The notes under the pieces: model-generated
The model's database searches: none
What the model saw: only the letters and a program-made list of their open reading frames with translations
What the model was told of the DNA's origin: nothing
Shown here: positions 1 to 42,810 of the stretch, in pieces
How positions within the stretch are numbered: the first letter of the stretch is position 1
How the letters are laid out: the number at the start of each line of letters is the position of its first letter
Made by a program: the position numbers and the translations under genes
Virus genome (UHGV): UHGV-0330108
Reading direction: 5' to 3' (one strand)
DNA: 42,810 nucleotides
Source: a virus

Positions 1-45
1 AAGAACAAGTATCTCAATCGCATGTGGGGAGAGCGTAAAGTATGA
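1..45 (+). CDS. 3' end of a CDS truncated by the window start (hypothetical protein)
   Basis: Frame-1 reading from position 1 is open until TGA at 43-45, overlapping the next ATG (ATGA). It is in frame with the 3'-truncated CDS at 42697-42810 if the molecule is circular. Confidence 0.3.
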   Translation, partial: KNKYLNRMWGERKV

Positions 46-227
46 CTGACCGTGAATACGAAAAGATGATGGTAGAGGCGGTTAGCAGCGGCGTAGACGT
101 AAGCCACGTGATGCACGTCCTGAATACTAAAATCGCAGTAGCGGAGCAAATGGTTGAGTCGCTTTACGAGACGCGCCGTGAACTGATTAACCGCTTCAAC
201 CTGAACAAAGGTGACACCAATGCCTAA
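42..227 (+). CDS. hypothetical protein (61 aa)
   Basis: ORF track; ATG start overlapping upstream stop; part of a same-strand array of short coupled genes. Confidence 0.5.
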   Translation: MTDREYEKMMVEAVSSGVDVSHVMHVLNTKIAVAEQMVESLYETRRELINRFNLNKGDTNA

Positions 228-510
228 AATCACAATCGCATCACTCGAGCGACGTATTCTGGTGCTTGAGTCGGAGAAACAGGTGCTAAACGGGCAGCTG
301 TCAATTAATGGTGAGTTTCAACTGGCAGCGTTTAAAGAGCTTTTGGCTATTAAGACACAAGAGCCGAACGTGTACGCCGGGTTGTTCGTCGGTGAAGACA
401 GTTCTTCTCTGGCTTATTACAACACGGCAACCGCAGCTTCAAAGGACGGGGCTGATGTGATAATCCCCCTGTACGACAATTTTGTCGGGCCAGAAGATGA
501 AAGCGCCTGA
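220..510 (+). CDS. hypothetical protein (~96 aa)
   Basis: ORF track frame 211-510; first ATG at 220 preceded by AAAGG; predicted coiled-coil-like N-terminus. Confidence 0.5.
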   Translation: MPKITIASLERRILVLESEKQVLNGQLSINGEFQLAAFKELLAIKTQEPNVYAGLFVGEDSSSLAYYNTATAASKDGADVIIPLYDNFVGPEDESA

Positions 511-679
511 ACCAGTAGTTATAGACGGCGTCCGGTGGAAGCCCTACTCGGTTAACCACATCGACGCCGATGGGAAGAAGTTCAGTTTCTACATTTTTGC
601 AATTAGCCGTGAGCACGCTGCGTGTGTGGTCGACGATATACGAGAAACGGCGTGGCTTGGCGATGAGATAGTGGGGTGA
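497..679 (+). CDS. hypothetical protein (~60 aa)
   Basis: ORF track frame 482-679; ATG at 497 preceded by GAAG; overlaps the previous gene's stop. Confidence 0.4.
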   Translation: MKAPEPVVIDGVRWKPYSVNHIDADGKKFSFYIFAISREHAACVVDDIRETAWLGDEIVG

Positions 680-683
680 GAGT

Positions 684-767
684 ATGAGTCTTGAGGTGGT
701 TATTGGTCTGGTCGGTCTTAGTTACTTCATTGGGTTATTGGTTGGATTTCTGTGGGGTAGATATTAA
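684..767 (+). CDS. small hydrophobic peptide (27 aa, MSLEVVIGLVGLSYFIGLLVGFLWGRY)
   Basis: Not in the ORF track (<60 aa). ATG at 684 preceded by GGGGTGAGAG; stop TAA overlaps ATG of the next gene at 767; single predicted TM helix. Confidence 0.3.
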   Translation: MSLEVVIGLVGLSYFIGLLVGFLWGRY

Positions 768-1048
768 TGGCGCGTACCGTTGCATCAAGATTCACTGATA
801 TTGAATCCGCGATAGAAGAAGCCGTTTATAGTAAATTCTGCAACCCATCTGCAACACATAACTATGGGGTTATTATTAAATACGGCAATTTTGAAATCAG
901 AAGGGTGCGTGCCGACCGTCCGCAAGAGTTTTTATGGACTACAGAAAGCCTCATTGAGCGATGCCACGTTTACACAAGCGGTGCACATACGATTTTTGTA
1001 GACCTGAACAAGAAAGATATTACCGTCGCTAAAGGAGAGATTAATTGA
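767..1048 (+). CDS. hypothetical protein (93 aa)
   Basis: ORF track; ATG start coupled to upstream stop. Confidence 0.5.
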   Translation: MARTVASRFTDIESAIEEAVYSKFCNPSATHNYGVIIKYGNFEIRRVRADRPQEFLWTTESLIERCHVYTSGAHTIFVDLNKKDITVAKGEIN

Positions 1049-1281
1049 TTACCAGCATTCCGAACCTGATTAAAGAATTTGGCACGATGGCCGAGACATG
1101 CCGTCAAACCGGCATCAACGAAATGACGATTGCTAAGTACAGCAAAGACGTTTATTGCGAGCGCCACGTAATTTATAACAACCGTCTGATGACTCACGTT
1201 AAGACAAGCCCAGTGTTATTCACGCGCCGTGGTATCACTAAAACTGAGCAACGTATTGCAAGAGGGGAGAGTGGAGAATGA
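1045..1281 (+). CDS. putative HTH DNA-binding protein (78 aa)
   Basis: TTG start at 1045 with AAGGAGAG 6 nt upstream; segment GTMAETCRQTGINEMTIAKY resembles a helix-turn-helix. Confidence 0.4.
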   Translation: MITSIPNLIKEFGTMAETCRQTGINEMTIAKYSKDVYCERHVIYNNRLMTHVKTSPVLFTRRGITKTEQRIARGESGE

Positions 1282-1466
1282 ACGAATTTTATGCCGTAGT
1301 CGATGCCTCTGGTGGTATCGTGTCCGTTACCAATAAAGATTATGATACACTCAAAGCTATATTCTTCTCTAAGGAAGAAGCAGAAAAAGCTATAACGAAG
1401 GCCAAACAGAAGACCCCTCAAATATACCTTAGGGTTAAAAGGGTAGGGATTCTGGGACTGGGTTAA
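1278..1466 (+). CDS. hypothetical protein (62 aa)
   Basis: ORF track; ATG preceded by GGGGAGAGTGGAGA; overlaps upstream stop. Confidence 0.5.
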   Translation: MNEFYAVVDASGGIVSVTNKDYDTLKAIFFSKEEAEKAITKAKQKTPQIYLRVKRVGILGLG

Positions 1467-1574
1467 ATGAAGCTACTAATCATCCCGAACGCCTGGGCTA
1501 TCGCTGTAGCTAACGACCCTTACGGCGGCGACGGTAAAAGAGCGCCCCGACACGGCCTATATCCTGACCAACAA

Positions 1575-1596
1575 GCCCTCTACGGAGGGCTTTTCT
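1575..1596 (+). terminator. putative rho-independent terminator (GCCCTC-TACG-GAGGGC + TTTT)
   Basis: 6-bp GC stem, tetraloop and T-run read directly; lies between the small-gene block and the terminase operon. Confidence 0.4.
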
Positions 1597-1690
1597 GTAC
1601 ATCCCGCCCAATCCCCCTATATAATCCCTTTAGACGCGTAGGGCGCGTCTGGTGCGCTCTGATGGTCAGACGCATATGTCAGGGGGTTAT

Positions 1691-2236
1691 ATGAAACTTA
1701 CACTTAAGCAACCATCACCTGAGGTGGTGCAAGCGGCACATGAAGAGGCTGTTAGCGCCAACCGTCGCCGTAAACGACCGCGCGGTAAACAGAGCCTTTA
1801 CCAGTCATCCCGTAATTCCGCCGCGTTGTGGGACCCGGACTATTGCGACGAATTGATTCGTTTCTTCGACCGCACGTCGTGGGAATTCGAGCTTACGCCG
1901 AAAGGTGAAAAACGCGCGCTTATGCAGGATAAACCGCCATCTCTGGTCCGATTCGCACTACACATAGGGGTGACTATCCCAATTATTAATCTGTGGCTGC
2001 GCGAGATTCCTGCATTTGCGGAAGCCTATGAAACCGCGAAAGCGCTTGAAGAGGCTTACTTCCTAGAAAACGGGGCTATCGGAATCTCGGCCAGATTCGC
2101 TGCCGCTAAGCTGGGCCTCGGCAAAGAGAAACCAGTTGAGTCCGCCGAAGAAACAGCACCGACTGAGATTATTTTCAGTGTTGCAGAGCCTGTAGGTAAA
2201 ATTGTAACAACTAACATGGGCGAGGTGGAGGAATGA
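1691..2236 (+). CDS. putative terminase small subunit
   Basis: ORF track frame 1652-2236; ATG at 1691 has AGGGGG upstream; basic stretch ANRRRKRPRGKQ; stop overlaps the large terminase start. Call is positional. Confidence 0.5.
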   Translation: MKLTLKQPSPEVVQAAHEEAVSANRRRKRPRGKQSLYQSSRNSAALWDPDYCDELIRFFDRTSWEFELTPKGEKRALMQDKPPSLVRFALHIGVTIPIINLWLREIPAFAEAYETAKALEEAYFLENGAIGISARFAAAKLGLGKEKPVESAEETAPTEIIFSVAEPVGKIVTTNMGEVEE

Positions 2237-3483
2237 GTATTCAGCTATCTGCACCACAGGCGTTGTTCCTGAACTGCGATAATAAATACAAGGCCTATGT
2301 CGGCGGCTTCGGCAGCGGCAAGACGTTTGTCGGCTGCCTTGACCTGCTTACGTTCATGCTCAAGCACCCCGGTACGCGCCTCGGCTACTTCGGCCCGACA
2401 TACCCGGCTATCCGCGACATCTTCTACCCGACATTCGAGGAAGCGGCTAACCTGCTCGGCCTTGATGTGCTGGTTAAATCCGGCGACAAAGAAGTCGTGG
2501 TTACTCGCGGTAAGACGGTGCTCGGAACTGTTATCTGCCGTTCTATGGACAACCCAGGCTCGATAGTCGGCTTCAAAATCGCCGCTGCTGTCGTGGATGA
2601 GCTGGACGTATTGAGCCGCGAGAAAGCCGAGTTGGCGTGGAACAAAATCGTAGCGCGTATGCGTCTTGTTATTCCTGGTGTAACCAACCACATCTCCGTT
2701 ACCACGACGCCGGAAGGGTTCAAGTTCGTTTACGCCAAGTTCAAAGAGAATCCGACACCGAGTTATTCAATGGTGCAGGCTTCCACTCACGAGAACGCGC
2801 GGTTCCTGCCGCCTGACTACATTAGTTCGCTGACCGAGACTTACCCCGCGCAACTGATTAACGCGTACCTGAACGGGGAGTTCGTCAACCTGACATCCGG
2901 CAGCGTGTACTACGCCTATGACCGCCGTAAGCATCGCAGCAAAGAGACAATTCAACCGGGTGACACGTTGTACATCGGGCAGGACTTCAACGTTACGAAG
3001 AACGCCAGCGCCGTGTATGTACAGCGTAAAGATGGCTGGCACGCGGTGGCGGAACTGAAGGGTCTGTTCGATACGCCAGACACCGTGCGTGTAATTACTG
3101 AGAAGTGGAAGTCCCAAGGACACCGCATCGTCGTTTACCCCGACGCCAGCGGCAAGAACCGCAAGACAAACTCGGCATCAATCTCAGATATCGCATTACT
3201 CCAGCAGGCCGGTTTTGATGTTCGCGCTAAATCGGCCAACCCTCCGGTTAAAGACCGTGTTTTAGCAGTGAATACCGCGCTGGAAAAAGGTAAGCTGTGG
3301 GTTAATGACCACTTATGCCCGGAGATAGCCAAGACGCTGGAGCAGCAGGCATACGACGATAACGGAGAGCCCGCTAAAGACGGCGTTATCGACCATATGG
3401 CGGATGCTCTCGGCTATCCTGTAGTTTACGAGATGCCGGTGGTTAAACCAGTAATCAACATCCCGGTGACTTTCGCACTTTAA
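2233..3483 (+). CDS. terminase large subunit
   Basis: Walker A-like YVGGFGSGKTFVGCL near the N-terminus; 416 aa; sits immediately upstream of the portal gene. Confidence 0.9.
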   Translation: MSIQLSAPQALFLNCDNKYKAYVGGFGSGKTFVGCLDLLTFMLKHPGTRLGYFGPTYPAIRDIFYPTFEEAANLLGLDVLVKSGDKEVVVTRGKTVLGTVICRSMDNPGSIVGFKIAAAVVDELDVLSREKAELAWNKIVARMRLVIPGVTNHISVTTTPEGFKFVYAKFKENPTPSYSMVQASTHENARFLPPDYISSLTETYPAQLINAYLNGEFVNLTSGSVYYAYDRRKHRSKETIQPGDTLYIGQDFNVTKNASAVYVQRKDGWHAVAELKGLFDTPDTVRVITEKWKSQGHRIVVYPDASGKNRKTNSASISDIALLQQAGFDVRAKSANPPVKDRVLAVNTALEKGKLWVNDHLCPEIAKTLEQQAYDDNGEPAKDGVIDHMADALGYPVVYEMPVVKPVINIPVTFAL

Positions 3484-3495
3484 GAGGATTATTCA

Positions 3496-4977
3496 ATGTT
3501 AACTATGAACGGTCAGAATCAGGGTGTTAAGACAAAACACCGGGAATGGCTGCATCACTTCAATAAATGGCAGAAGGTACGCCACGCGCTGGAAGGCGAC
3601 CTTATTCGCTATCTGCGCAACGTCGGGAAGAATGAGCCAGACCAGAAATACGCAGCCCAGCGCCAGGAAGAATACGAGAATGGTGCTATCTGCTACAACT
3701 TCACTAAACGTACCCTGGCGGGGATGGTTGGCAGTGTCATGCGCAAAGACCCCGAGCAGATTATCCCGCCTGAACTGGAGTACCTGTTGCGCAACGCCGA
3801 CGGTTCCGGTGTCGGGCTGTGGCAGCACGCGCAGGATACGCTAATGGAGATTGACTCGGTTGGTCGTGGCGGGTTGCTGGTGGACGCCCCGGAGACAGCC
3901 GCAGCAACGGCGGCAGAGCAGAACGCAGGGTTGTTAAACCCGGTCATCGCATTCTACACCGCAGAGAACATCATCAACTGGCGGCTGACACGCATCGGTT
4001 CAGTTAACCGCGTGACAATGGTCGTGTTGCGTGAGGTGTGGGAATACTCAGAACCGGGTGCAGAGTTCGAAACCAAGTTCGGTGAGCAATACCGCGTTCT
4101 TGATTTGATTGACGGGCGCTACCGCCAGCGCATTTACCGATTCGACGCCGAAGGCGGTGCGCAGAATGAAGTAATCGAAATATTCCCGGAACTTGGCGAA
4201 CAGTTACGCGGCAAAATCCCGTTCACGTTCATTGGCGCAAGCAACAACGACGCCACTATCGACGATGCGCCTTTGCTGCCGTTGGCTGAGCTCAATATCG
4301 GGCATTTCCGTAACAGTGCGGACAACGAGGAATCCAGCTTCGTTGTAGGCCAGCCTACTTTGTTCATCGCCCCTGGTGAGAACATGAGCATGGAGCAGTG
4401 GAAAGAGGCTAACCCGCACGGTGTGCGCATGGGGTCGCGTTCAGGCCATAACATTGGCTACGGCGGCAATGCGTTTCTGGTTCAGGCTGGGGAGAACAAC
4501 CTGGCCAAACAGAACATGCTGGATAAAGAGAATCAGGCAATCCAGATTGGCGCACAGCTTATCACCCCGACGCAGCAAATCACCGCGGAGTCAGCCCGCC
4601 TGCAACGTGGTGCTGATACTTCAGTTATGGCAACAATCGCACGTAACGTAAGCATGGCGTACACTGATGCGCTGCGCTGGGTGGCTGCGATGCTGGGGCT
4701 ACGTGAAGGCACCGAGGTTGAGTTCAAGCTGAATATGGAGTTCTTCCTGCAACCGATGACCGCGCAAGACCGAGCGCAGTGGATGGCGGATATTAACGCT
4801 GGCCTGCTACCAGCTACCGCTTATTATGCTGCGTTGCGTAAAGCTGGCGTAACTGACTGGACAGACGAGGACATTCAGAACGCTATCGAGGATGCACCAT
4901 TGCCGTTGAGGGCCGTTACCCAAGTGGCAGGAGAGATTCCGCAGTCGGCGCAGCAACAGGAAGCCACCCAGCAGTAA
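3496..4977 (+). CDS. portal protein
   Basis: 493 aa ORF directly after the large terminase, AAGAGGA RBS; position and size typical of portal proteins. Confidence 0.8.
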   Translation: MLTMNGQNQGVKTKHREWLHHFNKWQKVRHALEGDLIRYLRNVGKNEPDQKYAAQRQEEYENGAICYNFTKRTLAGMVGSVMRKDPEQIIPPELEYLLRNADGSGVGLWQHAQDTLMEIDSVGRGGLLVDAPETAAATAAEQNAGLLNPVIAFYTAENIINWRLTRIGSVNRVTMVVLREVWEYSEPGAEFETKFGEQYRVLDLIDGRYRQRIYRFDAEGGAQNEVIEIFPELGEQLRGKIPFTFIGASNNDATIDDAPLLPLAELNIGHFRNSADNEESSFVVGQPTLFIAPGENMSMEQWKEANPHGVRMGSRSGHNIGYGGNAFLVQAGENNLAKQNMLDKENQAIQIGAQLITPTQQITAESARLQRGADTSVMATIARNVSMAYTDALRWVAAMLGLREGTEVEFKLNMEFFLQPMTAQDRAQWMADINAGLLPATAYYAALRKAGVTDWTDEDIQNAIEDAPLPLRAVTQVAGEIPQSAQQQEATQQ

Positions 4978-4987
4978 GTTCACCTAT

Positions 4988-5009
4988 AGCCCCGAAAGGG
5001 GCTTTCTTA
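4988..5009 (+). terminator. hairpin / weak terminator between portal and head morphogenesis genes
   Basis: AGCCCC-GAAA-GGGGCT followed by TTCTTA. Confidence 0.35.
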
Positions 5010-5013
5010 TAGT

Positions 5014-6090
5014 ATGCTATTAACTTTAGCGCCACAGGGTTTATCTATGAGCTTACTTACATCACTAATCAGCCACCAGATATGGCTACAACGCACCGCT
5101 TCCGGCGAAGTGAAAGACCTCGCACCGTTTATTCAGGAGATGCGGGACGAAATCAAACGGCAGGTGTTGCTATTCGGTGACGACGACCGCAGCACCGCGC
5201 GACTGAATAAACTGTTACGTGACCTTGAAGAAGCACTGGCAGGACTTACAGGTGACTGGCAAACAAAGCTGACAGAAGACCTTAAGGAACTGGCGGCGTA
5301 TGAGGCTGAGTGGAACGTAAAGACGCTGACGGCTAACGTTAACGCTGAATTTGTTACGCCTACCGCTGAGCAGGTGTGGTCCGCTGCCGAGTTTCAACCC
5401 TTATCATTAAGCGACAAGCCTGTTGATTTCACGAAGCTGATGTCAGGTTGGGGTGAAACGGAAGTAGCACGTCTTGTAACAGGCGTTAAGATGGGCTTTG
5501 TTCAGGGCAAGACTACGCGGCAGATTGTTGCGGAAGTAGTCGGTAAAGGCGGGCTGGCTGACGTATCAGAGAAATACTCGGCTACGGTAATTCGCACCGC
5601 GCTATCACATGTGTCCAATGAAGCCCGTAACGAGACGTATCACCAGAACGACGACATCATCGAGAAGTACGAGTGGGTGTCAACGCTCGATAGCCGTACC
5701 AGTACGATTTGCAGAGCCAGGGACGGGATGACGTGGGAAATAGGTAAAGGCCCAATGCCGCCCGCCCATCCGAATTGCCGAAGCACCACTGCGCCTGTAA
5801 TCAGTTCCGAGTTCGACTTCCTCGATAAAGGTGCAAAACGGGCGGCTAAGGGTGCAGAAGGCGGTACTCAGGTAAGCGCGGACACCACCTATTACGAGTT
5901 CCTTAAACAACAACCGGCATGGTTTCAGGATGAAGCACTCGGGCCAACCCGCGGTAAGATTTTCCGTAACAGCGGTATATCACCGGAAGAGTTTCGCGTA
6001 ATATCTGTAGATGGTTTCGGGAACCCGCTCTCGCTTAAGCAGATGGCGGAACTCGATAAACGTGTTGCTGATTATCTGAAAGGGGATTAA
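5014..6090 (+). CDS. head morphogenesis protein (Mu F / SPP1 gp7-like minor head protein)
   Basis: Motif WVSTLDSRTSTICRARDGMTW...PPAHPNCRST matches the Mu F-family signature; follows the portal gene. Confidence 0.8.
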   Translation: MLLTLAPQGLSMSLLTSLISHQIWLQRTASGEVKDLAPFIQEMRDEIKRQVLLFGDDDRSTARLNKLLRDLEEALAGLTGDWQTKLTEDLKELAAYEAEWNVKTLTANVNAEFVTPTAEQVWSAAEFQPLSLSDKPVDFTKLMSGWGETEVARLVTGVKMGFVQGKTTRQIVAEVVGKGGLADVSEKYSATVIRTALSHVSNEARNETYHQNDDIIEKYEWVSTLDSRTSTICRARDGMTWEIGKGPMPPAHPNCRSTTAPVISSEFDFLDKGAKRAAKGAEGGTQVSADTTYYEFLKQQPAWFQDEALGPTRGKIFRNSGISPEEFRVISVDGFGNPLSLKQMAELDKRVADYLKGD

Positions 6091-6551
6091 TGATGGGCTT
6101 TTTCAAAGTAACTGACGTACCTTCGCGTCGCGTAGTCCAGTACGCCCGCGTGTCTGGCTCTGGCGAGAACGTGGTGTTTATCGAAGACGAAAGTGTACTC
6201 GGCTCACCGGTAGACGATATGCCGTTTGCGGATAAAACCGGTATTGCGTTGCCAGCGGCTGGTATGCTTTACGAGATTCCGTATCTGGCTGACGCTGGCG
6301 ATGTGTATTTCTCGGCGCAACCGCAGGACGCTGAACTGGCAGACGGCGGCGCAACTATCACCGTCGAAGTTAATGCAGGTAAAGCACCGTACGCGCTGAC
6401 CTGGTATAAAGACGGTAAGGAAGTGGTAAACGCCCCGGAAGAGGCTTTATCTCTGACGGTTAATTCAGTCGGCGAATACTTCGTCAAGGTTACCGATGCC
6501 GATGGTGTAGAGGCCGTAAGTAAAGCGGCGAAGGTTACGAAGCCAGAATGA
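6090..6551 (+). CDS. Ig-like domain protein (possible capsid decoration protein)
   Basis: C-terminal segment TVEVNAGKAPYALTWYKDGKEV...GEYFVKVTDADG is Ig-like; start ATGATG overlaps the previous stop. Confidence 0.5.
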   Translation: MMGFFKVTDVPSRRVVQYARVSGSGENVVFIEDESVLGSPVDDMPFADKTGIALPAAGMLYEIPYLADAGDVYFSAQPQDAELADGGATITVEVNAGKAPYALTWYKDGKEVVNAPEEALSLTVNSVGEYFVKVTDADGVEAVSKAAKVTKPE

Positions 6552-6554
6552 TAA

Positions 6555-6585
6555 AAGGCCCCTTACGGGGCCTTAGTTTTATTTG
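6555..6585. terminator. bidirectional rho-independent terminator
   Basis: AAGGCCCC-TTAC-GGGGCCTT flanked by an A-run upstream and AGTTTTATTT downstream, at a convergent gene junction. Confidence 0.55.
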
Positions 6586-6797
6586 AAGAATATCGCGAAT
6601 TTCTTGTAACCCGCTGGCTCGTTGCGCAGACCGTGTTCGTTAGCAAAACGTTGTATATTGTTAAAGTCATTTTCACCCATTCCGTCCGTATCGAACGTAA
6701 AGAAATTACGTTTGTTCCCGATAAGCACACGGCTTGTGATATCAATGCCGTAAAGTTCTTTGATGGCACGTACAACGTTTGCAGTAGCTTTGTTCAT
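6579..6797 (-). CDS. hypothetical protein (72 aa), isolated minus-strand gene
   Basis: ORF track frame 6579-6896; internal ATG at 6797 preceded by TAAGGAATTTGGAA; a TATAAT-containing 23-mer lies ~33 nt upstream. Confidence 0.5.
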   Translation of the reverse strand: MNKATANVVRAIKELYGIDITSRVLIGNKRNFFTFDTDGMGENDFNNIQRFANEHGLRNEPAGYKKFAIFFK

Positions 6798-6829
6798 TTC
6801 CAAATTCCTTATCTCTCGTTTCGATGTAA

Positions 6830-6852
6830 TGAATAGTACCCTATTATATTGG
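6830..6852 (-). promoter_or_regulatory. promoter/operator cassette TGAATAGTACCCTATTATATTGG (minus-strand TATAAT plus palindrome GAATAG-N4-CTATTA)
   Basis: Perfect TATAAT on the minus strand overlapping a 16-bp palindrome; the identical 23-mer recurs at 16043-16065. Confidence 0.45.
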
Positions 6853-6927
6853 TGTCTGCAAACTATTTGTTTACGTATTCCAGTTATTCCACTCAATTGT
6901 AAATGTTGGAATAAACTATTCGAATAG

Positions 6928-6956
6928 TTGACTTTTCACTAAAAATGTGCTAAGCT
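6928..6956 (+). promoter_or_regulatory. putative sigma70-like promoter (TTGACT-N17-TAAGCT, TG-extended) next to palindrome AACTATTCGAATAGTT
   Basis: -35 is a good match, -10 is weak; palindromic half-sites overlap the -35. Confidence 0.3.
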
Positions 6957-7180
6957 CCACCTGAGCTTGTGAAGTATGAACAAGCGACCGCGGCGCGGGC
7001 AGGTAACGGAGCGGGACGTAAGTCCTGAGTGTAGTTACGCTGACGCGTTCGGAAGGGCCATACTCTATTGCTTGTGTAAAAAGTAACTGGTTTACTGAGA
7101 TTACGCCGTTTCTATGTTTAAATGATAAGGACTAGCGCCCCGCTTTATGGCGGGGCTTTACTTATCGAGAAAGGAGAAAC

Positions 7181-7567
7181 ATGAATCTTAAAGCAACTGT
7201 CGTAGCTGGGGCGTGTTTCATCATCCTGGCTTACGCACACGGCATCTACCAGTATCGCACCGGCTGGAACGAAGGCCGGGCGAATCTCGTTTCGCGGCAA
7301 CAGCAGAAAGCACAGGCTGAGTTAGCGAAGAAAACACAACGGCAGCAGCAGGATGAATCAAAGGCCGCGGCCGCTGACAACGAAGGCAAGACGAAATCAG
7401 AGGTAATTACCCGTGAAGTCGTTAAGTACATTAGAACGCCTGGTCGCAGCGTGTGCACTTTCGATAATGCTCGCGTCCTGCTCAAGTCCCGCGCCGTCGC
7501 AAACGCCAATTCCATCCCCGGATACGACGATGATGCAGCCACCGTGCAAACTGGCAGCACCAAGTAG
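7181..7567 (+). CDS. putative i-spanin (Rz-like)
   Basis: N-terminal TM helix (ATVVAGACFIILAYAHGIY) then a charged, Q/A/K-rich periplasmic region; AAGGAG RBS; contains an embedded +1-frame lipoprotein ORF. Confidence 0.6.
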   Translation: MNLKATVVAGACFIILAYAHGIYQYRTGWNEGRANLVSRQQQKAQAELAKKTQRQQQDESKAAAADNEGKTKSEVITREVVKYIRTPGRSVCTFDNARVLLKSRAVANANSIPGYDDDAATVQTGSTK

Positions 7568-7676
7568 CGACGCTGACGAAGATTTAGCCATCGACGTTCA
7601 GAACGCCGAATGTGCACGGCAACTGAGGCTGAAAGTGTTCATGTTGCAGGATTACGTGAGGAATATTCTGGAATAG
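7413..7676 (+). CDS. putative o-spanin (Rz1-like lipoprotein), overlapping the i-spanin gene
   Basis: Signal peptide with lipobox LASC, then a proline-rich mature region (SPAPSQTPIPSPD...MMQPPC); starts inside 7181-7567 in another frame. Confidence 0.6.
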   Translation: MKSLSTLERLVAACALSIMLASCSSPAPSQTPIPSPDTTMMQPPCKLAAPSSDADEDLAIDVQNAECARQLRLKVFMLQDYVRNILE

Positions 7677-7758
7677 TTGCCTTGCATGTTGGAATAATTT
7701 ATTCTTGACATGTAAATCCGGGTGGCCCGGATTCCAACGTCCAGGGGACATACTGACT

Positions 7759-8463
7759 ATGAATCGTTTTTTACGTTATCCGTTCCAGGAAGAAGCTGGG
7801 GCAGAAGATAAATCTGGTGGCGGTGATGCGCCGAAAATGTTCACCGCTGAAGAAGTTCGGGCGCTGATTGAGAAAGAAGTTGCCGGGCTTAAGGCCAATC
7901 AGGAAGCATTACTGGCGGAGAAGAAAGAAGCCGCTCGTAAAGCAAAAGAGGCCGAAGAAGAACGGCAGCGCGCCCACCAGGAGGCGTTAAAAGCCGCTGG
8001 TAAAATGGACGAATTCGAAAAGACGATTCGTAGCCAGTATGACCCGGTGTTAGCCGAGAAAGATGGTCGCATCTCCAGAATGGCAGAGCGCATCCTCGGC
8101 AGCGAACGTAAAGCGGTGTTAGGCTCTTTCGCAGGTGACTTTATTACTCCGGAAGCAGTGGACATCCTCGCGCCGTTCGTTAAGACTGAGTTCGAAGGTG
8201 ATGACGTGGTTACTAAGTTTGTCGGCGCAGATGGCAATGTAATCACGACTGACCCGGAACAGTTCCGCAAATACTTGCGCGAACACAAAGCGTTTTCGCA
8301 TTTGATTAAAGCAAATGCAGCTTCCGGCGGCGGGGCTTCCGGTAGCAAAGGCGGCGGGGCCGCACCAGCGTTTAAAGACATGAGTGAAGCGGAGCGTATT
8401 GCTCTGTACGAATCGAACCCTGCCGAATTTGAACGGCAACTTAAAGCCCTGAGGAAAAAATAA
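7759..8463 (+). CDS. putative scaffolding protein
   Basis: ORF track frame 7705-8463, ATG at 7759; E/K/A-rich predicted coiled coil; immediately upstream of and coupled to the major capsid gene. Confidence 0.6.
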   Translation: MNRFLRYPFQEEAGAEDKSGGGDAPKMFTAEEVRALIEKEVAGLKANQEALLAEKKEAARKAKEAEEERQRAHQEALKAAGKMDEFEKTIRSQYDPVLAEKDGRISRMAERILGSERKAVLGSFAGDFITPEAVDILAPFVKTEFEGDDVVTKFVGADGNVITTDPEQFRKYLREHKAFSHLIKANAASGGGASGSKGGGAAPAFKDMSEAERIALYESNPAEFERQLKALRKK

Positions 8464-9512
8464 TGGCAATTACTACTATCGGTGATATCGTAACTGGTAA
8501 AGAATCGGTCATTCTGTCTTACATGACAGAGGACCCGGTAGAGAAAACCGCGTTCTTCCAGTCCGGTATCCTTACCCCGACTCCGTACGCCGCTGCTATC
8601 GCAAACGGCCCATCCAACAAAGCTGTTCTGCCGTACTGGAAAGCGATTGATACCTCTATCGAGCCGAACTACTCGAACGATGTATATCAGGACGTCGCTA
8701 CCCCGCGTAACGTGCAAACCGGTGAGATGAACGTTCGCGTAGCTTACCTGAACGAAGGTTTTGGTCAGGCGGACCTGACCGTTGAACTTACCCGCCAGGA
8801 CCCGCTGAAATCTGTAGCGGCCCGTCTGGATAACTTCTGGCAGCGTCAGGCACAACGCCGTCTGATTGCTACCGCTCTCGGCCTGTACAACGACAACGTA
8901 GCTGCTGACGATGATTACCACAAGCAGAATGACATGGTTGTTGACGTATCCTCTAGCATGGGCTTCGACGCAGGCGCATTCATCGACGCTACCCAGACTA
9001 TGGGCGATGCGCTGATGGGCGACGGCGGTGAGGTTCTCGGTGCTATCGCGATGCACAGCTTCGTTTATGCACAGGCCCGTAAACAGCAGCTTATTGACTT
9101 CATCAAAGACGCTGACAACGACACCCTGTTCGCCACCTACCAGGGCTACCGCGTGATTGTTGACGACAGCATGACCGTAGTTGGCACCGGCACGAGCCGC
9201 AAGTTCATCTCCATCATCTTCGGTAACGGCGCTATCGGTTACGGTGAAGGTAGCCCGACCAAGCCGCTGGCCTATGAGCGTGAAGAGTCTCGCGGCAACG
9301 GTGGTGGCGTAGAAACCCTGTGGACCCGTAAGACCTGGTTGCTGCATCCGTTTGGTTACAGCTTCACCAGCGCGGTAATCACCGGTAATGGTACTGAGAC
9401 TACCCCGCGCTCTGCTTCATGGCAGGACCTGGCGAACGCCTCCAACTGGAACCGTGTGGTTGAACGTAAGCATGTACCGATTGCCTTCCTGGTAACTGGT
9501 GTCGGTGCTTAA
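8463..9512 (+). CDS. major capsid protein
   Basis: 349 aa ORF after the scaffold gene, followed by a strong terminator; size and position typical of an HK97-fold capsid protein. Confidence 0.8.
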   Translation: MAITTIGDIVTGKESVILSYMTEDPVEKTAFFQSGILTPTPYAAAIANGPSNKAVLPYWKAIDTSIEPNYSNDVYQDVATPRNVQTGEMNVRVAYLNEGFGQADLTVELTRQDPLKSVAARLDNFWQRQAQRRLIATALGLYNDNVAADDDYHKQNDMVVDVSSSMGFDAGAFIDATQTMGDALMGDGGEVLGAIAMHSFVYAQARKQQLIDFIKDADNDTLFATYQGYRVIVDDSMTVVGTGTSRKFISIIFGNGAIGYGEGSPTKPLAYEREESRGNGGGVETLWTRKTWLLHPFGYSFTSAVITGNGTETTPRSASWQDLANASNWNRVVERKHVPIAFLVTGVGA

Positions 9513-9528
9513 GGTTAAGCTATAATCG

Positions 9529-9556
9529 AGAGGGACTTCGGTCCCTCTTTTCATTT
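9529..9556 (+). terminator. rho-independent terminator after the major capsid gene
   Basis: AGAGGGAC-TTCG-GTCCCTCT followed by TTTTCATTT. Confidence 0.6.
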
Positions 9557-9571
9557 ACTAAGAGGTAAATT

Positions 9572-9871
9572 ATGGCCAAGACCGGAAAAGGCTTGCCGCG
9601 CAGCCTTCTGAATGTCGATTTCGGCGACTTTGATATCCCAGTCACGCCTGCTACTATCAGCGTAGTTGGTGGGGTTAAAAAGTCAGCTACTGTGGCTGCA
9701 CCTGCGGCCATTACCGCCGCCGCCGGGGCGCAGTCCTCTGCGGATCCGACTAAAGCCGAGTTCGATGCGCTTGTAGCGGAGTACAACAAACTTCGAACCG
9801 ATGTTACCGCGCTGCGCACTACCGTAGCAAATCTGTTGACTGCGCTTAAAAACGCAGGAACTGTAAGCTAA
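9572..9871 (+). CDS. hypothetical structural protein (99 aa)
   Basis: ORF track; TAAGAGG RBS; Ala-rich. Confidence 0.5.
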   Translation: MAKTGKGLPRSLLNVDFGDFDIPVTPATISVVGGVKKSATVAAPAAITAAAGAQSSADPTKAEFDALVAEYNKLRTDVTALRTTVANLLTALKNAGTVS

Positions 9872-9883
9872 AGGAGCTTAAAA

Positions 9884-10234
9884 ATGGTTGATGTAATCAA
9901 ACGTCGCATTACCGGTGTTTCTGATGATTCTCCTGCCGATGGTCAGGTTGAAATCGACATGGCAAATATCTCGCCAGCATCTTTTTCTACCCCACTGAAC
10001 GCTACCACAGCAGTTACAGCCGGGCAGACTATGACACTGACCGTAGTTGTTACCGGTGGCCTAGCTCCGTACACCTACCAGTGGTACAAGGATAACAACG
10101 CTATCGCGGGGGCTACCGCAGCTAGCTACGCTAAAGCGTCAACCACTACCGCCGATTCAGGTACGTATAAAGTGGTTGTTCACGATGTGTATGGTAATAT
10201 TATCTCCAGCAGCACTGTAGCAACTGTGTCTTAA
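9884..10234 (+). CDS. Ig-like domain protein
   Basis: Motif GGLAPYTYQWYKDNNAI...SGTYKVVVHDVYG parallels the Ig-like segment of 6090-6551; AAAGGAG RBS. Confidence 0.5.
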   Translation: MVDVIKRRITGVSDDSPADGQVEIDMANISPASFSTPLNATTAVTAGQTMTLTVVVTGGLAPYTYQWYKDNNAIAGATAASYAKASTTTADSGTYKVVVHDVYGNIISSSTVATVS

Positions 10235-10270
10235 CACAACGGCCCTTCGGGGCCGTAATAAGGAAAGGTC

Positions 10271-10450
10271 ATGGCAGATAATTATGTAATCCGCGAAAAG
10301 TACACCCACGTCGATATTGTCGATGGTCAGGTGATGCCTGTTCGCGGTGTTGTAGAAGCGGATGAACTGGTTGCGACTCAACCGGACAACGAAGAAGCGC
10401 ACAACAACGGCGGTGGTGCTAAGCGTCGTCGCCGTAAATCAGAGGAATAA
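10271..10450 (+). CDS. hypothetical small protein (59 aa)
   Basis: Not in the ORF track; ATG at 10271 preceded by AAGGAAAGG; basic C-terminus AKRRRRKSEE. Confidence 0.4.
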   Translation: MADNYVIREKYTHVDIVDGQVMPVRGVVEADELVATQPDNEEAHNNGGGAKRRRRKSEE

Positions 10451-10453
10451 TTT

Positions 10454-10966
10454 ATGCCGCTAATCGTGGAAGATGGGTCGATAGTACCTGGCGCCGACAG
10501 TTACATTAGTCTGGCTGACGCCCGCGCGTTAGCGGCTAATTATGGTATTGAGCTACCAACGGACGATACCGCCGCAGAGGTGGCCTTGCGCAACGGGGCT
10601 ACTTATGTCGGGCTTGCAGAACCGCAGATGTGCGGTCGTCGCGTATCCGCTGAACAGTCTCTGGCATATCCTCGCACTGGTGTAACGTTGAACGGTTTCC
10701 CCGTAGCAAACAATGTCATCCCGAAGCAGGTAATTCTCGCGCAGGTAATCGCCGCTGCTACATATGGTGCGGGTACAGAAGTGCGGGCTAACTCTGACGG
10801 CCGCTCAGTACAGACCGAGCGTGTTGAGGCTGCGGCAACAGTGACCTACTTCAACAACGGCAACAGTGGCGCTACTACAGCTATTACTGCCGCCGACGAC
10901 GCCTTACGCCCGTTACTGTGTGGTGGTCTTAACAATGGCTTCTCATTTAACGTGTACCGGGGTTAA
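10454..10966 (+). CDS. putative head-tail adaptor/connector protein
   Basis: Position between capsid and tail genes; 170 aa. Positional call only. Confidence 0.4.
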   Translation: MPLIVEDGSIVPGADSYISLADARALAANYGIELPTDDTAAEVALRNGATYVGLAEPQMCGRRVSAEQSLAYPRTGVTLNGFPVANNVIPKQVILAQVIAAATYGAGTEVRANSDGRSVQTERVEAAATVTYFNNGNSGATTAITAADDALRPLLCGGLNNGFSFNVYRG

Positions 10967-10968
10967 AA

Positions 10969-11583
10969 ATGGCGAAGACTAAAACAGAGATGTTTACCCT
11001 TATCGGAGCGAATCTCCCCGATAACACCACCGGGCTTATCACACCCGAGAAGTTACGCGAGGTAATGACGCAGATGGCTGACTCGCCTATCTACGCCACT
11101 CCTGGTGTTAAAGAGGTTGAAGTTCTCCGCGCCGCGTCTACTGTAATACAAGCGCCAACAGCGACGGACACGGCGTTGCAGTTAACCTTCGGCTCCGCTC
11201 AGGGAAGTGCATCCGACCCGGTAACGATTAATGCCGCCGGGCTGGTTACGTTCAACACAGCAGGTAACTATGCCGTTCGCATCAAGTTACAGGCCGGGCG
11301 CACTGGGGCGAGCGGTACATCAATCTTGCTATCGCGCATTCTTCTGAACGGCGCTCAGTATGGTTCGCCAGCTGCCACGAAACTGGTAAGTGCTGATATT
11401 ACAATCCCGATTGAATCTCGCGTAGTTATTAACCCCGCCGCTGGCCAGACGTTTGCCGTTCAGATTATGCGAGATAGTGCCGGAAGCAACTTTGGTGGCG
11501 TATACCCACAAGCGGCTACCGTAACTGCATGGGGCACAGCTCCGTCTGCGCTACTGGTTATCTCGAGACTGGAGGCCGCGTAA
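10969..11583 (+). CDS. hypothetical structural protein (204 aa)
   Basis: ORF track; lies in the head-tail joining region. Confidence 0.5.
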   Translation: MAKTKTEMFTLIGANLPDNTTGLITPEKLREVMTQMADSPIYATPGVKEVEVLRAASTVIQAPTATDTALQLTFGSAQGSASDPVTINAAGLVTFNTAGNYAVRIKLQAGRTGASGTSILLSRILLNGAQYGSPAATKLVSADITIPIESRVVINPAAGQTFAVQIMRDSAGSNFGGVYPQAATVTAWGTAPSALLVISRLEAA

Positions 11584-11942
11584 TGAGCACCGCTTTCAGT
11601 AAACGTATGCAAGGCGTCGGTACACGCCTGCTAACCAAATTCGGTAGCACGGTATCTCTGATTCGTGCTGGCTCGAAAGTGTGGGATGAAGTTCTCGGCG
11701 AATATGTCTGGTCTGCGGATGAAGTGCTGCCGTTGAAGGCCGTTCCGGTTCCGGTTAATGCCGGGCTGGTGAACGGTACGACGATTCAGGCCGGCGACAT
11801 GATTGTTAAAGCGGATTGCAGTGTCGTCCCGAAAATGGAAGACAAGGTGCAATTCGGCGGCGAGCAATGGTCTGTTGTAGCCATCGAGAAGAAGATGGTT
11901 AACGATGATGTTGTGGCATACTTTATTCAGGTGAGAAAATGA
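11583..11942 (+). CDS. putative head-tail joining protein (~119 aa)
   Basis: ORF track frame 11529-11942; ATG at 11583 overlaps the upstream stop (TAATG), with GGAGG 7 nt upstream. Confidence 0.5.
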   Translation: MSTAFSKRMQGVGTRLLTKFGSTVSLIRAGSKVWDEVLGEYVWSADEVLPLKAVPVPVNAGLVNGTTIQAGDMIVKADCSVVPKMEDKVQFGGEQWSVVAIEKKMVNDDVVAYFIQVRK

Positions 11943-12334
11943 GTTTCGCGCTTGATGTCTCTAAGTTCGTGGAAAAGGCGAAGAAGAACCCTGAGAAGGT
12001 GATGCGTCAGGTGTCTATCAAGCTGTTTTCCGCTATCATAAAGGCAAGTCCGGTAGATACAGGCCGCTTTCGTATGAACTGGATGGCGTCTGGCGGTAAT
12101 CCTGCTTCAGGGGTTACGGATGCTACAGATAAATCAGGAAACATAGCAATCGGAAACGCTACAAGTTTCGTGCTGAAAGCCGCCGACTGGCGCGAGTTCA
12201 CGCTGACAAATAATCTGCCGTATGCTCAACGGCTGGAGTACGGTTGGTCACAACAGGCCCCCGCCGGGGTTGTCAGGACTAATGTGTCTCGCTTCCAGCA
12301 ACTCATTAACGAAGAAGCCAACAAGGTGAAATGA
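11939..12334 (+). CDS. putative neck/tail component (HK97 gp10-like)
   Basis: Motif PVDTGRFRMNW resembles the gp10-family signature; ATGA overlap with the upstream gene. Confidence 0.5.
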   Translation: MSFALDVSKFVEKAKKNPEKVMRQVSIKLFSAIIKASPVDTGRFRMNWMASGGNPASGVTDATDKSGNIAIGNATSFVLKAADWREFTLTNNLPYAQRLEYGWSQQAPAGVVRTNVSRFQQLINEEANKVK

Positions 12335-12747
12335 TGGGCTACTTTGAGGACTTAACAAAAGCGTTTGACGCGCCGCTGGTAGCCTTCGGTACCGCAAACG
12401 GCATCAAGATTGCGCTTGAAAATATCGACGCACCGACGTCAACCGATACGCCGTATCTGGCAAGTTACATGCTACTCGCCGATACGGAACAGGCGGATTT
12501 GTTCTTCACGGAACAACGCTCCGGTGTTTATCAGGTCGACATTAACTACGCATCGGTGAAAGGTAGCGCGCCAATCAATAAAATGGCAGACTTACTTAAC
12601 ACGGCGTTTAAAGCAGGCAAGTCATTTTCGCGTAACGACATCTGCGCCGAGGTTCAATCGGTTAGCCTGGGGCCGCTGATTGTAGAAAACGGATGGGCCA
12701 AACGGCCATTGTCAATTAACTTTATTGCATTCACCAAGAGGCTGTGA
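12331..12747 (+). CDS. putative tail terminator/completion protein
   Basis: 138 aa ORF immediately upstream of the major tail protein gene; positional call. Confidence 0.45.
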   Translation: MMGYFEDLTKAFDAPLVAFGTANGIKIALENIDAPTSTDTPYLASYMLLADTEQADLFFTEQRSGVYQVDINYASVKGSAPINKMADLLNTAFKAGKSFSRNDICAEVQSVSLGPLIVENGWAKRPLSINFIAFTKRL

Positions 12748-13916
12748 ATATGGCTACAACTCCTTTTAAGGGCGCGAATACCGCGCAATTCTATGTGGCG
12801 GAAGTGACCCCGGGCGTAACACCTGCTAACCCGGTCTGGTCGCCGTTGCGTAACACTGGCGGTGTTCCTGCCGTAACCCGCGATGCGCTGACTTCCAACG
12901 AACTGGACGGCAGCCGTGAAACCACATCCATCCGCACTGGTAACAAGCAGGTCAGCGGAGAGTACGCCATTGAGCTTAGCTCCCGTAGCCAGGATGATTT
13001 CCTTGCGGGTGCTATGACTTCTACGTGGCAGGATGGGGTAGAGATTACGGGTGCCGAAATTACGGTCGCCCCAGCAGGTAAAACATTCACCCGCGCTGCC
13101 GGTAGCTTCATTACTGACGGTGTAGAAGTTGGCGACCTGATCGCGTTCACCGACTTAACCGGCGACAACGCAAAACCGTTTATCGTGACCGCGGTCGAGG
13201 CGCTCGTAGTAACAGGCGCAGGTATTCAGCACACGCTGACAGCAGAGACTGTAACCACCGACGCTAAAACTGGCGATAAACTGGAAACTGGTAACGCATG
13301 TAAGACGTTCTCCATCCTGACATGGTTCAAAGGCCAGTGCGGGAACCCTGACGCGTACATGCTGACCAAAGGCGTGGAAATCTCCGGTTTTACTATCGAG
13401 CAGGCCGTAAACGCTATGGTAACCGGCAGCTTCCCGTTCATTGGTCTGAGCCAGGAGATTCTTACCGCTCCGCCGTCCGGCTCTGATTTCTCCCGGGTTA
13501 CGTTCACCGATGAGCCGTTCTCGTCTGTAGATGTGTCTGTGTTCGACGGCTCTGCGCCGTTGCGTTGCGACAGCCTGACCATCACCAACGACAACAGCGC
13601 ATCCGCGCAGTTCGAACTCGGCAACAGTAGCGTCGCGTTCGTGGAACGCGGTCGCGCAGCTAACACCTTCTCCATCTCCGGCAAGCTGTACGACATGGCG
13701 ATGATTCAGAAGTTTATCAACGAACAGCAGGTAGAGATTAACTCTATTCTGGCGGGGGTAAACGGGGCTATGTCTTTCAGCCTGAAACGAGCAGAACTTA
13801 CGGCGGTTACACCAGAGATTGGTGGCCCTGAGTCAATCACTCAGTCTATTGAAGGCCAGGCCACCGGCAACCAGTACCAGTCATCTATCGTAATTCAACG
13901 TATCACCTACGCATAA
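12744..13916 (+). CDS. putative major tail protein
   Basis: 390 aa ORF between connector genes and the chaperone/tape-measure pair; followed by a strong terminator. Confidence 0.65.
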   Translation: MNMATTPFKGANTAQFYVAEVTPGVTPANPVWSPLRNTGGVPAVTRDALTSNELDGSRETTSIRTGNKQVSGEYAIELSSRSQDDFLAGAMTSTWQDGVEITGAEITVAPAGKTFTRAAGSFITDGVEVGDLIAFTDLTGDNAKPFIVTAVEALVVTGAGIQHTLTAETVTTDAKTGDKLETGNACKTFSILTWFKGQCGNPDAYMLTKGVEISGFTIEQAVNAMVTGSFPFIGLSQEILTAPPSGSDFSRVTFTDEPFSSVDVSVFDGSAPLRCDSLTITNDNSASAQFELGNSSVAFVERGRAANTFSISGKLYDMAMIQKFINEQQVEINSILAGVNGAMSFSLKRAELTAVTPEIGGPESITQSIEGQATGNQYQSSIVIQRITYA

Positions 13917-13950
13917 AACTAAGGCCCCAAACGGGGCCTTTTTCTTACTC
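13917..13950. terminator. bidirectional rho-independent terminator cassette
   Basis: AAAACT-AAGGCCCC-AAAC-GGGGCCTT-TTTTCTTACTC; the minus-strand gene's stop codon lies in the T-tract. Near-identical copy at 25239-25277. Confidence 0.65.
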
Positions 13951-14175
13951 ATCAATGTTACTTCTGTACTCCCGTAACTTCTCCAGGCTTTCAATTGCTT
14001 CCGCTAAGTCTGTTCCGGTGTCCTTGTGCCCGCGAAGGCCCATACACAATAATTTCTTCAATGCGTGCTGTAACGCCGGGTCGCGGATGTCGAAAGCGCG
14101 GAGCACATCATAAACGTCTACAGTCATAGTGCTGCCGTGGATGTTTGTCATTGTGCGGTTGTATTTTGAAGTCAT
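13945..14175 (-). CDS. hypothetical protein (76 aa)
   Basis: ORF track; last gene of the minus-strand island. Confidence 0.5.
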   Translation of the reverse strand: MTSKYNRTMTNIHGSTMTVDVYDVLRAFDIRDPALQHALKKLLCMGLRGHKDTGTDLAEAIESLEKLREYRSNIDE

Positions 14176-14188
14176 AAATCACTTTCCC

Positions 14189-14659
14189 CTACTCATGGTT
14201 TTCATGGAAACCGTATTTACTCTCCGCGGCTTTACGCGCGGCAACCGCTAGACCAAAATCGTCGTAAAGCCCTAAATGTACTTGTTTGTAGTTAACTTTT
14301 ATAAACGCGCGCCACTTACCCGCGGCTTTGTGGAAACTTACACCTGTAGCCCCGGATTTATTTATCTTTCGCATAGTTTTATTTTTACTGTTCCCTGTAT
14401 TGTCGGTGGCGCGTAGATTTTCTATTCTATTGTCTAGCCTGTTATGGTTTATGTGGTCTATTTGAGTTTTCCTGTCTAAGTTGCATTTATTATAAAGACA
14501 CCATGCTATGCGGTGGACATACACCGTTTTACCACCCATACCGCAGCACAGATAGCCTCTTACACCAACCGTACCAACCTCAGCGCCAGTAGATATCCTG
14601 GTCACCTGCCCCGTCTCAGGGCAGTATTTAAATTGTTTTGAAACATCAATATATCTCAT
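14189..14659 (-). CDS. HNH homing endonuclease with AP2-like DNA-binding domain
   Basis: HNH core GYLCCGMGGKTVYVHRIAW...IDHINHNRLDNRIENL; C-terminal GVSFHKAAGKWRAFIKVNYKQVHLGLYDDFGLAVAARKAA resembles an AP2 domain. Confidence 0.8.
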   Translation of the reverse strand: MRYIDVSKQFKYCPETGQVTRISTGAEVGTVGVRGYLCCGMGGKTVYVHRIAWCLYNKCNLDRKTQIDHINHNRLDNRIENLRATDNTGNSKNKTMRKINKSGATGVSFHKAAGKWRAFIKVNYKQVHLGLYDDFGLAVAARKAAESKYGFHENHE

Positions 14660-15786
14660 CTTAGCATCTCCGGTGAGATTGAAAGCCTACCTACTTCCCC
14701 GAACTCTGAACTATAGGTTATGACGTTAGCGGACCTCTTAGACATCCACCCGCCGCGAGAAGCATATGCATCTTTCGCCGCGAGAGTGCGATGCTGCTCC
14801 ACTACCATATTCCTACTTTCTACAATCTTTTGGTGGTGGAGATGCCCGACATGCGCATAACTGTACTCGCTTTCGCCAAATGCTTTTCTGAACTTAGCGA
14901 TCATAATGGGTTCTACCACCTCAAACCGGCATTTATGTCCGTGTGTAAAGAACAGCGTCGTTTTGCCGTGTTGCACCATCTTATAAACATCCGGCGACGT
15001 ATCGACGAACACACGAGGCTCATTGTCGTATAGCGTACTGAACATCTCAGCCAACCAAATCATGCCCGATTCGTCGTGGTTCCCTTGCACGATAAGCAAG
15101 CGAACATTTTTATGCTTAACGAGGGCCATATCGACAACACGGCGGACCATACGAATCATGTAGCGCACAAGTTTCTGATAGCGCGTGTCCGCATCTAGAA
15201 CATGACCACTTGCAGGTGTAACGGCATCCAGACTATCGAAGTGTGCAAGGTCCCCCAGCAGATTAATAACTCCTGTTCCAGCGTCAGGCGCTTTCTGAAA
15301 CGCCGCGTCGAACCATCGAGAGAACAGGTCTTCCGCAATCTTCATATCCCAGTCGTCGCCGCTCTCGTCGGCCCAGGCCAGCATACCGAGATGAAAATCA
15401 GATACCGTGTAAAGATTGAGTAGCTTGTCGTCACGTTTGGCGCGAATGGCTTTAACAGGCGCAACAGGGGTAATCTCCGACTTCATACCTTCAATTACGG
15501 CTTTCATCAACTCGACCTGACGTTCGGCATCGGTGTCAGTCTTAACCCATTGCAGTTTAGTATTGCCGAACTCGTCAACAAGTGACGACGTCCCTTTAAT
15601 CTTGTAGCCGTCCGGTACAAGGTGACTAACGTCGCGCCCGTGGCCTACGCCTTTCTTAGCCAGCTTCGCTTTACGGATGCGAATTACGCGGTCTGAGATG
15701 CCGTATTTACGGGCGATGTCGATATTCTTCATACCGGCGTTCAATTCTTCCTGCAACTGCTCGTCGGTTATTTTCTTCCGGGCCAT
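14656..15786 (-). CDS. calcineurin-like metallophosphoesterase with N-terminal HTH domain
   Basis: Phosphoesterase motifs in order: SDFHLG, LLGDLAHFD, QGNHDE, FFTHGH, GHLHH; N-terminal NIDIARKYGISDRVIRIRKAK is HTH-like. Confidence 0.7.
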   Translation of the reverse strand: MARKKITDEQLQEELNAGMKNIDIARKYGISDRVIRIRKAKLAKKGVGHGRDVSHLVPDGYKIKGTSSLVDEFGNTKLQWVKTDTDAERQVELMKAVIEGMKSEITPVAPVKAIRAKRDDKLLNLYTVSDFHLGMLAWADESGDDWDMKIAEDLFSRWFDAAFQKAPDAGTGVINLLGDLAHFDSLDAVTPASGHVLDADTRYQKLVRYMIRMVRRVVDMALVKHKNVRLLIVQGNHDESGMIWLAEMFSTLYDNEPRVFVDTSPDVYKMVQHGKTTLFFTHGHKCRFEVVEPIMIAKFRKAFGESEYSYAHVGHLHHQKIVESRNMVVEQHRTLAAKDAYASRGGWMSKRSANVITYSSEFGEVGRLSISPEMLR

Positions 15787-15823
15787 GCTTATTCCTCGTG
15801 CTTAGGATTTGTCCTATACTAGC

Positions 15824-16015
15824 TTACTTCTCGTTAACATTCGAGTTGCAAGCCCAGATTAAAATAAATACCCACGGCAGCAGAATCCAACCAAGAAACA
15901 GATTGGCCATGAATATCGCCAACTTCGCTTTATGGTTGCGGAAATACGCAACCAGGAAAGGTGCGAAATAGGCGAGCAGTGCAAACAGAATTAAGGAAAC
16001 TGGTAAACTTGACAT
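15824..16015 (-). CDS. small membrane protein (63 aa from MSSLP...)
   Basis: ORF track frame 15824-16030; second ATG at 16015 has GGAGGG 8 nt upstream; two predicted TM helices. Confidence 0.5.
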   Translation of the reverse strand: MSSLPVSLILFALLAYFAPFLVAYFRNHKAKLAIFMANLFLGWILLPWVFILIWACNSNVNEK

Positions 16016-16042
16016 TTTAAATCCCTCCATTGTTGGTGTGGG

Positions 16043-16065
16043 TGAATAGTACCCTATTATATTGG
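16043..16065 (-). promoter_or_regulatory. promoter/operator cassette TGAATAGTACCCTATTATATTGG, identical to 6830-6852
   Basis: Exact 23-mer repeat with minus-strand TATAAT and the palindrome, directly upstream of the island's first gene. Confidence 0.45.
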
Positions 16066-16181
16066 GGCGCGCAAGTAGTGTGCTAGAATAGGTTTGCGCC
16101 TAGTGTCGCACACGAAAAGCGGGTGGTTCCCGTCTGGCGCATCAACCTTAACCCGTAACCTCTTAACCAAAGGATTAAAGA

Positions 16182-16598
16182 ATGAAACTTTCTGATTTTT
16201 ATTTCGAAGAGAAAGCACTGGTGGGCAAGAAGATGCCGATTCTGCTACCAAATGGTGAAGACTCAGGGGAGTGGCTTAACGTTGTAAGCCCTGATGCGGA
16301 TGCCGCCGTTAAAGCCGGGCGTGCTTTCATTATCGCGTACCGCCGCGGGCTGGCGCGTTTCGAAGAACTGGAAAAAGCCGCCAAAGAATCCGGCGACTAT
16401 ACTGAATATAACCTGGCGGTCAACGAACTGGCGGAAGACCTCAACCGGCAACTTGCCGCAGAAGTAGTAAACGGCTGGAGCTTTGATGAGCCTTTCTCTA
16501 AAGAAGCATTTAGCAAATTGCTGGACCAGTTCAAGGCATTAGGTACACAGGTGGCGGCGTTCCATAACGCCGAGCGCAAAGCATTACAGGAAAAGTAG
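16182..16598 (+). CDS. tail assembly chaperone
   Basis: 138 aa acidic protein immediately upstream of the tape measure gene; ends in GGAAAAG followed by TAG. Confidence 0.6.
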   Translation: MKLSDFYFEEKALVGKKMPILLPNGEDSGEWLNVVSPDADAAVKAGRAFIIAYRRGLARFEELEKAAKESGDYTEYNLAVNELAEDLNRQLAAEVVNGWSFDEPFSKEAFSKLLDQFKALGTQVAAFHNAERKALQEK

Positions 16599-16963
16599 AC
16601 GCGCTGTACAGGTTCGCCACCTATGAGTTCGTTGATAAGCATAAAATCAGAGAGTTTGATTCTATAGCTGACGGACACGAGCAGGCGCTTATCGCGATGG
16701 GTGTAATCGATAAGAAAAAACGTGCAGCGCGACGGGGTGGGCCAGAATGCCCGCCCCTTTTTATATCCACCTTTGAGACGTACTGTGACATTAAGTTTAC
16801 GCGACACGTGGGCGAGGACGCTGTAGTATTGTTCGCAAGAGAATCCGTTACGTGGCAAGACCTGAAAGCCTATCTCGATGTTACGCAAAAACAGCTTAGC
16901 CTGTTCGAGATAGACATTATCATGGGCTTAGAAGCAATCTTTGAAGGTAGAAATCATGGCTGA
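16568..16963 (+). CDS. putative -1 frameshift extension of the tail assembly chaperone
   Basis: The -1 frame is open from 16568 to 16963 and overlaps the end of the chaperone; candidate slippery site G GAA AAG at 16589-16595 next to the 0-frame stop. Confidence 0.4.
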   Translation, partial: RRAQSITGKVDALYRFATYEFVDKHKIREFDSIADGHEQALIAMGVIDKKKRAARRGGPECPPLFISTFETYCDIKFTRHVGEDAVVLFARESVTWQDLKAYLDVTQKQLSLFEIDIIMGLEAIFEGRNHG

Positions 16964-19235
16964 TACCGCTAGCTTGATAGTACGAGTATCATCGACCGGC
17001 GTCGATAAAACTACATCACAACTGAACGGCCTTACCAAGGCGGCGGGGGCCGCTGCCGCTGCCGTTGTCAGTCTGGAAACCGCTAAGCAGGTTTTCAGCG
17101 CGCTGGTGGACTCTCAGCGCAACTTCGATAAGCTAAATTCCGGCCTTATCACGATGACCGGAAGCGCAGAGAATGCGGCTAAGGCTTTCAGCGTCCTGCA
17201 ACAGTTCGCAAAAGAAACCCCGTATGGACTCAATCAGGCGGTAGAGGGTTTCACTAAACTTGTAGCCCTCGGCCTTAACCCCAGCAAAGAAGCGTTAATC
17301 TCCTACGGCAACACCGCCGCGGCTATGGGCAAAGACCTTAATCAGATGATTGAGGCCGTAGCGGACGCCAGTACCTTTGAGTTTGAGCGACTGAAAGAGT
17401 TTGGCATCAAGTCGTCACAGCAGGCAGATACAGTTTCGTTCACTTTCCGCGGTGTCACCACCACGGTTAAGAAGAACTCAGAAGAGATTCAGAAATACCT
17501 GCTAAATATCGGTAACACTGATTTCGCAGGAGCGATGGAAACGCGCTCGAAAACCTTAGATGGTCAGTTATCGAGCCTGGCGGACTCCTTCGACAGCCTT
17601 GTTCTTGCGGTAGCGCAGTCTGGTTTTGGCGATGCCGTAGGCGAGCAAGCTGCGACAGCGGAAGATGCTATCACGGCGCTTACCGACGCCATTGCGTCTA
17701 ACGAGATAGCGGCCACGCTCCAGGACTGGGTGACACTGTTCAATGAGTCGTTCAAGTTTATTTCTGATGCCCTGAATGACCTGGCATTCGATACAGAGGA
17801 CAAATCCGTTGATATGTCCGACTCGCTGGGGACTATCCCTGATGCCATCCGTGAGTGGTTGCCCGACATCCAGCAGACATTCCACGAGGTTATCGCATGG
17901 TTTCAGCGCATTGACGATTACGCCGTAGCGCTTGGCCAGACCCTTGCCGACGTGTTTGACCCGAGCAAAACGGCGGCGCTCACATTTAAAAAACTGACCG
18001 CAGAGGCTGACGCCGCATACGACGCCAGCATAAAACGCGCAGAGGCCGAATCACAGGCCATTACCAACAGGTCTAAGCAGCACAAGAAAGAAATTGAGGA
18101 ACAGCGCAAGCAGTACAACGAGCGCAAGAAGCAAGAAATTGACCTAGCCAGCCTTGTTAATGGGAAGGGGGGAACTGGTGGGGCTGGTGGAACAGGAAAC
18201 ACCAACGACAAAGACGCGAAAGCCGCCGCTAAGAAAGCGGAGCAATTGCGTAAACAGGCGCAAGATTATCTCGATACTCTGGCCCGTCAGAACAACGACG
18301 AGTTAAAGGCCATTGATGCGCAGGAACAGCAGAAACTGGCTAAGGCAAAAGAGTTCTACAGCCAGGGCGCGTTGTCTCTGAAAGAATACGAGCAAGCAAA
18401 AACGGCTATTGTCCTCGAAGCCGGACAAAACCGACAAGATGAACTGGATAAACGCCAGAAAGAAGCCCAGGAAAAGCAGCAGAAAGGTGAAGACTTCATG
18501 GCCCAGATTATGGGCCAGAACGCCGCCGAGCTTGAGCTTCTCGACATCCAGGAACAGCAGAAACTGGCGGTAGCGGATAAGTACCGTGAGCAGGGTCTGA
18601 TTAACGAGGAACAGTATCAAGCGGCGCTTAACGCTATCAATGAGCAGTATGCCACGAAACGTGCGGATGCTTTAGGTAGCTCTTTTGGTGATATGGCGGC
18701 TAATGCTAAAACAGCATTCGGCGAGGCGTCCACCGCGTATAAAGCGTTCGCTATTGCACAGGCAACTATCGCCACGTACACATCGGCTATTGAGGCATAT
18801 AAGTCAACGGCTGCTATCCCTGTTGTCGGCCCATTCCTGGCTCCTGTAGCTGCCGCCACTGCCGTCGCCGCGGGGCTGGCTAATATCGCCAAAATCCGCT
18901 CGGCGCGTGAACAGGGTGGTCAGTTATCAGCGGGCCAGATGTCTACAATAGCGGAGCGTGGCAAGCCAGAAGTTATCATGCCCGCGGGGGCGTCACGCGT
19001 GCGCACCGCGCAGCAGATGAAAGAGATTATGGGGCAAAACGGTGGCCAGTCCGGCGGTGATAACGTCACCATAGTCAACAACACCACCGGACGTGTGGAT
19101 TCTGCCGTAACAGAACGTGACGACGAAGGGCGTTTGCGTATTATAATCAGCGAAACAGTAGCGTCGCAGTTACAGGATAACAACTCACCGATTTCTAAAG
19201 CTCGCCGCGCTACCCGCGGTCAGCCGGGGTACTGA
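16956..19235 (+). CDS. tape measure protein
   Basis: ORF track frame 16941-19235; ~760 aa, Ala/Gln/Glu/Lys-rich predicted coiled coil; located after the chaperone. Confidence 0.85.
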   Translation: MADTASLIVRVSSTGVDKTTSQLNGLTKAAGAAAAAVVSLETAKQVFSALVDSQRNFDKLNSGLITMTGSAENAAKAFSVLQQFAKETPYGLNQAVEGFTKLVALGLNPSKEALISYGNTAAAMGKDLNQMIEAVADASTFEFERLKEFGIKSSQQADTVSFTFRGVTTTVKKNSEEIQKYLLNIGNTDFAGAMETRSKTLDGQLSSLADSFDSLVLAVAQSGFGDAVGEQAATAEDAITALTDAIASNEIAATLQDWVTLFNESFKFISDALNDLAFDTEDKSVDMSDSLGTIPDAIREWLPDIQQTFHEVIAWFQRIDDYAVALGQTLADVFDPSKTAALTFKKLTAEADAAYDASIKRAEAESQAITNRSKQHKKEIEEQRKQYNERKKQEIDLASLVNGKGGTGGAGGTGNTNDKDAKAAAKKAEQLRKQAQDYLDTLARQNNDELKAIDAQEQQKLAKAKEFYSQGALSLKEYEQAKTAIVLEAGQNRQDELDKRQKEAQEKQQKGEDFMAQIMGQNAAELELLDIQEQQKLAVADKYREQGLINEEQYQAALNAINEQYATKRADALGSSFGDMAANAKTAFGEASTAYKAFAIAQATIATYTSAIEAYKSTAAIPVVGPFLAPVAAATAVAAGLANIAKIRSAREQGGQLSAGQMSTIAERGKPEVIMPAGASRVRTAQQMKEIMGQNGGQSGGDNVTIVNNTTGRVDSAVTERDDEGRLRIIISETVASQLQDNNSPISKARRATRGQPGY

Positions 19236-19238
19236 TTA

Positions 19239-19733
19239 ATGAGCGATTTAAGATTCCCTATGTCCCTTCGTCCGATAGTTTCGAAGGGGTACTCCCAGAC
19301 CAGGGGGAGTAATATCTGGCGCACCGAGGTCCAGGGGGGCTTTCCCCGCCAGGGGCGAGACACGTACTTTGAACCAGTGCCGATTAGCGTTACGCTCGTC
19401 GTGTCTTCTCTCGGTCGTCAGGCGTTTTATAGCTTCCTGAACAACATCGACGGCGGGGCGTCCTCGTTTATCATGCCGCATGATACAGGTATGGGCATCG
19501 AGGACCACCAGGTACTCATCACCTCTACGATTAGCGACAGCACCGACGACGGAAAGAACTGGGTAATTACATTCACTGCCACGGCGGAGCGAACAGCGAT
19601 TCAGGAAGACACATGTCTTACTAAGAATCTGCCGGATTTGTTCGGTTGTTATGGCGATTGCTTAGGCGGTTTCCTTAAGGCATACGGAACCGCGCAGTCA
19701 ACGTTTCCACGAATTTGGGACCCAATGCAATGA
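19239..19733 (+). CDS. minor tail protein (lambda gpM-like)
   Basis: Follows the tape measure gene; segments GYSQTRG and SVTLVV resemble conserved gpM features. Confidence 0.55.
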   Translation: MSDLRFPMSLRPIVSKGYSQTRGSNIWRTEVQGGFPRQGRDTYFEPVPISVTLVVSSLGRQAFYSFLNNIDGGASSFIMPHDTGMGIEDHQVLITSTISDSTDDGKNWVITFTATAERTAIQEDTCLTKNLPDLFGCYGDCLGGFLKAYGTAQSTFPRIWDPMQ

Positions 19734-20245
19734 GTCAGGAATCAGTAGAAGCCGCTTATCGCCGTAAGCTGGCGTCAAACCCAGATGGCGAACTGGATTA
19801 CATTACTCTTGAAATAACGCACCCGCTTCTCTCGAAGCGGTGGTTGCTTGTGCGCGGGACGTCTGACCTTACCGCTACTCTTGAAACTGGCGAAACTGTT
19901 ACGTTTGAGGCTACGCCTATGGACGCTAAGAACGCCGCAAACAATAATGACCTGGACCAGACCGCCTCGTTCTCACTGCCGGATGTTCTTAACATTCTCG
20001 ATGAAGAGATGGACCGCATCCCTTACAGCAATACGGAGTTACCTAAATTCATATTCCGACGCTACGTAAGCACAGACCTGTCATACCCGTGCGACGGCCC
20101 TGTAGTGTACGAGTTGCAGACTTTGACGCAAGAAAAAGGCGTGTTCACCGCAGAGACCGGAACACCTATGCTCAACCAACAGCAGACAGGAATACTGATG
20201 ACACCGGAAGAAATACCGCTGTTACGTGGGGTGCTTTTGTCATGA
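19730..20245 (+). CDS. minor tail protein (gpL-like position)
   Basis: ORF track frame 19715-20245; ATG at 19730 overlaps the upstream stop (ATGA). Confidence 0.5.
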   Translation: MSQESVEAAYRRKLASNPDGELDYITLEITHPLLSKRWLLVRGTSDLTATLETGETVTFEATPMDAKNAANNNDLDQTASFSLPDVLNILDEEMDRIPYSNTELPKFIFRRYVSTDLSYPCDGPVVYELQTLTQEKGVFTAETGTPMLNQQQTGILMTPEEIPLLRGVLLS

Positions 20246-20607
20246 GTATCACTGACTATACGGGCCTCCCTTATGACTTCCGTCGTTACAATTGTTGGCA
20301 TCACGTACGCAGGGTGCGCGGTGATGTTGGCCTATCTACGCCAAATTTCGACGTAACCTCCCCAACGGCTATAGACGCGGCGTTTGATGCAGGGCACTCC
20401 GACCCGAAAGGTCTGGAACGCGCTGACAGTCCGCAGAATTACGATGCCGTGTTGCTGGGTACTTATCACAGAGGGCGTGTAGTGTGGCATGCAGGCGTGT
20501 ATTATGATGGAATGGTGAGCCACTGTGAGTTGGCGTCCAGACAAGTTCGCCTTGACCGCCTGGACGATTTACGCGACACATATCAGGAGATTGAATTTTG
20601 GCGATAG
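20242..20607 (+). CDS. tail assembly protein (gpK-like, possible NlpC/P60-type Cys-His fold)
   Basis: ORF track frame 20089-20607; ATG at 20242 overlaps the upstream stop; motif RRYNCWHHV carries a candidate catalytic Cys. Confidence 0.5.
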   Translation: MSITDYTGLPYDFRRYNCWHHVRRVRGDVGLSTPNFDVTSPTAIDAAFDAGHSDPKGLERADSPQNYDAVLLGTYHRGRVVWHAGVYYDGMVSHCELASRQVRLDRLDDLRDTYQEIEFWR

Positions 20608-23147
20608 TCATCCACTACACCCGCAACGAAGACGGGACGTTCTCGCAAAAACGGCATAACGACTCGCCGCTGAATTTCGTCGTAAACCACATCCCTGATG
20701 GTGTGCCGTTTCGCGTTTTCCTCGAAGAGATAGGAGAGGATAACGACGTAACAGAAGATTTTGACGCCTTAAAACAGGATGCCGTTTTTCACGTCCTGGA
20801 AGGTGCTGGCGGTGGGGTAGTCAAAGGCGTGATGAAAGTATTTAGCATCATCCTTAAACCGCTGGCTAAATTACTCGCACCCTCAACAAAGGGCGCGTCT
20901 AACAATCTCGCTAACCAGCAAGCAGACTCTCCGAACAACAGCCTGACAGACCGGAATAACAAGGCCCGCCCATACGAGCGAACTTATGACATCTGCGGTA
21001 GGGTGCAGACAATACCTAATAACCTTATGACCACTTATAAGGTTTTCGATAACGCGGGCCGCATCATTGAGTATGGCTACTATGATGCCGGGCGCGGGTA
21101 TCTTGACGTTAAAGCAGAAGACATCACCGACGGTGACACCAAAGTCCAGGAGATAACCGGAACTTCTGTAGCGGTGTACGCCCCGTACACATCACCCAAT
21201 AACACAAGCTCTCCGCAACTTCTTGTCGGCGAACCTATCGACCAAAAGTTGTATATCACCATCGCATCTAATGAAGTAGACGGTGCGGTACTGAAAGCTC
21301 AAAACGGCATAAGAGTAAACCCAAGCGACACCGGCGAGATATCGCTGCAAGGGACAACAGGTATTGTACGTGATGCAACCGGGGATTCCGCGTTTACAGA
21401 AATTCTGTCAGTTGGCGATGTGGCCGTTTTCAATCTCATTCTGGTAAAAGATGTTGCTAACGTAAGCGGTAATTATACAGTTACTTACGTTGACGATTTC
21501 GAGGTTAGAGTCGCGGTAGGTGGTATGCTCACCGAATGGCAGAAGTTGCCGTCTGGTTTTACCCGGCTGACGCAGGGCAATGAGGCGTGGATTTCACCCT
21601 CAAACACGTATGATAAGTCATTGACGGACTGGACGACACTCAACCGTCTGCCGGTAGAGCGCATCGTTGCCAATATCGCCGCCGCTAACGGCATGTATAA
21701 AGACAACGGCAGTAAACTAAGGGCGTCTGTCACAGTCGAGTTGCAGTACCAGTTACTCGATTCCACAGGAACTCCTTACGGGCCTGTATATAGTAAGCAA
21801 GGAACTATATCAGGGCGCTCCTCGGACTACACAGGTGTGACAATCTACGCTGACCTGCCATCATCGTCTAATGTTCGTGTACGGGCGCGCAGGGTGACAA
21901 ACCTTGACCTTGCTTTCGATGGTACAGTGGTTGATGAGGTTTCGTACATAAACCTGTACGGGCAAATACGCGACACCACACCTAACTACGGCAACAGAAC
22001 CACCGTGCATTCCGCACGTAAACAGACACCAAGGGCCGCAGAGGTTAAACAGCCACAATTGCGAATGGTAGTAACTGAGATGGTGTACAAATATCTCGGT
22101 AACGGTGTTTTTGACTCCGTAAGAACGCCAAACACGCAAGCGGTACAGTCGCTGATTCGTCTTGCCCGTGACCCGGATGTCGGCGCGTTGAATCTGACAA
22201 CGGCAAATATGGATAAACTTCTGGCGGTACAAAGCGAAATTGAGAGTTATTTCGGTAGCGCATCCGCAGGAGAGTTTTGCTATACGTTTGACGATTACAA
22301 AACTACGATGCAGGACATAGTAACTACGATAGCGGAAGCAATTTTCTGCACTCCATACCGGAGAGGAGCGGATATTCTTCTGGACTTTGAACGCCCGCGG
22401 ATTGGTCCTGAGATGGTATTCACCCACCGCAGCAAAACTACCGCTACGGAGAAGTGGACACGTACGTTTAACGACGCCCAGGTATACGATAGCCTTAAGT
22501 TTTCATACATCGACCCAGATACTAACGTCAAAGAGACTATTAGCATACCGGCAGAAGGCGGGGTTAATACTGAAACGTACGACTCTAAGGGTATCAGGAA
22601 TTATCGTCAGGCATACTGGGCGGCGTACCGCCGGTATCAGAAAAACCTGTTGAAGAAGGTGGCGGTGTCATTCACGGCGACAGAAGAAGGGATTTTTGCG
22701 ATGCCAGGACGTGCCGTAAGTGTGGTGAAAGGTTCTCGCATGGCCCCCCAGGATGGCTATATAATCGCCGTTAACGGCCTGACGCTTACGTTATCACAAC
22801 CTGTTACGTTTACCCCCGGAGATGACCATTCACTCATCCTTAAGAAGCGAGACGGCGGAGTTCAAAGTGTTGCCGTTGTGCCTGGAAGCCACGACCGTGA
22901 AGTGGTTATGCTCTCCGCGCCTCAGGAGGCGATATACACAGGGAATAGCGCACTAAAAACTGAGTTTTCATTCGGCAACGAAGCAAGGCATAATGCTCAG
23001 ATGATTCTTGTTTCTACAGTTGACCCCGGAGACGACAGAACGGTTAAGATTACCGGGGTTAACTACGAAGCGGATTTCTACAAATACGACGGCGTCGCGC
23101 CTTTTGGTCGCGGTTTCTCCGACGGATTCAGTAACGGTTTTAGTTAA
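20598..23147 (+). CDS. tail tip / central tail fibre protein (gpJ-like, possibly with a gpI-like N-terminal region)
   Basis: 849 aa ORF after the M/L/K-like genes; TTG start with AGGAG upstream; N-terminal GAGGGVVKGVMKVF segment. Confidence 0.65.
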   Translation: MAIVIHYTRNEDGTFSQKRHNDSPLNFVVNHIPDGVPFRVFLEEIGEDNDVTEDFDALKQDAVFHVLEGAGGGVVKGVMKVFSIILKPLAKLLAPSTKGASNNLANQQADSPNNSLTDRNNKARPYERTYDICGRVQTIPNNLMTTYKVFDNAGRIIEYGYYDAGRGYLDVKAEDITDGDTKVQEITGTSVAVYAPYTSPNNTSSPQLLVGEPIDQKLYITIASNEVDGAVLKAQNGIRVNPSDTGEISLQGTTGIVRDATGDSAFTEILSVGDVAVFNLILVKDVANVSGNYTVTYVDDFEVRVAVGGMLTEWQKLPSGFTRLTQGNEAWISPSNTYDKSLTDWTTLNRLPVERIVANIAAANGMYKDNGSKLRASVTVELQYQLLDSTGTPYGPVYSKQGTISGRSSDYTGVTIYADLPSSSNVRVRARRVTNLDLAFDGTVVDEVSYINLYGQIRDTTPNYGNRTTVHSARKQTPRAAEVKQPQLRMVVTEMVYKYLGNGVFDSVRTPNTQAVQSLIRLARDPDVGALNLTTANMDKLLAVQSEIESYFGSASAGEFCYTFDDYKTTMQDIVTTIAEAIFCTPYRRGADILLDFERPRIGPEMVFTHRSKTTATEKWTRTFNDAQVYDSLKFSYIDPDTNVKETISIPAEGGVNTETYDSKGIRNYRQAYWAAYRRYQKNLLKKVAVSFTATEEGIFAMPGRAVSVVKGSRMAPQDGYIIAVNGLTLTLSQPVTFTPGDDHSLILKKRDGGVQSVAVVPGSHDREVVMLSAPQEAIYTGNSALKTEFSFGNEARHNAQMILVSTVDPGDDRTVKITGVNYEADFYKYDGVAPFGRGFSDGFSNGFS

Positions 23148-23159
23148 AGAGGACTCTAT

Positions 23160-25238
23160 ATGTCAAGCGGATGCGGTGACGTTTTAAGCCTGGCGGATTT
23201 ACAAACAGCCAAGAAACACCAGATTTTCGAAGCTGAAGTTATCACCGGTAAGTCCGGCGGCGTTGCGGGCGGTGCTGATATCGATTACGCGACCAACGCG
23301 GTTACAGGGCAGACGCAGAAAACTCTACCTGCTGTTTTACGCGATGCAGGCTTTTCTCCTGTGTCATGGGACTTCTCAACCGGCGGAACTTTAACTGTTA
23401 ACGACCGTGACAAAGTGGTTTACGACCCTGTGAGCAAAACGTGGTATTCGTACGCAGGTGCACTTCCTGTTACAGTTCCTGCTGGTTTTAACCCTGTTGG
23501 TAATGCGGACTGGAAACCACAGACAGACCCGGATTTACGTGGTGACCTATCTGACCCTAACGGCGCTACAACGCACCCGGAGTTTCAGCTTGCACGTTGG
23601 CGAGAAATTGGGGACCCGCGAGGTTGGGGTGGGGTTGGTGATGGCGTAGCCGACGACACTACAGCAGTATCATCAGCATTACAAACAGGAAAACTTAACC
23701 TCGGCGGTAAGACATGGAAAATTACTAGCCAAATAACAAAGACAGGTAAAGTTAGCATAACCGGTCCTGGCACCATTATCTCACCAACTATTGCTATTAA
23801 GGTTACTGATGGCTCCGGTAGCGTAGTCGATAATGTGACGTTTATGCCAGATAAAGTACCATATACCATCCGCCGTGACCACGGAACCTGGGCTATGGTT
23901 GGCACTTGGGAGCAACGCTATGATGGGTATATACCTACTCCGCAAGATGTCGATATTTGGTCTTCTGTCCCTTCTGATGTGCGTACATATAACACCGGCA
24001 TAGGTACAGGGGTACTTTTCACCGTATCCTCTCCAGCTGGCGGCAGTAATGTTAAGGTGTCCCGAATAAGCGGGTCACAGGTTAATATCATCTTAGAGGG
24101 CTATACCGACTCTACGGTCGATGAATGCTCTTGCGGAGTTGGGCAGCTTACACTTGGTGGTATATTTTTCCATAATGGGGTTATGCGTGCTTATAATCAG
24201 GCGTTATTAGGGTTCAGGTTACCGAGAGGAGCCGGAAACAAAGTAACAAATTGCTCTATAAAATACTCTAGTTTGTGCGGTATTGTTTTTGGTGGGAACG
24301 ATTATTTTACGATATCCGGGAATACATCAACCGACCATGCGGAATCCGCGTATAAATTATTGCAGTATGATGCCGTCGAGGGTATTACTGACGACGAAGA
24401 GGTGATGTGCCGCCGCGGCAACATATACGGTAACTCTGCAGGTTTTTGCTACTATGATGGGTTTGATTTACAGTCGATTTACGGTGCTGGCTTTAAGTTT
24501 GTTTTCGGTGGACACACGATAACCGGGAATATTTCCGAAAGAAACAGATTAACAGGATTTCACACGAACTCAGCCTACAACAATGTAACAGCAAACATCG
24601 CAAATGTTTGTGGAGATACTGGAATAAATGTAATAGGCACAGGTAACACTGTACAAGGGAACAAAGCTATGGATTGTGCGCTGGCCCCATCTAACCCTCA
24701 GGCCTTTCAGATTGCCGTGCAAGGGGATGACTGTGTTAGCTTTGGGAATAGCATTAAGAAAACAACAGCATACTCTACGTATGATTACATCCATACGGGT
24801 TTACTTGGAGCAGAGCCAACAAGCTCACACGAGGGTATTGATTTTGGTAACTACTGTGAAGAAGGGTCCGCAAGAATTTATGTGTCCAGCAGCATAAAAT
24901 CCCAACGCAATACGTTTAATGCCGCGATTAAAGCAGTTACCTTATCTGCTAATGGTCCGACCACTGTCACGGGTAACTACACGGTCACAGAAACAGATTA
25001 TGCACTGTCATTCTTTACTACATCGGGCGCTGTAGTGACACTGCCGCCTGCGTCGGCTAACAAAGGCCGAGTTTTAGAAATGCGCAACACGTCTGCTTAC
25101 GGTGTGGTTTCGGCCTCAAATAACGTAGGACAGATTTCTGGCGGTAGCCCAACAAATGCGATTCTACCGGACACTGTAGGTTCGTGGTGTAAGCTACAAT
25201 CTAACGGTTCAGAATGGCTCATCATGGCAAAAGGGTAA
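23160..25238 (+). CDS. tailspike / receptor-binding protein with beta-helix-like repeats (candidate polysaccharide depolymerase)
   Basis: 692 aa; GAGGA RBS; central region has periodic G/N/T-rich repeats (e.g. GNTSTDH, GNISERN, GNTVQGN); last structural gene before a bidirectional terminator. Confidence 0.75.
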   Translation: MSSGCGDVLSLADLQTAKKHQIFEAEVITGKSGGVAGGADIDYATNAVTGQTQKTLPAVLRDAGFSPVSWDFSTGGTLTVNDRDKVVYDPVSKTWYSYAGALPVTVPAGFNPVGNADWKPQTDPDLRGDLSDPNGATTHPEFQLARWREIGDPRGWGGVGDGVADDTTAVSSALQTGKLNLGGKTWKITSQITKTGKVSITGPGTIISPTIAIKVTDGSGSVVDNVTFMPDKVPYTIRRDHGTWAMVGTWEQRYDGYIPTPQDVDIWSSVPSDVRTYNTGIGTGVLFTVSSPAGGSNVKVSRISGSQVNIILEGYTDSTVDECSCGVGQLTLGGIFFHNGVMRAYNQALLGFRLPRGAGNKVTNCSIKYSSLCGIVFGGNDYFTISGNTSTDHAESAYKLLQYDAVEGITDDEEVMCRRGNIYGNSAGFCYYDGFDLQSIYGAGFKFVFGGHTITGNISERNRLTGFHTNSAYNNVTANIANVCGDTGINVIGTGNTVQGNKAMDCALAPSNPQAFQIAVQGDDCVSFGNSIKKTTAYSTYDYIHTGLLGAEPTSSHEGIDFGNYCEEGSARIYVSSSIKSQRNTFNAAIKAVTLSANGPTTVTGNYTVTETDYALSFFTTSGAVVTLPPASANKGRVLEMRNTSAYGVVSASNNVGQISGGSPTNAILPDTVGSWCKLQSNGSEWLIMAKG

Positions 25239-25277
25239 AAAAAAACTAAGGCCCCAAACGGGGCCTTTTCTTTACTC
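25239..25277. terminator. bidirectional rho-independent terminator cassette
   Basis: A9-CT-AAGGCCCC-AAAC-GGGGCCTT-TTCTTTACTC; core identical to 13917-13950; contains the stop codon of a minus-strand small gene. Confidence 0.65.
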
Positions 25278-25409
25278 TTCTGATAACTTCTCAAGTACAA
25301 ACGCCAGTTGCGCATTAGCGGCGTCTCTTTGCTGGCGTAGTCGTAGAACCTCCTCCTCGAGTTCCTTGATACGTTTTTGCAATGCTGGAATCGGGGCTAT
25401 GATGTTCAT
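25272..25409 (-). CDS. small coiled-coil protein (45 aa, MNIIAPIPALQKRIKELEEEVLRLRQQ...)
   Basis: Not in the ORF track; ATG overlaps the helicase stop (ATGA); GAGGTAAG upstream. Confidence 0.4.
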   Translation of the reverse strand: MNIIAPIPALQKRIKELEEEVLRLRQQRDAANAQLAFVLEKLSEE

Positions 25410-26839
25410 TTCTTACCTCGTCTCTTCATGTAATTGAGTAATTCTTCCTGGACCGATTTCTTCTCGTCAGTGCGTGCGGCAACAACCTCGTCCAGCGTGT
25501 CTTTAGCAACGATGCGGTAGAGGAACACCGGGCGCTCGTGTCCCGCCTGTTTCTGGCGCACAGGACCTATGCGCTCCACGACCTGCAAATAGTGCTCAAG
25601 GTTCCAGCCTTGCGAAATAAACGCCAGATGATGGCCGCCGTCCTGTAAATTCAAACCATGGCCGGCTGACGCAGGGTGCACACATAAGATTTCGATTTCT
25701 CCTCGGTTCCACGCTTCCATCTGCTTATTGCCTTTAGCACCTTTGGCGAACGCCTGTGCCTGCGGGAAACGTTTCAGGATGCGTTCCAGTTCGTGCTTGA
25801 ACTGATAGGCGACCAGTAGCGGTGCGCCCTGTAACTCCTCCACAATTGACTCCAGCGCATCCAGTTTCGTATCGTGCACTTTCTCCCAGTCTTTGGTTGC
25901 TTCTCCGTCAGGCCCCGATACATATACGGCACCAGATGCAATCTGCAGACACTTTGACGTCTTCGCCGCAGCGTTAGCCGCTTCAACTTCCCCGCTCTCG
26001 AGTTCCGCAAATAACTTCTCTTCCATATCTACGTACGCCTGACGCGCTTTCTTCGGCAGGTCGATTTCAACCGGTACAATAATCGGCGCTTCGCATCCGA
26101 ACCACTCAGCGGCGTCAATCGTGAGACTAATGTCCTTCATCTTCTGGTGGATTTCATTATCAGCACCAGGGCGGGCATGATACTCACGCGCCATAGCAGA
26201 TTTGCCTTTCTGCACCGAGTTAAACCAGCGGTCGGTGAATGCCGTGTACGACGACCCCAGGCGCTCGCCCGCGTCGATAAACCAGTTCTGGCCCCACAAG
26301 TCCTTGAGGCCGTTTGGTGACGGTGTGCCTGTCAGGTTAATGAAACGTTTAACCTTTCCGAACGCCACTTTACTAAGCGCCTTTGCCCTCTTGCTACCGC
26401 CCGAACGGCTACGGAATGATTTCAGCTTCGTGCTTTCATCGGCGACTATAACCGTAAAAGGCCAGTCGTCTTTGCCGTAGTAGTCAATAAGCCACTCGAT
26501 AACTTCGTAGTTCGTGCATACCACGTTAGCGTCCGACTCCAGCGCCGCGATGCGGCGCTTCTCGGAATCGGTCGCATCTACGACGCGCAGACACGGGAAA
26601 CCCCACTTAGTTTGTTCTGATGGCCATGTACCAGACGCAACTCGCAGCGGGGCGAGGATTAACACGCGGTCATCATCATCATTAAGTTGGCCGTTGCGGA
26701 ACAGTCGGTTAAGCACCCACATAGTTGCGGAACTTTTGCCCGCGCCCATCGAAGCCCAAATATTACAGCGCGGATGTTGCAGCATGAACGAAGTCATGAG
26801 CTTTTGGTACTCTCGACGGATAAATTTAGACATAATCAA
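25406..26839 (-). CDS. SNF2/DEAD-box-like ATP-dependent helicase
   Basis: Walker A SMGAGKSS, DExx box VADEST, NLTGTPSPN, and late motif HPASAGHGLNLQ. Confidence 0.8.
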   Translation of the reverse strand: MIMSKFIRREYQKLMTSFMLQHPRCNIWASMGAGKSSATMWVLNRLFRNGQLNDDDDRVLILAPLRVASGTWPSEQTKWGFPCLRVVDATDSEKRRIAALESDANVVCTNYEVIEWLIDYYGKDDWPFTVIVADESTKLKSFRSRSGGSKRAKALSKVAFGKVKRFINLTGTPSPNGLKDLWGQNWFIDAGERLGSSYTAFTDRWFNSVQKGKSAMAREYHARPGADNEIHQKMKDISLTIDAAEWFGCEAPIIVPVEIDLPKKARQAYVDMEEKLFAELESGEVEAANAAAKTSKCLQIASGAVYVSGPDGEATKDWEKVHDTKLDALESIVEELQGAPLLVAYQFKHELERILKRFPQAQAFAKGAKGNKQMEAWNRGEIEILCVHPASAGHGLNLQDGGHHLAFISQGWNLEHYLQVVERIGPVRQKQAGHERPVFLYRIVAKDTLDEVVAARTDEKKSVQEELLNYMKRRGKK

Positions 26840-27030
26840 CCCTTAATGTAGAGTACCAGCTCTTTACGCCCGAACGCCGTAACGTTACCGGTTACGTCTT
26901 CAATAACCAGTTTACCGTTCGACTCGACGTACACCGTATCAACGGCAACAGGCTGTCGAGTCTTAACGTTGAAAATCATGTCGCCAGGTACGATGTCACG
27001 CGCTGGTTTGCGGTCATATTCGTGTTTCAT
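26836..27030 (-). CDS. hypothetical protein (64 aa)
   Basis: ORF track; initiation region TAAGGAATTGAGAAATG is identical to that of 27045-27338. Confidence 0.5.
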   Translation of the reverse strand: MKHEYDRKPARDIVPGDMIFNVKTRQPVAVDTVYVESNGKLVIEDVTGNVTAFGRKELVLYIKG

Positions 27031-27044
27031 TTCTCAATTCCTTA

Positions 27045-27338
27045 TCAGTACATTAATTCGTTTATTTTCTTATCCAAAGATTCTTTTGAGTAAAAGAAAC
27101 CCATGTGTCTCCCCTTAAATACGAGCCTGTACACATTCTCATCATCTTCAGTAGTAGAAAGGAAAACCCTACAACTAGTTCGGAACTCTCTTACTTTGTC
27201 ACCAAACGCCAATTGCTCCCATTTTACTAAAGGAAATTCTTTTAACATATTGGCGTACAAGTCATTCGCAGTAGCCACTAAGCCCGCATCTAATAGTATG
27301 GCTATTCTCTGCGCGTAATCTAAAAGGACCTTATTCAT
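27045..27338 (-). CDS. hypothetical protein (97 aa), AT-rich cassette
   Basis: ORF track; flanked by 18-bp direct repeats CATTTCTCAATTCCTTAT; visibly more AT-rich than neighbours. Confidence 0.5.
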   Translation of the reverse strand: MNKVLLDYAQRIAILLDAGLVATANDLYANMLKEFPLVKWEQLAFGDKVREFRTSCRVFLSTTEDDENVYRLVFKGRHMGFFYSKESLDKKINELMY

Positions 27339-27341
27339 TTC

Positions 27342-27653
27342 TCAATTCCTTATATTGTTGGTGCAGGGATAACTATAATAGTTCGCTATTAGGTCGTCAA
27401 CCTCTTCTTTTGTTCCTACTACAAAAACATTTGCGTCACGTTTACGAAGCCGTTTGTGTTCCCGCAACTGATGGGCCTCCGGTTCCGTGTTTTCGTCTTT
27501 CTTCACCTCGACGAACCATATAACCCCTCCAGGAAGGGCTACCAGCAGGTCAGGCGCTCCGTTTCTACCCTCATAAGACAGCTTACGAACGAGGCCACCA
27601 ATGGCCTCGAATTGCTCTTTTGCGTATTTCTGTATTTTTCCTTCCGGGGTCAT
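27342..27653 (-). CDS. VRR-NUC domain nuclease
   Basis: ORF track frame 27342-27668; ATG at 27653; motif GAPDLLVALPGGVIWFVEVKKDE fits the VRR-NUC/PD-(D/E)XK signature. Confidence 0.7.
   Translation of the reverse strand: MTPEGKIQKYAKEQFEAIGGLVRKLSYEGRNGAPDLLVALPGGVIWFVEVKKDENTEPEAHQLREHKRLRKRDANVFVVGTKEEVDDLIANYYSYPCTNNIRN
27372..27400 (-). promoter_or_regulatory. sigma70-like promoter (minus: TTGACG-N17-TATAGT) with palindrome TAATAGTTCGCTATTA in the spacer
   Basis: Read on the reverse complement; lies inside the 3' end of the VRR-NUC gene, upstream of 27045-27338. Confidence 0.55.
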
Positions 27654-27802
27654 GAGCGCAGAACCCAAGTAAGGAAAGACCCTCCGAGAACGGCAACGCC
27701 CGCAAACTTAAAGAACAGGCCATAGCAGAACATCGCGGCTATTCCCGCACCGAGTAACAGTGCGATCATGGTTACTATCGTCCAAAATACAAACATTGTC
27801 AT
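27650..27802 (-). CDS. small membrane protein (50 aa)
   Basis: Not in the ORF track; ATG at 27802 with GGGAGGG 9 nt upstream; stop overlaps the VRR-NUC ATG (ATGA); hydrophobic. Confidence 0.35.
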   Translation of the reverse strand: MTMFVFWTIVTMIALLLGAGIAAMFCYGLFFKFAGVAVLGGSFLTWVLRS

Positions 27803-27884
27803 AATACACATCCCTCCCGTTTGGTATGCTCAATACCACATCGCGGACAGATTCGGCAGTCTTCTCCATAAAACCAGTAAATTT

Positions 27885-28016
27885 TCATTCCAGCACCCAT
27901 AGATAAATTGCGATGAACATGCCCAATATAGCAACCATCATGCCGTATTGGCCCTCGTGACAGTAGACACCGGCAGCGAATCCCGCCAGTACCGCGATAA
28001 TCAGTTTACTTGGCAT
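27885..28016 (-). CDS. small membrane protein (43 aa)
   Basis: Not in the ORF track; ATG at 28016 just after the DNA polymerase stop, GGAG upstream; hydrophobic. Confidence 0.35.
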   Translation of the reverse strand: MPSKLIIAVLAGFAAGVYCHEGQYGMMVAILGMFIAIYLWVLE

Positions 28017-30207
28017 AACGCTTCATCTCCGCACCTTCCGCGACCAAAGGGAACCCATCTGCCCACTCGGGCAACGCACACATTAATTTTTCCAGTTCAG
28101 CCACCGTGTATTCAGGTGTGTCTGGAGTTTCACACACCAGTTCATCGTGTACCGAAAGTACGATAGGATACCCACCGCCCTCAACATTAATCATCGCATA
28201 TGCGAGTAAATCACGGCACAGCGCCTGAACAATGTTTTCGCAGGCTTTGCCGCCGTGGGTGTACAGGGTAGTCCATTGGCGGGTTAACTGGTTTTCACCC
28301 TGATACTTGATTCGCACATTCGTGTTTACCCGGCCGTCTTCATCTGTCTCCTTTGTCACACTAACGCCGATTCCCGGATAAGAGAGGATGCGGCCCGACG
28401 GCAACTCCATGCATAACCACCAACCAGGAACCTTCCTTCCGGATGAATCAAATTCTACAGTACGCCATATGCGGATAGCCCTTTCGCCATTCCTGCGCAA
28501 GTGCGCTCCCGCCCAAAATTCACGACCTGGGTTACGGACAGCGGCTAAAATTCCGTCTTTAAGGTCACGCCAGAACGCTACTGTTTCCGGGTGTGACTCG
28601 CGCCACATACGCTTGATTGCGTCGCAGGTACGCCACACTTTTTTGTCCAGAATATACGATGGTCTGTCGTCCTTTTCACCTGGATGCGGTGGGCGCTTGG
28701 CTTCCTGGATGCGCGCCCATTCATATCCTCTCGCGGTGGCTGACCAGATGTGGTCGGGGAATGTACCGTCCATTGTTTTTGCCATCTCGATAAGGTCAAG
28801 ACCTAAGTTTTTGGCGAACGTAACGAACGCTCCGACGCCGCCCTCATAGCCGAGGCCAAGCTCGCAAGCCTTGCCTATCTGTCTGATTTCCTTGAAGTTT
28901 TTCTTAATATCGTCGGGGTCCATGCCGAACATCTTACCTGCGGTTACGCAGTAAATATCCAGTCCAGCGCGGAAAGTATCGAGCGCGGTTTCTTCACCAG
29001 CCAGCCACGCAAGCCCCCGGCCTTCAACGTTCGAGTAATCGGCGACGACAAACTTATGCCCTGCTTCCGGAATGATGCAACTACGCACCGTAGATGCTGT
29101 TAGCTTGGCTACATCGAAACGGCGATGAGCACGGCCTTTAAGTAACGCAGAAATGCCTTTATCCAGTTCATCATCGTGATAGTACCCACGCGCCAGGTTC
29201 TGCGGCTGGAAGCCTTTACCGGCCCATCGCAGAGTACGTTTTGCCCCGCCGTACTGCAAGCAACCACGACGGCGGTCGTCCGACGAGCGGCCCAACAGCA
29301 GCGGGTTATATTTCGTTGATGCGGTGGACGCCGCCCCGAGGCGCATTTCGATAATCGTACGCGCGTCGTCAGGTAAATCATCATCTGCCAGCAGGTCGTT
29401 AAGCGTAGACTTCTGCGCATTGTGGATGCGGTGCGCGGGCGCAAGTTCACGCAGAATAGGAAGGAAGTCTTTACCGGTAAGAGAGCCGCCGTATTTGCGT
29501 TGGGCTTCTTCCTGTAGCTGCGCTTTGTGCTTCTCCACGGCTTCAATTGCGGCTTCCGCCAGTGCAACGTCAACCTTAAACCCGCGGTCATTGATTACCT
29601 GGTCCAGTTCCAGCACACGGTCTTCGAACTCAGAGTTACCCCAACGCGGCAGTTTATGGAAGACTTCACGCATCGCAGTGATGTCGCTCACGGCGTACTT
29701 GATGAACAGCGCCCACTCGTCTGGGTGCGTTTCTGCTGTGTAACGGCGGATTTTGTAGTTCTTCGGCGTAGGTTTAGAAAAACGCTGAATCAGCGCCTTG
29801 CCGCGTTTATCTTTCGCGTTGTCTGCAGATACGCCCAGCACTTCGCACAACGCATCGAGAGAACCCGGAAGCGCGTGACGAAACGCCCAAATCATCGTAT
29901 CAATGGTGTTGCTTACCGGAATATCAAAGCCCCAGCAATGCTTCATGATGAGCCTGTCGAAAAGTCCACCGTTGTGCCATACCATCTTAATACGGCTGTT
30001 CGGCTTCACCAGACGGCGTAACGCGCGATGCAGGTCCCCTGGCATGTCGCTGCCGTCGGTGCAATCCCATACCTGTACAGGCTCGTCGTCAAAAGCATAG
30101 GTGCAGATAAGCACTTCTGTAGTCTGGTGTTCGGCGTAAGCGTAGGAACCGACTTTCTTTAAATCGGCTTCGGAGAATGTTTCAAAGTCTAAGAACAGGT
30201 AACTCAT
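28006..30207 (-). CDS. DNA polymerase, family A, with 3'-5' exonuclease domain
   Basis: Exo I motif LFLDFETFS; motif A VADYSNVEGRGLAWLAGE; motif B RQIGKACELGLGYEGG; motif C LSVHDELVCE. Confidence 0.9.
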   Translation of the reverse strand: MSYLFLDFETFSEADLKKVGSYAYAEHQTTEVLICTYAFDDEPVQVWDCTDGSDMPGDLHRALRRLVKPNSRIKMVWHNGGLFDRLIMKHCWGFDIPVSNTIDTMIWAFRHALPGSLDALCEVLGVSADNAKDKRGKALIQRFSKPTPKNYKIRRYTAETHPDEWALFIKYAVSDITAMREVFHKLPRWGNSEFEDRVLELDQVINDRGFKVDVALAEAAIEAVEKHKAQLQEEAQRKYGGSLTGKDFLPILRELAPAHRIHNAQKSTLNDLLADDDLPDDARTIIEMRLGAASTASTKYNPLLLGRSSDDRRRGCLQYGGAKRTLRWAGKGFQPQNLARGYYHDDELDKGISALLKGRAHRRFDVAKLTASTVRSCIIPEAGHKFVVADYSNVEGRGLAWLAGEETALDTFRAGLDIYCVTAGKMFGMDPDDIKKNFKEIRQIGKACELGLGYEGGVGAFVTFAKNLGLDLIEMAKTMDGTFPDHIWSATARGYEWARIQEAKRPPHPGEKDDRPSYILDKKVWRTCDAIKRMWRESHPETVAFWRDLKDGILAAVRNPGREFWAGAHLRRNGERAIRIWRTVEFDSSGRKVPGWWLCMELPSGRILSYPGIGVSVTKETDEDGRVNTNVRIKYQGENQLTRQWTTLYTHGGKACENIVQALCRDLLAYAMINVEGGGYPIVLSVHDELVCETPDTPEYTVAELEKLMCALPEWADGFPLVAEGAEMKRYAK

Positions 30208-30227
30208 TATTTTCGACCCTTAGTAAA

Positions 30228-30247
30228 AAGGCCCAATGAAGGGCCTT
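30228..30247 (-). terminator. intra-operon hairpin / weak terminator between the SSB-like gene and the DNA polymerase gene
   Basis: Minus-strand AAGGCCC-TTCATT-GGGCCTT followed by TTTACTA. Confidence 0.35.
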
Positions 30248-30266
30248 AGTTAAATTAATTCAGATA

Positions 30267-30896
30267 TTAACGACGGCGGCGTTCGCGGCGCGGTGCTCCA
30301 TCTTCTTCGTCGTCTTCCAGGTCGTCAGTGCTCGCTACTACACTGGAGCCGCCGAAGCGTTTACCTTCGCCCATATACTTGATGCCGAGGATGGTAGCGC
30401 ACAGGTTTTTCCAATCTTTGTGCCACCATAATTCTACAGATACGTTTGCGACACATCCGCTATACACCTGCTCGCCTTCTATTTCCTTTCCATCGATGTT
30501 GAAATCAGGCTCGGTTTGTTTTTCACCTTTAGCTGATGTCATAATTACCGGCTGGCGGTTGTTAGTAGCACGGAAATACAGACCTTCTTCAAAATCCTCA
30601 ATCGGATTGTCACGCATTGCCAGGTCGCGTACGCAGCATTTATCCGCATGGTGGTCTACGCCGTAGTTAGCCTTCATCCATTTCTCGGCGGCAGCTGCCC
30701 CGATTGCCTCTGTTACAACTTCCATAGCGGTGTCGTAAAGTGCATCGATTTGAGGATGATCTGGCTGCATAAGAACAGTAACCTGGTATTTACCCTTAAT
30801 CAGTTTACCGGTTTTCTTATCCTCAGAGTCCGCAGCACGTTCGAATACGTTAACCCAGGCAGTGTTTACTTTACGCAGATTCAGTTTAATACCCAT
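30267..30896 (-). CDS. putative ssDNA-binding protein (T7 gp2.5-like architecture)
   Basis: 209 aa with an acidic tail DDLEDDEEDG and replication-module context; assignment is tentative. Confidence 0.4.
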   Translation of the reverse strand: MGIKLNLRKVNTAWVNVFERAADSEDKKTGKLIKGKYQVTVLMQPDHPQIDALYDTAMEVVTEAIGAAAAEKWMKANYGVDHHADKCCVRDLAMRDNPIEDFEEGLYFRATNNRQPVIMTSAKGEKQTEPDFNIDGKEIEGEQVYSGCVANVSVELWWHKDWKNLCATILGIKYMGEGKRFGGSSVVASTDDLEDDEEDGAPRRERRRR

Positions 30897-30949
30897 CGTG
30901 ATTTCTCGCTTTTCAGTTTACTCCGGGAACTGCCCGGCCAGTTATTAGA

Positions 30950-30978
30950 ACTATAATAGTTAACTATTCAGGTGTCAA
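30950..30978 (-). promoter_or_regulatory. sigma70-like promoter (minus: TTGACA-N17-TATAGT) with perfect palindrome GAATAGTTAACTATTA in the spacer
   Basis: Consensus -35, near-consensus -10, 17-bp spacer; ~45 nt upstream of the ATG at 30896. Confidence 0.6.
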
Positions 30979-31211
30979 CCCTTCCAGCCAGTTATTTTCT
31001 CGACTAGCCAGATATACTTGTTTGGCCAGTTCAAATTGCGTACCCACTCAACTTCTTTGGTGTACACCAACTCCTCTAGTTCTATTTTCCTGCACTTAAA
31101 GGCGGTATACACGAAAAACGGAAGAAGCATTATAACTAGCGGCAGTATCAGAGCGTGATAAGTTAAAAACGCCACAAAACCGCCAATTACTCTGAACATT
31201 TTACGAATCAT
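30975..31211 (-). CDS. small membrane protein (78 aa from MIRKMF...)
   Basis: ORF track frame 30975-31241; ATG at 31211 overlaps the exonuclease stop, with GAGGAGGA upstream; hydrophobic core. Confidence 0.45.
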   Translation of the reverse strand: MIRKMFRVIGGFVAFLTYHALILPLVIMLLPFFVYTAFKCRKIELEELVYTKEVEWVRNLNWPNKYIWLVEKITGWKG

Positions 31212-32473
31212 TCCAAATCCTCCTCTGTTACCTGATTCCACTCAGGCCGTTTGTCGTCTGCCGTTGCAACACATGGCGCGCCTGGTTTACGGGTAATAAA
31301 CGGCTCAAGCGCTGCCATCTCATCCGCCGAAAGAACTTTTGCTGCCTCCGTAGGGGACATCAATACCTCTTTTTTTAGAATGTCGCCGTGTGACACTTCA
31401 ATCGCATCGGCATCTTTCCACGCACGATTACCGGGACGGCCTTCAACCAGTTTGTACCCCGGCACTTTCTTGCCGGAATGCAAAGCAGCAGCCATCGCTT
31501 TCTCAACCTTGCCGATGTGCTGGCGCAACAACGGCAACTTCTCATACTCAGCTACGAGTTGCTCTGGCGTAAGTTCCAGCACAAAGTCGTCTTCCGGTTC
31601 TTCTGCCAGTACCGCGTTAACGGTTTTTGTACGCGCAGCGCATTGTTCTGAGAAACGACACCACTGACAACCATCGACCGAAGGCTTAAAGTCTGACGCT
31701 TTAAGGTTCTTCTTGCCGCGGGAATAGGCGTCAAGAGCCAACAGTGCACGTTTCTGTGCAAACTTAGCAAACAGTTCAAGGCCTTTAACCGAGATGTCCC
31801 ACTCCGACGCGCCACCGGCGCACGGCTGGAAGATGACCAGACGAACGGTTGTTATGTTATAACGTCTCTTGAGTCTGCGATAAACACCGAGAGCGTAAAG
31901 CATAAGCTGCTTGTTTTCTTTCGCTTCGACACGATGCCGTCCTGTTTTAAGGTCACCGATAATGAGCATGTGCTCGTCTGTGTTAGCCAGTTCCTGTACG
32001 GCAACAAGGTCGGCGGTTCCGAATGTCTCAACGCCTTCGTACCCTGGATGTAATACCTCAGTAAGATTGACACGCATTTCCAGCTTGACGTAAGTAGCAA
32101 CGTCGATAATCGGTTTGCAGTAGTCGGTGTACTTTCGCACCTGCTCAATCATGTCAGCCGTAATTAGTACAGCGCCTTTCATATGGCTGATTAGCGCCTT
32201 AATCTGGCCTTTACCCTCATCCAGCACGTAAGCGCCGACTTCACGCTCTAACGGCAACGCGGTTCCGCGAATATAGGCGTTTAGATGTACCTCGGCTATG
32301 GTGTGCATGGCCGTGCCTAATACGGCGGCTTTACCGGACGTGTTAGGGATGTCTTTTTCACAGGCCAGCGATGCACTGCACGCCAGCCACTTTTTAGCGC
32401 CTGACGGCGACAGTAAGGCGTGTACGTCGTTATTGCCGCCGCGTTCCTTTAAAATCATACCCTGTTCTCCCAC
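31208..32473 (-). CDS. PD-(D/E)XK exonuclease (RecB/Cas4-like, with Cys cluster)
   Basis: Motifs GTADLV...IGDLKTG...KQLMLYALG; N-terminal LSPSGAKKWLACSASLAC and C-terminal CQWCRFSEQC cysteines. Confidence 0.75.
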   Translation of the reverse strand: MGEQGMILKERGGNNDVHALLSPSGAKKWLACSASLACEKDIPNTSGKAAVLGTAMHTIAEVHLNAYIRGTALPLEREVGAYVLDEGKGQIKALISHMKGAVLITADMIEQVRKYTDYCKPIIDVATYVKLEMRVNLTEVLHPGYEGVETFGTADLVAVQELANTDEHMLIIGDLKTGRHRVEAKENKQLMLYALGVYRRLKRRYNITTVRLVIFQPCAGGASEWDISVKGLELFAKFAQKRALLALDAYSRGKKNLKASDFKPSVDGCQWCRFSEQCAARTKTVNAVLAEEPEDDFVLELTPEQLVAEYEKLPLLRQHIGKVEKAMAAALHSGKKVPGYKLVEGRPGNRAWKDADAIEVSHGDILKKEVLMSPTEAAKVLSADEMAALEPFITRKPGAPCVATADDKRPEWNQVTEEDLE

Positions 32474-32727
32474 TGGTCAATTAAATGTCGCGTCTTGTGG
32501 TCACAATGCATAGCCCATCCATACATCGACTCGAAGACATAAAAATCAGGTTTAGCGAAAGTCGTGCGCTTAATCTGTGACACGTGACGGCCTATATCTT
32601 TAGGCCGCGGTACTTTGCCTAAGTACGCCATCTCTTCCATCTGGTGCGCACCGGACGGCGCACGTAACAGCCATAGTGCCTCTGTGTTATCCCGCCTGTC
32701 TACGGCGCGGTAGAGTTGGTAAATCAT
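32455..32727 (-). CDS. hypothetical protein (90 aa)
   Basis: ORF track; overlaps neighbours in operon fashion. Confidence 0.5.
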   Translation of the reverse strand: MIYQLYRAVDRRDNTEALWLLRAPSGAHQMEEMAYLGKVPRPKDIGRHVSQIKRTTFAKPDFYVFESMYGWAMHCDHKTRHLIDQWENRV

Positions 32728-32954
32728 TCGGCGTCCCTCGCTTCCAGCATTGCATCAGCCATGATGTACGCCATCTGAGCTACTTGCGCGGTGTTCCCCG
32801 CGGCTACAGGGTGAACTGCATCCGCTGGGTAACTAGCAAGCCACCCTTGAAGAGCTTTAGCCGCGAAGTAATCGCGCAATGACATGCCTTCTTCGGCATA
32901 ATTATGGTCTGACCCTGCAACAGGAAAAGCCTGTCCGCCTGTATTTTTACGCAT
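32724..32954 (-). CDS. hypothetical protein (76 aa)
   Basis: ORF track; ATGA-type coupling to the downstream gene. Confidence 0.5.
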   Translation of the reverse strand: MRKNTGGQAFPVAGSDHNYAEEGMSLRDYFAAKALQGWLASYPADAVHPVAAGNTAQVAQMAYIMADAMLEARDAE

Positions 32955-32997
32955 AATTCCGACCCTCGGTTAAAGCGGCCCGAAGGCCGCGAGATAG

Positions 32998-33453
32998 TTA
33001 TTCTTCTTCGAAATACTTGTTCTTGATTGCCGTCAGGCGTTCCAGATATTCAACCAGGTCTTCGTCTTTAATCGCGGCAATCTTCATCTTCTTACCGGTG
33101 AACTCTTCCAGCAGTTCATCGGAATCATCGCACGCGGCATCGCTTGGGCCTTCGTTAATCGCATCGTCGATAGCCTGAATCTGGTCACGCAGAGACTGAT
33201 AATCGACCTCTTCTTCCGGCTCTGGCGTTGGCTCCTCTACTTTAGCTTTACGCGGCTTGCGTTTTGGCTTCTCTTCTTCTTCTGCCGGTTTAGTGTCAAC
33301 GAGGTCTTCACCTTCGACCGGGATTTCTTTTGTTGCAACATTAGGCGTGATTGTTGCAGTTTCAGCAACGACAACCTGTTTTGCGCTGTTCGCGGCAATC
33401 AGTTCGTGCGCAACTACGAAACGTTCCAGTAATACTAAGAATTTCTCTAACAT
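32998..33453 (-). CDS. hypothetical acidic protein (151 aa)
   Basis: ORF track; GAGGAGAG RBS; first gene downstream of the promoter at 33486-33515. Confidence 0.5.
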   Translation of the reverse strand: MLEKFLVLLERFVVAHELIAANSAKQVVVAETATITPNVATKEIPVEGEDLVDTKPAEEEEKPKRKPRKAKVEEPTPEPEEEVDYQSLRDQIQAIDDAINEGPSDAACDDSDELLEEFTGKKMKIAAIKDEDLVEYLERLTAIKNKYFEEE

Positions 33454-33485
33454 TTTGTTTCTCTCCTCTCGTTTGGTATGGGCTA

Positions 33486-33515
33486 ACTATAATAGCGAAC
33501 TATTCATGTTGTCAA
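33486..33515 (-). promoter_or_regulatory. sigma70-like promoter (minus: TTGACA-N18-TATAGT) with palindrome GAATAGTTCGCTATTA
   Basis: Same architecture as 27372-27400 and 30950-30978; divergent from the XRE regulator gene. Confidence 0.55.
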
Positions 33516-33520
33516 TGGGC

Positions 33521-33549
33521 TTTTCTAAAATAATTAATATGGTACTATT
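33521..33549 (+). promoter_or_regulatory. putative promoter of the XRE regulator gene (-10 TACTAT within AATATGGTACTATTCA, weak -35)
   Basis: -10-like hexamer inside an operator-like half-palindrome, ~30 nt upstream of TAAGGAG. Confidence 0.35.
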
Positions 33550-33579
33550 CACATACCAACTGACTAAGGAGTAATTGAC

Positions 33580-33795
33580 ATGCAACCATCTGAACTAGGC
33601 ATCCGTGTAGAACAACGCCGCAAAGAACTTGGCATCTCCCAGCGCCGTCTGGCTGTCATGGCTGGCGTTTCCCAGGGCGCAATTAACCAGCTGGCACTTG
33701 GAGTAACTCAGGACGTCCGCCCGGCAACGCTGTTTAAACTGGCGGAAGTGCTTGAAGTAGACGCCAAGTGGCTGGCGTTCGGTGAAGGGGCTTAA
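33580..33795 (+). CDS. XRE-family HTH transcriptional regulator (Cro/CI-like, 71 aa)
   Basis: HTH segment ISQRRLAVMAGVSQGAINQLALG; TAAGGAG RBS; lone plus-strand gene with its own promoter and terminator. Confidence 0.75.
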   Translation: MQPSELGIRVEQRRKELGISQRRLAVMAGVSQGAINQLALGVTQDVRPATLFKLAEVLEVDAKWLAFGEGA

Positions 33796-33810
33796 CGCCC
33801 CTTTATTTTT
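33786..33810 (+). terminator. rho-independent terminator after the XRE regulator gene
   Basis: AGGGGC-TTAAC-GCCCCT followed by TTTATTTTT; the stop codon sits in the loop. Confidence 0.6.
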
Positions 33811-33812
33811 AC

Positions 33813-36083
33813 CTATTCCAAATCCTCCTCCGTCACCACCAGCATTTCATTCGGTTCGTATATTGTCTTCGGAATCTTGTTATCGTTTATACCCCACGGC
33901 AACCGGTATTGCTTAGGGATCGGCCTGTTGTTGTTATCCAGCCCAGAGACTATAACCCCAGCCTCGTGCATCTCTTCCAGTTTCTTTCGAAGGTCGTTAT
34001 TAGCGTTAATCGGTACGCCGTAACTATCTTCTTTCGCCGCTTTGACGATAGCAGACATAGAAAATCCTCGCTTGTCGTCGCCCTGCTCCTGCAATTTACC
34101 CAATGCGTAGATAACCGTAGCCTCTTTGGTATCCAGTTTCTCGAACTGACCTACCTTTTCTTTAACAGCCGCTTTACCTTCTTTAGTTAACCCTTCTTCC
34201 CGCTCTTTCTCCTCGTCAGTCTTAAACGGCTCAAAGCCCCACGGCATCAACACAAGCGCCTTATGCGGCTCAGGCAGGTCGAGGTTTACGATTATGCCGT
34301 ATTCCTCTGTACTACCCAGGAACTCAACCGCGCGGTATTCTTTCGGCGGCGGGGCTTCACGGAACTGTACCGACTCCAGCACCATGCCAACCGTCTTCTG
34401 CTGCGGCCCGTGCTTAAATTTTGAGTGGTATACGTTTATCTGTCGGTCGGTAGCGCGTTCGATTGTCAGTTCCACATCGACACCCGCATACAGAGCGCCG
34501 CTGCCACGGGCTTTCTTTCCGCCTTTCGGTGTGTGGTGAACGACGCCCACCGCGGCTTTAGTCGCGTCACGCACTTCTTTCAGGATGGCGATAACTTTAC
34601 CCATGCCGATTGCCGTTGATGAGCTGTTCTCGTCGAACTTATCAATAGTCAGTGCCAGGGTCTGGTTGAGGGTGTCAAACGCGACCATGCCGATTGGCTC
34701 GTCGCCAGCAGTTTCGCGCATTAACTTAATCAGGCTCTTCAGTTTGCCGACTTCACCCATGTCTATGACATGTATATAATCTTTACCTTCCGCGCCGTAT
34801 TTAGCCGCGAGCGCATCAATACGTGTACGTGTGGCTGCACCACCTTCACCGTCGATATAGAAATGGTGGCAACGCTGGGTGTCCGCCCCTGCGAAGCGAT
34901 AGCCTGCGGCGCTGAGGTACATCATCCCCAGCGTATAGAATGATTTGTACGTGCCTGATTCCCCGACGATATCCCAGATACAATCTGACGGCATGTACCC
35001 TTCTACGACGAAATCAGCCTTTACAGGTTCCGGTAGCTCGTCCTCCTCGGAGTCTTCGTCATCTTCCAGGTCGTCCAGGCTACACGAAACAGATTCACGC
35101 GCGCCCCATCCGATTGCCTCAGCAACTTCACTGAACGGCAGACCAGTCGCATCGCACGCATACTTCCACACCTCTTTCGGTGACATGCCCTCGGTTGCCG
35201 TAATGTCGGTGTCGTGGATCATGGTTACGTTAGGCGCTTCGTACCCTTCGCGCGGGAAGCACAGCAGGAAGTCATCCGGGCGCGGCGTAGGGTCGCTGTA
35301 GTTCTCTGCGTGCTCCGGTGTAGCGGGCATCTTAAGGCCGCGCGGCGTCATGACGCCACCATACTCAAACGCCAGTGCTTCGAACGCGTCCGTAAACGCG
35401 GTGCGCAGTTCTTCCGGTATCTGGTAATCCGATGCGCTGCTCACCTCGTAATCCGGTACGCCTTCCAGTAACTCTTCCGGGTCAATCAGGTCGTTGCGAC
35501 GCGACCAGATAACAGTAGCACCGACCGGCGGCAGATACATCGGCTGCGACAGAGTGAACCCGCTGCGGTCCGCACCCATGCCTTTGAAGAAGTGCTCAAG
35601 CAACCCATGACGAACGCGAATGATGTCACCACCTTCAACCGGGCGGGCCAGCGGCATGACGACACGAAAGCGAGGGGACTCGTCGGTATGCGATGCCGTG
35701 GTGTAGATGCACATCGCCCGGCGGCTGCGCTTAACCAGGCGCACAGCTTCCTGATACTCTTCCGGCGTTGCACTGTCGAAGTCCAGATACGCCAGCGACG
35801 ATTTGCTTACAGACGCATCGCAGCGATAGAAGAAACCTTTACGCGCTTCCTTAAAGTCACCGGTTTCCGGGTCTTTTACGGTGCTGTGTGTGGAGTCACA
35901 CGCGCCGGTGATGTAGCCCGGCGCGGTCTTCGGGTTAATCCCGTCACGAACGGCATCAAGCGGCTGGATTAACTCTTTCAGGTCGTCCAGTGTTGCCGTG
36001 TGTGTGGTTCTGACGTTTATATCCTTTTTCTCTGCCCGCGCGTTGCGACGAGACCACGAGTAGGATAAAATCACATCGGACAT
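33813..36083 (-). CDS. primase-helicase-like replication protein (RecA-fold ATPase with N-terminal primase-like region)
   Basis: Walker A-like VGESGTYKS, HFYIDGEGG and VVHHTPKGGKKARGSGALYAGVDVE; 756 aa. Confidence 0.7.
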   Translation of the reverse strand: MSDVILSYSWSRRNARAEKKDINVRTTHTATLDDLKELIQPLDAVRDGINPKTAPGYITGACDSTHSTVKDPETGDFKEARKGFFYRCDASVSKSSLAYLDFDSATPEEYQEAVRLVKRSRRAMCIYTTASHTDESPRFRVVMPLARPVEGGDIIRVRHGLLEHFFKGMGADRSGFTLSQPMYLPPVGATVIWSRRNDLIDPEELLEGVPDYEVSSASDYQIPEELRTAFTDAFEALAFEYGGVMTPRGLKMPATPEHAENYSDPTPRPDDFLLCFPREGYEAPNVTMIHDTDITATEGMSPKEVWKYACDATGLPFSEVAEAIGWGARESVSCSLDDLEDDEDSEEDELPEPVKADFVVEGYMPSDCIWDIVGESGTYKSFYTLGMMYLSAAGYRFAGADTQRCHHFYIDGEGGAATRTRIDALAAKYGAEGKDYIHVIDMGEVGKLKSLIKLMRETAGDEPIGMVAFDTLNQTLALTIDKFDENSSSTAIGMGKVIAILKEVRDATKAAVGVVHHTPKGGKKARGSGALYAGVDVELTIERATDRQINVYHSKFKHGPQQKTVGMVLESVQFREAPPPKEYRAVEFLGSTEEYGIIVNLDLPEPHKALVLMPWGFEPFKTDEEKEREEGLTKEGKAAVKEKVGQFEKLDTKEATVIYALGKLQEQGDDKRGFSMSAIVKAAKEDSYGVPINANNDLRKKLEEMHEAGVIVSGLDNNNRPIPKQYRLPWGINDNKIPKTIYEPNEMLVVTEEDLE

Positions 36084-36141
36084 GTTGTATTTCCTTCAGC
36101 AAGTAATTTAGCCTCGGCGTTCACCGCGTCGGGGCTTTCTT

Positions 36142-36375
36142 TTATTCCAGGTCTTCTAAAGTAGCGGTCATTCCGCGAACTTCAGCAACGGCGCTATATT
36201 TCCCGCCAACGTTTTTCACGACACCGGATTTAACCAGTACACGTAACGACGCTTCAATAATGGCTGAACTATAGTACTTAAAATAACTACGGCGCAAGTC
36301 GATAACGCTGCACGACCCTTTTTTACGTGTTAACGAAACGACCGCCGTAAATACGCGTGACTGGAACTCGGTCAT
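36142..36375 (-). CDS. hypothetical protein (77 aa) with C-terminal LEDLE
   Basis: ORF track; coupled to the upstream HTH gene. Confidence 0.45.
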   Translation of the reverse strand: MTEFQSRVFTAVVSLTRKKGSCSVIDLRRSYFKYYSSAIIEASLRVLVKSGVVKNVGGKYSAVAEVRGMTATLEDLE

Positions 36376-36542
36376 TTCACGTTCTCCTTAATCCACGCTT
36401 CCACTTTCTCCGGGTCGAACGTACCCGGCTGACGGCGACCCATAATACGAATACAGCAATCCGGGAACTTCCCACTCTTTAACCAGTTATTCAGCGTACG
36501 GCGGGTAACCCCGATACGCTCCGCTACCTCATTCTGTGTCAT
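36372..36542 (-). CDS. small HTH DNA-binding protein (56 aa from MTQNEV...)
   Basis: ORF track frame 36372-36575 starts at TTG; ATG at 36542 has GAGGGT upstream; HTH-like EVAERIGVTRRTLNNWLKSGKFP. Confidence 0.55.
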   Translation of the reverse strand: MTQNEVAERIGVTRRTLNNWLKSGKFPDCCIRIMGRRQPGTFDPEKVEAWIKENVK

Positions 36543-36574
36543 TCTCAAACCCTCATTATCAGTTAACGAAACCA

Positions 36575-36603
36575 AGTATACATTGCGAATAATGGGAAAT
36601 CAA
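36575..36603 (-). promoter_or_regulatory. putative promoter of the minus-strand replication operon (TTGATT-N17-TATACT)
   Basis: Read on the reverse complement ~35 nt upstream of the ATG at 36542; coordinates approximate. Confidence 0.35.
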
Positions 36604-36983
36604 ACATAATTGCACCTATTGACATTATGAAAATCTTCGTTTAAGGTGCTTCTATATCTTAGTTACTTTGATTCCTGTTCACCTTGTAAAACCGCTTAAA
36701 ACGCAGCTGCGCGCAGCGCAAGCAAAGTGTTAAGCGCAAGTTTACTGAACATGAGAATTATCATAACTTTCCTCCCTAAGTATCTCCGGTTGCCCTGGGC
36801 AAGCTCTATTCCCATCGGCAGCATATCTCTTAAGTATCTGATTTTCTTAATGTGCCGTAGATTCACAACCGTAAAAATGTAACGATTATTGGGCAGGCTT
36901 AAGGCCTGCCCTTTAGTTACCAAGTAATAAGAATAAAGGCACAACCCTACCTGAAGAATCACAACGGCAACGTAACTATTCTC

Positions 36984-37012
36984 TTGCACATCCCAACATA
37001 ATAGGATACTAT
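36984..37012 (+). promoter_or_regulatory. putative promoter (TTGCAC-N17-TACTAT) with palindrome TAATAGGATACTATTC over the -10
   Basis: Same hexamers, spacing and operator placement as 38498-38526; ~35 nt upstream of the 37046 gene; coordinates approximate. Confidence 0.45.
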
Positions 37013-37045
37013 TCACTTATCGAAACAAGACAGAGGAGTGGGGGT

Positions 37046-37231
37046 ATGTTTAAGAAGGGTCAGTTGGTGAAAACGAAAGATTTCGGTTATTACGGTGTTA
37101 TAGAACAAATTTCAAGTAAGGTTAACGGGATGTGCTACATCCGTACACCTAACCAGCGTTTCGGTAAGTGGTGCTTCGGGGACGAGATAAAACTCATCGG
37201 CAACAATTTTAAATTCAAAGGGGCGAAGTGA
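37046..37231 (+). CDS. hypothetical protein (61 aa)
   Basis: ORF track; GAGGAGTGGGGG RBS. Confidence 0.5.
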   Translation: MFKKGQLVKTKDFGYYGVIEQISSKVNGMCYIRTPNQRFGKWCFGDEIKLIGNNFKFKGAK

Positions 37232-37434
37232 TGGAAGAATTATTTGAAGAACTGAAACACCATAGACTGGAGAAAGTGCACTTCCAGGTAAACAGATACG
37301 AGGTTGTTTTATTAGACGGCCCAACTATTTCTTCCGGGACATGTGAGATCTTGTTAAAAGTTTTACGTGCGCTACGAACGGCATCGAATCATGATGCTCG
37401 TGCCGATGACTCTGAGGGAGGTTGCCGTGAATAA
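37228..37434 (+). CDS. hypothetical protein (68 aa)
   Basis: ORF track; start overlaps the upstream stop. Confidence 0.5.
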   Translation: MMEELFEELKHHRLEKVHFQVNRYEVVLLDGPTISSGTCEILLKVLRALRTASNHDARADDSEGGCRE

Positions 37435-37455
37435 TATTTTAATTGTGGGGGTGAT

Positions 37456-37650
37456 ATGAGTCAGTATAACCAATTTCGCTTACGCCGTCTGGTTGACGGT
37501 CTGCGCGCCGCCGAGTTTGTAGTTAAATGCTGGGAAAAGGCCGAGTGCACCTATATGGGGTCGTGGCATTTGGCTCATGCTAAGGCGGTAGCGCAATATC
37601 GCGAGTACAAGTTGAACAGTTTCCTTAAGCACCATGGGGTAGAGTTATGA
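37456..37650 (+). CDS. hypothetical protein (64 aa)
   Basis: ORF track; GTGGGGGTGA upstream of the ATG. Confidence 0.5.
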   Translation: MSQYNQFRLRRLVDGLRAAEFVVKCWEKAECTYMGSWHLAHAKAVAQYREYKLNSFLKHHGVEL

Positions 37651-37838
37651 GAATTCGTATAACTGATGTTGATTATGTTCCGCCGCCGGATTATGGCGAC
37701 CCTTCGTTACGTGACTTCGGTATCTCAGTCGGAGATGAGTTCGAGGTCACATTCAGTAATGTTTATGGTCACCTAGTTGAACACCGTGGCGAGGAACTGT
37801 TAATACGCGACCGTGAATGTGAAGTTCTGGAGGACTAA
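37647..37838 (+). CDS. hypothetical protein (63 aa)
   Basis: ORF track; ATGA overlap with the upstream gene. Confidence 0.5.
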   Translation: MRIRITDVDYVPPPDYGDPSLRDFGISVGDEFEVTFSNVYGHLVEHRGEELLIRDRECEVLED

Positions 37839-37841
37839 GTT

Positions 37842-37985
37842 ATGCGAGAAGCATTCGAACGGTGGGCCGTCGTCGAGGGTCTGCCGGTTAACAAGGGTTC
37901 TAAGAAAGAGTACCTGAACGTTAAGACGCGTCTCGCGTGGCGGGCATGGAAAGCTGGTGTGTTGTTTATCACGAATCAGAGGTGA
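37842..37985 (+). CDS. hypothetical small protein (47 aa)
   Basis: Not in the ORF track; ATG at 37842 with GGAGGA upstream; fills the gap between flanking genes. Confidence 0.4.
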   Translation: MREAFERWAVVEGLPVNKGSKKEYLNVKTRLAWRAWKAGVLFITNQR

Positions 37986-37988
37986 TTT

Positions 37989-38192
37989 ATGGGTGAGTGG
38001 GTTAAGTGTAGTGAGCGGATGCCGGAGCCGGGTCAACCAGTTTTGGTCGTCAGTAGTATGGGCGGGGTGGTCAAGAAACATGTGTACGATTGGGATGGGA
38101 TGACTTGGTGCGATTTCTACGGGGAACACGCGGAATGCGGGCGGGAAGTGTTTTCTCACTGGATGCCATTACCGGAGCCGCCAGAAGCGTGA
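37989..38192 (+). CDS. DUF551-like protein, paralog 1
   Basis: Shares WVKCSERMPE...SHWMPLPEPPEA framework with 38676-38873; pattern resembles DUF551. Confidence 0.55.
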   Translation: MGEWVKCSERMPEPGQPVLVVSSMGGVVKKHVYDWDGMTWCDFYGEHAECGREVFSHWMPLPEPPEA

Positions 38193-38226
38193 TGTTCAAT
38201 AGTTTAAGATTTTACTGAGTGACTTA

Positions 38227-38256
38227 CGCTGCTACACAGCAGCGTATCATTTTTCT
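38227..38256 (+). terminator. putative rho-independent terminator
   Basis: CGCTGC-TACACA-GCAGCG followed by a T-rich tract. Confidence 0.4.
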
Positions 38257-38316
38257 CATTTTTGTTCTATTTCACCAAACGCAACAATCGAAGCGACTAT
38301 TGCAGGAGATGCAACA

Positions 38317-38490
38317 ATGATTACTAAAGAACAGGCTGAGCGACTAATCACGTTAATCGACACGATGATTGATGTAAAAATCGATTTAGCAACGGCAACA
38401 GAGGAATCCGCTACCTGGTCGCTTGAAGAAAGAGAAGCAGAAGCGGAACGGGAGTTACTGGCATTCATCGACTCCATAACACACCAATAA
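38317..38490 (+). CDS. hypothetical small acidic protein (57 aa)
   Basis: Not in the ORF track; ATG at 38317 with AGGAG 8 nt upstream; the track's minus ORF 38256-38477 is its antisense shadow. Confidence 0.4.
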   Translation: MITKEQAERLITLIDTMIDVKIDLATATEESATWSLEEREAEAERELLAFIDSITHQ

Positions 38491-38497
38491 AATTTAC

Positions 38498-38526
38498 TTG
38501 CACACTGATATAGAATAGGCTACTAT
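38498..38526 (+). promoter_or_regulatory. putative promoter (TTGCAC-N17-TACTAT) with palindrome GAATAGGCTACTATTC over the -10
   Basis: Same architecture as 36984-37012; ~30 nt upstream of GGGAGGAGAG and the ATG at 38558. Confidence 0.5.
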
Positions 38527-38557
38527 TCATTTACACAAATGGGAGGAGAGACAGAAG

Positions 38558-38692
38558 ATGACTAACTACGGTAGTCAGACTTTAGGCGAACTTGACGATG
38601 CATACGAAACGTCTAGGTGCACGTCTGTATGCGACGGTGATACACGCGAAATAGTAATGGGGGTAGAGGGTGAATATGAGCAAGTGGATTAA
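38558..38692 (+). CDS. hypothetical small protein (44 aa)
   Basis: Not in the ORF track; strong RBS GGGAGGAGAG; 3' end overlaps the next gene. Confidence 0.35.
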   Translation: MTNYGSQTLGELDDAYETSRCTSVCDGDTREIVMGVEGEYEQVD

Positions 38693-38873
38693 GTGTAGTG
38701 AGAAGATGCCGGAAGGTTTTACGGATGTACTTGTTACCGACGGCTCCTATGTGGAAATTATGACGCTACTTGGTGACGGTATCTGGCTTGTGTTGCTGGA
38801 GGAGTGGTCTACCTGCGTTTCTGTTGACAACATAACTCACTGGATGCCATTACCAGAGCCACCGGAAGAGTGA
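38676..38873 (+). CDS. DUF551-like protein, paralog 2
   Basis: ORF track frame 38670-38873; ATG at 38676 with GAGGGTG upstream; same framework as paralog 1. Confidence 0.55.
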   Translation: MSKWIKCSEKMPEGFTDVLVTDGSYVEIMTLLGDGIWLVLLEEWSTCVSVDNITHWMPLPEPPEE

Positions 38874-38960
38874 TGTTATGGTGCGGGTAATTATTGCGGG
38901 TGAGAAGATATACCGCACGCAAACGGTAAGTTCGAGTTAATAGATGTAGGAGAGCAGATT

Positions 38961-39458
38961 ATGAGTAACAAAAACGAAGTATTCGAGTACCTGATTGACC
39001 AACTACGGCAGCAGGTAAACAGCAACCAGTGCGAAGACCTGACGCATGAGGTGCAGTCACTTAAGAATCAGTTACGTGACGCTTCGGCGCTGGTGGCTGA
39101 GTTGCAAGAAACAATAAAACTAATGAACGAGGACTTCAACCGCGTAACCAGACGCGGCGGCTCACTGCCTAAAGGGCAGAGCTACGTAGTAGGTGAACAC
39201 GGATCCGAGCAATCAGGTTGCCGTAAGGAAGATACTCAGGAATGTGAGCACTCTTGGATTATTATGCCCGGGTTGTTTCTCAGTGAAGGCAATCCGAACA
39301 ACGTTCCTGGTAGCGAGCTTTGTTCTAAATGTGGTAAACGTGAGTGGGATGACGAGGAATATAAACCGAAAAACGATACACAGGAATGCGAGCACGATTG
39401 GGTTCTTGATGCCGACGAGGATTATTTTGTGTGCCGCGCATGTGGAGAGACAACATGA
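38961..39458 (+). CDS. cysteine-rich protein with internal repeat (putative zinc-binding)
   Basis: Internal repeat DTQECEHSW / DTQECEHDW plus CSKCGK and CRACGE pairs. Confidence 0.5.
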   Translation: MSNKNEVFEYLIDQLRQQVNSNQCEDLTHEVQSLKNQLRDASALVAELQETIKLMNEDFNRVTRRGGSLPKGQSYVVGEHGSEQSGCRKEDTQECEHSWIIMPGLFLSEGNPNNVPGSELCSKCGKREWDDEEYKPKNDTQECEHDWVLDADEDYFVCRACGETT

Positions 39459-39658
39459 CCAGCATCCTTTTTATCTGGGTATTGTCAGCGGGCCAGATGC
39501 AACTGGCGGCAACAGAAACGTTTTACTCGATGGAGGCGTGCCAGTCAGCGGCACGCGCCGCAGAGAACGCGCACTTCCTGTTTCAGGGCGACAAGCCAAG
39601 CGATTCAGAGGTACGCGCTATCTGCTCACCTAAGCGACTCGGTAAACAGGAGAAGTGA
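39455..39658 (+). CDS. small protein with signal-peptide-like N-terminus (67 aa)
   Basis: ORF track frame 39431-39658; ATG at 39455 overlaps the upstream stop; hydrophobic N-terminus MTSILFIWVLSAGQMQLAA. Confidence 0.5.
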   Translation: MTSILFIWVLSAGQMQLAATETFYSMEACQSAARAAENAHFLFQGDKPSDSEVRAICSPKRLGKQEK

Positions 39659-39663
39659 TTATG
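39620..39663 (+). repeat. 44-bp gene-junction repeat, copy 1 (ATCTGCTCACCTAAGCGACTCGGTAAACAGGAGAAGTGATTATG)
   Basis: 41/44 identical to 40039-40082; spans C-terminal codons, stop, RBS and start. Confidence 0.7.
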
Positions 39664-39963
39664 AGCACCGAAGCGATGAAGAAAAAGGTTTTGAACGCTT
39701 TGCAAGAAGCTGTGAACTATGGTGCTATCAAAACGTTCACAGAAAGGCACGTCGGTGAAGTGACAATTCACGGATTTAATAATAACAAAAACGGAATTGC
39801 AGCAATCATGCTTTTAAAGAATAGTGGTGATACATTTATCATTTACGTTGGCGGATATGAGCTTATCGTTGATGATGTGTTCATCACCTGCGCCGATGGA
39901 CTTAATCCCATGTTAGCGTTTGAGCGTCGCGGAATACGTGTTGCAACATTTGGAGGGAAGTGA
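39661..39963 (+). CDS. hypothetical protein (100 aa), AT-rich
   Basis: ORF track frame 39655-39963; ATG at 39661 preceded by AGGAG inside the junction repeat. Confidence 0.5.
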   Translation: MSTEAMKKKVLNALQEAVNYGAIKTFTERHVGEVTIHGFNNNKNGIAAIMLLKNSGDTFIIYVGGYELIVDDVFITCADGLNPMLAFERRGIRVATFGGK

Positions 39964-40038
39964 ATATTATGACATCCAACCTTAAGGCCCGTTTGTTACC
40001 CATAAAGCCTCACGTGCTGTATAAGATGGACCAGCTCT

Positions 40039-40082
40039 ATCTGCTCACCCAAGCGACTTGGTAAACAGGAGAAATGATTATG
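40039..40082 (+). repeat. 44-bp gene-junction repeat, copy 2
   Basis: Three mismatches to copy 1, all at third codon positions of the frame encoding ICSPKRLGKQEK. Confidence 0.7.
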
Positions 40083-40262
40083 GTACAGCGATATACCTAC
40101 GACCAGATATTTGGGTTCACTCCTGATGTTGAGGGCGTGTTAGTGCTTTACGAAGATTACGCGAAACTTGAAGCCGAGTTACAGAAATACAAAGACCAGT
40201 TCCCGGATTATGTCGAGTGCGCGAACTGTGGGTCAGTTACACATGTGGAAGGGGTGGAGTGA
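40080..40262 (+). CDS. hypothetical protein, MVQRY paralog A (60 aa)
   Basis: ORF track frame 40074-40262; shares MVQRY and YEDYA-LE-EL segments with 40262-40453. Confidence 0.5.
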   Translation: MVQRYTYDQIFGFTPDVEGVLVLYEDYAKLEAELQKYKDQFPDYVECANCGSVTHVEGVE

Positions 40263-40453
40263 TGGTACAGAGATACGAAGTGCGAGGAACTGAATTAGGT
40301 GGTGACGCATTCTACGAAGATTGGGTTGAGGTGGTTCGCCAAGAAGATTACGCGGAGCTGGAGCGAAAACTGCGTAACTTCGCCGACCAAGTATTGTACG
40401 CACCTTGCTCGAAAGTTACCGAAGAAATGGCGATGGAGATTCTCGGCCTATGA
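40262..40453 (+). CDS. hypothetical protein, MVQRY paralog B (63 aa)
   Basis: ORF track frame 40217-40453; ATG at 40262 overlaps the upstream stop (TGATG). Confidence 0.5.
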   Translation: MVQRYEVRGTELGGDAFYEDWVEVVRQEDYAELERKLRNFADQVLYAPCSKVTEEMAMEILGL

Positions 40454-40743
40454 GCCTCGCAACTGACATCCTGAAACGAAGCGGTCTTGCGCCGCTGTCA
40501 CCGAGAGCGAACACCCAGATATACAAGCGTCGCCGTAACGCGCTGTACCCAGAGATTCAGGCCAGATGCAAAGCGGTCCGCGCCTGTGGATTCCAGAACG
40601 GGAAGGCCGTGAATCTCGGAGAGTTCAAGACAAAGGAACGCGCCGCTATCGCTAATCGGTTATTTAATTACTGGAAATCGCTGGGCTACGATGATATCCC
40701 GACGAAACCACAGAGACGACAATATATCTGGCGTCATAAATAA
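40450..40743 (+). CDS. hypothetical basic protein (97 aa)
   Basis: ORF track frame 40405-40743; ATG at 40450 overlaps the upstream stop. Confidence 0.5.
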   Translation: MSLATDILKRSGLAPLSPRANTQIYKRRRNALYPEIQARCKAVRACGFQNGKAVNLGEFKTKERAAIANRLFNYWKSLGYDDIPTKPQRRQYIWRHK

Positions 40744-40773
40744 ACCGTTATTAGGATAATTCCTACCCGTGGT

Positions 40774-40813
40774 ATCCTCCAGTTACTGCATACTTAATAC
40801 GCACCTGGAGGAT
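40774..40813 (+). promoter_or_regulatory. inverted repeat ATCCTCCAG-N22-CTGGAGGAT predicted to sequester the holin RBS
   Basis: The downstream arm contains the GGAGG 7 nt upstream of the holin TTG start; the upstream arm contains the complementary CCTCC. Confidence 0.4.
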
Positions 40814-40818
40814 TCATC

Positions 40819-41127
40819 TTGGATAAATTTACTGAAACAGTTACGGGGTGGCTTCTCGCTGCCGCACTAGCCGGAGGGGTAATCGGACTACGACAACATA
40901 AGTCCGTTATTTCTGGCCCTATCGATGGCTTCTGCTTTATCGCAACCGGCTTCACTTGCGCCGTATTTGGCGCACCCCTCGCGGCTCAATGGTTCGGCAT
41001 TACCGGGGAACGCGAGATAGCTGGCCTCGGATTTATCATCGCTGTCCTCTGGATGCCCATCTATTCTCGCCTTTCTGGCATCGTCGCCGGAGAATACATC
41101 GCACGTCGAGGAGGACCGCATGACTGA
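40819..41127 (+). CDS. putative holin (three predicted TM segments)
   Basis: TTG start with GGAGGA 7 nt upstream; three hydrophobic helices; sits upstream of the endolysin. Confidence 0.55.
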   Translation: MDKFTETVTGWLLAAALAGGVIGLRQHKSVISGPIDGFCFIATGFTCAVFGAPLAAQWFGITGEREIAGLGFIIAVLWMPIYSRLSGIVAGEYIARRGGPHD

Positions 41128-41392
41128 GCTATTCTGGTTTGTCGTAATGCTGGCAATGGGCGCTTCGTCCCTGTTCAACGTGTATAATGAACGTGTGGGC
41201 GACGGATTATTTGGCCGTGTGCTCTATATCCTGACCGCTATTGTCTGCGCCGCAGGATGTATCCACCTGTTACAGGGCAGCATGTCACCTACGCTGCCTG
41301 AGACATTAATAACATTAGTTGCGCTGCGTCAGATTCGTCAGGCGTGGTTGTCGTACGGAGGACATAAGCGTGTCTCGAAACATTTCAGATAA
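41120..41392 (+). CDS. second lysis-cassette membrane protein (holin/antiholin-like, two TM segments)
   Basis: ATG overlaps the holin stop; hydrophobic helices LFWFVVMLAMGASSLF and VLYILTAIVCAAGCIHLL. Confidence 0.45.
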   Translation: MTELFWFVVMLAMGASSLFNVYNERVGDGLFGRVLYILTAIVCAAGCIHLLQGSMSPTLPETLITLVALRQIRQAWLSYGGHKRVSKHFR

Positions 41393-41855
41393 TGGATTGC
41401 ATTTTACCGCCGCGTTCGAGGGATTCCGCGGAACTGCGTACCGCGCGACGCCGAACGAGAAGTATCTGACCATCGGCTACGGAAGCTATGGTCCGCACGT
41501 TAAGACGGGCCAGACCATCACCCCGGGGCAGGGCCTCCTGTTACTGAATCGCGATATGGCTAAAGCCGTAGCTGCGGTTGACGCAGCAGCTCACCATTCA
41601 CTGACACAGGCACAGTTCGACGCCATGTGTGACCTTGTATACAACGCGGGGGCTGGTGTGATTGCCGCTACTACCGGTACGGGCAAGGCGCTGCGTTCTG
41701 GTGATATCGCGACGCTGCGGGCTAAGCTGACGCTGTTCATCAACCAGAACGGCAAACCGTTACTCGGCCTGCGTCGCCGCACGGCTGGACGGCTGGCGCT
41801 GTTCGATGGTAAACCGTGGCAGGAGGCAGAGGTTATTGGGAGGGCTGTTAAGTGA
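41370..41855 (+). CDS. endolysin (phage lysozyme, GH24-like)
   Basis: ORF track frame 41319-41855; GTG at 41370 with GGAGGA 7 nt upstream; motifs ISDNGLHFTAAFEGFRGTAY...TIGYG and C-terminal GLRRRTAGRLALF. Confidence 0.85.
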   Translation: MSRNISDNGLHFTAAFEGFRGTAYRATPNEKYLTIGYGSYGPHVKTGQTITPGQGLLLLNRDMAKAVAAVDAAAHHSLTQAQFDAMCDLVYNAGAGVIAATTGTGKALRSGDIATLRAKLTLFINQNGKPLLGLRRRTAGRLALFDGKPWQEAEVIGRAVK

Positions 41856-41944
41856 CAGAGTTTGACTTCATTCTGTTGTCTATAGGCGCTGGTGCGGTAG
41901 TTGGCGTGATTTGGGGTATGATTGGCGGGAGTAGTAAAGGTTGA
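41852..41944 (+). CDS. small membrane peptide (30 aa) coupled to the endolysin
   Basis: Not in the ORF track; GTG overlaps the endolysin stop; GGGAGGG 7 nt upstream; hydrophobic. Confidence 0.3.
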   Translation: MTEFDFILLSIGAGAVVGVIWGMIGGSSKG

Positions 41945-42010
41945 CACCTAAGACTAATCCGACGATACTTAAATCACCTCCTGCTCCATCCCTCTGCTCT
42001 CCAGTTTTAT

Positions 42011-42042
42011 CCCGGCCCTGACCCAGCCGGGATTTTTTTTTT
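42011..42042 (+). terminator. rho-independent terminator after the lysis cassette
   Basis: CCCGGC-CCTGACCCA-GCCGGG followed by a T10 run. Confidence 0.7.
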
Positions 42043-42064
42043 ATCTATTTTCTGTAATGACTAG

Positions 42065-42093
42065 TTGACTATTACCTACGACCCTACTATATT
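42065..42093 (+). promoter_or_regulatory. putative sigma70-like promoter (TTGACT-N17-TATATT)
   Basis: Good hexamers and spacing ~35 nt upstream of the 42127 gene. Confidence 0.5.
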
Positions 42094-42126
42094 TACTCCA
42101 TCGACAACGAGAACGGAGTAGAGAAG

Positions 42127-42339
42127 ATGAAATTATATTTGGTAGAAGCAGACTGGTGTTACTATGACCAATACGATTCTTTTGTGGTATGGGCTAAGTC
42201 GCCGGATGAAGCCTTGAGCCTGGTTCGCGCTAAGGATGACCCAACAACCATGAATAACTTCAACGATAACGTAAAAGTTACCGAAATCAAGAAACCAAAA
42301 GAAAGTGGCATCGTACTTGGCTCATTCAACGCGGGATAA
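42127..42339 (+). CDS. hypothetical protein (70 aa)
   Basis: ORF track; GGAG upstream. Confidence 0.5.
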   Translation: MKLYLVEADWCYYDQYDSFVVWAKSPDEALSLVRAKDDPTTMNNFNDNVKVTEIKKPKESGIVLGSFNAG

Positions 42340-42344
42340 TAAAG

Positions 42345-42494
42345 ATGAAAATCACAGATATCGAAGCATTCGAAGACGCACAACTGATGGCACGCATCGC
42401 CGTCAATAACATGAGCAGCAATATCCCGGCTGACGCGTTCTGGTCCGCTGCGATGCAGGCGCTGAAAGCAGCTTACGCAGGAGAGAAGAAATGA
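42345..42494 (+). CDS. hypothetical small protein (49 aa)
   Basis: Not in the ORF track; weak RBS; stop overlaps the next ATG (ATGA); ends AGEKK like its neighbour. Confidence 0.35.
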   Translation: MKITDIEAFEDAQLMARIAVNNMSSNIPADAFWSAAMQALKAAYAGEKK

Positions 42495-42700
42495 GCGACG
42501 TTATCGTTGGCGGCATCTATAGGAGTAATTACTCGTGGGGCGATGCTGGTGAAGTTAGTTTCATTGTAACTGCGGTTGGGTTGGACCATATACTTATCGC
42601 CGACTACCCATTGATAAAATTCAATGAATCCTATTTGGAATATTGTGTTGGTAGAAAGGAGTTCGAGGCTAAATTTAAGTTTGCAGGAGAGAAGAAATGA
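42491..42700 (+). CDS. hypothetical protein (69 aa)
   Basis: ORF track; preceded by the junction 23-mer GCAGGAGAGAAGAAATGAGCGA. Confidence 0.5.
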   Translation: MSDVIVGGIYRSNYSWGDAGEVSFIVTAVGLDHILIADYPLIKFNESYLEYCVGRKEFEAKFKFAGEKK

Positions 42701-42810
42701 GCGAACAAGGTCCAGTAAGCCAACCGTTACGAGTAGGCCGTAAAGTCAGTCACACCCCGTTCCCGTCACGCGAGGAACTGATGAAACGTAACAGTTTCCC
42801 GGGGCCGGAC
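42697..42810 (+). CDS. 5' part of a CDS truncated by the window end (hypothetical protein)
   Basis: ATG at 42697 inside the second copy of the junction 23-mer; frame is open to the last base of the window. Confidence 0.4.
   Translation, partial: MSEQGPVSQPLRVGRKVSHTPFPSREELMKRNSFPGPD

What the first reader, a model, noticed from the sequence alone, without database searches (positions are those of the whole stretch)
31208..31231. Shared C-terminal (E/L)EDLE tail on three replication-arm proteins; the coding sequence doubles as an RBS
The primase-helicase ends ...VVTEEDLE, the exonuclease ends ...QVTEEDLE and the 77-aa protein at 36142-36375 ends ...TATLEDLE. The first two share near-identical DNA (about 33813-33836 vs 31208-31231), while the third uses different codons for the same residues, indicating selection on the peptide. 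In the exonuclease the GAGGAGGATTTGGAATGA stretch also supplies the RBS and ATG of the downstream gene. By analogy with T7 acidic C-terminal tails, this could be a common docking tag for a replisome partner.
Basis: partly seen in the sequence, partly recalled or inferred. Interest (0 to 1): 0.6.

Follow-up and report, generated by a model that had tools for sequence, protein, structure and literature searches.

The report
Shared SSB-like tail on replication proteins
Three replication proteins of this Kagunavirus-like phage end in the same short acidic peptide (-EDLE), a copy of a conserved motif in the phage's own single-strand DNA-binding protein. It is most likely a docking tag that brings them all to one replisome partner, as in phage T7 but with a different motif and more client proteins.

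Summary
The primase-helicase, the DUF2800 (Cas4-like) exonuclease and a 77-aa winged-helix protein are the only 3 of 787 six-frame ORFs that end in [DE][DE]L[DE].

The tetrapeptide [DE]DL[DE] occurs five times in the whole six-frame translation (about 0.7 expected). One is in the primase-helicase linker. The other sits just after the OB fold of the gp2.5/Enc34-type SSB.

Selection acts on the peptide:
- D-L is invariant in exonuclease homologues down to 32% identity and in SSB homologues down to 44%.
- The tail survives in primase-helicases only 28-35% identical.
- The exonuclease keeps (S/T)EEDLE while switching GAG GAG to GAA GAA wherever no downstream gene overlaps. This also confirms the RBS double use (17/17 against 1/16).

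Across phage lineages, the tails of SSB, exonuclease and often primase change together: DDL, DDF...DLV, ...DMI, AWDDEDEV. Phages of the same host use different tails. This argues for one co-evolving, phage-encoded receptor.

Which receptor is unproven. The candidates are the SSB's own groove (Enc34 crystal contacts) and the family-A polymerase (T7 precedent).

I rate it a new variant of a known kind, of moderate interest.

The parts
31208..31231 (-). Last 7 codons plus stop of the DUF2800 exonuclease (V T E E D L E *). It contains the SD GAGGAGG (31225-31219) and the ATG (31211-31209) of the next gene, overlapping the TGA stop.
31208..32458 (-). DUF2800 / PD-(D/E)XK (Cas4-like) exonuclease, 416 aa. 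The Pfam profile ends at residue 405, so the tail lies outside the fold.
   Evidence: (PF10926 E 5.7e-68, residues 13-405)
30975..31211 (-). 78-aa hydrophobic protein, translationally coupled to the exonuclease. It occupies a variable slot between exonuclease and SSB.
33813..33836 (-). Last 7 codons plus stop of the primase-helicase (V T E E D L E *, TAG stop, no overlapping ATG here).
33813..36083 (-). Replicative primase-helicase, 756 aa.
   Evidence: AAA_25; phrog_3228 E 2.9e-300
35055..35081 (-). Internal copy of the motif in the primase-helicase inter-domain linker (S L D D L E D D E). It matches the SSB motif at 24/27 nt and is conserved in all Kagunavirus alleles.
36142..36165 (-). Last 7 codons plus stop of p77 (A T L E D L E *), using different codons.
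36142..36375 (-). p77, a small winged-helix protein with a flexible tail. It is restricted to Kagunavirus.
   Evidence: (phrog_5169)
30312..30329 (-). SSB motif T D D L E D, located just after the OB fold. D192 and L193 are invariant among homologues of 44-94% identity.
30267..30896 (-). gp2.5/Enc34-type SSB (DUF2815), 209 aa. It both carries the motif and is a candidate receptor.
   Evidence: PF10991; phrog_112
28006..30207 (-). Family-A DNA polymerase. It never carries the tail and is a candidate receptor by T7 analogy.
33785..33804 (+). Terminator hairpin between the convergent HTH gene (33580-33795) and the primase-helicase stop. It explains why no gene overlaps the primase-helicase stop in this window.
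30950..30978 (-). Promoter-like TTGACA-N17-TATAGT in front of the SSB gene. In relatives that lack the 78-aa gene it follows the exonuclease stop directly.

Best explanation
The tail (S/T)-[DE]-[DE]-D-L-E is a short, disordered linear docking motif. It copies the conserved 'DDL' motif that lies immediately after the OB fold of the phage's own gp2.5/Enc34-type SSB.

Carriers. The primase-helicase carries it twice, in its linker and at its C-terminus. The DUF2800 exonuclease and small accessory proteins carry it once. The accessory proteins are p77 here and an unrelated 60-aa protein in a relative. By displaying the SSB's motif, these proteins can occupy the site that the SSB tail occupies on a phage-encoded receptor.

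Receptor. It is most likely the concave groove of a neighbouring SSB molecule on SSB-coated ssDNA, and/or a basic patch on the family-A polymerase.

Consequence. The enzymes that create ssDNA (helicase, 5'-3' resecting nuclease) would stay physically coupled to SSB and polymerase, allowing hand-off at forks and at recombination ends.

Second function. Where the next gene starts at an overlapping ATGA, the same codons (GAG GAG GAT TTG GA ATG A) also serve as Shine-Dalgarno sequence and start codon for that gene.

Shown:
- the motif and its positions;
- purifying selection on the peptide;
- identity with the SSB motif;
- co-variation between lineages;
- codon choice that tracks the presence of an overlapping start.

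Inferred:
- that the motif binds anything;
- the identity of the receptor;
- the hand-off role.
For: Position and chance:
- Only 3 of 787 ORFs end in the motif.
- All 5 [DE]DL[DE] occurrences in the six-frame translation lie in SSB, primase-helicase (twice), exonuclease and p77.
- In 38 Kagunavirus loci, 82 of 10,015 ORFs end in DLE: 36 primase-helicases, 30 exonucleases, 15 p77-like proteins and 1 unrelated 60-aa protein in the exonuclease-SSB slot.

Peptide-level selection:
- Exonuclease D414 and L415 are invariant in alignment A1 down to 32% identity.
- Representatives at 43-59% identity end T[DE][DE]DL plus 1-3 residues.
- SSB D192 and L193 are invariant in 32 sequences of 44-94% identity, while the downstream extension is hypervariable.
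- The peptide is kept with GAA GAA in place of GAG GAG.

Conservation across genera:
- Jerseyvirus f18SE: primase-helicase TTEGDLE, exonuclease VTEDDLEA, SSB VDDLEDD.
- SE1: SEEEDLEN, with a primase-helicase 28% identical, and ATDNDLAN.
- Dhillonvirus Teewinot: ATDDDLKD and TDEDLSNE.

Co-variation in other lineages:
- YeP5: exonuclease ...ENDFENVDETESAESLI, SSB ...EDDFDEITEGADAESLI.
- Chi-like iEPS5: primase PFDDEDEV, exonuclease AWDDEDDDEV, SSB AWDEDEDWEDEV.
- Staphylococcus R1988: exonuclease EDDFDKL, SSB EDDFDEL...DFL, primase-helicase ESLEDLI.
- In 80 environmental loci the last residues of exonuclease and SSB change together: LV/LV, LA/LA, MI/MI, IL against VL or IL.
- Permutation test on 52 unique pairs: score 4.71 against 2.34 +/- 0.68, reached in 1 of 10,000 shuffles. 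Identity of the last two residues was reached in 0 of 10,000.
- In some of these loci other proteins carry the same tail: methyltransferases, small proteins I read by eye as terminase-small-subunit-like, and proteins I read by eye as clamp-like.

Phage-encoded receptor: phages of the same hosts (Salmonella, E. coli) use different tails. PolA never has the tail.

Disorder:
- The Pfam DUF2800 profile ends at residue 405 of 416.
- The p77 tail has pLDDT 61-70 next to a confident winged-helix core.
- In the SSB model, residues 190-196 are a small island of pLDDT at or above 50 with a short helix, between segments below 50.

Precedents:
- In Enc34 ORF6 crystals the end of the traceable tail inserts into the groove of a neighbouring SSB. 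By my count from the paper's construct boundaries and residue tally, this segment ends ...SDAYD188, but I did not check it against the coordinates. Similar contacts are reported for two other DUF2815 structures and for T7 gp2.5 (PMC5686142).
- T7 gp4 and gp2.5 tails bind, and compete for, basic patches on gp5/trx (bioRxiv 10.64898/2026.05.20.726333).
- The ICP8 tail FNF motif docks into the neighbouring monomer (PMC12409425).
Against: - No binding evidence of any kind was obtained.
- The SSB model gives only a weak pLDDT island, which does not show docking.
- In this phage the SSB motif is internal, not terminal. The hydrophobic residue is Leu followed by Glu, not a terminal aromatic as in T7.
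- p77 is a narrow family, with all 31 hits at least 86% identical. In many relatives the proteins that occupy its slot lack the tail. The tag is therefore dispensable on that protein.
- The -DLE end of the 91-aa distant p77 homologue shares its last codons and downstream DNA with p77. It may be a mosaic junction rather than independent conservation.
- In several distant lineages the primase lacks the tail: YeP5, GB2A, Javan497, BT16.
- Related loci are not phylogenetically independent. The permutation P value overstates the number of independent events. I count about four or five distinct correlated tail switches.
Confidence: 0.7

Rival explanations
1. The conservation acts on the DNA or mRNA, and the peptide is a by-product. 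The sequence GAGGAGGATTTGGAATGA would be a conserved gene junction. It would supply the RBS and start codon for the next gene, or act as a mosaic recombination boundary.
For: - The SD plus ATGA junction is real in the exonuclease.
- The same junction precedes several different downstream genes in relatives.
- 12 of 13 primase-helicase alleles with an overlapping ATG carry GGAGG.
- The 91-aa p77 variant shares the last codons and downstream DNA with p77.
Against: - 15 of 16 exonuclease alleles with no overlapping gene keep (S/T)EEDLE with GAA GAA codons and no GGAGG.
- The window's primase-helicase has a TAG stop, no ATG, and a terminator downstream.
- p77 uses different codons.
- SE1 and Teewinot keep the peptide with unrelated DNA.
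- The motif is also internal in the SSB and in the primase-helicase linker, where no gene starts.
Confidence: 0.05
2. Each tail is an intramolecular, DNA-mimicking autoinhibitor. It would fold back on its own protein's DNA-binding surface, as acidic tails of SSBs do. The similarity would reflect only a shared need for acidic residues plus one hydrophobic residue, not a shared partner.
For: - The T7 gp2.5 tail competes with ssDNA for the OB cleft (Marintcheva 2008, cited in PMC5686142 and PMC10359462).
- Enc34 ORF6 without its C-terminus gains dsDNA binding.
- All carriers are DNA-binding proteins.
Against: - Non-charged residues co-vary between proteins of unrelated folds within a genome: LV, LA, MI, IL, AESLI, AW...EV.
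- The motif position and the Thr/Ser before it are conserved.
- In some loci the same tail sits on methyltransferases and on proteins I read as terminase-small-subunit-like.
- A purely compositional requirement would not keep D-L invariant.
Confidence: 0.12
3. The tail docks on a host factor, or is a degron for a host protease. Candidate host factors are proteins that normally read the host SSB C-terminus, or the beta-clamp.
For: - Acidic tips with a hydrophobic residue resemble the bacterial SSB-Ct (DDDIPF; my own background knowledge).
- Phage proteins often hijack host hubs.
Against: - Phages of the same hosts use different tails. In Salmonella and E. coli, Jerseyvirus and Kagunavirus use T(E/D)DLE, Dhillonvirus uses DDDLKD and Chivirus uses WDDEDEV.
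- Tails co-vary with the phage's own SSB, not with the host.
- The motif does not fit DDDIPF or the clamp-binding consensus QL[SD]LF (my own knowledge).
Confidence: 0.08
4. Concerted evolution explains the similarity. The tails would be homogenised by intragenomic recombination or gene conversion between short repeats, without a shared function.
For: - There is a 16-nt exact identity between the two tails.
- The SSB motif and the primase-helicase linker share 24/27 nt.
- The phage encodes its own annealing and exonuclease machinery.
Against: - The repeats are very short.
- p77 and the tails of SE1, Teewinot, iEPS5 and YeP5 share the peptide but not the codons.
- Homogenisation without selection would not keep the motif at invariant positions across homologues of 28-59% identity.
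Confidence: 0.05

Closest known systems
Phage T7 acidic C-terminal tails of gp4 (helicase-primase) and gp2.5 (SSB), which bind the basic patches of gp5/thioredoxin polymerase
   Same: - A helicase-primase and a gp2.5-fold SSB display the same kind of acidic, disordered tail with a key hydrophobic residue.
- The tails compete for one site.
- The SSB tail also contacts the SSB itself.
   Different: - The motif is T-E-E-D-L-E, with Leu at position -2, rather than a terminal Phe.
- In this phage the SSB copy is internal and is followed by a charged extension.
- The tag is also on a Cas4-like nuclease, on the helicase linker and on small accessory proteins.
- The receptor is not identified, and no T7-like thioredoxin-binding domain was shown here.
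Enc34 ORF6 / DUF2815 SSB tail-in-groove contacts (PDB 5ODJ, 4KLK, 4JG2; Cernooka et al. 2017)
   Same: - It is the same SSB family (PF10991).
- An acidic-aromatic motif lies at nearly the same distance after the OB fold. By my residue count, Enc34 Y187 is F176+11 and the window's L193 is F181+12.
- In the crystals this part of the tail inserts into the groove of a neighbouring SSB.
   Different: - That work described only SSB-SSB contacts seen in crystals.
- It did not describe other replication proteins carrying the same motif.
- Its motif is aromatic (DAYD), where this phage has DDLE.
HSV-1 ICP8 C-terminal FNF motif and the UL12-ICP8 exonuclease/annealase pair
   Same: - A gp2.5-related SSB/annealase uses a hydrophobic motif in a disordered tail to dock on the next monomer.
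- It works together with a PD-(D/E)XK nuclease.
   Different: - UL12 is not known to mimic the ICP8 tail.
- It is a eukaryotic virus, with a much larger protein and no acidic DL motif.
The duf2800-gp2.5-polA phage replication/recombination module (PMC8093625)
   Same: The gene content and order match: DUF2800 nuclease, DUF2815 SSB and PolA, with a primase-helicase and an SNF2 helicase nearby.
   Different: The published description concerns gene context only. I found no mention of shared or co-varying C-terminal tails in the papers searched.
Hub-and-peptide systems: beta-clamp-binding motifs, PIP boxes, bacterial SSB-Ct
   Same: A short linear motif organises many DNA enzymes around one hub.
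   Different: - The sequence motif is different.
- In the SSB-Ct system one tail meets many receptors. Here many proteins carry one tail.
- The hub would be phage-encoded and lineage-specific.

Membership tests
T7-type acidic C-terminal docking tails | The SSB has the gp2.5 (T7-type OB) fold. | tested here: met
   PF10991 Enc34_ssDNA-bd E 1.3e-11. phrog_112 'Gp2.5-like' E 2e-32. The AF2 model is confident and beta-rich. The related iEPS5 SSB matches PDB 5ODJ at E 1.4e-117.
T7-type acidic C-terminal docking tails | An acidic, disordered tail lies at the extreme C-terminus of the replicative helicase-primase. | tested here: met
   The protein ends ...EPNEMLVVTEEDLE*, with net charge -6 over the last 15 residues. 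The tail is conserved in 36 of 36 Kagunavirus homologues and in three other genera.
T7-type acidic C-terminal docking tails | The SSB carries the same motif at its own extreme C-terminus. | tested here: not met
   In this phage the SSB motif TDDLED is internal (aa 190-195 of 209) and is followed by DEEDGAPRRERRRR. The feature is met in other lineages: YeP5, iEPS5, Staphylococcus R1988 and the environmental loci.
T7-type acidic C-terminal docking tails | A C-terminal aromatic residue (Phe) acts as the key anchor. | tested here: not met
   Here the anchor is Leu at position -2 with Glu last. Aromatic residues (F, W, Y) occupy the equivalent position in other lineages.
T7-type acidic C-terminal docking tails | The tail binds a basic patch on the phage DNA polymerase and competes with the SSB tail. 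| not testable with these tools
   No complex prediction or binding assay was available. The only related result is that PolA never carries the tail.
Translationally coupled overlapping gene junction (SD inside the upstream coding sequence, ATGA overlap) | An SD-like sequence lies 5-10 nt upstream of a start codon that overlaps the upstream stop. | tested here: met
   For the exonuclease: GAGGAGG at 31225-31219, a 7-nt spacer, ATG at 31211-31209 and TGA at 31210-31208. It is not met for the window's primase-helicase, which has a TAG stop and no ATG.
Translationally coupled overlapping gene junction (SD inside the upstream coding sequence, ATGA overlap) | The downstream ORF is real, and codon choice tracks its presence. 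| tested here: met
   The 78-aa ORF is annotated in phage EM1 with the same overlap. GGAGG is present in 17 of 17 alleles with an overlap and in 1 of 16 without.
Exonuclease-annealase (SynExo/EATR) pair | A PD-(D/E)XK 5'-3' exonuclease gene lies next to an SSB/annealase gene. | tested here: met
   The DUF2800/PDDEXK_1 nuclease at 31208-32458 lies next to the DUF2815 SSB at 30267-30896. The module is described in PMC8093625.
Exonuclease-annealase (SynExo/EATR) pair | There is a specific physical complex between the two proteins. | not testable with these tools
   It is inferred only from the shared, co-varying tails.
Bacterial SSB-Ct interactome | A D-D-D-I-P-F type tip lies on a host-type tetrameric SSB. 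| tested here: not met
   The SSB is of gp2.5 type, not E. coli type. The motif is DDLE, and the protein ends in RRERRRR.

The most novel reading that the evidence does not exclude
The widespread duf2800-gp2.5-polA phage replication module may run on a private 'SSB-tail code'. Each lineage would have its own short tail motif, displayed by the SSB and copied by the nuclease, by the primase-helicase and in some lineages by other proteins: methyltransferases, and proteins I read by eye as terminase-small-subunit-like and clamp-like. All would dock on one co-evolving, phage-encoded receptor groove. This would be a phage-encoded equivalent of the PIP-box/clamp hub. It could also insulate the replisomes of co-infecting phages from one another.
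Probability: 0.3. Interest if true: 0.7.

Novelty: new variant of a known kind. Interest (0 to 1): 0.55.

Why it matters
The duf2800-gp2.5-polA module occurs in many phage records: 1,472 of about 50,700 matched the exonuclease. These span Proteobacteria, Firmicutes and Bacteroidetes. How its proteins assemble is unknown.

A shared tail that co-varies between lineages gives a concrete, cheap handle for experiments:
- Peptides and tail swaps can identify the hub.
- The tail predicts which accessory proteins of unknown function, such as p77, belong to the replisome.
- It suggests how nuclease and helicase hand ssDNA to the SSB.
- It could explain the specificity of exonuclease/annealase pairs that matters for recombineering.

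It is also a clean natural example of one sequence under two constraints, a protein motif and a ribosome-binding site. In relatives the codons relax exactly where the second constraint is absent.

Tried and rejected
- The search for homologous proteins on the exonuclease returned only near-identical sequences, at least 94% identical. That was useless for testing conservation, so I used the 50%-cluster representatives instead.
- The search for related loci with the broad alignment A1 failed because no stretch was conserved enough. It worked with the tighter alignment A2.
- I tested whether p77 is a paralogue of the primase-helicase C-terminal region. BLASTP found no similarity.
- The fold search with the p77 model gave only generic winged-helix matches: MotA N-terminal domain, LexA DNA-binding domain, RPA32C, all with E of 6e-3 or worse. 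No specific function follows. The 'uvsX-like' label in some GenBank records is not supported.
- The AF2 model of the full SSB was meant to show whether the motif docks in cis. The output gives only pLDDT, with a weak island at residues 190-196, so it is not decisive.
- The 16-nt DNA repeat is not significant as a repeat.
- Host SSB-Ct and clamp-binding motifs were considered and rejected on sequence and on host-independence.
- The T7 paper by Hamdan et al. 2005 (PMC556000) is not held. The T7 facts are cited from papers that are held.
- I considered identifying the receptor from columns of PolA or SSB that co-vary with tail class. I did not attempt it, because the tail classes are probably monophyletic and any lineage-specific substitution would correlate.
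Full report
**What the window is**

The window is about 90% identical at the nucleotide level to E. coli siphophages of the genus Kagunavirus (Guernseyvirinae). On the minus strand it carries a replication arm:
- SNF2-type helicase, 25406-26833.
- Family-A DNA polymerase, 28006-30207.
- gp2.5/Enc34-type SSB (DUF2815), 30267-30896.
- A 78-aa hydrophobic protein, 30975-31211.
- DUF2800 PD-(D/E)XK (Cas4-like) exonuclease, 31208-32458.
- Three small ORFs.
- A convergent HTH gene on the plus strand, 33580-33795.
- Primase-helicase, 33813-36083.
- The 77-aa protein p77, 36142-36375.
- An HTH protein, 36372-36575.

This is the known duf2800-gp2.5-polA module (PMC8093625).

**Checking the observation**

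The three proteins end VVTEEDLE, QVTEEDLE and TATLEDLE. They are the only 3 of 787 six-frame ORFs that end in [DE][DE]L[DE].

The two TEEDLE tails share 20 of 24 nt and a 16-nt exact core. p77 uses other codons. The 16-nt repeat is not remarkable in itself, because it is the shortest of seven exact repeats of at least 16 nt. The in-frame position at three gene ends is what is non-random.

- TDDLED in the SSB, right after the OB fold.
- SLDDLEDDE in the primase-helicase linker.

These two share 24 of 27 nt with each other. Together with the three tails they are the only five [DE]DL[DE] tetrapeptides in the entire six-frame translation, against about 0.7 expected.

**Peptide or DNA?**

In 38 Kagunavirus loci from IMG/VR, 82 of 10,015 ORFs end in DLE. 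They are 36 primase-helicases, 30 exonucleases, 15 p77-like proteins and one unrelated 60-aa protein in the exonuclease-SSB slot.

The exonuclease exists as two junction alleles:
- Where a downstream gene starts at an overlapping ATGA, the tail reads ACA GAG GAG GAT TTR GAA TGA. Several different genes use this same junction.
- Where the exonuclease is followed directly by the SSB promoter, the tail reads AGT GAA GAA GAT TTR GAA TAA.

The peptide is kept and the Shine-Dalgarno sequence disappears. GGAGG is present in 17 of 17 alleles with an overlap and in 1 of 16 without. The 78-aa gene is annotated independently in phage EM1 with the same overlap.

In the window the primase-helicase ends TAG, in front of a terminator. 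Its GGAGG has no start codon to serve. In some relatives the same junction does carry an overlapping gene.

**Conservation in homologues**

- Among representatives of 50%-identity clusters, exonucleases 43-59% identical end ...T[DE][DE]DL plus 1-3 residues.
- In a 23-sequence alignment down to 32% identity, D414 and L415 are invariant. So are the nuclease catalytic residues and the four Fe-S cysteines.
- The Pfam DUF2800 profile ends at residue 405 of 416, so the tail lies outside the fold.
- Primase-helicases of other genera keep the tail: Jerseyvirus TTEGDLE, SE1 SEEEDLEN at 28% identity, Dhillonvirus ATDDDLKD at 35% identity.
- The linker copy is conserved in all Kagunavirus primase-helicase alleles.
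- In 32 SSB homologues of 44-94% identity, D192 and L193 are invariant, while everything downstream is hypervariable.

**The key result: the tails are copies of the SSB's own motif and change with it**

In each lineage examined, the exonuclease tail resembles the SSB motif that follows the OB fold. Often the primase tail does too.

| Lineage | Exonuclease | SSB | Primase or primase-helicase |
|---|---|---|---|
| YeP5 | ENDFENVDETESAESLI | EDDFDEITEGADAESLI | no tail |
| Chi-like iEPS5 | AWDDEDDDEV | AWDEDEDWEDEV | PFDDEDEV |
| Staphylococcus R1988 | EDDFDKL | EDDFDELDTDDEDFL | ESLEDLI |

In iEPS5 the SNF2 helicase also ends GVWDDEE.

In 80 environmental loci the exonuclease and the SSB share a bipartite motif: [DE][DE]F[DE]D[VLI] plus an extreme C-terminal xDLV. 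The last residues switch together: LV/LV, LA/LA, MI/MI, IL against VL or IL.

A permutation test on 52 unique pairs gave a score of 4.71 against 2.34 +/- 0.68, reached in 1 of 10,000 shuffles. Identity of the last two residues was never reached in 10,000 shuffles. The loci are related to one another, so this reflects roughly four or five independent correlated switches rather than 52 events.

In some of these loci other proteins carry the SSB's tail:
- three DNA methyltransferases ending FADMI, where the SSB ends TADMI;
- small proteins that I read by eye, from their sequences, as resembling terminase small subunits;
- proteins of about 220 aa that I read by eye as DnaN/clamp-like.

I did not run a family search on these proteins.

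The family-A polymerase always ends ...YRYRK/RYAK, and the SNF2 helicase usually ends in a basic stretch. Phages of one host use different tails.

**Mechanism**

I read the tail as a short linear docking motif that mimics the SSB tail. Two receptors are plausible and are not mutually exclusive.

(a) The groove of a neighbouring SSB.
- In Enc34 ORF6 crystals the end of the traceable tail inserts into the concave sheet of the next molecule, burying 842 square angstroms.
- Similar contacts are reported for two other DUF2815 structures and for T7 gp2.5 (PMC5686142).
- By my residue count from the paper's construct boundaries, this segment ends ...SDAYD188. I did not check it against the coordinates.
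- By the same count, the Enc34 tyrosine lies 11 residues after the conserved FG, and the window's L193 lies 12 after it.
- ICP8, a gp2.5 relative, uses an FNF motif in its tail in the same way (PMC12409425).

(b) The polymerase. T7 gp4 and gp2.5 tails bind, and compete for, basic patches on gp5/trx.

My split is roughly 45% SSB groove, 30% polymerase and 25% both or something else.

The consequence, which is inferred, would be that the helicase and the resecting nuclease stay coupled to SSB and polymerase as they generate ssDNA.

The structure predictions add little:
- p77 is a confident generic winged-helix domain (pLDDT 87.8) with a flexible tail.
- In the SSB model the motif forms a small island of pLDDT at or above 50, with a short helix, between disordered segments.

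**Rivals**

- A purely DNA-level cause is contradicted by the GAA GAA alleles, by p77's codons and by the internal copies.
- An intramolecular DNA-mimic tail does not explain why non-charged residues co-vary across unrelated folds.
- A host partner or degron does not fit host-independent, phage-specific tails.
- Gene conversion does not fit the peptide identity seen without codon identity.

**Weaknesses**

- Nothing here shows binding.
- p77 is a narrow family and its slot often holds proteins without the tail.
- The -DLE of the 91-aa p77 variant may be a mosaic junction.
- Several distant primases lack the tail.

**Novelty**

Acidic docking tails are textbook for T7, and the gene module is known. 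In the literature available to me I found no description of the tail being shared and co-varying among SSB, DUF2800 nuclease, primase-helicase and accessory proteins. I therefore rate it a new variant of a known kind, of moderate interest.

Noticed in passing
window 35055-35081 (-) and 30312-30338 (-): The primase-helicase linker (SLDDLEDDE) and the SSB motif (STDDLEDDE) share 24 of 27 nt. The linker copy is conserved in all Kagunavirus primase-helicase alleles, including those with a different N-terminal domain.
   Followed up: partly
window 32998-33453 (-): p151 (phrog_3127, function unknown) is very acidic, with a low-complexity centre, and ends ...KYFEEE. Homologues in Jerseyvirus, SE1 and Dhillonvirus end KYFEEE, KYYEIEE and TYFELED. 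This is a second, different conserved acidic-aromatic C-terminal tail in the same arm.
   Followed up: no
window 30267-30311 (-); P0302-P0353: After the DDL motif the SSB carries a hypervariable extension of alternating acidic and basic runs, here DEEDGAPRRERRRR. It reaches about 70 residues in relatives and usually ends in a basic PRRRR-type stretch.
   Followed up: partly
window 25406-25430 (-); L042, L049-L128: The SNF2-type helicase ends in a conserved basic stretch, ...YMKRRGKK here and ...AMKRRxK in distant phages. In Chi-like iEPS5 it ends instead with the acidic GVWDDEE tail.
   Followed up: no
window 13915-13942 and 25242-25269: A 28-nt exact repeat, AAAACTAAGGCCCCAAACGGGGCCTTTT. It is a symmetric terminator-type hairpin present at two places.
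   Followed up: no
window 6830-6852 and 16043-16065; also 30950-30978 (-) and 33486-33515 (-): A 23-nt exact repeat, TGAATAGTACCCTATTATATTGG, resembles the spacer and -10 region of the strong TTGACA-N17/18-TATAGT promoters found in front of the SSB gene and p151. It looks like a phage promoter family.
   Followed up: no
window 42477-42498 and 42683-42704; 27026-27045 and 27334-27353: Exact repeats of 22 and 20 nt that span an RBS plus start codon of small genes (GCAGGAGAGAAGAAATGAGCGA; on the minus strand ATAAGGAATTGAGAAATGAA). These are repeated gene-start junctions.
   Followed up: no
L001-L037, slot between the HTH gene and the primase-helicase (window 36142-36375): This slot holds at least six unrelated small proteins in different Kagunavirus genomes: p77; a 91-aa distant homologue ending ISHDLE or ISRDLE; a 96-aa protein; a 70-aa protein; another 77-aa protein; and a 149-aa protein. 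Only the p77 types carry the tail.
   Followed up: partly
L021 15229-15412 (+): An unrelated 60-aa protein in the exonuclease-SSB slot also ends ...KKEDLE and starts at the same overlapping ATGA junction. It is an apparently independent acquisition of the tag.
   Followed up: partly
L082 10360-13489 and L101 4392-6685: Tandem DNA methyltransferase genes, two of which are near-duplicates, end ...FADMI. This matches the rare ...TADMI tail of that phage's SSB and the ...DMI tail of its exonuclease.
   Followed up: partly
L003-L037, primase-helicase: Primase-helicase alleles differ strongly in the N-terminal (primase) half. Some loci match only residues 315-756, at 46-79% identity. The last 14 residues stay almost identical.
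   Followed up: no

What the first reader, a model, noticed from the sequence alone, without database searches (positions are those of the whole stretch)
33486..33815. Self-contained regulator cassette: divergent promoters with palindromic operators flanking a Cro/CI-size XRE gene
A 71-aa XRE-family HTH gene (33580-33795) is the only plus-strand gene inside the minus-strand replication arm and has its own promoter and terminator. Back-to-back with it is a strong minus-strand promoter whose spacer carries the palindrome GAATAGTTCGCTATTA; the regulator's own promoter region carries a related half-palindrome over the -10. This looks like an autoregulated repressor switch in a genome with no integrase, which would be unusual for a lytic-type phage.
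Basis: partly seen in the sequence, partly recalled or inferred. Interest (0 to 1): 0.7.

Follow-up and report, generated by a model that had tools for sequence, protein, structure and literature searches.

The report
Cro-like regulator with phage-wide operators
The small regulator gene and its two flanking palindromes are real. The palindrome is one of about ten copies of a 14-bp operator-like site that sits on nearly every promoter of this lytic phage, so this looks like a phage-wide Cro-type transcription throttle rather than a private lysogeny switch.

Summary
A 71-aa XRE/HTH_3 gene (33580-33795, +) is the only plus-strand gene in the minus-strand replication arm. It has its own RBS, an extended -10 promoter and a terminator. 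It lies back-to-back with a near-consensus minus-strand promoter whose spacer carries AATAG-N4-CTATT.

The interpretation needs correcting:
- The window is a Kagunavirus (Guernseyvirinae). More than 440 sequenced Kagunavirus and Jerseyvirus phages carry this gene, often annotated Cro, repressor or DicA.
- The cassette is not self-contained. The dyad occurs 11 times in the window against about 1 expected, and 10 of the 11 are intergenic.
- The sites overlap the -35, the spacer or the -10 of almost every promoter. Three different registers argue for occlusion by a repressor.
- Half-sites are invariant in 22 relatives while the centre and linker vary.
- The closest solved relative is phage 434 Cro, whose operators have the same 14-bp layout.
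- The motif family tracks the XRE gene in four lineages. It does not track the other small HTH protein (HTH_17), which is present in only two.
- I found no CI partner, integrase or partition gene, and no prophage copy in 5,426 E. coli genomes.

Most likely this is a Cro-like global repressor with weak autoregulation. Binding is untested. Novelty is modest: the motif was published before and misread as a phage-RNA-polymerase promoter.

The parts
33580..33795 (+). 71-aa XRE/HTH_3 regulator gene, 434-Cro-like
   Evidence: ORF. Pfam HTH_3 E=1.1e-12. PDB best match is 434 Cro at E=3.7e-7. AF2 model has five helices, and Foldseek returns 434 Cro, 434 cI and SinR. Orthologs are 94-99% identical in Kagunavirus and about 51% in Jerseyvirus.
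33566..33571 (+). Shine-Dalgarno AAGGAG, 8 nt before the ATG
   Evidence: Read from the sequence. ACTAAGGAG is conserved in nearly all of the 46 distinct upstream regions.
33540..33548 (+). Putative promoter of the regulator: extended -10, TGgTACTAT, with no good -35
   Evidence: Read from the sequence. TACTAT is conserved in all Kagunavirus loci, including the 78%-identity XRE lineage, which has TGcTACTAT. Not called by the consensus scan. The TSS is inferred.
33536..33549 (.). Weak operator copy AATATGGTACTATT (1 mismatch) covering the regulator's own -10
   Evidence: The G-to-T change that weakens the half-site also creates the TGn extended -10.
33491..33504 (.). Perfect operator copy AATAGCGAACTATT in the spacer of the divergent promoter (class A)
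   Evidence: Both half-sites are invariant in 22 of 22 distinct Kagunavirus versions, while the centre has 7 variants and the linker 11.
33486..33515 (-). Strong sigma-70-type promoter of the 151-aa-to-exonuclease operon: TTGACA-N18-TATAGT
   Evidence: 11 of 12 matches. The -35 is invariant and the -10 is kept in 21 of 22 Kagunavirus versions. Jerseyvirus has TTGCAT with the same -10.
33785..33814 (+). Intrinsic terminator of the regulator gene: hairpin plus T-run on the + strand only
   Evidence: Annotated as a terminator in Shashou and Shelanagig. In Jerseyvirus a different G+C stem with a T-run sits at the same place.
32998..33453 (-). First gene (151 aa, PHROG 3127, function unknown) of the operon under the class A promoter
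   Evidence: It has no HTH domain.
30950..30978 (-). Class A promoter TTGACA-N17-TATAGT with perfect operator AATAGTTAACTATT (30955-30968), upstream of the SSB-like and DNA polymerase genes
27372..27400 (-). Class A promoter TTGACG-N17-TATAGT with perfect operator (27377-27390), upstream of the 97-aa gene and SNF2 helicase
6832..6861 (-). Class B promoter TTGCAG-N17-TACTAT. The perfect operator 6832-6845 covers the -10. Lies upstream of a 72-aa gene (PHROG 7673).
16045..16074 (-). Class B promoter TTGCGC-N17-TACTAT. The perfect operator 16045-16058 covers the -10. Lies upstream of the superinfection-immunity-like gene and a nuclease.
36984..37013 (+). Class B promoter TTGCAC-N17-TACTAT with perfect operator 37000-37013, upstream of a plus-strand cluster of small genes
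38498..38527 (+). Class B promoter TTGCAC-N17-TACTAT with perfect operator 38514-38527, upstream of the second small-gene and lysis cluster
42060..42093 (+). Class C promoter TTGACT-N17-TATATT. The one-mismatch operator ACTAGTTGACTATT (42060-42073) is centred on the -35. It follows a strong terminator and heads the operon that runs on toward the terminase.
   Evidence: The same arrangement is seen in L052, L053 and Shelanagig.
6923..6956 (+). Class C-like promoter TTGACT-N17-TAAGCT with the one-mismatch operator AATAGTTGACTTTT over the -35, upstream of the spanin, scaffold and capsid genes
5008..5021 (.). Doubtful eleventh site TATAGTATGCTATT (1 mismatch) overlapping the start codon of the Mu-F-like gene. 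No promoter context.
   Evidence: It may be a chance match.
36575..36603 (-). Promoter TTGATT-N17-TATACT of the HTH_17-to-primase operon. It is the one conserved promoter without the dyad.
   Evidence: Conserved in Jerseyvirus.
36372..36542 (-). 56-aa HTH_17 (Cox/excisionase-like) gene, the rival candidate for binding the dyad
   Evidence: Pfam HTH_17 and PHROG 66. 82% identical to the Jerseyvirus ortholog. Absent from phiEap-2 and vB_STM-ZS, which still carry the motif family.

Best explanation
The 71-aa protein is a 434-Cro-type HTH regulator of a strictly lytic Kagunavirus. It most likely binds as a dimer to the 14-bp dyad (T/G)AATAG-N4-CTATT(A/C). That dyad overlaps a core element of nearly every sigma-70 promoter of the phage.

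The sites fall into three registers:
- The spacer of three near-consensus replication-gene promoters (class A, including the one back-to-back with the regulator gene).
- The -10 of four promoters for small genes and morons (class B).
- The -35 of the two promoters that head the structural-gene side (class C).

Because the register differs while the site stays the same, the effect should be occlusion of RNA polymerase, that is, repression.

All seven perfect sites lie on replication, moron and small-gene promoters. The one-mismatch sites lie on the structural-side promoters and on the regulator's own promoter. As the protein accumulates it would therefore first throttle replication and small-gene transcription, and only at high level throttle late-side transcription and itself. 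The only conserved promoter without a site drives the HTH_17-primase operon.

What is shown here: the gene, its fold, the sites, their enrichment, their positions, their conservation, and their co-distribution with the XRE gene. What is inferred: that XRE is the protein that binds, that binding represses, and the temporal order.
For: - Family: HTH_3. The best PDB relative is 434 Cro, also 71 aa, at E=3.7e-7 and 40% identity. The AF2 model has five helices and matches 434 Cro, 434 cI, P22 c2 and SinR.
- Operator geometry: the nearest non-Guernseyvirinae relative inspected is the genuine Cro of lambdoid Klebsiella phage RothD. Its cI-cro intergenic region shows ACAA-N6-TTGT 14-bp dyads, the same geometry as AATA-N6-TATT.
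- Enrichment: 11 sites against 0.97 expected in the window, 9 against 1.28 in Jerseyvirus, and 10 against 0.93 in phiEap-2. Ten of the 11 window sites are intergenic.
- Three registers relative to the -35 and -10 hexamers.
- Conservation: half-sites are invariant while the centre and linker vary. In pooled class A sites the half-sites carry more information than the -35 hexamer.
- Co-distribution: phiEap-2 and vB_STM-ZS lack HTH_17 but have an XRE-like gene divergent from the same operon. They still carry variant dyads at homologous promoters.
- DNA-binding helix: helix 3 and the following loop are invariant in XRE variants down to 78% identity.
- Not RNA structure: the dyads form only weak hairpins, mostly 0 to -2.5 kcal/mol.
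Against: - No binding or expression experiment exists for this protein.
- Kagunavirus and Jerseyvirus XREs are only about 52% identical. They differ at two of the three positions that contact bases in 434 (G/S and Q/H), yet their half-sites are the same.
- The HTH_17 protein is far better conserved (82%).
- The variant motifs in phiEap-2 and ZS are not perfectly symmetric (AATAG..GTATT, ATTAG..GTATT). The ZS enrichment is weak with up to 1 mismatch: 5 against 2.29 expected, reached by 9 of 100 shuffles.
- A repressor sitting on nearly all promoters, including those leading to structural genes, needs graded affinities to make biological sense, and that is unproven.
- The only RNA-seq on a Kagunavirus is too coarse to help.
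Confidence: 0.6

Rival explanations
1. The dyad is a real operator, but another protein binds it: the early 56-aa HTH_17 (Cox-like) protein, another phage HTH protein, or a host factor. The XRE protein would then have a different or only local role.
For: - HTH_17 is 82% identical between Kagunavirus and Jerseyvirus, which share the identical dyad. XRE is only 52% identical.
- HTH_17 is confined to exactly the two genera that have the perfect symmetric dyad.
- Its promoter is the only conserved one without a dyad, as expected for an upstream regulator.
- In coarse RNA-seq of a Kagunavirus, an HTH-domain gene, which I infer from gene order to be HTH_17, falls in the early class.
Against: - phiEap-2 lacks HTH_17 but has 10 dyad-family sites against 0.93 expected. 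ZS also lacks it and has 3 perfect variant sites at promoters.
- From general knowledge, HTH_17/Cox/Xis-type proteins usually bind arrays of direct repeats, not 14-bp dyads.
- An early-made global repressor would shut off the phage's own replication genes at once.
- HTH_17 has no sites next to its own gene, whereas XRE is flanked by two.
Confidence: 0.17
2. The regulator is an immunity-type repressor that can silence the whole phage and hold it as a non-integrated episome (pseudolysogeny or carrier state), perhaps opposed by the Cox-like HTH_17. That would be a true switch in a phage without an integrase.
For: - One repressor site on almost every promoter is the pattern of temperate-phage immunity systems such as P1 C1, L5 stoperators and phiC31 CIRs (general knowledge).
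- The gene sits in the cI-like position: back-to-back with a PR-like promoter, with a strong site on that promoter and a weak site on its own.
- A paper reports turbid plaques, immune 'lysogens' and a possible episome for Jerseyvirus SGP-C (PMC8790156).
- A complete Kagunavirus-type genome is deposited as a 44-kb circular 'plasmid' of an E. coli blood isolate.
Against: - No hit in 5,426 complete E. coli genomes and only 1 of 72,556 plasmid records.
- No integrase, partition or plasmid-maintenance gene was found.
- The protein has no oligomerisation or cleavage domain.
- The primase-operon promoter has no site and could not be silenced.
- Relatives are described as lytic with no lysogeny-associated genes (PMC7203180, PMC9825357).
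Confidence: 0.1
3. This is the published reading. The repeated motif is a 'phage-specific promoter' used by a phage-encoded RNA polymerase or sigma factor, not an operator.
For: PHIRE found 7 copies of tgAATAGTa-ccTATTat-T in Kagunavirus fBC-Eco01, and the authors assigned them to a phage RNA polymerase (PMC9825357). The motif does coincide with promoters.
Against: - No RNA polymerase gene was found. The largest ORFs are the tape-measure protein, tail proteins, DNA polymerase and primase-helicase.
- The motif sits in three different registers and both orientations relative to canonical sigma-70 hexamers, which are themselves near consensus.
- The motif is two-fold symmetric.
Confidence: 0.03

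Closest known systems
Phage 434 Cro and its 14-bp operators (OR and OL)
   Same: - Same fold and the same length, 71 aa. It is the best PDB sequence match, at 40% identity.
- The operator is a 14-bp dyad with conserved outer bases and a variable centre. ACAA-N6-TTGT is seen directly in the 434-type phage RothD. Here it is AATA(G)-N4-(C)TATT.
- The Gln at the start of helix 3 and the outermost A of the half-site are both kept.
   Different: - 434 Cro acts at six sites in two operator regions and works against a CI repressor in a temperate phage.
- Here there is no CI, the phage is lytic, and about ten sites are spread over the whole genome.
- The gene is not the first gene of the rightward operon. 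It sits in the cI-like divergent position with its own terminator.
Lambda/434 OR region (back-to-back PR and PRM)
   Same: - Two back-to-back promoters with start sites inferred to be about 76 bp apart.
- A strong repressor site on the lytic promoter and a weak site over the regulator's own -10.
   Different: - Two sites 45 bp apart rather than three adjacent cooperative sites.
- No second repressor.
- No evidence of activation.
Dispersed operator systems of temperate phages: P1 C1 operators, mycobacteriophage L5 gp71 stoperators, phiC31 conserved inverted repeats (from general knowledge)
   Same: One short site recurs many times across the genome at or near promoters, giving a single protein control of most transcription.
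   Different: - Those repressors maintain lysogeny.
- L5 and P1 sites are asymmetric, and L5 sites also act within transcription units.
- Here the host phage is lytic and the protein is a bare 71-aa HTH domain.
Controller (C) proteins of restriction-modification systems (C.AhdI, C.BclI)
   Same: They are small XRE-fold dimers, among the Foldseek matches at TM about 0.73. From general knowledge, they bind dyads over promoter elements to time expression, with strong and weak sites giving delayed autoregulation.
   Different: C proteins control one bicistronic operon, not a genome-wide set. They act first as activators.
PHIRE 'phage promoters' reported for Kagunavirus fBC-Eco01 and Golestan
   Same: This is the same motif, tgAATAGTa-ccTATTat-T, with seven copies per genome (PMC9825357 for the consensus; PMC7203180 reports seven PHIRE promoters).
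   Different: Those papers treat it as a promoter for a phage RNA polymerase. Here it is shown to be a symmetric site overlaid on ordinary sigma-70 promoters in three registers.

Membership tests
XRE / HTH_3 (434 Cro-like) DNA-binding proteins | HTH_3 domain above the Pfam gathering score | tested here: met
   48.2 bits against a cutoff of 23, E=1.1e-12
XRE / HTH_3 (434 Cro-like) DNA-binding proteins | Five-helix lambda-repressor-like fold | tested here: met
   AF2 model with helices 5-17, 21-28, 32-39, 48-57 and 62-66, pLDDT 79. Foldseek TM 0.73-0.81 to SinR, 434 cI, 434 Cro and P22 c2.
XRE / HTH_3 (434 Cro-like) DNA-binding proteins | Sequence homology to 434 Cro or cI | tested here: met
   phmmer E=3.7e-7 to 434 Cro and 8.8e-6 to 434 repressor. 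40% identity in the alignment.
XRE / HTH_3 (434 Cro-like) DNA-binding proteins | Binds a dyad operator as a dimer | not testable with these tools
   Indirect only: 14-bp dyads of matching geometry flank the gene and recur genome-wide.
Lambdoid CI/Cro lysis-lysogeny switch | Two antagonistic repressors transcribed divergently from a shared operator region | tested here: not met
   The divergent gene (151 aa) has no HTH or Pfam hit. No CI-like gene appears in the window or in annotated relatives.
Lambdoid CI/Cro lysis-lysogeny switch | Repressor with a C-terminal oligomerisation or S24 cleavage domain | tested here: not met
   The protein is 71 aa and consists of the HTH domain only.
Lambdoid CI/Cro lysis-lysogeny switch | Means of prophage maintenance (integrase or partition system) | tested here: not met
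   None in the Pfam and PHROG scans of the ORFs tested here, which did not cover every ORF. None annotated in the complete genome of the relative Shelanagig.
Lambdoid CI/Cro lysis-lysogeny switch | Found as a prophage in host genomes | tested here: not met
   0 matches in 5,426 complete E. coli genomes. One 44-kb 'plasmid' record in PLSDB.
Genome-wide single-repressor operator networks (P1 C1, L5 gp71, phiC31 c) | Many dispersed copies of one site, far above chance, at promoters | tested here: met
   11 against 0.97 expected. Ten intergenic. All overlap promoter hexamers.
Genome-wide single-repressor operator networks (P1 C1, L5 gp71, phiC31 c) | Sites bound by the phage's immunity repressor in a lysogen | not testable with these tools
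   No lysogenic state is established for this group. The only claim is PMC8790156.
Phage-RNA-polymerase-specific promoters (published reading of the motif) | Phage encodes its own RNA polymerase or sigma factor | tested here: not met
   No RNA polymerase or sigma hit among the ORFs scanned, and the largest ORFs are accounted for by synteny and annotation as tape-measure, tail, DNA polymerase and primase-helicase genes.
Phage-RNA-polymerase-specific promoters (published reading of the motif) | Motif at a fixed position and orientation relative to the start site | tested here: not met
   Three registers (over the -35, in the spacer, over the -10) and both orientations relative to sigma-70 hexamers.

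The most novel reading that the evidence does not exclude
Guernseyvirinae are used as 'strictly lytic' therapy and biocontrol phages. They may carry a complete immunity-style network, in which one Cro-size repressor has operators on all promoters except the primase operon. Such a network could hold the genome silent as a non-integrated episome (carrier state or pseudolysogeny) and confer superinfection immunity. That would explain the turbid plaques and immune clones reported for SGP-C, and the Kagunavirus genome deposited as an E. coli 'plasmid'.
Probability: 0.1. Interest if true: 0.7.

Novelty: new member of a known kind. Interest (0 to 1): 0.42.

Why it matters
Kagunavirus and Jerseyvirus phages are isolated very often and are promoted for therapy and food biocontrol because they are lytic, yet many records carry a gene labelled 'repressor'.

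The analysis shows that this gene is probably a Cro-type global throttle with about ten operators. It does not look like the remnant or core of a lysogeny switch. That reading gives a concrete, testable model of how these phages programme transcription using only host RNA polymerase. It also corrects a published assignment of the motif to a non-existent phage RNA polymerase.

The analysis further defines a compact set of parts for synthetic phage work: three promoter classes and one 14-bp operator. If the minority reading (an episomal carrier state) were true, it would bear on the safety classification of these phages.

Tried and rejected
- Chance palindrome: rejected by genome-wide enrichment and intergenic placement.
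- RNA hairpin or structured RNA: the dyads fold weakly, mostly 0 to -2.5 kcal/mol. There are no Rfam families or tRNAs in the window.
- Phage-RNAP promoter: rejected, see the rival explanations.
- Phylogenetic profile to decide between XRE and HTH_17. Adding phiEap-2 and re-scanning ZS with variant patterns reversed this.
- Search for an XRE homolog with the same recognition helix in an unrelated context, as an independent test of the protein-site link. The word-indexed search returned only Kagunavirus proteins. The exhaustive representative search was swamped by multi-HTH proteins. No usable case was found.
- Published RNA-seq of Kagunavirus K1B4. Sampling was at 5-120 min over several infection cycles, and 42 of 57 genes were classed 'middle'. 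It is not informative about the regulator.
- CM001 engineering paper and the BASEL paper: nothing on this gene.
- HTH_17 against PDB sequences: no significant match.


Full report
**What the window is.** The 1.2 kb around the finding is 90-94% identical to Raoultella phage RP180 and to many E. coli K1 and UTI phages of the genus Kagunavirus (Guernseyvirinae). It matches 446 phage records in all, including Salmonella Jerseyviruses. Gene order is collinear with annotated relatives:
- packaging, head and tail genes on the + strand;
- a minus-strand replication arm with SNF2 helicase, DNA polymerase I, SSB-like protein, DUF2800 exonuclease and primase-helicase;
- then plus-strand small genes and lysis genes.

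The Pfam and PHROG scans of the ORFs tested here found no integrase, partition gene or RNA polymerase. There are no Rfam families or tRNAs.

**Checking the observation.**
- ORF 33580-33795 (+) encodes 71 aa with a clear HTH_3 domain. AAGGAG lies 8 nt before the ATG.
- It is the only plus-strand gene in the replication arm, here and in relatives.
- A hairpin with a T-run (33785-33804) overlaps the stop codon. It is annotated as a terminator in Shashou and Shelanagig. In Jerseyvirus a different G+C stem followed by a T-run occupies the same place.
- The minus-strand promoter TTGACA-N18-TATAGT (33515..33486) scores 11 of 12 and was the top hit of the scan. Its spacer holds AATAGCGAACTATT (33491-33504).
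- The regulator's own upstream region holds AATATGGTACTATT (33536-33549). TACTAT is preceded by TGg, so this is an extended -10 promoter. The consensus scan missed it because there is no -35.

**The palindrome is not private to this cassette.** AATAGN4CTATT with up to 1 mismatch occurs 11 times in the window against 0.97 expected, and none of 100 shuffles reached 11. Seven copies are perfect. Ten of the 11 lie entirely in the roughly 11% of sequence that is non-coding.

Each site overlaps a promoter, in one of three registers:
- Class A (27377, 30955, 33491; minus strand): TTGAC(A/G)-N4/5-AATAGnnnnCTATT-ATAGT. The site fills the spacer of a near-consensus promoter.
- Class B (6832-, 16045-, 37000+, 38514+): TTGCnn-N17-TACTAT. 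The -10 is the inner part of the right half-site.
- Class C (42060+, 6923+): the site is centred on a TTGACT -35.

The site at 33536 on the regulator's promoter is a class B site with one G-to-T change. That single change creates the TGn extended -10 and weakens the half-site. It is conserved in every Kagunavirus locus examined, including a lineage whose XRE is only 78% identical. The site at 5008 has no promoter context and may be a chance match.

The one conserved promoter without a site is TTGATT-N17-TATACT (36603..36575), which drives the HTH_17-p77-primase operon.

**Is the dyad a protein-binding site?** Several results say yes.
- In 22 distinct Kagunavirus versions of the 33491 region, both half-sites are invariant. 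The four central bases have seven variants, and the linker to the -35 has eleven variants, including a length change.
- Pooling sites from 48 IMG/VR loci and the other Kagunavirus and Jerseyvirus sequences held then, the half-sites carry more information than the -35 hexamer. In class B the upstream half (AATAG at about -19 to -15) is nearly invariant, although sigma-70 makes no base-specific demand there.
- Both halves are equally conserved, so the site is two-fold symmetric.
- As RNA or DNA hairpins the sites are negligible.
- One symmetric site sits at three different offsets and in both orientations relative to ordinary -35 and -10 hexamers. This fits steric occlusion by a dimeric repressor. 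It does not fit an activator, a sigma-specific element, or the 'phage RNA polymerase promoter' reading published for fBC-Eco01, where PHIRE reported seven copies of tgAATAGTa-ccTATTat-T (PMC9825357).

**Which protein binds?** There are two small DNA-binding proteins near the sites: the XRE protein and a 56-aa HTH_17 (Cox/excisionase-like) protein that heads the primase operon.

Evidence for XRE:
- Its best solved relative is 434 Cro, which has the same length (E=3.7e-7, 40% identity).
- The AF2 model is the five-helix fold.
- The closest homolog I inspected outside the subfamily is the genuine Cro of the lambdoid Klebsiella phage RothD. Its cI-cro intergenic region shows ACAA-N6-TTGT 14-bp dyads, the same 4-6-4 geometry as AATA-N6-TATT.
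- The Gln at the start of helix 3 is conserved from 434 to all four Guernseyvirinae lineages (the phiEap-2 sequence is).
- Helix 3 and the following loop are invariant among XRE variants down to 78% identity.

Evidence that at first favoured HTH_17: it is 82% identical between the two genera that share the dyad, against 52% for XRE. It is also missing from vB_STM-ZS, which has no AATAG-N4-CTATT site.

Adding a fourth lineage reversed that picture. phiEap-2 has no HTH_17 but has 10 dyad-family sites against 0.93 expected, at the homologous promoters. Re-scanning ZS shows three perfect ATTAG-N4-GTATT sites and two one-mismatch sites, all at promoter-like positions. So the motif family follows the XRE-like gene in 4 of 4 lineages and HTH_17 in 2 of 4.

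In phiEap-2 and ZS the XRE gene heads the primase operon and is divergent from the same 151-aa operon. The Kagunavirus and Jerseyvirus layout therefore looks like an inversion of the primase segment, which left the XRE gene alone with its own terminator.

One caveat remains. Kagunavirus and Jerseyvirus XREs differ at two of the three 434-type base-contact positions yet have the same half-site. Binding is not demonstrated.

**Most likely mechanism (inferred).** Host RNA polymerase fires all phage promoters on entry. The XRE protein is made from its own extended -10 promoter and accumulates. It first occupies the seven perfect sites, which throttles the replication, moron and small-gene operons. 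The one-mismatch sites on the structural-side promoters (42060, 6923) and on its own promoter are occupied only at higher levels, giving late and weak autoregulation.

Locally, the two sites are 45 bp apart. They sit at about -18.5 and -63.5 relative to the P151 start, and at about -57.5 and -12.5 relative to the P_xre start, as inferred from the hexamers. The A/T-rich stretch 33519-33539 could act as an UP element for P151 while overlapping P_xre, so the two promoters may compete. Because the terminator is one-directional, primase-operon transcripts probably read antisense through the regulator gene. Both points are speculative.

**Is it a lysogeny-type switch?** The defining features are not met.
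- There is no second repressor and no CI-type C-terminal domain.
- I found no integrase or partition function.
- There are no copies in 5,426 complete E. coli genomes.
- Relatives are described as lytic with no lysogeny-associated genes (PMC7203180, PMC9825357).

Two observations keep a minority reading alive. A paper reports turbid plaques, immune clones and a possible episome for Jerseyvirus SGP-C, and calls these same two genes Cro and cI (PMC8790156). A complete Kagunavirus-type genome is also deposited as a 44-kb circular 'plasmid' of an E. coli blood isolate.

**Novelty and score.** Several elements were already in the public record: the gene and its Cro or repressor label, the motif (as PHIRE 'promoters'), and even the Cro/cI speculation. 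The analysis here adds three things:
- the motif is a symmetric 434-geometry operator laid over ordinary sigma-70 promoters in three registers;
- it forms a regulon of about ten sites that includes the regulator's own promoter;
- it co-distributes with the XRE gene, not with HTH_17.

That makes this a new member of a known kind, a Cro-type lytic regulator that is unusually global. The interest is moderate and practical rather than conceptual.

Noticed in passing
PLSDB record CP088689.1 (L054 covers bases 1-8354 of it): A complete, circular 44,086-bp Kagunavirus-type genome (XRE, primase-helicase, HTH_17, DNA polymerase) is deposited as 'plasmid pC16EC0033-2' of an E. coli blood isolate. It is the only such record among 72,556 plasmids. 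It could reflect a carrier state or a contaminating phage.
   Followed up: partly
window 33470-33480, 33552-33559, 16020-16030, 27345-27355; also 37018-37026 and 6812-6820: Two short words recur in the inferred 5' UTRs just downstream of the -10 of dyad promoters: (A/C)(C/T)ACCAAC(A/T) and ATCGAAAC(G/A)AGA. The first is also present at homologous promoters of vB_STM-ZS. Their function is unknown; they could be a leader element or part of the initial transcribed sequence.
   Followed up: no
window 6913-6926: An 'everted' perfect palindrome ACTATTCGAATAGT (CTATT-CG-AATAG) directly abuts the class C site at 6923. The half-sites here occur in the opposite relative order.
   Followed up: no
L002 (Shelanagig) 36442-36471: In Jerseyvirus the dyad upstream of the plus-strand small-gene cluster lies in the core of a perfect palindrome with 13-bp arms, CCTGTAATAATAG-TACT-CTATTATTACAGG.
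   Followed up: no
window 36372-36575: The HTH_17 ORF is listed from a TTG at 36575, but it probably starts at the ATG at 36542 (56 aa). Several relatives align only from residues 9-12. The TTGATT-N17-TATACT promoter and a GAGGG Shine-Dalgarno sequence would otherwise fall inside the gene.
   Followed up: partly
window 33785-33814: The regulator's terminator has a T-run on the + strand only, and no minus-strand terminator follows the primase gene. Primase-operon transcripts therefore probably run antisense across the regulator gene, giving convergent transcription.
   Followed up: no
window 6555-6574, 13921-13940, 25248-25267: Three near-identical bidirectional terminator hairpins, AAGGCCCC-N4-GGGGCCTT, mark the points where plus-strand and minus-strand transcription units converge.
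   Followed up: no
L003 (vB_STM-ZS) 7054-7275 and L055 (phiEap-2) 37244-37465: In these unclassified Guernseyvirinae the XRE gene is the first gene of the primase operon and there is no HTH_17. The Kagunavirus and Jerseyvirus layout looks like an inversion of the primase segment together with gain of HTH_17 and a new promoter.
   Followed up: partly
Literature: PMC9825357 and PMC8790156: The fBC-Eco01 paper assigns the dyad motif to a 'phage-encoded RNA polymerase', which these genomes do not encode. The SGP-C paper calls a Jerseyvirus temperate, largely because of this 'repressor' gene.
   Followed up: partly
window 36975-36981, about 16081-16088, 42045-42050: Extra isolated half-sites (ACTATTC, CCTATTCT, CTATTT) lie 20-35 bp upstream of several full dyads. 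They may be auxiliary sites or chance matches.
   Followed up: no

What the first reader, a model, noticed from the sequence alone, without database searches (positions are those of the whole stretch)
36576..37045. ~470-bp non-coding divergent control region, candidate origin or regulatory hub
No convincing ORF lies between the start of the minus-strand replication operon and the first plus-strand small gene. The region contains a palindrome (GCTGCGCGCAGC), direct repeats of TAAGTATCT about 50 bp apart, a 9-bp-stem hairpin (GGGCAGGC-TTAA-GCCTGCCC) and promoter elements in both directions. Motif coordinates here are approximate.
Basis: inference. Interest (0 to 1): 0.55.

Follow-up and report, generated by a model that had tools for sequence, protein, structure and literature searches.

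The report
Phage early control region encoding structured RNA
The gap between the replication genes and the first rightward genes of this Kagunavirus-like phage is a conserved back-to-back promoter region that very probably also makes a ~260-base folded non-coding RNA absent from Rfam, and nothing found here marks it as a replication origin.

Summary
The window is a Kagunavirus-like (Guernseyvirinae) phage genome. The interval is as conserved as the flanking genes: 77-80% nucleotide identity to Salmonella Jerseyvirus, found in 445 phage records.

It holds three conserved sigma-70-type promoters:
- P_left drives the HTH, winged-helix and primase-helicase operon.
- P_right1 points rightward, back to back with P_left.
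- P_right2 is one of seven copies of a palindrome-bearing promoter motif in the genome.

Between P_right1 and P_right2 lies a structured element at about 36654-36920. It comprises a ~108-nt irregular hairpin, a middle hairpin, a conserved core and a GC-rich terminal hairpin. Base pairing is kept through compensatory changes (98-99% paired; slid controls at most 49%). G.U pairs strongly favour the + strand. The element is modular and mosaic among relatives. A paralogous cassette sits at 6928-7160, directly upstream of the spanin gene.

Origin hallmarks (iterons, DnaA boxes) are absent, and the element type does not co-vary with the primase-helicase. No Rfam family matches.

Best reading: an early control hub encoding a new structured leader RNA or small RNA. 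Its function is inferred, and no transcript has been observed.

The parts
36372..36542 (-). First gene of the leftward operon: a 56-aa HTH_17 (excisionase/AlpA/MerR-like) DNA-binding protein. The real start is probably the ATG at 36542.
   Evidence: Pfam HTH_17 E=2e-7. A GAGGG Shine-Dalgarno lies 7 nt upstream. Annotated as 171 bp in relatives.
36575..36603 (-). P_left promoter: -35 TTGATT (36603-36598), 17-bp spacer, -10 TATACT (36580-36575). It drives the HTH, p77 and primase-helicase genes.
   Evidence: Promoter scan. Hexamers and 17-bp spacing are identical in 32 of 32 relatives while the spacer varies. PVP-SE2 annotates a promoter here.
36619..36647 (+). P_right1 promoter: -35 TTGACA (36619-36624), 17-bp spacer, -10 TAAGGT (36642-36647). 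The transcription start is inferred near 36654.
   Evidence: TTGACA in 31 of 32 sequences, TAAG[GT]T in 32 of 32, 17-bp spacer in 29 of 32, with a divergent spacer sequence. The same architecture heads the paralogous cassette at 6928.
36661..36768 (+). Left domain: a ~108-nt irregular hairpin. Helices P1 to P4 are conserved, with a CCUU internal loop. P5 and P6 are variable.
   Evidence: All 22 variants fold alike on their own. 27 pairs, 98.9% paired against 84.4% in shuffles (0 of 500) and 26-45% when slid. 10 pairs have changes on both sides.
36769..36789 (+). Conserved unpaired CU-rich linker (ACUUUCCUYCCUWAGUAUCU) containing repeat copy 1, TAAGTATCT, at 36777-36785.
   Evidence: Near-invariant across both genera and unpaired in the consensus fold.
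36790..36821 (+). Middle hairpin, rich in G.U pairs.
   Evidence: 11 pairs, 97.9% paired. One-sided changes convert U.G to C-G and A-U to G.U. This helix is lost when the minus strand is folded.
36828..36861 (+). Right-domain core containing repeat copy 2 (36831-36839) and GCCGUAG. The motif AAGUNNCUG...GCCGU (AAGUAUCUG here) is shared by all right-domain types and by cassette B.
   Evidence: Comparison of types 1, 2, 3 and B. The predicted pairing is weak (helices 6 and 7).
36879..36920 (+). Terminal hairpin: core GGGCAGGC/GCCUGCCC at 36891-36911, extended by GUAAC/GUUAC, with the tail UUUAGUU. It is terminator-like, but the U tract is short.
   Evidence: Terminator scan. Compensatory C-G to U-A change. 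Other right-domain types carry a different GC hairpin at the same place, some with no U tract.
36921..36983 (+). Conserved spacer (AGUAAUAAGAAUAAAGGCAC...GAAUCACAACGGCAACGUAACU). Its role is unknown.
   Evidence: Highly conserved across genera. The 3' half is about 95% conserved even in phages whose left domain is not homologous.
36984..37015 (+). P_right2 promoter: -35 TTGCAC (36984-36989), 17-bp spacer, -10 TACTAT (37007-37012). It includes the palindromic motif ATAATAGGATACTATTCA at 36998-37015.
   Evidence: The motif occurs 7 times in the window against 0.01 expected. Five of the seven copies are followed within about 30-45 nt by a start codon with a Shine-Dalgarno sequence; the copies at 30953 and 33489 are not. 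TTGnnn-17-TACTAT is conserved. PMC9825357 lists the consensus as a predicted 'phage promoter'.
37046..37231 (+). First rightward small gene (61 aa, phrog_12538, function unknown).
6928..7160 (+). Paralogous cassette B: promoter TTGACT-17-(TGc)TAAGCT at 6928-6956, a structured region, and the hairpin GCGCCCCGC/GGCGGGGC at 7136-7160 followed by UUUAC. It lies 20 nt upstream of the Rz-like spanin gene (ATG 7181).
   Evidence: 96-100% identical in 180 of 181 matching phage records. It is homologous to the left domain that replaces type A in K1ind2/3-like phages.

Best explanation
The interval is the early transcription control hub of a Guernseyvirinae phage.

Two back-to-back sigma-70 promoters fire in opposite directions. 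P_left expresses two small DNA-binding proteins and the primase-helicase. P_right1 transcribes a structured RNA of about 260 nt with no coding capacity (about 36654-36920, + strand). This RNA has a 5' long irregular hairpin, a CU-rich single-stranded linker, a middle hairpin, a conserved AAGUNNCUG...GCCGU core and a GC-rich terminal hairpin. A third promoter, P_right2, carries a palindromic operator-like motif and then starts the rightward small genes.

Shown here: the conservation, the promoter architecture, the absence of an ORF, base pairing maintained by compensatory change, the + strand bias, the modular mosaicism and the paralogous cassette.

Inferred: the RNA is made early by host RNA polymerase and acts mainly in cis. 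In this reading it is a leader whose terminal hairpin stops or attenuates part of the transcription, and whose folded body controls read-through and/or stability of the long rightward transcript. That would resemble the short leader RNA between the lambda late promoter and its terminator, or the put RNAs of HK022. A trans-acting small RNA role is nearly as likely.
For: - **Identity and conservation.** The window is 92-96% identical to Kagunavirus genomes. The non-coding interval matches 445 phage records at 70-96% identity. It is 77-80% identical to Jerseyvirus at the nucleotide level. Over the same comparison the neighbouring primase-helicase N-terminus is 57% identical and p77 is 67% identical at the protein level.
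- **Promoters.** Hexamers and spacing are invariant while the spacers diverge.
- **Structure.** Every variant folds into the same long hairpin on its own. On curated helix blocks, 98.9% of cells pair against 84.4% in shuffles and 26-45% when slid, and 10 pairs carry double changes. On an unbiased MAFFT alignment, 51 pairs are 97.9% paired against at most 49% when slid, with 7 compensatory pairs.
- **Strand.** There are 116 G.U cells on the + strand against 5 cells that would be G.U on the minus strand. The + strand consensus keeps 51 pairs and the minus strand 41. The single-sequence z-score is -3.8 for + and -2.0 for -. Some variants have UUCG and GNRA loops.
- **Modularity.** Left-domain types A, B and C combine freely with right-domain types 1, 2 and 3.
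- **Paralogue.** A promoter of the same kind (TTGACT-17-TAAGCT) plus a structured region and a GC hairpin lies 20 nt upstream of the spanin gene, with no other promoter in between. This is what favours a leader function.
- **No ORF** is conserved.
Against: - No transcript data were available. The promoter, the start site and the 3' end are all predictions.
- The -10 hexamer TAAGGT matches the consensus at only 3 of 6 positions, although these are the three most critical ones.
- The terminal hairpin has a short U tract (UUUAGUU). Right-domain types 2 and 4 have none, so intrinsic termination is not a conserved property.
- P_right2 makes P_right1 dispensable for expressing the early genes. That fits an independent small RNA as well as it fits a leader.
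- Covariation cannot by itself separate folded RNA from a folded single DNA strand.
- The curated block alignment was fitted to the proposed structure.
- Sequence diversity is limited: about 5 left-domain lineages, so the compensatory events are few.
Confidence: 0.55

Rival explanations
1. Trans-acting early small RNA. The ~260-nt transcript ends at the 36891-36911 hairpin and acts on host or phage mRNAs or proteins. One route would be through the conserved single-stranded CU-rich (anti-Shine-Dalgarno-like) linker and the AAGUAUCUGAUUU segment. Another would be as a decoy against a host defence.
For: - It has its own promoter, separate from the gene promoter P_right2.
- It has a strong 3' hairpin.
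- It has conserved unpaired segments.
- The apical helices and whole domains are swapped among relatives, as seen for specificity determinants.
- It lies in the early region.
Against: - No E. coli genome match at blastn sensitivity. This test is weak for short seed pairing.
- Cassette B abuts the spanin gene with no promoter in between, which suggests a leader.
- Conservation continues past the hairpin to 36983.
- No target was identified; my duplex scan timed out.
Confidence: 0.25
2. Origin of replication. In this reading the inverted repeats form single-strand or cruciform DNA structures, and the TAAGTATCT repeats bind an initiator. The initiator would be the HTH protein, the p77 winged-helix protein, or the C-terminal domain of the primase-helicase. 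Replication would start next to the replication operon.
For: - The interval lies next to the replication genes.
- An AT-rich stretch lies at 36552-36681.
- The cumulative GC-skew minimum is near 37000.
- Two small DNA-binding proteins are encoded next door.
- Strand-specific hairpins also occur in single-strand initiation signals such as those of RSF1010 (from my own knowledge).
Against: - There are no iterons or tandem repeats, and only two copies of a 9-mer.
- There is no DnaA-box enrichment.
- The skew minimum coincides with the coding-strand switch.
- Phages with a 96-99% identical primase-helicase N-terminus and core carry a non-homologous left domain.
- The window and Bas73 share a 96% identical element, but their primase-helicase C-terminal 156 residues are only 54% identical.
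- A paralogous cassette sits in the structural gene region.
- The many G.U pairs and the UUCG and GNRA loops fit RNA better than DNA.
Confidence: 0.1
3. A purely DNA-level promoter and operator region. The conserved sequence would be binding sites for phage regulators, and the apparent RNA structure would have no function of its own.
For: - The promoters are conserved.
- The palindromic motif family is present.
- The sequence motifs TWAGTWAC and TAAGTATCT recur.
- Three small DNA-binding proteins are encoded nearby.
Against: - Compensatory changes on both sides keep the pairing while the sequence changes, including a paired insertion and deletion in helix P3.
- Non-homologous left domains B and C are again strongly structured.
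- About 260 bp of operator lying downstream of a promoter would be unusual.
Confidence: 0.07
4. A protein-coding gene: the 106-aa minus-strand ORF at 36696-37016, annotated as a hypothetical protein in Bas73.
For: An open frame of 106-116 codons is present in the window and 5 close relatives, and Bas73 annotates it.
Against: - The frame is interrupted in 26 of 32 related sequences, including close Kagunaviruses. One jerseyvirus has no open stretch of 35 codons or more in any frame.
- There is no PHROG match.
- It begins with GTG, and it overlaps the P_right2 promoter and the conserved hairpins.
Confidence: 0.02

Closest known systems
Lambda late leader: PR' promoter, 194-nt '6S' RNA and tR' terminator, read through by the Q antiterminator (from my own knowledge)
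   Same: A host-type promoter is followed by a ~200-260-nt non-coding leader. The leader ends in a GC-rich hairpin and stands in front of a long block of lysis and structural genes. Cassette B directly precedes the spanin gene, much as PR'-tR' precedes S-R-Rz. The leaders are mosaic modules among relatives.
   Different: No Q homologue or Q-binding element was identified. The hairpin lacks a proper U tract, and some variants have none. Cassette A is followed by a second promoter before the genes. The leader is far more structured and more conserved than the lambda 6S RNA.
HK022 put RNAs: cis-acting antiterminator RNAs just downstream of the early promoters (from my own knowledge)
   Same: A structured RNA is encoded immediately downstream of early promoters, with stem-loops maintained by pairing. 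It would explain how a phage with no recognised antiterminator protein transcribes long operons.
   Different: put elements are about 70 nt with two stem-loops. This element is about 260 nt with a different architecture. There is no sequence or model match (Rfam scans). Function was not tested.
Iteron-type or P4-type phage and plasmid origins
   Same: Location beside the replication genes, a local AT-rich stretch, and inverted repeats. One exact copy of the P4 type I iteron octamer TGTTCACC lies at 36676-36683.
   Different: That octamer occurs only once here and four times in the whole window. There is no iteron array. There is no co-variation with the replication protein.
Antisense or immunity RNAs of P1/P7 (c4), P4 (CI) and plasmid copy-control RNAs
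   Same: Promoter-proximal structured RNAs next to replication or regulatory genes, with variable apical stem-loops in a conserved scaffold.
   Different: No overlapping antisense transcript or complementary target was found. These phages are virulent. There is no match to the Rfam C4 model or any other.

Membership tests
Sigma-70 promoter (P_left, P_right1, P_right2) | -35 and -10 hexamers near consensus at 16-18 bp spacing | tested here: met
   P_left is TTGATT-17-TATACT. P_right1 is TTGACA-17-TAAGGT; its -10 matches at 3 of 6 positions and keeps T-12, A-11 and T-7. P_right2 is TTGCAC-17-TACTAT.
Sigma-70 promoter (P_left, P_right1, P_right2) | Hexamers and spacing conserved in relatives while the spacer sequence drifts | tested here: met
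   32 of 32 for P_left. For P_right1, 31 of 32 for the -35 hexamer, 32 of 32 for the -10 hexamer and 29 of 32 with a 17-bp spacer.
Sigma-70 promoter (P_left, P_right1, P_right2) | A mapped transcription start | not testable with these tools
   No transcript data are available.
Structured non-coding RNA | Base pairs maintained by compensatory substitutions across homologues | tested here: met
   10 of 27 pairs (curated) and 7 of 51 pairs (MAFFT) have changes on both sides. 98-99% of cells pair, against at most 49% when slid.
Structured non-coding RNA | Absence of conserved coding capacity | tested here: met
   No frame is kept open across relatives, and there is no PHROG hit.
Structured non-coding RNA | Strand specificity (G.U pairs on one strand only) | tested here: met
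   116 G.U cells against 5 A.C cells. The + strand consensus has 51 pairs and the minus strand 41. Caveat: the structure was predicted on the + strand.
Structured non-coding RNA | The RNA is actually transcribed and accumulates | not testable with these tools
   Needs RNA-seq or a Northern blot.
Any Rfam 15 family | Covariance-model score at or above the family's gathering threshold | tested here: not met
   There are 0 matches at gathering thresholds over the whole window. The best sub-threshold hit is PrrF at 25.8 bits against 90 required. Cassette B also has none.
Intrinsic terminator (36891-36911) | GC-rich stem-loop | tested here: met
   8 Watson-Crick pairs plus one U.G pair, 7 of them G-C.
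Intrinsic terminator (36891-36911) | A run of U directly after the stem, conserved in homologues | tested here: inconclusive
   The tail is UUUAGUUACC, with 3 consecutive U. Right-domain type 2 has ACUGCGUU and the SETP13-like type has UUACCUGACG.
Iteron-type replication origin | An array of three or more direct repeats (iterons) at regular spacing | tested here: not met
   There are only two copies of a 9-mer, 54 bp apart, and no tandem repeats in the interval.
Iteron-type replication origin | DnaA boxes, or an AT-rich unwinding element distinct from the promoters | tested here: not met
   One 1-mismatch DnaA-like site is present, against 24 genome-wide. There are no 13-mer-like elements. The AT-rich stretch at 36552-36681 is the promoter pair itself.
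Iteron-type replication origin | Co-variation of origin sequence with the cognate initiator | tested here: not met
   The same primase-helicase (96-99% identical) is found with a non-homologous left domain. The same element is found with a C-terminal domain only 54% identical.
Iteron-type replication origin | Replication initiates here | not testable with these tools
   Needs marker-frequency sequencing or an origin assay.
Lambda-type late leader (PR'-tR' with Q) | A Q-family antiterminator gene adjacent to the promoter | tested here: not met
   The neighbouring genes encode an HTH_17 protein and a generic winged-helix protein. There is no Q-like Pfam or PHROG hit among the six proteins scanned.
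Lambda-type late leader (PR'-tR' with Q) | A promoter, a short non-coding leader and a terminator in front of lysis or structural genes | tested here: inconclusive
   The architecture is present for cassette B and partly for cassette A. The quality of the terminator is doubtful.
HK022 put RNA | About 70 nt with two stem-loops that act in cis on RNA polymerase | not tested
   No model was available to compare against. Size and architecture differ. Activity cannot be tested here.

The most novel reading that the evidence does not exclude
Guernseyvirinae phages carry a previously undescribed family of modular, promoter-proximal structured RNAs. These comprise cassettes A, B and C, with interchangeable right domains that share an AAGUNNCUG...GCCGU core. 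In the most novel reading they act as RNA-based processive antiterminators or read-through switches for the long rightward operons. They would then substitute for the protein antiterminators that these phages appear to lack. Alternatively they could be early anti-defence decoys, whose variable domains are under diversifying selection.
Probability: 0.3. Interest if true: 0.75.

Novelty: new variant of a known kind. Interest (0 to 1): 0.55.

Why it matters
Kagunavirus and Jerseyvirus phages are common. They are used for phage therapy and biocontrol, and they are being adopted as synthetic-biology chassis. Their gene regulation is essentially unstudied, and this interval is usually left blank or mis-annotated as a hypothetical protein.

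A covariation-supported RNA element present in hundreds of genomes would give a concrete handle on how these phages time early and late expression. So would its paralogue in front of the spanin gene and the gene block that follows it, and so would the seven-copy operator-bearing promoter family.

The result also tells genome engineers that this 'empty' gap should not be used as a neutral insertion site. For annotation, it argues for removing the 106-aa ORF and for adding an RNA family to the databases.

Tried and rejected
- **Rfam.** I scanned the interval, cassette B and the whole window. Only sub-threshold chance hits appeared.
- **tRNA and tmRNA.** The ARAGORN scan found none.
- **IMG/VR scan with the 14-mer CACCTATTGACATT**. 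Nearly all hits were chance matches in unrelated contigs, so the scan was wasted.
- **IMG/VR scan with AGTTACTT-N7-10-TTCACYTTGT**. The true elements recovered were the Guernseyvirinae loci already in hand. The rest was unrelated sequence, including one recurrent group with no resemblance to the element beyond the pattern. No A-type element was found outside the subfamily.
- **Small peptide idea.** A 22-aa hydrophobic peptide with a strong Shine-Dalgarno sequence lies on the minus strand (ATG at 36764). I rejected it because the ATG is unique to the window: every other sequence in the alignment has ACG.
- **P4-like iteron.** TGTTCACC at 36676 is a single copy. It occurs four times genome-wide.
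- **Inverted repeat 36622-36635 / 36840-36853**. It is not conserved in jerseyviruses.
- **Long-range pairing UGCCGU (36853) with ACGGCA (36964).** The pairing is possible, but there is no covariation and the partner segment is deleted in some jerseyviruses, so I make no claim.
- **blastn against 5,426 E. coli genomes**. No match.
- **Literature searches**. Nothing was found on an origin, a transcriptome or a non-coding RNA of these phages. The only relevant item was the PHIRE motif in PMC9825357.
- **p77 structure.** It is a generic winged helix with only weak PDB matches (LexA, Fur, IclR, the MotA N-terminal domain). This does not discriminate between a regulator and an origin binder.
Full report
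**What the window is**

The 42.8-kb window is a complete or nearly complete genome of a Kagunavirus-like siphophage of the subfamily Guernseyvirinae. The 1-kb stretch around the finding is 92-96% identical to Escherichia phages Bas73, K1ind1, EP-B-K_E2 and others.

The finding lies between two gene blocks:
- **A leftward operon.** It encodes a 56-aa HTH_17 protein, a 77-aa protein here called p77, and a 756-aa primase-helicase with an AAA_25 core.
- **A rightward run of small genes.** It starts at 37046. In the close relative Bas73 this run leads into the holin and endolysin genes.

**Checking the observation**

- the palindrome at 36706-36717;
- TAAGTATCT at 36777 and 36831;
- the hairpin at 36891-36911, with 8 Watson-Crick pairs plus one U.G pair and the tail TTTAGTT.

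The HTH gene most likely starts at the ATG at 36542, so the non-coding gap is 36543-37045.

Taken singly, the 9-mer repeat is not beyond chance: about 0.4 such repeats are expected in 470 bp. The palindrome is not conserved. What is far beyond chance is the conservation of the whole interval:
- It matches 445 phage records at 70-96% identity, and 299 of them cover at least 80% of it.
- Against Salmonella jerseyviruses it is 77-80% identical at the nucleotide level.
- Over the same comparison the neighbouring primase-helicase N-terminus is only 57% identical and p77 only 67% identical at the protein level.

**It is not coding**

The only sizeable frame is the minus-strand ORF at 36696-37016, which Bas73 annotates as a hypothetical protein.
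- It stays open at 106-116 codons in only 6 of 32 related sequences (the window itself included) and is interrupted in the others, including close Kagunaviruses. One jerseyvirus has no open stretch of 35 codons in any frame.
- It has no PHROG match.

A tempting 22-aa hydrophobic ORF with a strong Shine-Dalgarno sequence (ATG at 36764, minus strand) depends on a base unique to the window. Every other sequence in the alignment has ACG there.

**Three conserved promoters**

- **P_left** (TTGATT-17-TATACT, 36603-36575, minus strand) is identical in 32 of 32 sequences. Its -35 hexamer lies a fixed 15 bp from the -35 hexamer of P_right1.
- **P_right1** (TTGACA-17-TAAGGT, 36619-36647, plus strand) has TTGACA in 31 of 32 sequences, TAAG[GT]T in 32 of 32 and a 17-bp spacer in 29 of 32. 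The spacer sequence differs between genera, which is the classical signature of a real promoter.
- **P_right2** (TTGCAC-17-TACTAT, 36984-37012) includes the palindromic motif ATAATAGGATACTATTCA.
  - The motif occurs seven times in the window against 0.01 expected. Five of the seven copies are followed within about 30-45 nt by a start codon with a Shine-Dalgarno sequence; the copies at 30953 and 33489 are not.
  - A description of the Kagunavirus fBC-Eco01 lists the same consensus as a predicted 'phage promoter' (PMC9825357).

The 'divergent control region' reading is therefore well supported.

**A structured element between P_right1 and P_right2**

About 6 nt downstream of the predicted start site begins a ~108-nt irregular hairpin at 36661-36768.
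- Helices P1 to P4 and a CCUU internal loop are conserved. P5 and P6 vary between at least five lineages.
- All 22 distinct sequences fold into this same architecture when folded alone.
- On helix blocks parsed from 30 sequences (10 distinct), 27 pairs are 98.9% paired. The controls give 84.4% in column shuffles (0 of 500 reach the observed value) and 26-45% when the partners are slid.
- Ten pairs carry changes on both sides. One P4 pair is seen as A-U, G-C and U-A, and a paired insertion and deletion preserves P3 between the genera.
- This block alignment was fitted to the structure. I therefore repeated the count on a plain MAFFT alignment of the full element using the RNAalifold consensus. 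There, 51 pairs are 97.9% paired, at most 49% pair when slid, and 7 pairs are compensatory. One of these is a C-G to U-A change in the terminal hairpin.

**Which strand folds**

The pairing is strand-specific.
- There are 116 G.U cells on the plus strand. Only 5 cells would be G.U on the minus strand.
- Folding the reverse complement loses the middle hairpin and P4: 41 pairs against 51.
- The single-sequence z-score is -3.8 for the plus strand and -2.0 for the minus strand.

Downstream of the long hairpin come, in order:
- a conserved unpaired CU-rich linker carrying TAAGTATCT copy 1;
- a G.U-rich middle hairpin at 36790-36821;
- a core carrying copy 2 and GCCGUAG;
- the GC hairpin at 36891-36911, extended by GUAAC/GUUAC;
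- a conserved spacer running up to P_right2.

**Modularity and a paralogue**

Relatives show that the element is built of exchangeable parts.
- The left domain comes in type A (window, jerseyviruses), type B (K1ind2/3-like phages) and type C (one locus).
- The right domain comes in type 1 (window), type 2 (a GGGGUGGGC-UAAC-GCCCACCC hairpin with no U tract) and type 3 (an (ACTC)n run plus a GGUGCC-UUCG-GGCACC hairpin).
- The combinations A+1, A+2, B+2, B+3 and C+1 all exist.
- All right domains share a motif AAGUNNCUG...GCCGU (AAGUAUCUG in the window).

Searching for the unusual promoter form TTGACA-N17-TAAGNT found one more site in the window, at 6928-6956. There it heads a type-B structured region ending in the hairpin GCGCCCCGC/GGCGGGGC at 7136-7160. 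The hairpin lies 20 nt before the Rz-like spanin gene, with no other promoter between them.
- This cassette B is 96-100% identical in 180 of 181 matching phage records.
- K1ind2/3-like phages have two copies.
- Type-B sequences also show compensatory changes.

**Why not an origin**

- The interval has no iterons or tandem repeats.
- DnaA-like sites are not enriched. The AT-rich stretch is the promoter pair itself.
- The cumulative GC-skew minimum near 37000 coincides with the change of coding strand, so it cannot discriminate.
- Phages whose primase-helicase is 96-99% identical over the N-terminus and core carry a non-homologous left domain.
- Conversely, the window and Bas73 share a 96% identical element, yet their primase-helicase C-terminal 156 residues are only 54% identical. 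That C-terminal region is the most likely DNA-recognition part.
- A second cassette of the same design lies among the structural genes.
- Single-strand DNA initiation signals could in principle show strand-specific pairing. However, three things fit RNA better: the upstream promoter in the correct orientation, the abundance of G.U pairs, and the UUCG and GNRA loops in some variants.

I put the origin reading at about 0.1.

**Mechanism**

Shown here: the conserved promoters, the absence of coding capacity, and the selected plus-strand secondary structure. Also shown: the modularity and the paralogue in front of the spanin gene and the genes that follow it.

Inferred: host RNA polymerase transcribes the element from P_right1 immediately after infection.

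I favour a cis-acting leader. In this reading the terminal hairpin attenuates transcription, and the folded body governs read-through and/or stability of the long rightward transcript. The reason is that cassette B has no other promoter for the genes downstream of it. The closest analogies are the lambda PR'-6S RNA-tR' leader and the HK022 put RNAs (from my own knowledge).

Membership in either family is not established. No Q-like gene was found among the six proteins scanned. The U tract is short, and other right-domain types lack one. The size and architecture differ from put.

A trans-acting early small RNA is nearly as likely. It would have its own promoter separate from P_right2, conserved single-stranded segments and swappable apical stems.

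**Neighbouring proteins**

p77 is predicted with good confidence (pLDDT 87) to be a small winged-helix protein. It has only generic PDB matches. In phages carrying left domain B, p77 is replaced by an unrelated 77-aa protein. That hints at a protein-element partnership, but recombination blocks could explain it equally well.

**Novelty**

No Rfam 15 family matches either cassette. The literature searches found no description of an origin, a transcriptome or a non-coding RNA for these phages. Pattern scans of IMG/VR found the A-type element only in Guernseyvirinae.

The divergent promoter region itself is ordinary. The conserved, modular structured RNA family appears to be undescribed, and its function remains to be shown.

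Noticed in passing
window 6830-6847(-), 16043-16060(-), 30953-30970(+), 33489-33506(+), 33534-33551(+), 36998-37015(+), 38512-38529(+): A seven-copy promoter family (TTGCNC-17-TACTAT) embeds the palindrome AATAG-N4-CTATT. Only 0.01 copies are expected by chance. It looks like a set of co-regulated promoters sharing one operator. Five of the seven copies are followed within about 30-45 nt by a start codon with a Shine-Dalgarno sequence; the copies at 30953 and 33489 are not.
   Followed up: partly
window 6928-7160 (+): A second cassette of promoter, structured RNA and hairpin (type B) lies directly upstream of the Rz-like spanin gene (ATG 7181). It diverges from a small minus-strand gene at 6579-6797. 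It is 96-100% conserved in 180 of 181 matching phage records.
   Followed up: partly
window 33580-33792 (+): A 70-aa ORF has an XRE/Cro-like sequence (MQPSELGIRVEQRRKELGISQRRLAVMAGVSQ...). I judged the family by eye and ran no Pfam scan. It lies on the plus strand, convergent with the end of the primase-helicase gene. Two copies of the promoter/operator motif precede it. Bas73 does not annotate it on this strand. It is a candidate regulator of the seven-promoter family.
   Followed up: partly
window 33813-34280 (-), the C-terminal ~156 aa of the primase-helicase: The C-terminal domain is hypervariable. It is 54% identical between the window and Bas73, while the rest of the protein is 96-98% identical. 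It is a swapped module, possibly the DNA-recognition domain. The adjacent AT-rich interval 33477-33586 is an alternative place to look for the origin.
   Followed up: partly
window 36696-36764 (-): A window-specific A at 36763 (G in every other aligned sequence) creates an ATG. A GGGAGGA Shine-Dalgarno sequence precedes it, giving a 22-aa hydrophobic ORF. The same base breaks one P1 base pair of the RNA hairpin. It is not conserved and is probably incidental.
   Followed up: yes
L028 about 2165-2195, also L035 and L038 (right domain type 3): An (ACTC)n microsatellite lies inside the right domain, just before the UUCG-loop hairpin. Its copy number varies between phages, from 3 to 8 copies.
   Followed up: no
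L003, L017-L023 and L165 downstream of the element; L014, L024, L025 and L161-L163: Jerseyviruses carry a diverged second copy of the right-domain core (AAUGCCGAAAGAUUC...), with a hairpin GCACUUGCC/GGCAAGCGC. SETP13-like phages have a deletion that fuses the left domain directly to this second copy. The unannotated gap reaches 800-1000 bp in several jerseyviruses.
   Followed up: partly
window 37378-37428 (+); repeated in jerseyvirus loci such as L165: A stem ACGGCA...UGCCGU encloses the GGAGG Shine-Dalgarno sequence of the next small early gene. In jerseyviruses a longer version (CACGGCAAAAGATTC...GGAGGTTGCCGT) recurs between early genes. It may be a translational operator or a processing site.
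   Followed up: partly
L015 and L016, between P_left and the HTH gene: An extra small ORF of about 47 aa is inserted between the promoter and the HTH gene in two metagenomic relatives. The RNA element is left intact.
   Followed up: no
window 27006-27121: This is the most AT-rich 60-bp windows of the genome (GC 0.23), inside the leftward gene block. It was not examined further.
   Followed up: no

What the first reader, a model, noticed from the sequence alone, without database searches (positions are those of the whole stretch)
38498..38528. Second promoter class on the plus strand: TTGCAC-N17-TACTAT with the palindrome over the -10
The promoters in front of the 37046 and 38558 gene blocks have identical hexamers and spacing, and in both the GAATAG-N4-CTATTC palindrome covers the -10. 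This differs from the minus-strand class, where the palindrome is in the spacer, suggesting two regulatory classes using one operator.
Basis: seen in the sequence. Interest (0 to 1): 0.5.

Follow-up and report, generated by a model that had tools for sequence, protein, structure and literature searches.

The report
Conserved phage promoter with built-in operator
Two small-gene blocks of this Kagunavirus-type E. coli phage start with the same weak host-type promoter whose -10 box sits inside a conserved 14-bp palindrome, most likely the binding site of the phage's own 434-Cro-like repressor; the motif was already listed in the literature, its function is untested, and it is a fairly ordinary arrangement.

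Summary
The sequence facts hold. TTGCAC-N17-TACTAT occurs exactly twice (36984-37012, 38498-38526; none expected), and in both the palindrome AATAG-N4-CTATT covers the -10.

The class is not plus-strand-specific. The same architecture heads two minus-strand units (6861-6833, 16074-16046) and, in extended -10 form, the plus-strand HTH gene at 33580. Three near-consensus minus-strand promoters carry the palindrome in the spacer.

The window is a Kagunavirus (Guernseyvirinae). Arms and hexamers are near-invariant in 38 related contigs, while the central bases and the flanking genes vary. Jerseyvirus keeps the palindrome. Cornellvirus has a symmetrically altered one (TATTA-N6-TAATA).

The best candidate reader is the 71-aa product of 33580-33795. 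It is a full-length homolog of phage 434 Cro, which binds 14-bp operators of the same geometry. The HTH_17 candidate (36372-36542) is variable, and it is replaced in phages that keep the palindrome.

PHIRE-based genome papers already listed these sites as "phage RNAP promoters". No RNA polymerase gene is present.

Verdict: a real, conserved promoter-operator cassette and a new member of a known kind. Regulation and any difference between the classes remain untested.

The parts
38498..38503 (+). P38 -35-like hexamer TTGCAC
   Evidence: Invariant or near-invariant in 31 related loci.
38513..38528 (.). P38 operator: perfect 16-bp palindrome GAATAG-GCTA-CTATTC (14-bp core 38514-38527). Predicted to span about -20 to -5.
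   Evidence: The arms are conserved and the second central base varies among orthologs.
38521..38526 (+). P38 -10 hexamer TACTAT, built from the last two central bases plus CTAT of the right arm
38483..38557 (+). P38 cassette: A/T-rich upstream block, promoter, operator, about 25-nt leader and ribosome-binding site. Conserved as a unit while the flanking genes differ.
   Evidence: Alignment of 31 IMG/VR loci. Many different first downstream ORFs.
36984..37012 (+). P37 promoter TTGCAC-N17-TACTAT in front of the 37046 gene block
   Evidence: Lies between the hairpin at 36891-36911 and the gene block that ends at the terminator 38225-38246.
36999..37014 (.). P37 operator TAATAG-GATA-CTATTC (14-bp core 37000-37013)
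6830..6861 (-). Same class on the minus strand: TTGCAG-N17-TACTAT with operator 6832-6845. Drives 6797-6579 (72 aa).
   Evidence: Terminator hairpin at 6555-6574.
16043..16074 (-). Same class on the minus strand: TTGCGC-N17-TACTAT with operator 16045-16058. Drives 16030-13945 (the first gene has a superinfection-immunity-type domain).
   Evidence: Terminator at 13921-13940.
33536..33549 (+). Class A-like site AATATGGTACTATT in front of the Cro-like gene. An extended -10 (TG at 33540-33541, TACTAT at 33543-33548) with no -35.
   Evidence: Conserved in Bas73 and the IMG/VR loci.
33486..33515 (-). Class B promoter TTGACA-N18-TATAGT with operator 33491-33504 in the spacer, divergent from the Cro-like gene
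30950..30978 (-). Class B promoter TTGACA-N17-TATAGT with operator 30955-30968 in the spacer. Heads the ssDNA-binding and DNA polymerase genes.
27372..27400 (-). Class B promoter TTGACG-N17-TATAGT with operator 27377-27390 in the spacer
33580..33795 (+). Candidate regulator: a 71-aa HTH_3 protein, a full-length homolog of phage 434 Cro, monocistronic with a terminator at 33785-33804
   Evidence: Pfam HTH_3 at 1e-12. PDB 434 Cro at 3.7e-7. 42% identity to 434 Cro. The recognition helix is invariant in Kagunavirus loci.
36372..36542 (-). Rival candidate: a 56-aa HTH_17 (excisionase/MerR-like) protein, the first gene of the helicase-primase operon. Its own promoter lacks the palindrome.
   Evidence: It is variable, and it is replaced in loci that keep the palindrome. 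Absent in Cornellvirus.
38225..38246 (+). Intrinsic terminator closing the P37 unit

Best explanation
P37 (36984-37012) and P38 (38498-38526) are two copies of a conserved promoter-operator-leader cassette. Host sigma-70 RNA polymerase most likely uses a weak -35 (TTGCAC) and a -10 (TACTAT) 17 bp apart. The -10 lies inside a 14-bp dyad, AATAG-N4-CTATT, predicted to span about -19 to -6. That dyad is most likely the operator of a dimeric phage-encoded helix-turn-helix protein, probably the 434-Cro-like product of 33580-33795. Bound protein would block -10 recognition and turn the unit down. The same operator sits in the spacer (about -25 to -12) of three near-consensus promoters for the replication and recombination genes, and next to the regulator's own promoter. 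This gives a small genome-wide regulon with autoregulation. Shown here: the sequences, their non-random occurrence, their conservation pattern, and the protein homology. Inferred: promoter activity, the transcription start sites, protein binding, and the direction of the effect (repression).
For: (1) The exact hexamers and palindrome are far above chance. (2) The units are bracketed by terminators. The hairpin at 36891-36911 precedes P37, and the P37 block ends at the terminator 38225-38246. The minus-strand copies end at the hairpins 6555-6574 and 13921-13940. (3) In 68 unique class A and 95 unique class B sites from relatives fetched through the helicase-primase gene, the arms and hexamers are near-invariant. 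The central 4 bp take 19 forms in class B, and the second central base is free in class A. (4) The left arm is conserved although no polymerase element needs it. The motif flips orientation and changes register between classes and genera: 4-5, 7 or 10 nt from the -35. (5) Jerseyvirus S100 (helicase 60% identical) keeps TAATAG-N4-CTATTA. Cornellvirus VSiA and TS6 have none of these but carry 3 perfect TATTA-N6-TAATA at orthologous promoters, against 0.03-0.05 expected. This is a mirror-symmetric change. (6) Jerseyvirus and Cornellvirus both infect Salmonella, so the specificity is phage-encoded. (7) The product of 33580-33795 matches 434 Cro end to end. 434 operators read in phage Sf101 are 14-bp dyads with a free centre, and OR2 lies inside the 17-nt spacer of PR, like class B here. 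Q21 and Q32 (434 repressor Q17 and Q28) are invariant in all genera. (8) The gene is flanked by two sites, present in all three genera, and its recognition helix is invariant in Kagunavirus.
Against: There are no functional data of any kind and no mapped transcription starts. The class A hexamers match the consensus at only 7 of 12 positions and are missed by the sigma-70 scan. One Jerseyvirus ortholog has CACTAT. Every class A site also carries a better -10-like hexamer 11 bp upstream (TATAAT, CATAAT or TAGAAT), but it has no -35 partner. Covariation of the recognition helix is ambiguous. Kagunavirus has SQGAINQ and Jerseyvirus SQSLITH, yet they share the core palindrome. Jerseyvirus and Cornellvirus have similar helices (SQSLITH and TQSAISH) but different palindromes. 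In Cornellvirus the class B orthologs have largely lost their symmetry. Weak palindrome-like sites also overlap the -35 of the two promoters heading the late operons (6923, 42060). That is awkward for a simple model of early-gene shut-off.
Confidence: 0.55

Rival explanations
1. The palindrome is an operator, but it is read by another phage protein: the 56-aa HTH_17 product of 36372-36542, its 77-aa neighbour (36142-36375), or the NinH-like product of 1045-1281.
For: HTH_17 is 88% identical between Kagunavirus and Jerseyvirus, which share the palindrome. It is absent, together with the 77-aa ORF, from Cornellvirus, which lacks AATAG-N4-CTATT. It is made from a palindrome-free promoter.
Against: Within Kagunavirus, HTH_17 varies between 71% and 100% identity, including in its recognition helix (RRTLNNW, RQTINNW, PMTLNRW). 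In L011 and L025 it is replaced by an unrelated 47-aa plus 149-aa module while the P37 and P38 palindromes stay intact. The 77-aa ORF is missing from most loci. The NinH-like protein is about equally diverged in Jerseyvirus and Cornellvirus (64-69% identity), so it does not track the operator switch, and its Pfam hit is below threshold. Pfam found no replacement HTH in Cornellvirus.
Confidence: 0.13
2. No dedicated regulator exists. The cassettes are copies of one ancestral promoter-leader unit, kept similar by descent and recombination. The dyad is a by-product of A/T-rich -10-like sequence on both strands.
For: Both arms resemble -10 hexamers (TACTAT, TATTAT, TAATAT). The cassettes sit at mosaic junctions, and the same leader occurs at different genomic positions in different phages.
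Against: In class B both arms lie in the spacer, where the polymerase needs no specific sequence, yet they are near-invariant while the 4 central bases vary freely. The dyad persists across genera with 60% protein identity. In Cornellvirus both arms changed together. There are no -35 partners for a divergent promoter.
Confidence: 0.12
3. A host DNA-binding protein, not a phage protein, recognises the palindrome.
For: The motif lies in host-type promoters. One site (30955, AATAGTTAACTATT) and the site at 42060 (ACTAGTTGACTATT) loosely resemble the TrpR operator. This resemblance is recalled from memory and was not tested.
Against: Jerseyvirus and Cornellvirus share the host genus Salmonella but use different dyads. 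The central bases that matter for TrpR are not conserved.
Confidence: 0.07
4. The motif is a promoter for a phage-encoded RNA polymerase or sigma factor, as labelled in the fBC-Eco01 genome paper.
For: PHIRE picks the motif as the dominant repeated 20-mer. PMC9825357 calls the 7 sites phage-RNAP promoters.
Against: No RNA polymerase domain occurs in the ten ORFs scanned (nine of the ten largest plus the 376-aa ORF at 14656-15786), and none is annotated in the Bas73 genome. The motif is palindromic. It flips orientation and shifts register relative to the transcribed gene. Class B sites are near-perfect sigma-70 promoters.
Confidence: 0.03

Closest known systems
Phage 434 Cro/repressor with the OR operators overlapping PR
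   Same: A 71-aa Cro-type HTH protein that is 42% identical to 434 Cro. 14-bp dyad operators with conserved outer 4-5 bp and a free centre. The half-sites share A1, A4 and G5 (ACAAG versus AATAG). One operator sits inside a 17-nt promoter spacer, like OR2 in PR as read in Sf101 and like class B here. Another overlaps the -10/start region.
   Different: There is no cI partner, no integrase and no tandem tripartite operator. Single operators are scattered over 8-11 promoters around a virulent-type genome. Base pairs 2-3 of the half-site differ. Binding is untested.
PHIRE-predicted 'phage promoters' of Kagunavirus fBC-Eco01 (PMC9825357) and VB_EcoS-Golestan (PMC7203180)
   Same: The same motif and orthologous sites. 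The Golestan paper lists TAATAGGATACTATTCACTT and GAATAGGCTACTATTCATTT. The fBC-Eco01 consensus is tgAATAGTa-ccTATTat-T.
   Different: Those papers list 20-mers only. They do not note the dyad, the hexamers, the two architectures or a regulator, and one attributes the sites to a phage RNA polymerase that the genomes do not encode.
Cro-mediated turn-down of early promoters in lambdoid phages
   Same: A small Cro-type protein made from an early unit would occupy operators in core promoters, lower early transcription and regulate its own gene.
   Different: Here the logic would operate without a lysogeny switch and over many dispersed promoters. It is inferred only.
MerR-type and Q/AlpA-type elements located between the -35 and -10
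   Same: A DNA-binding site inside the promoter spacer (class B). The HTH_17 candidate belongs to the MerR/excisionase-like group.
   Different: The spacers are 17-18 bp, not 19-20. The 56-aa protein lacks a MerR dimerisation helix. AlpA has residues numbered up to 142, binds a single asymmetric 6-bp element and needs a sigma-dependent pause (PMC9371919). The site here is a dyad.

Membership tests
Sigma-70-type bacterial promoter | -35 and -10 hexamers resembling TTGACA and TATAAT, 16-18 bp apart | tested here: inconclusive
   TTGCAC-N17-TACTAT matches 7 of 12 positions (TTG, and A2 and T6 of the -10, are present) and falls below the scan's threshold. The hexamers are near-invariant in relatives. 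Class B sites score 10-11 of 12.
Sigma-70-type bacterial promoter | Location at the head of a transcription unit | tested here: met
   P37 follows the hairpin at 36891-36911 and its block ends at the terminator 38225-38246. The ATG codons lie 31-33 nt downstream of the -10.
Sigma-70-type bacterial promoter | Measured transcription start or promoter activity | not testable with these tools
   No start-site mapping was found. The only Kagunavirus RNA-seq study is too coarse: latent period 30 min, phage reads below 9%.
434-type Cro/operator system | Cro/CI-type HTH protein encoded by the phage | tested here: met
   33580-33795 matches HTH_3 at 1e-12 and 434 Cro at 3.7e-7 over residues 6-68.
434-type Cro/operator system | 14-bp dyad operator with conserved outer bases and a variable centre | tested here: met
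   AATAG-N4-CTATT has invariant arms and a free centre. The geometry is the same as ACAAG-N4-NTTGT in Sf101/434.
434-type Cro/operator system | Operators overlapping core promoter elements | tested here: met
   The operator lies over the -10 in class A and in the spacer in class B.
434-type Cro/operator system | Three tandem operators between divergent cI and cro genes (an immunity region) | tested here: not met
   There is one operator per promoter. The gene divergent from 33580 (32998-33453) has no Pfam HTH. No repressor or integrase is annotated in the Bas73 genome.
434-type Cro/operator system | Specific binding of the protein to the dyad | not testable with these tools
   Needs gel-shift or footprinting assays. 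Only phyletic and covariation arguments are available.
Phage-RNA-polymerase promoter (PHIRE label) | Phage-encoded RNA polymerase or sigma factor | tested here: not met
   No such domain occurs in the ten ORFs scanned, and none is annotated in the Bas73 genome.
Phage-RNA-polymerase promoter (PHIRE label) | Fixed orientation and distance relative to the transcribed gene | tested here: not met
   The motif is a dyad, is inverted between classes A and B, and occupies three or four registers.
MerR-type spacer operator | Over-long (19-20 bp) spacer and a MerR protein with a coiled-coil dimerisation helix | tested here: not met
   The spacers are 17-18 bp. The HTH_17 protein has 56 aa, and its MerR_1 hit is below threshold.

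The most novel reading that the evidence does not exclude
A strictly virulent phage subfamily (Guernseyvirinae) may run most of its non-structural transcription, and possibly also its late transcription, through one orphan 434-Cro-like protein. That protein would act on about 8-11 single operators placed in three or four registers within host-type promoters. The roughly 75-bp promoter-operator-leader cassette would double as the portable recombination joint through which accessory genes are swapped between phages.
Probability: 0.3. Interest if true: 0.55.

Novelty: new member of a known kind. Interest (0 to 1): 0.35.

Why it matters
Kagunavirus and Jerseyvirus phages are widely isolated for therapy and food biocontrol, yet their gene regulation is uncharacterised. 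If the model holds, it has three uses. It gives a testable regulon: one small protein and a defined 14-bp site. It corrects the published label of these sites as phage-RNA-polymerase promoters. It also points to the P38 cassette as a natural, regulated insertion point for engineering payload genes, because nature already swaps genes there. Conceptually it would show a Cro-type switch component retained and spread across a genome that has no lysogeny module. That is interesting but not surprising.

Tried and rejected
(1) I scanned IMG/VR for the fully symmetric TGAATAG-N4-CTATTCA. It returned 94 scattered single hits in unrelated contigs, which looks like chance level (not formally tested) and is uninformative.

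(2) The Kagunavirus RNA-seq paper (PMC12645636) has time points beyond the 30-min latent period and phage reads below 9%. It cannot assign temporal classes to the promoters.

(3) Literature searches for Jerseyvirus or Guernseyvirinae promoter and transcription work found nothing beyond the PHIRE lists.

(4) The Q/AlpA-type antiterminator idea for the HTH_17 protein was rejected. AlpA is far larger and binds an asymmetric 6-bp element as a single molecule.

(5) MerR-type activation was rejected because the spacers are 17-18 bp.

(6) Divergent or bidirectional promoter readings of the dyad were rejected. No -35 partner lies at 16-18 bp on the opposite strand.

(7) The alternative -10 hexamer 11 bp upstream (TATAAT, CATAAT or TAGAAT) has no -35 or TG partner.

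(8) The pentamer AATAG/CTATT alone is not enriched (70 observed versus 74 expected). Only the dyad is.

(9) Rfam and tRNA scans found nothing.

(10) HTH_17 has no homolog of solved structure by sequence. Structure prediction was not run, because it would not decide who binds the site.

Full report
**What the window is.** The 42.8-kb window is about 92% identical over alignable parts to Escherichia phages ZCEC5, K1ind1 and GertrudWoker_Bas73. These are Kagunavirus-type siphophages of the subfamily Guernseyvirinae. The annotated Bas73 genome (L001) gives the layout:
- Structural genes lie on the plus strand.
- Replication and recombination genes lie on the minus strand (about 25-36 kb here).
- Small genes of unknown function, followed by lysis genes, lie on the plus strand from about 37 kb.
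- Two short minus-strand islands sit inside the structural region.

**Checking the observation.**
- P38: TTGCAC at 38498-38503, 17 nt, TACTAT at 38521-38526, and the perfect 16-bp palindrome GAATAG-GCTA-CTATTC at 38513-38528.
- P37: TTGCAC at 36984-36989, 17 nt, TACTAT at 37007-37012, and TAATAG-GATA-CTATTC at 36999-37014.
- The exact TTGCAC-N17-TACTAT pattern occurs twice, with none in 100 shuffles.
- AATAG-N4-CTATT occurs 7 times perfectly, against about 0.03 expected, and 11 times with at most one mismatch, against 0.7-1.0 expected.
- The pentamer alone is not enriched (70 observed versus 74 expected), so the dyad is what is non-random.
- The -10 consists of the last two central bases plus CTAT of the right arm.

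So the sequence statement is correct. The strand statement is not. TTGC-N19-TACTATTCA matches four times, two per strand. The sites 6861-6833 (TTGCAG) and 16074-16046 (TTGCGC) on the minus strand have the same architecture. A fifth, plus-strand copy at 33536-33549 (AATATGGTACTATT) precedes the HTH gene at 33580. There the one mismatch in the left arm creates a TG-N-TACTAT extended -10, and no -35 is present.

**The promoter classes.**
- Class A has the dyad over the -10, predicted at about -19 to -6. It has five members: 6832(-), 16045(-), 33536(+), 37000(+) and 38514(+).
- Class B has the dyad in the spacer, at about -25 to -12. It has three members, all on the minus strand: 27377, 30955 and 33491. 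Their promoters read TTGAC(A/G)-N17/18-TATAGT. These are the three best sigma-70 matches in the window, at 10-11 of 12 positions.
- Class A hexamers match only 7 of 12 positions and fall below the scan's threshold.
- Read in the direction of transcription, class B is the reverse complement of class A (TGAATAG-N4-CTATTATA). The motif is therefore flipped as well as shifted.
- Two further one-mismatch dyads overlap the -35 (TTGACT) of the plus-strand promoters at 6928 and 42065, which head the late operons. This may be a third register.
- The units are bracketed by terminators. The P37 block ends at 38225-38246, the minus-strand class A units end at 6555-6574 and 13921-13940, and the HTH gene ends at 33785-33804.

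**Conservation.** I fetched 38 IMG/VR loci through the helicase-primase protein, so the sample is unbiased with respect to the promoters.
- The P38 cassette is roughly CACCAATAAAATTTAC-TTGCAC-(variable 6-7 nt)-GATAGAATAGGCTACTATTCATTTACACAAACGAGAGGAGAGACAGAAG-ATG.
- It is almost invariant, while the sequences upstream and the first downstream gene differ completely between phages.
- Over 68 unique class A and 95 unique class B sites, the -35, the arms and the -10 carry near-maximal information.
- The central four bases take 19 forms in class B. In class A only the TA needed for the -10 is fixed.
- The left arm has no role in polymerase recognition in either class, yet it is conserved. This is the main argument that a separate factor reads the dyad.

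**Other genera.**
- Jerseyvirus S100 (helicase-primase 60% identical) keeps the dyad as TAATAG-N4-CTATTA. It has both architectures and a further register, TTGCAT-N17-TATTAT.
- Cornellvirus VSiA and the related TS6 have no AATAG-N4-CTATT site at all, even allowing one mismatch.
- Instead they carry three perfect TATTA-N6-TAATA dyads at promoters orthologous to class A sites, against 0.03-0.05 expected.
- Relative to Jerseyvirus this is the same change in both arms (TAATAG to TATTAG, mirrored). That is what a change in specificity of a dimeric protein predicts.
- Jerseyvirus and Cornellvirus both infect Salmonella, so a host protein is an unlikely reader.

**Who reads it.**
- 33580-33795 encodes a 71-aa HTH_3 protein. 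It matches phage 434 Cro over its whole length (E = 3.7e-7) and is 42% identical to it.
- In phage Sf101, whose Cro is identical to 434 Cro, the operator region reads TTGACA-a-[ACAAGATACATTGT]-at-GAAAAT-[ACAAGAAAGTTTGT].
- These are 14-bp dyads with a free centre. One sits inside a 17-nt spacer, like class B here, and one covers the start region.
- The half-sites ACAAG and AATAG share positions 1, 4 and 5.
- The residues equivalent to 434 repressor Q17 and Q28 (Q28 contacts A1, from established knowledge of the 434 complexes) are invariant in all three genera.
- The gene lies between a class B site and its own class A-like site. It is present in every genome examined, and its recognition helix (GVSQGAINQLALG) is invariant across Kagunavirus loci.

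The rival candidates fare worse.
- The HTH_17 protein (36372-36542) is 88% identical between Kagunavirus and Jerseyvirus and absent from Cornellvirus. At first this looked like support.
- Within Kagunavirus, however, it varies between 71% and 100% identity, including in its recognition helix.
- In L011 and L025 it is replaced by an unrelated 47-aa plus 149-aa module, although the P37 and P38 dyads are intact there.
- The NinH-like candidate (1045-1281) is below the Pfam threshold and does not track the operator switch.

There is one weakness. Kagunavirus and Jerseyvirus HTH_3 proteins differ in several helix-3 residues yet share the core dyad, whereas Jerseyvirus and Cornellvirus helices are more alike yet the dyads differ. 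434 Cro and 434 repressor also share operators despite different helices, so this does not refute the assignment. It does keep the assignment at moderate confidence.

**What is already known.** Two genome reports found this motif with PHIRE.
- VB_EcoS-Golestan lists seven 20-mers, including the orthologs of P37 and P38 (PMC7203180, Table S4).
- fBC-Eco01 gives the consensus tgAATAGTa-ccTATTat-T and ascribes seven sites to a phage-encoded RNA polymerase (PMC9825357).
- None of the ten ORFs scanned has a polymerase domain, and none is annotated in Bas73.
- The flipping and shifting of a dyad is also incompatible with a polymerase promoter.
- Neither paper notes the dyad, the hexamers, the classes or a regulator.

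**Mechanism proposed.** Host polymerase transcribes all these units. As the Cro-like protein accumulates, a dimer would occupy the dyads and occlude the -10 (class A) or the spacer/-10 edge (class B). This would turn down the accessory and replication genes and the regulator's own gene.
- Differences between the classes would come mainly from promoter strength: near-consensus in class B, weak in class A.
- P38 may be helped by a conserved A/T-rich block upstream of its -35.
- By analogy with 434, operator affinity might also depend on the central bases. This last point is speculation.
- Both positions predict repression, so two regulatory classes are not demonstrated.

**Verdict.** It is best read as a Cro-type operator embedded in host-type promoters. 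That makes it a new member of a known kind, partly anticipated in the literature, and functionally untested.

Noticed in passing
window 38483-38557; L002-L039: The P38 promoter-leader cassette is a mosaic junction. Among 31 related contigs the cassette is near-identical, but it is followed by many different first genes and preceded by several different sequences. This suggests it acts as a recombination joint for accessory-gene exchange.
   Followed up: partly
window 6579-6797 (-) versus the P37 position in L006, L009, L012, L014, L025, L029, L030: The 72-aa gene (MNKATANV...) that sits behind the minus-strand class A promoter at 6832 here is found, with the same leader, directly behind the P37 promoter in other phages. 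A gene has moved between two copies of the cassette.
   Followed up: partly
window 6915-6936 and 42060-42073: One-mismatch dyads (AATAGTTGACTTTT, ACTAGTTGACTATT) overlap the -35 TTGACT of the two plus-strand promoters heading the late operons. At 6915-6930 there is also a perfect 16-bp palindrome, AACTATTCGAATAGTT, with the half-sites in the opposite order. In Jerseyvirus the mismatch at the 42060 ortholog is in the other arm.
   Followed up: partly
window 33536-33549: The promoter of the Cro-like gene has no -35. The single mismatch in its left arm (G to T) creates an extended -10, TG-N-TACTAT.
   Followed up: no
L011 9355-9940; L025 9358-9943: In some Kagunavirus contigs the HTH_17 plus 77-aa module upstream of the helicase-primase gene is replaced by a 47-aa cysteine-rich (zinc-ribbon-like) ORF and a 149-aa ORF.
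   Followed up: partly
window 36696-37016 (-): A 106-aa ORF, annotated as a hypothetical protein in Bas73, starts inside the P37 operator and runs through the hairpin at 36891-36911. It has no Pfam hit, and the region is not conserved among relatives. It is probably not a gene.
   Followed up: partly
window 5008-5021: TATAGTATGCTATT, listed as a PHIRE promoter in the Golestan paper, contains the ATG of the head-morphogenesis gene (5014) and directly follows the terminator at 4988-5003. It is conserved in Jerseyvirus and is unlikely to be a promoter for that gene.
   Followed up: no
window 38225-38316 and 38317-38490: The DUF7438 gene at 38317 follows a terminator and has no recognisable promoter of its own. 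In many relatives the gene is absent and its leader is fused directly to the P38 cassette.
   Followed up: no
window 6555-6574, 13921-13940, 25248-25267: Three near-identical hairpins, AAGGCCCC-N4-GGGGCCTT, sit at points where the coding strand switches and score as terminators on both strands.
   Followed up: no
L041 37000-37300: Cornellvirus VSiA has a 300-bp intergenic region after its helicase-primase gene that is full of G-rich repeats (GGGGGAGA-type). The helicase-primase gene is inverted relative to Kagunavirus and Jerseyvirus. This may be an origin region.
   Followed up: no

What the first reader, a model, noticed from the sequence alone, without database searches (positions are those of the whole stretch)
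39620..40082. 44-bp gene-junction repeat with synonymous-only differences, and a likely vestigial gene copy
Copy 1 (39620-39663) and copy 2 (40039-40082) each span the last 12 codons of an upstream frame, the stop, an AGGAG RBS and the next start codon. The three mismatches are all third-position synonymous changes in the frame encoding ICSPKRLGKQEK, yet in copy 2 that frame has no start codon. The short ORF 39969-40064 (31 aa, good RBS) begins MTSNL like the intact upstream gene (MTSIL), suggesting a duplicated gene that later decayed.
Basis: seen in the sequence. Interest (0 to 1): 0.6.

Follow-up and report, generated by a model that had tools for sequence, protein, structure and literature searches.

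The report
Foreign gene insertion flanked by duplicated junction
The 44-bp repeat is the scar of a small gene that this E. coli siphophage (Kagunavirus) took from an unrelated myophage (Wifcevirus); the insertion duplicated the last 49 bases of a gene junction, which is a clear but ordinary example of how phage genomes become mosaics.

Summary
The repeat is real. It is 49 nt long (39615-39663 and 40034-40082), with a 44-nt core carrying 3 mismatches, and none is expected by chance. The three mismatches are all synonymous in the ICSPKRLGKQEK frame, and that frame has no start codon in copy 2. The window is a Kagunavirus-like phage. In hundreds of relatives, gene A (39455-39658) is followed directly by an MVQRY-type gene such as gene C (40080-40262), or by gene D. 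The 364 bp between the copies (39664-40027) are 80-90% identical to Wifcevirus myophages. Gene B (39661-39963) matches WFC_00098. The 31-aa ORF is the first ~20 codons of the Wifcevirus 54-aa gene WFC_00099, run out of frame into a 49-nt remnant of gene A. It is not a decayed copy of gene A (22/60 nt identity against 49/60 to Wifcevirus). The synonymous-only differences are natural allelic variation of intact gene A: the copy-2 haplotype CCC/CTT/AAA ends intact gene A in 2 of 41 related loci, and CTC is private to copy 1. The same architecture occurs in one other phage lineage from gut metagenomes. B is under purifying selection (dN/dS 0.07-0.17), and its function is unknown. This kind of structure is already known in phages, so interest is low to moderate.

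The parts
39455..39658 (+). Gene A, 67 aa (MTSILFIWVLSAG...ICSPKRLGKQEK), a conserved Kagunavirus/Jerseyvirus small gene (phrog_3766, unknown function). It is the recipient gene whose 3' end was duplicated.
   Evidence: ORF. phrog_3766 at E 1.6e-36. 50 related loci. It is a ~95% conserved island with non-homologous flanks on both sides.
39615..39663 (+). Junction copy 1 (J1): the last 14-16 codons of gene A, AGGAG, TGA, and the ATG now used by gene B.
   Evidence: The CTC Leu codon is private to this window; all 41 related loci carry another codon, CTT in 40 of them.
39661..39963 (+). Gene B, 100 aa: the acquired cargo gene and homolog of Wifcevirus WFC_00098. It is intact and under purifying selection. 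Function unknown.
   Evidence: 80-90% DNA identity to 28 Wifcevirus-size records. Protein alignment and identity matrix. dN/dS 0.07-0.17. No Pfam or PHROG hit. Model pLDDT 80, with no PDB match.
39664..40027 (+). Wifcevirus-derived segment: gene B plus the first ~20 codons of the WFC_00099 homolog.
   Evidence: blastn gives 39660-40027 against WFC, Mansfield and an ENA Wifcevirus contig. Sequences read.
39969..40064 (+). A 31-aa chimeric ORF (MTSNLKARLLPIKPHVLYK|MDQLYLLTQATW). It is the 5' fragment of Wifcevirus gene 99 fused out of frame to the gene A remnant. It keeps the native GGAGG ribosome-binding site, and its stop lies just before the AGGAG of gene C.
   Evidence: The peptide is identical in the sister lineage and was called as a gene there.
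40028..40033 (+). Right joint. These 6 nt (GGACCA) could not be assigned to either parent, and the uncertainty extends to 40038.
   Evidence: Wifcevirus homology ends at 40027. Gene A homology starts at 40034. Wifcevirus GTAAGCGC and gene A GTACGCGC match 7/8 at this place (read).
40034..40082 (+). Junction copy 2 (J2): a vestigial 3' end of gene A that supplies the Shine-Dalgarno and ATG of gene C.
   Evidence: Its haplotype CCC/CTT/AAA is found at the end of intact gene A in 2 of 41 loci, one of which (L034) has the same downstream gene C.
40080..40262 (+). Gene C, 60 aa (MVQRYTYDQIF...), phrog_29624. In several relatives (for example XY2, G AB-2017 and L034) it is the gene directly after gene A.
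40262..40453 (+). Gene C2, 63 aa (MVQRYEVRGTEL...), a tandem paralog of C in the variable slot.
   Evidence: (D8).
40450..40743 (+). Gene D, 97 aa (MSLATDILK...), phrog_9632. It is the conserved right border of the variable slot.

Best explanation
The repeat is the scar of a horizontal gene acquisition.

Ancestral state: a Kagunavirus-type siphophage had gene A, then the junction J (end of A, AGGAG, TGA, ATG), then gene C.

Donor: a Wifcevirus-like myophage infecting the same E. coli host carried gene B followed by gene 99.

Left crossover: it lies at or just before the start codon. Both phages carry nearly the same translation-initiation motif there, GGAGAA(N)TGATTATG, so gene B took over the ribosome-binding site and ATG of J.

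Right crossover: this was an illegitimate or microhomology join between about codon 20-24 of donor gene 99 and about codon 52 of gene A. That point is 49 nt upstream of the left crossover on the Kagunavirus map. As a result, the last 49 nt of gene A plus the ribosome-binding site and ATG are present twice.

Copy 1 ends the intact gene A and starts B. Copy 2 is non-coding for A and serves only as the translation-initiation region of gene C. The truncated gene 99 reads out of frame into copy 2, giving a 31-aa chimeric ORF.

The three synonymous differences arose while each copy was part of an intact gene A in different lineages. Two are standing polymorphisms now carried by copy 2, and one is a private change in copy 1.

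Shown: foreign origin, the boundaries, the duplication, the allelic origin of the differences, and purifying selection on B.

Inferred: the order and mechanism of the two crossovers, a role for the phage's own ssDNA-binding protein and nuclease, and the functional use of copy 2 as gene C's ribosome-binding site.
For: (1) Relatives lack the insert.
- 293 GenBank phage records match the flanks in two pieces that lie about 390-410 bp apart, against 810 bp in the query. None covers at least 80% of the query.
- In 41 IMG/VR loci, gene A is followed directly by MVQRY-type genes or by gene D.

(2) The segment 39664-40027 matches only 66-72 kb Wifcevirus records, at 71-90% identity. There B and the 54-aa gene 99 are full length and adjacent. 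The B family has 13 clusters, all on ~68 kb contigs except the sister-phage cluster.

(3) The 31-aa ORF is 49/60 identical to WFC_00099 and 22/60 identical to gene A. Proteins A and gene 99 are unrelated.

(4) The same joints occur in an independent lineage that is 92% identical: IMGVR_UViG_3300045988_026856 and at least 23 metagenome contigs. There is 100% identity across 39995-40088. This rules out an assembly chimera and indicates a single event.

(5) The copy-2 haplotype occurs in intact gene A alleles, and CTC is private to copy 1.

(6) The motif AAAGGAGAATTGATTATGAG directly precedes B in ECML-117 and FEC19, and GGAGGAATGATTATGAG precedes it in AV128. This compares with ACAGGAGAAGTGATTATG in J.

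(7) B has dN/dS 0.07-0.17, including between the two Kagunavirus copies. dS values of A, B, C and D are 0.20, 0.42, 0.26 and 0.35, which fits one old acquisition.

(8) The window encodes an Enc34-type ssDNA-binding protein and a PD-(D/E)XK nuclease.

(9) A published analogue exists: an inserted gene flanked by a ~50-bp repeat of gene 3' ends in mycobacteriophage Island3 (PMC3029335).
Against: - The exact donor is not sampled. The best B match is only 89.7% identical in DNA.
- The last 33 nt of the gene 99 fragment differ from all known Wifceviruses at 6 positions, and 6-11 nt at the right joint cannot be assigned. The microhomology claim for the right crossover is therefore weak.
- B in the window belongs to the WFC/CWP003 allele clade. 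In those phages B is preceded by gene 97, not by the shared motif. The left crossover may therefore have used only TATG(AG).
- The 6-nt TGAATA indel and four synonymous differences at the B/99 boundary match Wifcevirus polymorphisms. This implies either later exchange with Wifceviruses or a more complex history than one event.
- No experiment shows that copy 2 is needed for gene C expression.
Confidence: 0.85

Rival explanations
1. One reading: gene A was tandemly duplicated, and the second copy decayed to the MTSNL ORF plus the ICSPKRLGKQEK tail.
For: Both ORFs start M-T-S-x-L, and copy 2 does carry the C-terminal codons of gene A.
Against: - Similarity to gene A is confined to the last 49 nt. 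The 5' 60 nt are 22/60 identical to gene A and 49/60 identical to Wifcevirus gene 99.
- There is no protein similarity.
- The intervening gene B is foreign.
Confidence: 0.02
2. The arrangement A-J-B-99'-J-C is ancestral in Kagunaviruses. Other members lost it by recombination between the two junction copies, and the transfer went from Kagunavirus to Wifcevirus.
For: Direct repeats of 44-49 nt would allow precise deletion. The A-to-D slot is variable and often empty.
Against: - Gene 99 is truncated and frame-broken in the Kagunavirus but full length (54 aa) in Wifceviruses.
- B is present in nearly all sampled Wifceviruses, as several deep allele clades (74-97% identity), but in only two closely related Kagunavirus lineages out of more than 340.
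Confidence: 0.04
3. The junction, or its 15-nt core GGAGAA(N)TGATTATG, is a dedicated recombination linker that repeatedly mediates exchange of small-gene cassettes within and between phage genera. On this view the insertion is more than a one-off accident. This overlaps with the best explanation and does not exclude it.
For: - The motif sits exactly at mosaic boundaries in both genera. In Kagunaviruses it marks the left edge of a slot holding 0-5 genes.
- In Wifceviruses it heads the operon, where gene 97 is present or absent, and it occurs twice in AV128.
- There are three copies of GGAG-N4-GATTATG in the window against 0.01 expected.
Against: - The junction is not more conserved than the rest of gene A.
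- Only this one insertion among 50 loci shows a duplicated junction.
- The right joint does not use the motif.
- The motif is largely a Shine-Dalgarno sequence plus spacer plus ATG, so convergent selection for translation could explain it.
- There is no RNA or DNA structure and no recombinase gene in the insert.
Confidence: 0.1
4. Copy 2's ICSPKRLGKQEK frame is expressed by a programmed +1 frameshift from the 31-aa ORF, and selection on that product explains the synonymous-only differences.
For: The frames differ by +1, and the 3/3 synonymous pattern is unlikely under neutrality.
Against: - Between 40006 and 40038 there is no slippery heptamer and no known +1 shift site (read).
- There is no stimulatory structure.
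- The differences are fully explained by pre-existing alleles of intact gene A.
Confidence: 0.02
5. Assembly artefact: a chimeric contig built from co-assembled Kagunavirus and Wifcevirus reads.
For: Short repeats and mixed phage populations can mislead assemblers.
Against: - Identical joints occur in independently assembled contigs from several samples that differ from the window by 8%.
- B differs by at least 10% from every Wifcevirus and evolves under purifying selection between the two Kagunavirus lineages.
Confidence: 0.01

Closest known systems
Mycobacteriophage Island3 gene 68 insertion relative to Brujita (Pope et al. 2011, PMC3029335)
   Same: An extra small gene is absent from the close relative. 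The last ~18 codons (~50 bp) of the upstream gene are repeated at the end of the inserted segment. The authors interpret this as recombination involving ~50-bp sequences at gene ends.
   Different: - There the repeated tail is in frame and forms the C-terminus of the inserted gene, and the donor is unknown.
- Here the repeated tail is out of frame and non-coding.
- Here the donor genus is identified and the left joint lies in a shared translation-initiation motif.
Short conserved boundary ('linker') sequences at module junctions in lambdoid phages (Susskind-Botstein modular theory; HK620/HK97 comparisons). Cited from my own knowledge and as refs 21-22 in PMC3029335.
   Same: Mosaic transitions fall exactly at gene boundaries. 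A short sequence shared by otherwise unrelated genomes lies at the left joint.
   Different: - The shared sequence is only ~15 nt and is essentially a ribosome-binding site plus start codon.
- The partners are virulent phages of different genera, not lambdoid temperate phages.
- The right joint is not at a boundary sequence.
Illegitimate-recombination model of phage mosaicism (Hendrix and colleagues), and relaxed homologous recombination by phage annealing proteins (Martinsohn 2008; De Paepe 2014). From my own knowledge.
   Same: The right joint is a join inside coding sequences with little or no homology. It survived because it preserved expression of the neighbouring genes. The phage encodes its own ssDNA-binding protein and nuclease.
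   Different: Nothing here tests which enzymes made the joints.
Morons (independent transcription units inserted between genes of temperate phages; Juhala et al. 2000). From my own knowledge.
   Same: One extra accessory gene sits between two genes that are adjacent in relatives.
   Different: No promoter or terminator of its own was found. The gene is expressed from a duplicated ribosome-binding site within an existing operon of a virulent phage.
PeSL mobile regulatory cassettes of T4-type phages (Arbiol et al. 2010). From my own knowledge.
   Same: A repeated expression signal flanks shuffled small early genes in a hyperplastic region.
   Different: PeSL is a promoter plus stem-loop repeated many times per genome. 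Here the repeat is a gene 3' end plus ribosome-binding site, present twice, with no promoter or stem-loop.

Membership tests
Mosaic insertion flanked by a duplicated gene end (Island3 gp67/gp68 type) | The inserted gene or genes are absent from close relatives, which have the two flanking genes adjacent. | tested here: met
Mosaic insertion flanked by a duplicated gene end (Island3 gp67/gp68 type) | A direct repeat of about 50 bp, made of the 3' end of the upstream gene, lies on both sides of the insert. | tested here: met
   49 nt at 92% identity, 39615-39663 and 40034-40082.
Horizontally acquired gene (inter-genus transfer) | The insert is homologous to a contiguous, complete gene set in another phage group, and is truncated at the joint in the recipient. 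| tested here: met
   Only the last 49 nt are similar. The 5' 60 nt are 22/60 identical, and there is no protein similarity.
Moron | The inserted gene is flanked by its own promoter and terminator. | tested here: not met
   Promoter-like and terminator-like sites are at the shuffle expectation, and none flanks B appropriately. This is a consensus scan only.
Transposable element or homing-endonuclease insertion with target-site duplication | A transposase or homing-endonuclease gene, terminal inverted repeats, and a short (2-14 bp) target duplication. | tested here: not met
   The insert encodes only B (no Pfam or PHROG hit) and a gene fragment. There are no inverted repeats at its ends. The duplication is 49 bp.
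Programmed ribosomal frameshift site | A slippery sequence in the overlap, plus a stimulatory structure. | tested here: not met
   No X XXY YYZ heptamer or known +1 site in 40006-40038 (read). Fold z-score about 0.
Conserved boundary ('linker') sequence recombination | The same short sequence is present at the joint in both parental genomes. | tested here: inconclusive
   Left joint: 15 of 16 nt are shared with ECML-117, FEC19 and AV128 just upstream of B. However, the nearest B alleles (WFC, CWP003) have another gene there. Right joint: the sequence is not shared.

The most novel reading that the evidence does not exclude
The 15-nt translation-initiation motif GGAGAA(N)TGATTATG may be more than a ribosome-binding site. 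It could act as a portable linker shared by unrelated virulent coliphages (Kagunavirus and Wifcevirus). Phage annealing and nuclease proteins would use it to swap small accessory-gene cassettes into hyperplastic slots. On this reading the 31-aa chimeric ORF is a translated new gene that keeps gene C translationally coupled.
Probability: 0.08. Interest if true: 0.55.

Novelty: new member of a known kind. Interest (0 to 1): 0.3.

Why it matters
This is a fully resolved, base-level example of gene flow between two unrelated virulent E. coli phage genera, a ~43 kb siphovirus and a ~68 kb myovirus. The donor gene order, both joints and the recipient's pre-insertion state can all be reconstructed.

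It shows how an insertion can survive inside a tightly packed operon: by duplicating the upstream gene end and ribosome-binding site, both the new gene and the old downstream gene keep a start region.

It is also a caution for sequence-only reading. Differences that are synonymous only, in a dead fragment, can be inherited from alleles that were alive in other genomes, and do not by themselves show selection on the fragment.

It does not open a new biological question. The cargo gene B is unknown and might repay study as an accessory or anti-defence candidate, because it has been kept under purifying selection in a new genomic background.

Tried and rejected
- RNA structure at the junction: folds of both copies and of a relative have z-scores of about 0. 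Rejected.
- Own promoter or terminator (moron): counts are at the shuffle expectation. Rejected.
- Homology of gene A to WFC_00099: none.
- Function of the genes: Pfam and PHROGs give only unknown-function families for A, C, C2 and D, and nothing for B, the 31-aa ORF or WFC_00099.
- Structure of B: the AlphaFold model has pLDDT 80. There is no PDB match with E below 0.6. BFVD gives only uncharacterised phage proteins (FEC19 166-aa protein, Dompiswa phage TSP7_1).
- Search for the donor allele or further recombinants carrying the right-joint sequence: viral contigs, metagenome contigs and genome contigs returned only the one sister contig.
- Special conservation of the junction: it is not more conserved than the rest of gene A. 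My first sample was biased, because it required exact matches to the junction. I replaced it with the protein-based sample.
- Independent acquisition of B in the two Kagunavirus lineages: dS of B (0.42) is not clearly outside the flanking genes (0.20-0.35), so one old event suffices. The shared TGAATA indel polymorphism remains unexplained by simple vertical descent.
- A longer homology of copy 2 to gene A with a 2-nt insertion (GATGGACCAGCT against GAGGTACGAGCT, 9/12): suggestive only, and not distinguishable from chance or from the Wifcevirus sequence.

Full report
**Observation**

- Copy 1 is 39620-39663 and copy 2 is 40039-40082, with 3 mismatches in 44 nt.
- No second match appeared in any of 100 dinucleotide-preserving shuffles.
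- The similarity extends 5 nt further left, giving 49 nt at 92% identity, spaced 419 nt apart.
- Each copy contains the last 12 codons of the frame ICSPKRLGKQEK, an AGGAG inside those codons, TGA, two bases, and an ATG.
- The three mismatches (CCT/CCC, CTC/CTT, AAG/AAA) are all synonymous. Only 21% of possible substitutions in these codons are synonymous, so 3 out of 3 has a neutral probability of about 0.01.
- In copy 2 the frame opens only at 40006 and has no start codon.

**What the window is**

The region matches hundreds of Guernseyvirinae siphophages (Kagunavirus of E. coli, Jerseyvirus of Salmonella) at 85-95% identity. It lies in a rightward operon of small genes just upstream of the holin and endolysin genes.

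I name the genes as follows:
- A: 39455-39658, 67 aa, phrog_3766.
- B: 39661-39963.
- The 31-aa ORF: 39969-40064.
- C: 40080-40262, MVQRYTYDQIF..., phrog_29624.
- C2: 40262-40453, MVQRYEVRG....
- D: 40450-40743, MSLATDILK..., phrog_9632.

All are of unknown function.

**The key result**

In GenBank phages the flanks of the repeat match in two pieces that lie about 390-410 bp apart, against 810 bp in the window. None of 293 records covers 80% of the query. Reading five of them shows gene A, one junction, and then directly an MVQRY gene or another small gene.

The DNA between the two copies (39664-40027) matches a different set of phages: 28 records of 66-72 kb, all Wifcevirus myophages, at 71-90% identity.

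In phage WFC, gene WFC_00098 (101 aa) is the homolog of B. It is followed immediately by WFC_00099, a 54-aa gene that begins MTSNLKARLLFIKPHVPYKISKR....

The window's 31-aa ORF, MTSNLKARLLPIKPHVLYK-MDQLYLLTQATW, is therefore the first ~20 codons of that Wifcevirus gene. After a 6-nt stretch of unassigned origin it runs out of frame into the 49-nt remnant of gene A.
- Its first 60 nt are 49/60 identical to WFC_00099 and only 22/60 identical to gene A.
- The two proteins show no similarity.
- The MTSIL/MTSNL resemblance is coincidental; even the Ser codons belong to different families.

**Is it real, and how old is it?**

A search for the novel right joint found one other phage: IMG/VR contig 3300045988_026856, which is the same as an ENA human-gut contig of 44,632 bp. 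Nothing was found in bacterial genomes.

That phage is 92% identical to the window over 39451-40275. It has the same order A-J1-B-31aa-J2-C and is 100% identical across 39995-40088. Its version of B (cluster P0002) is carried by at least 23 contigs of 42.8-44.7 kb from several samples, all with the same gene order.

The structure is thus inherited and is not an assembly chimera.

Synonymous divergence between the two lineages is 0.20 (A), 0.42 (B), 0.26 (C) and 0.35 (D). This is compatible with one acquisition before the lineages split.

B is intact in both lineages, with dN/dS 0.17 between them and 0.04-0.15 against the WFC and CWP003 Wifcevirus alleles. The cargo is therefore a functional gene.

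One complication remains. The 6-nt TGAATA indel and four synonymous differences at the B/99 boundary mirror polymorphisms that also segregate among Wifceviruses. This suggests some later exchange with Wifceviruses.

**Why the differences are synonymous**

I drew a sample that did not depend on the junction, by searching with the gene A protein. In it, the Pro codon is CCT in 34 loci and CCC in 6. The Leu codon is CTT in 40 of 41. The Lys codon is AAG in 25 and AAA in 12.

The copy-2 haplotype CCC/CTT/AAA ends an intact gene A in two loci. One of them (L034) is followed by the same gene C. CTC occurs nowhere else and is a private change in the window's functional copy 1; the sister phage has CTT there.

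All three differences are therefore changes that happened, or segregate, in intact gene A under purifying selection. No selection on the dead copy is needed, and no frameshifting either. There is no slippery site in 40006-40038 and no structure.

**Mechanism (inferred)**

Left joint. The Kagunavirus junction reads ACAGGAGAAGTGATTATG|GT. In Wifceviruses ECML-117 and FEC19, B is preceded by AAAGGAGAATTGATTATG|AG, and in AV128 by GGAGGAATGATTATG|AG. The recombinant reads ...GGAGAAGTGATTATG|AGCACC. The crossover therefore lies in the 8 identical bases TGATTATG of a motif that matches at 15 of 16 positions. In WFC and CWP003, whose B alleles are the closest, that motif heads the preceding gene 97. 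With such a donor the homology would be only TATG(AG).

Right joint. Wifcevirus homology ends at 40027 and gene A homology begins at 40034. At this place Wifcevirus gene 99 has GTAAGCGC and gene A has GTACGCGC, but the window's sequence (GGACCAGCTC) matches neither well. The donor allele is evidently unsampled, and the microhomology is only a suggestion.

Because the right joint re-enters the Kagunavirus 49 nt upstream of where the left joint left it, the junction is duplicated.

The functional consequence is inferred. Both B and C keep a Shine-Dalgarno sequence and start codon in a tightly packed operon. The 31-aa ORF stops at 40062-40064, three bases before the AGGAG of gene C, so ribosome delivery to C may be preserved.

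The window encodes an Enc34-type ssDNA-binding protein (30327-30896, minus strand) and a PD-(D/E)XK/DUF2800 nuclease (31211-32458, minus strand). These could promote short-homology recombination, but that is not tested here.

**Context**

Gene A is a ~95% conserved island whose flanks on both sides are non-homologous among relatives. The junction itself is no more conserved than the rest of A.

The interval between A and D holds 0 to 5 small genes across 41 loci. Most begin MVQRY, and they form one divergent family even after those five residues are removed.

Other rearrangements hit the same genes. One contig fuses the upstream gene in frame to the last 17 codons of A, and another joins codon 29 of A to the middle of C. 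This is a plastic accessory region where illegitimate events are tolerated.

**Comparison with what is known**

The structure is the same kind as the Island3 gene 68 insertion in Cluster I mycobacteriophages. There the last 18 codons (~50 bp) of the upstream gene are repeated at the end of the inserted gene, and the authors invoke recombination at ~50-bp sequences (PMC3029335).

It also fits the two classical models of phage mosaicism: short conserved boundary sequences (left joint) and illegitimate recombination filtered by function (right joint).

It is not:
- a moron, as it has no promoter or terminator of its own;
- a transposon or homing-endonuclease insertion, as it has no such gene, no inverted repeats, and a 49-bp duplication;
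- a tandem duplication of gene A.

**Cargo**

B has no Pfam or PHROG family. Its family comprises 13 clusters in the 5.8-billion-protein database. Its model (pLDDT 80; one helix followed by eight strands) has no PDB match, and in BFVD it resembles only uncharacterised phage proteins, including a 166-aa Wifcevirus protein. Its function remains unknown.

**Verdict**

The feature is a well-resolved inter-genus gene acquisition with a 49-bp junction duplication. It is a new member of a known kind, with interest about 0.3.

The most novel reading still open is that the shared 15-nt initiation motif serves as a cross-genus recombination linker, and that the chimeric ORF is a functional new gene. I put that at about 0.08.

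Noticed in passing
window 40080-40453; loci L027-L066 downstream of gene A: The interval between conserved genes A and D is a hypervariable slot holding 0-5 small genes in 41 Kagunavirus loci. Most begin MVQRY (ATGGTACAGAGATA) and then diverge strongly, yet they form one single-linkage family even with the first 5 residues removed. The window has two tandem members, C and C2.
   Followed up: partly
L076 1707-2054; L075 1944-2275: Two other rearrangements hit gene A. In L076 the upstream ~165-aa gene is fused in frame to the last 17 codons of A (...GSEVRAICSPKRLGKQEK), near the same breakpoint as copy 2. In L075 gene A is truncated after codon ~29 and joined to the middle of gene C. Genes A and C therefore appear dispensable, and the site is prone to rearrangement.
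   Followed up: partly
window 39961-39968; Wifcevirus loci L001, L023, L024, L025: A 6-nt indel (TGAATA) between the stop of B and the start of gene 99 is polymorphic in Wifceviruses: absent in WFC; present in Mansfield and AV128, and as TGAATAC in FEC19. The same polymorphism separates the window (present) from its sister phage L008 (absent). This hints at repeated exchange between the Kagunavirus insert and Wifceviruses.
   Followed up: partly
L001 1188-1212, L022 786-812, L024 239 and 786: In Wifceviruses the motif GGAGAA(T)TGATTATGAGT heads the small-gene operon. Gene 97 (MSYDERFG) is present or absent directly after it, bounded by repeated ATGAGT starts. AV128 carries the motif twice. This is the same style of cassette variation at start codons as in the Kagunavirus.
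   Followed up: partly
window 39231-39263 and 39375-39407: There is an internal 33-nt repeat (82% identity) inside the 165-aa gene 38961-39458, encoding a repeated DTQECEH(S/D)W motif. Each copy is followed by a CxxC pair, which looks like two tandem zinc-ribbon-like modules. The gene is phrog_6094, function unknown.
   Followed up: no
window 38949-38963, 39649-39663, 40068-40082: GGAG-N4-GATTATG occurs three times in the window against 0.01 expected. The third site is the start of the 165-aa gene (AGGAGAGCAGATTATGAG). Its flank TAGGAGAGCAGAT is also 92% complementary to ATCTGCTCACCTA at the start of junction copy 1 (inverted repeat I3). This is probably chance.
   Followed up: no
window 39661-39960 (protein B): The predicted fold of B (helix plus eight strands) matches a 166-aa uncharacterised Wifcevirus FEC19 protein and a 99-aa Dompiswa phage TSP7_1 protein in BFVD (E 8e-5 and 4e-4, TM 0.70). 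This suggests a wider family of small phage proteins with no annotation.
   Followed up: no
window 30327-30896 (-), 31211-32458 (-), 27372-27653 (-), 14662-15786 (-): The window encodes an Enc34-type ssDNA-binding protein (PF10991) and a PD-(D/E)XK/DUF2800 nuclease, confirmed by Pfam. By similarity to the annotated relative phiSD1, it also encodes a Holliday-junction resolvase and a DNA-repair exonuclease; the resolvase fragment had no Pfam hit and the exonuclease was not scanned. Together these could form a phage recombination toolkit.
   Followed up: partly
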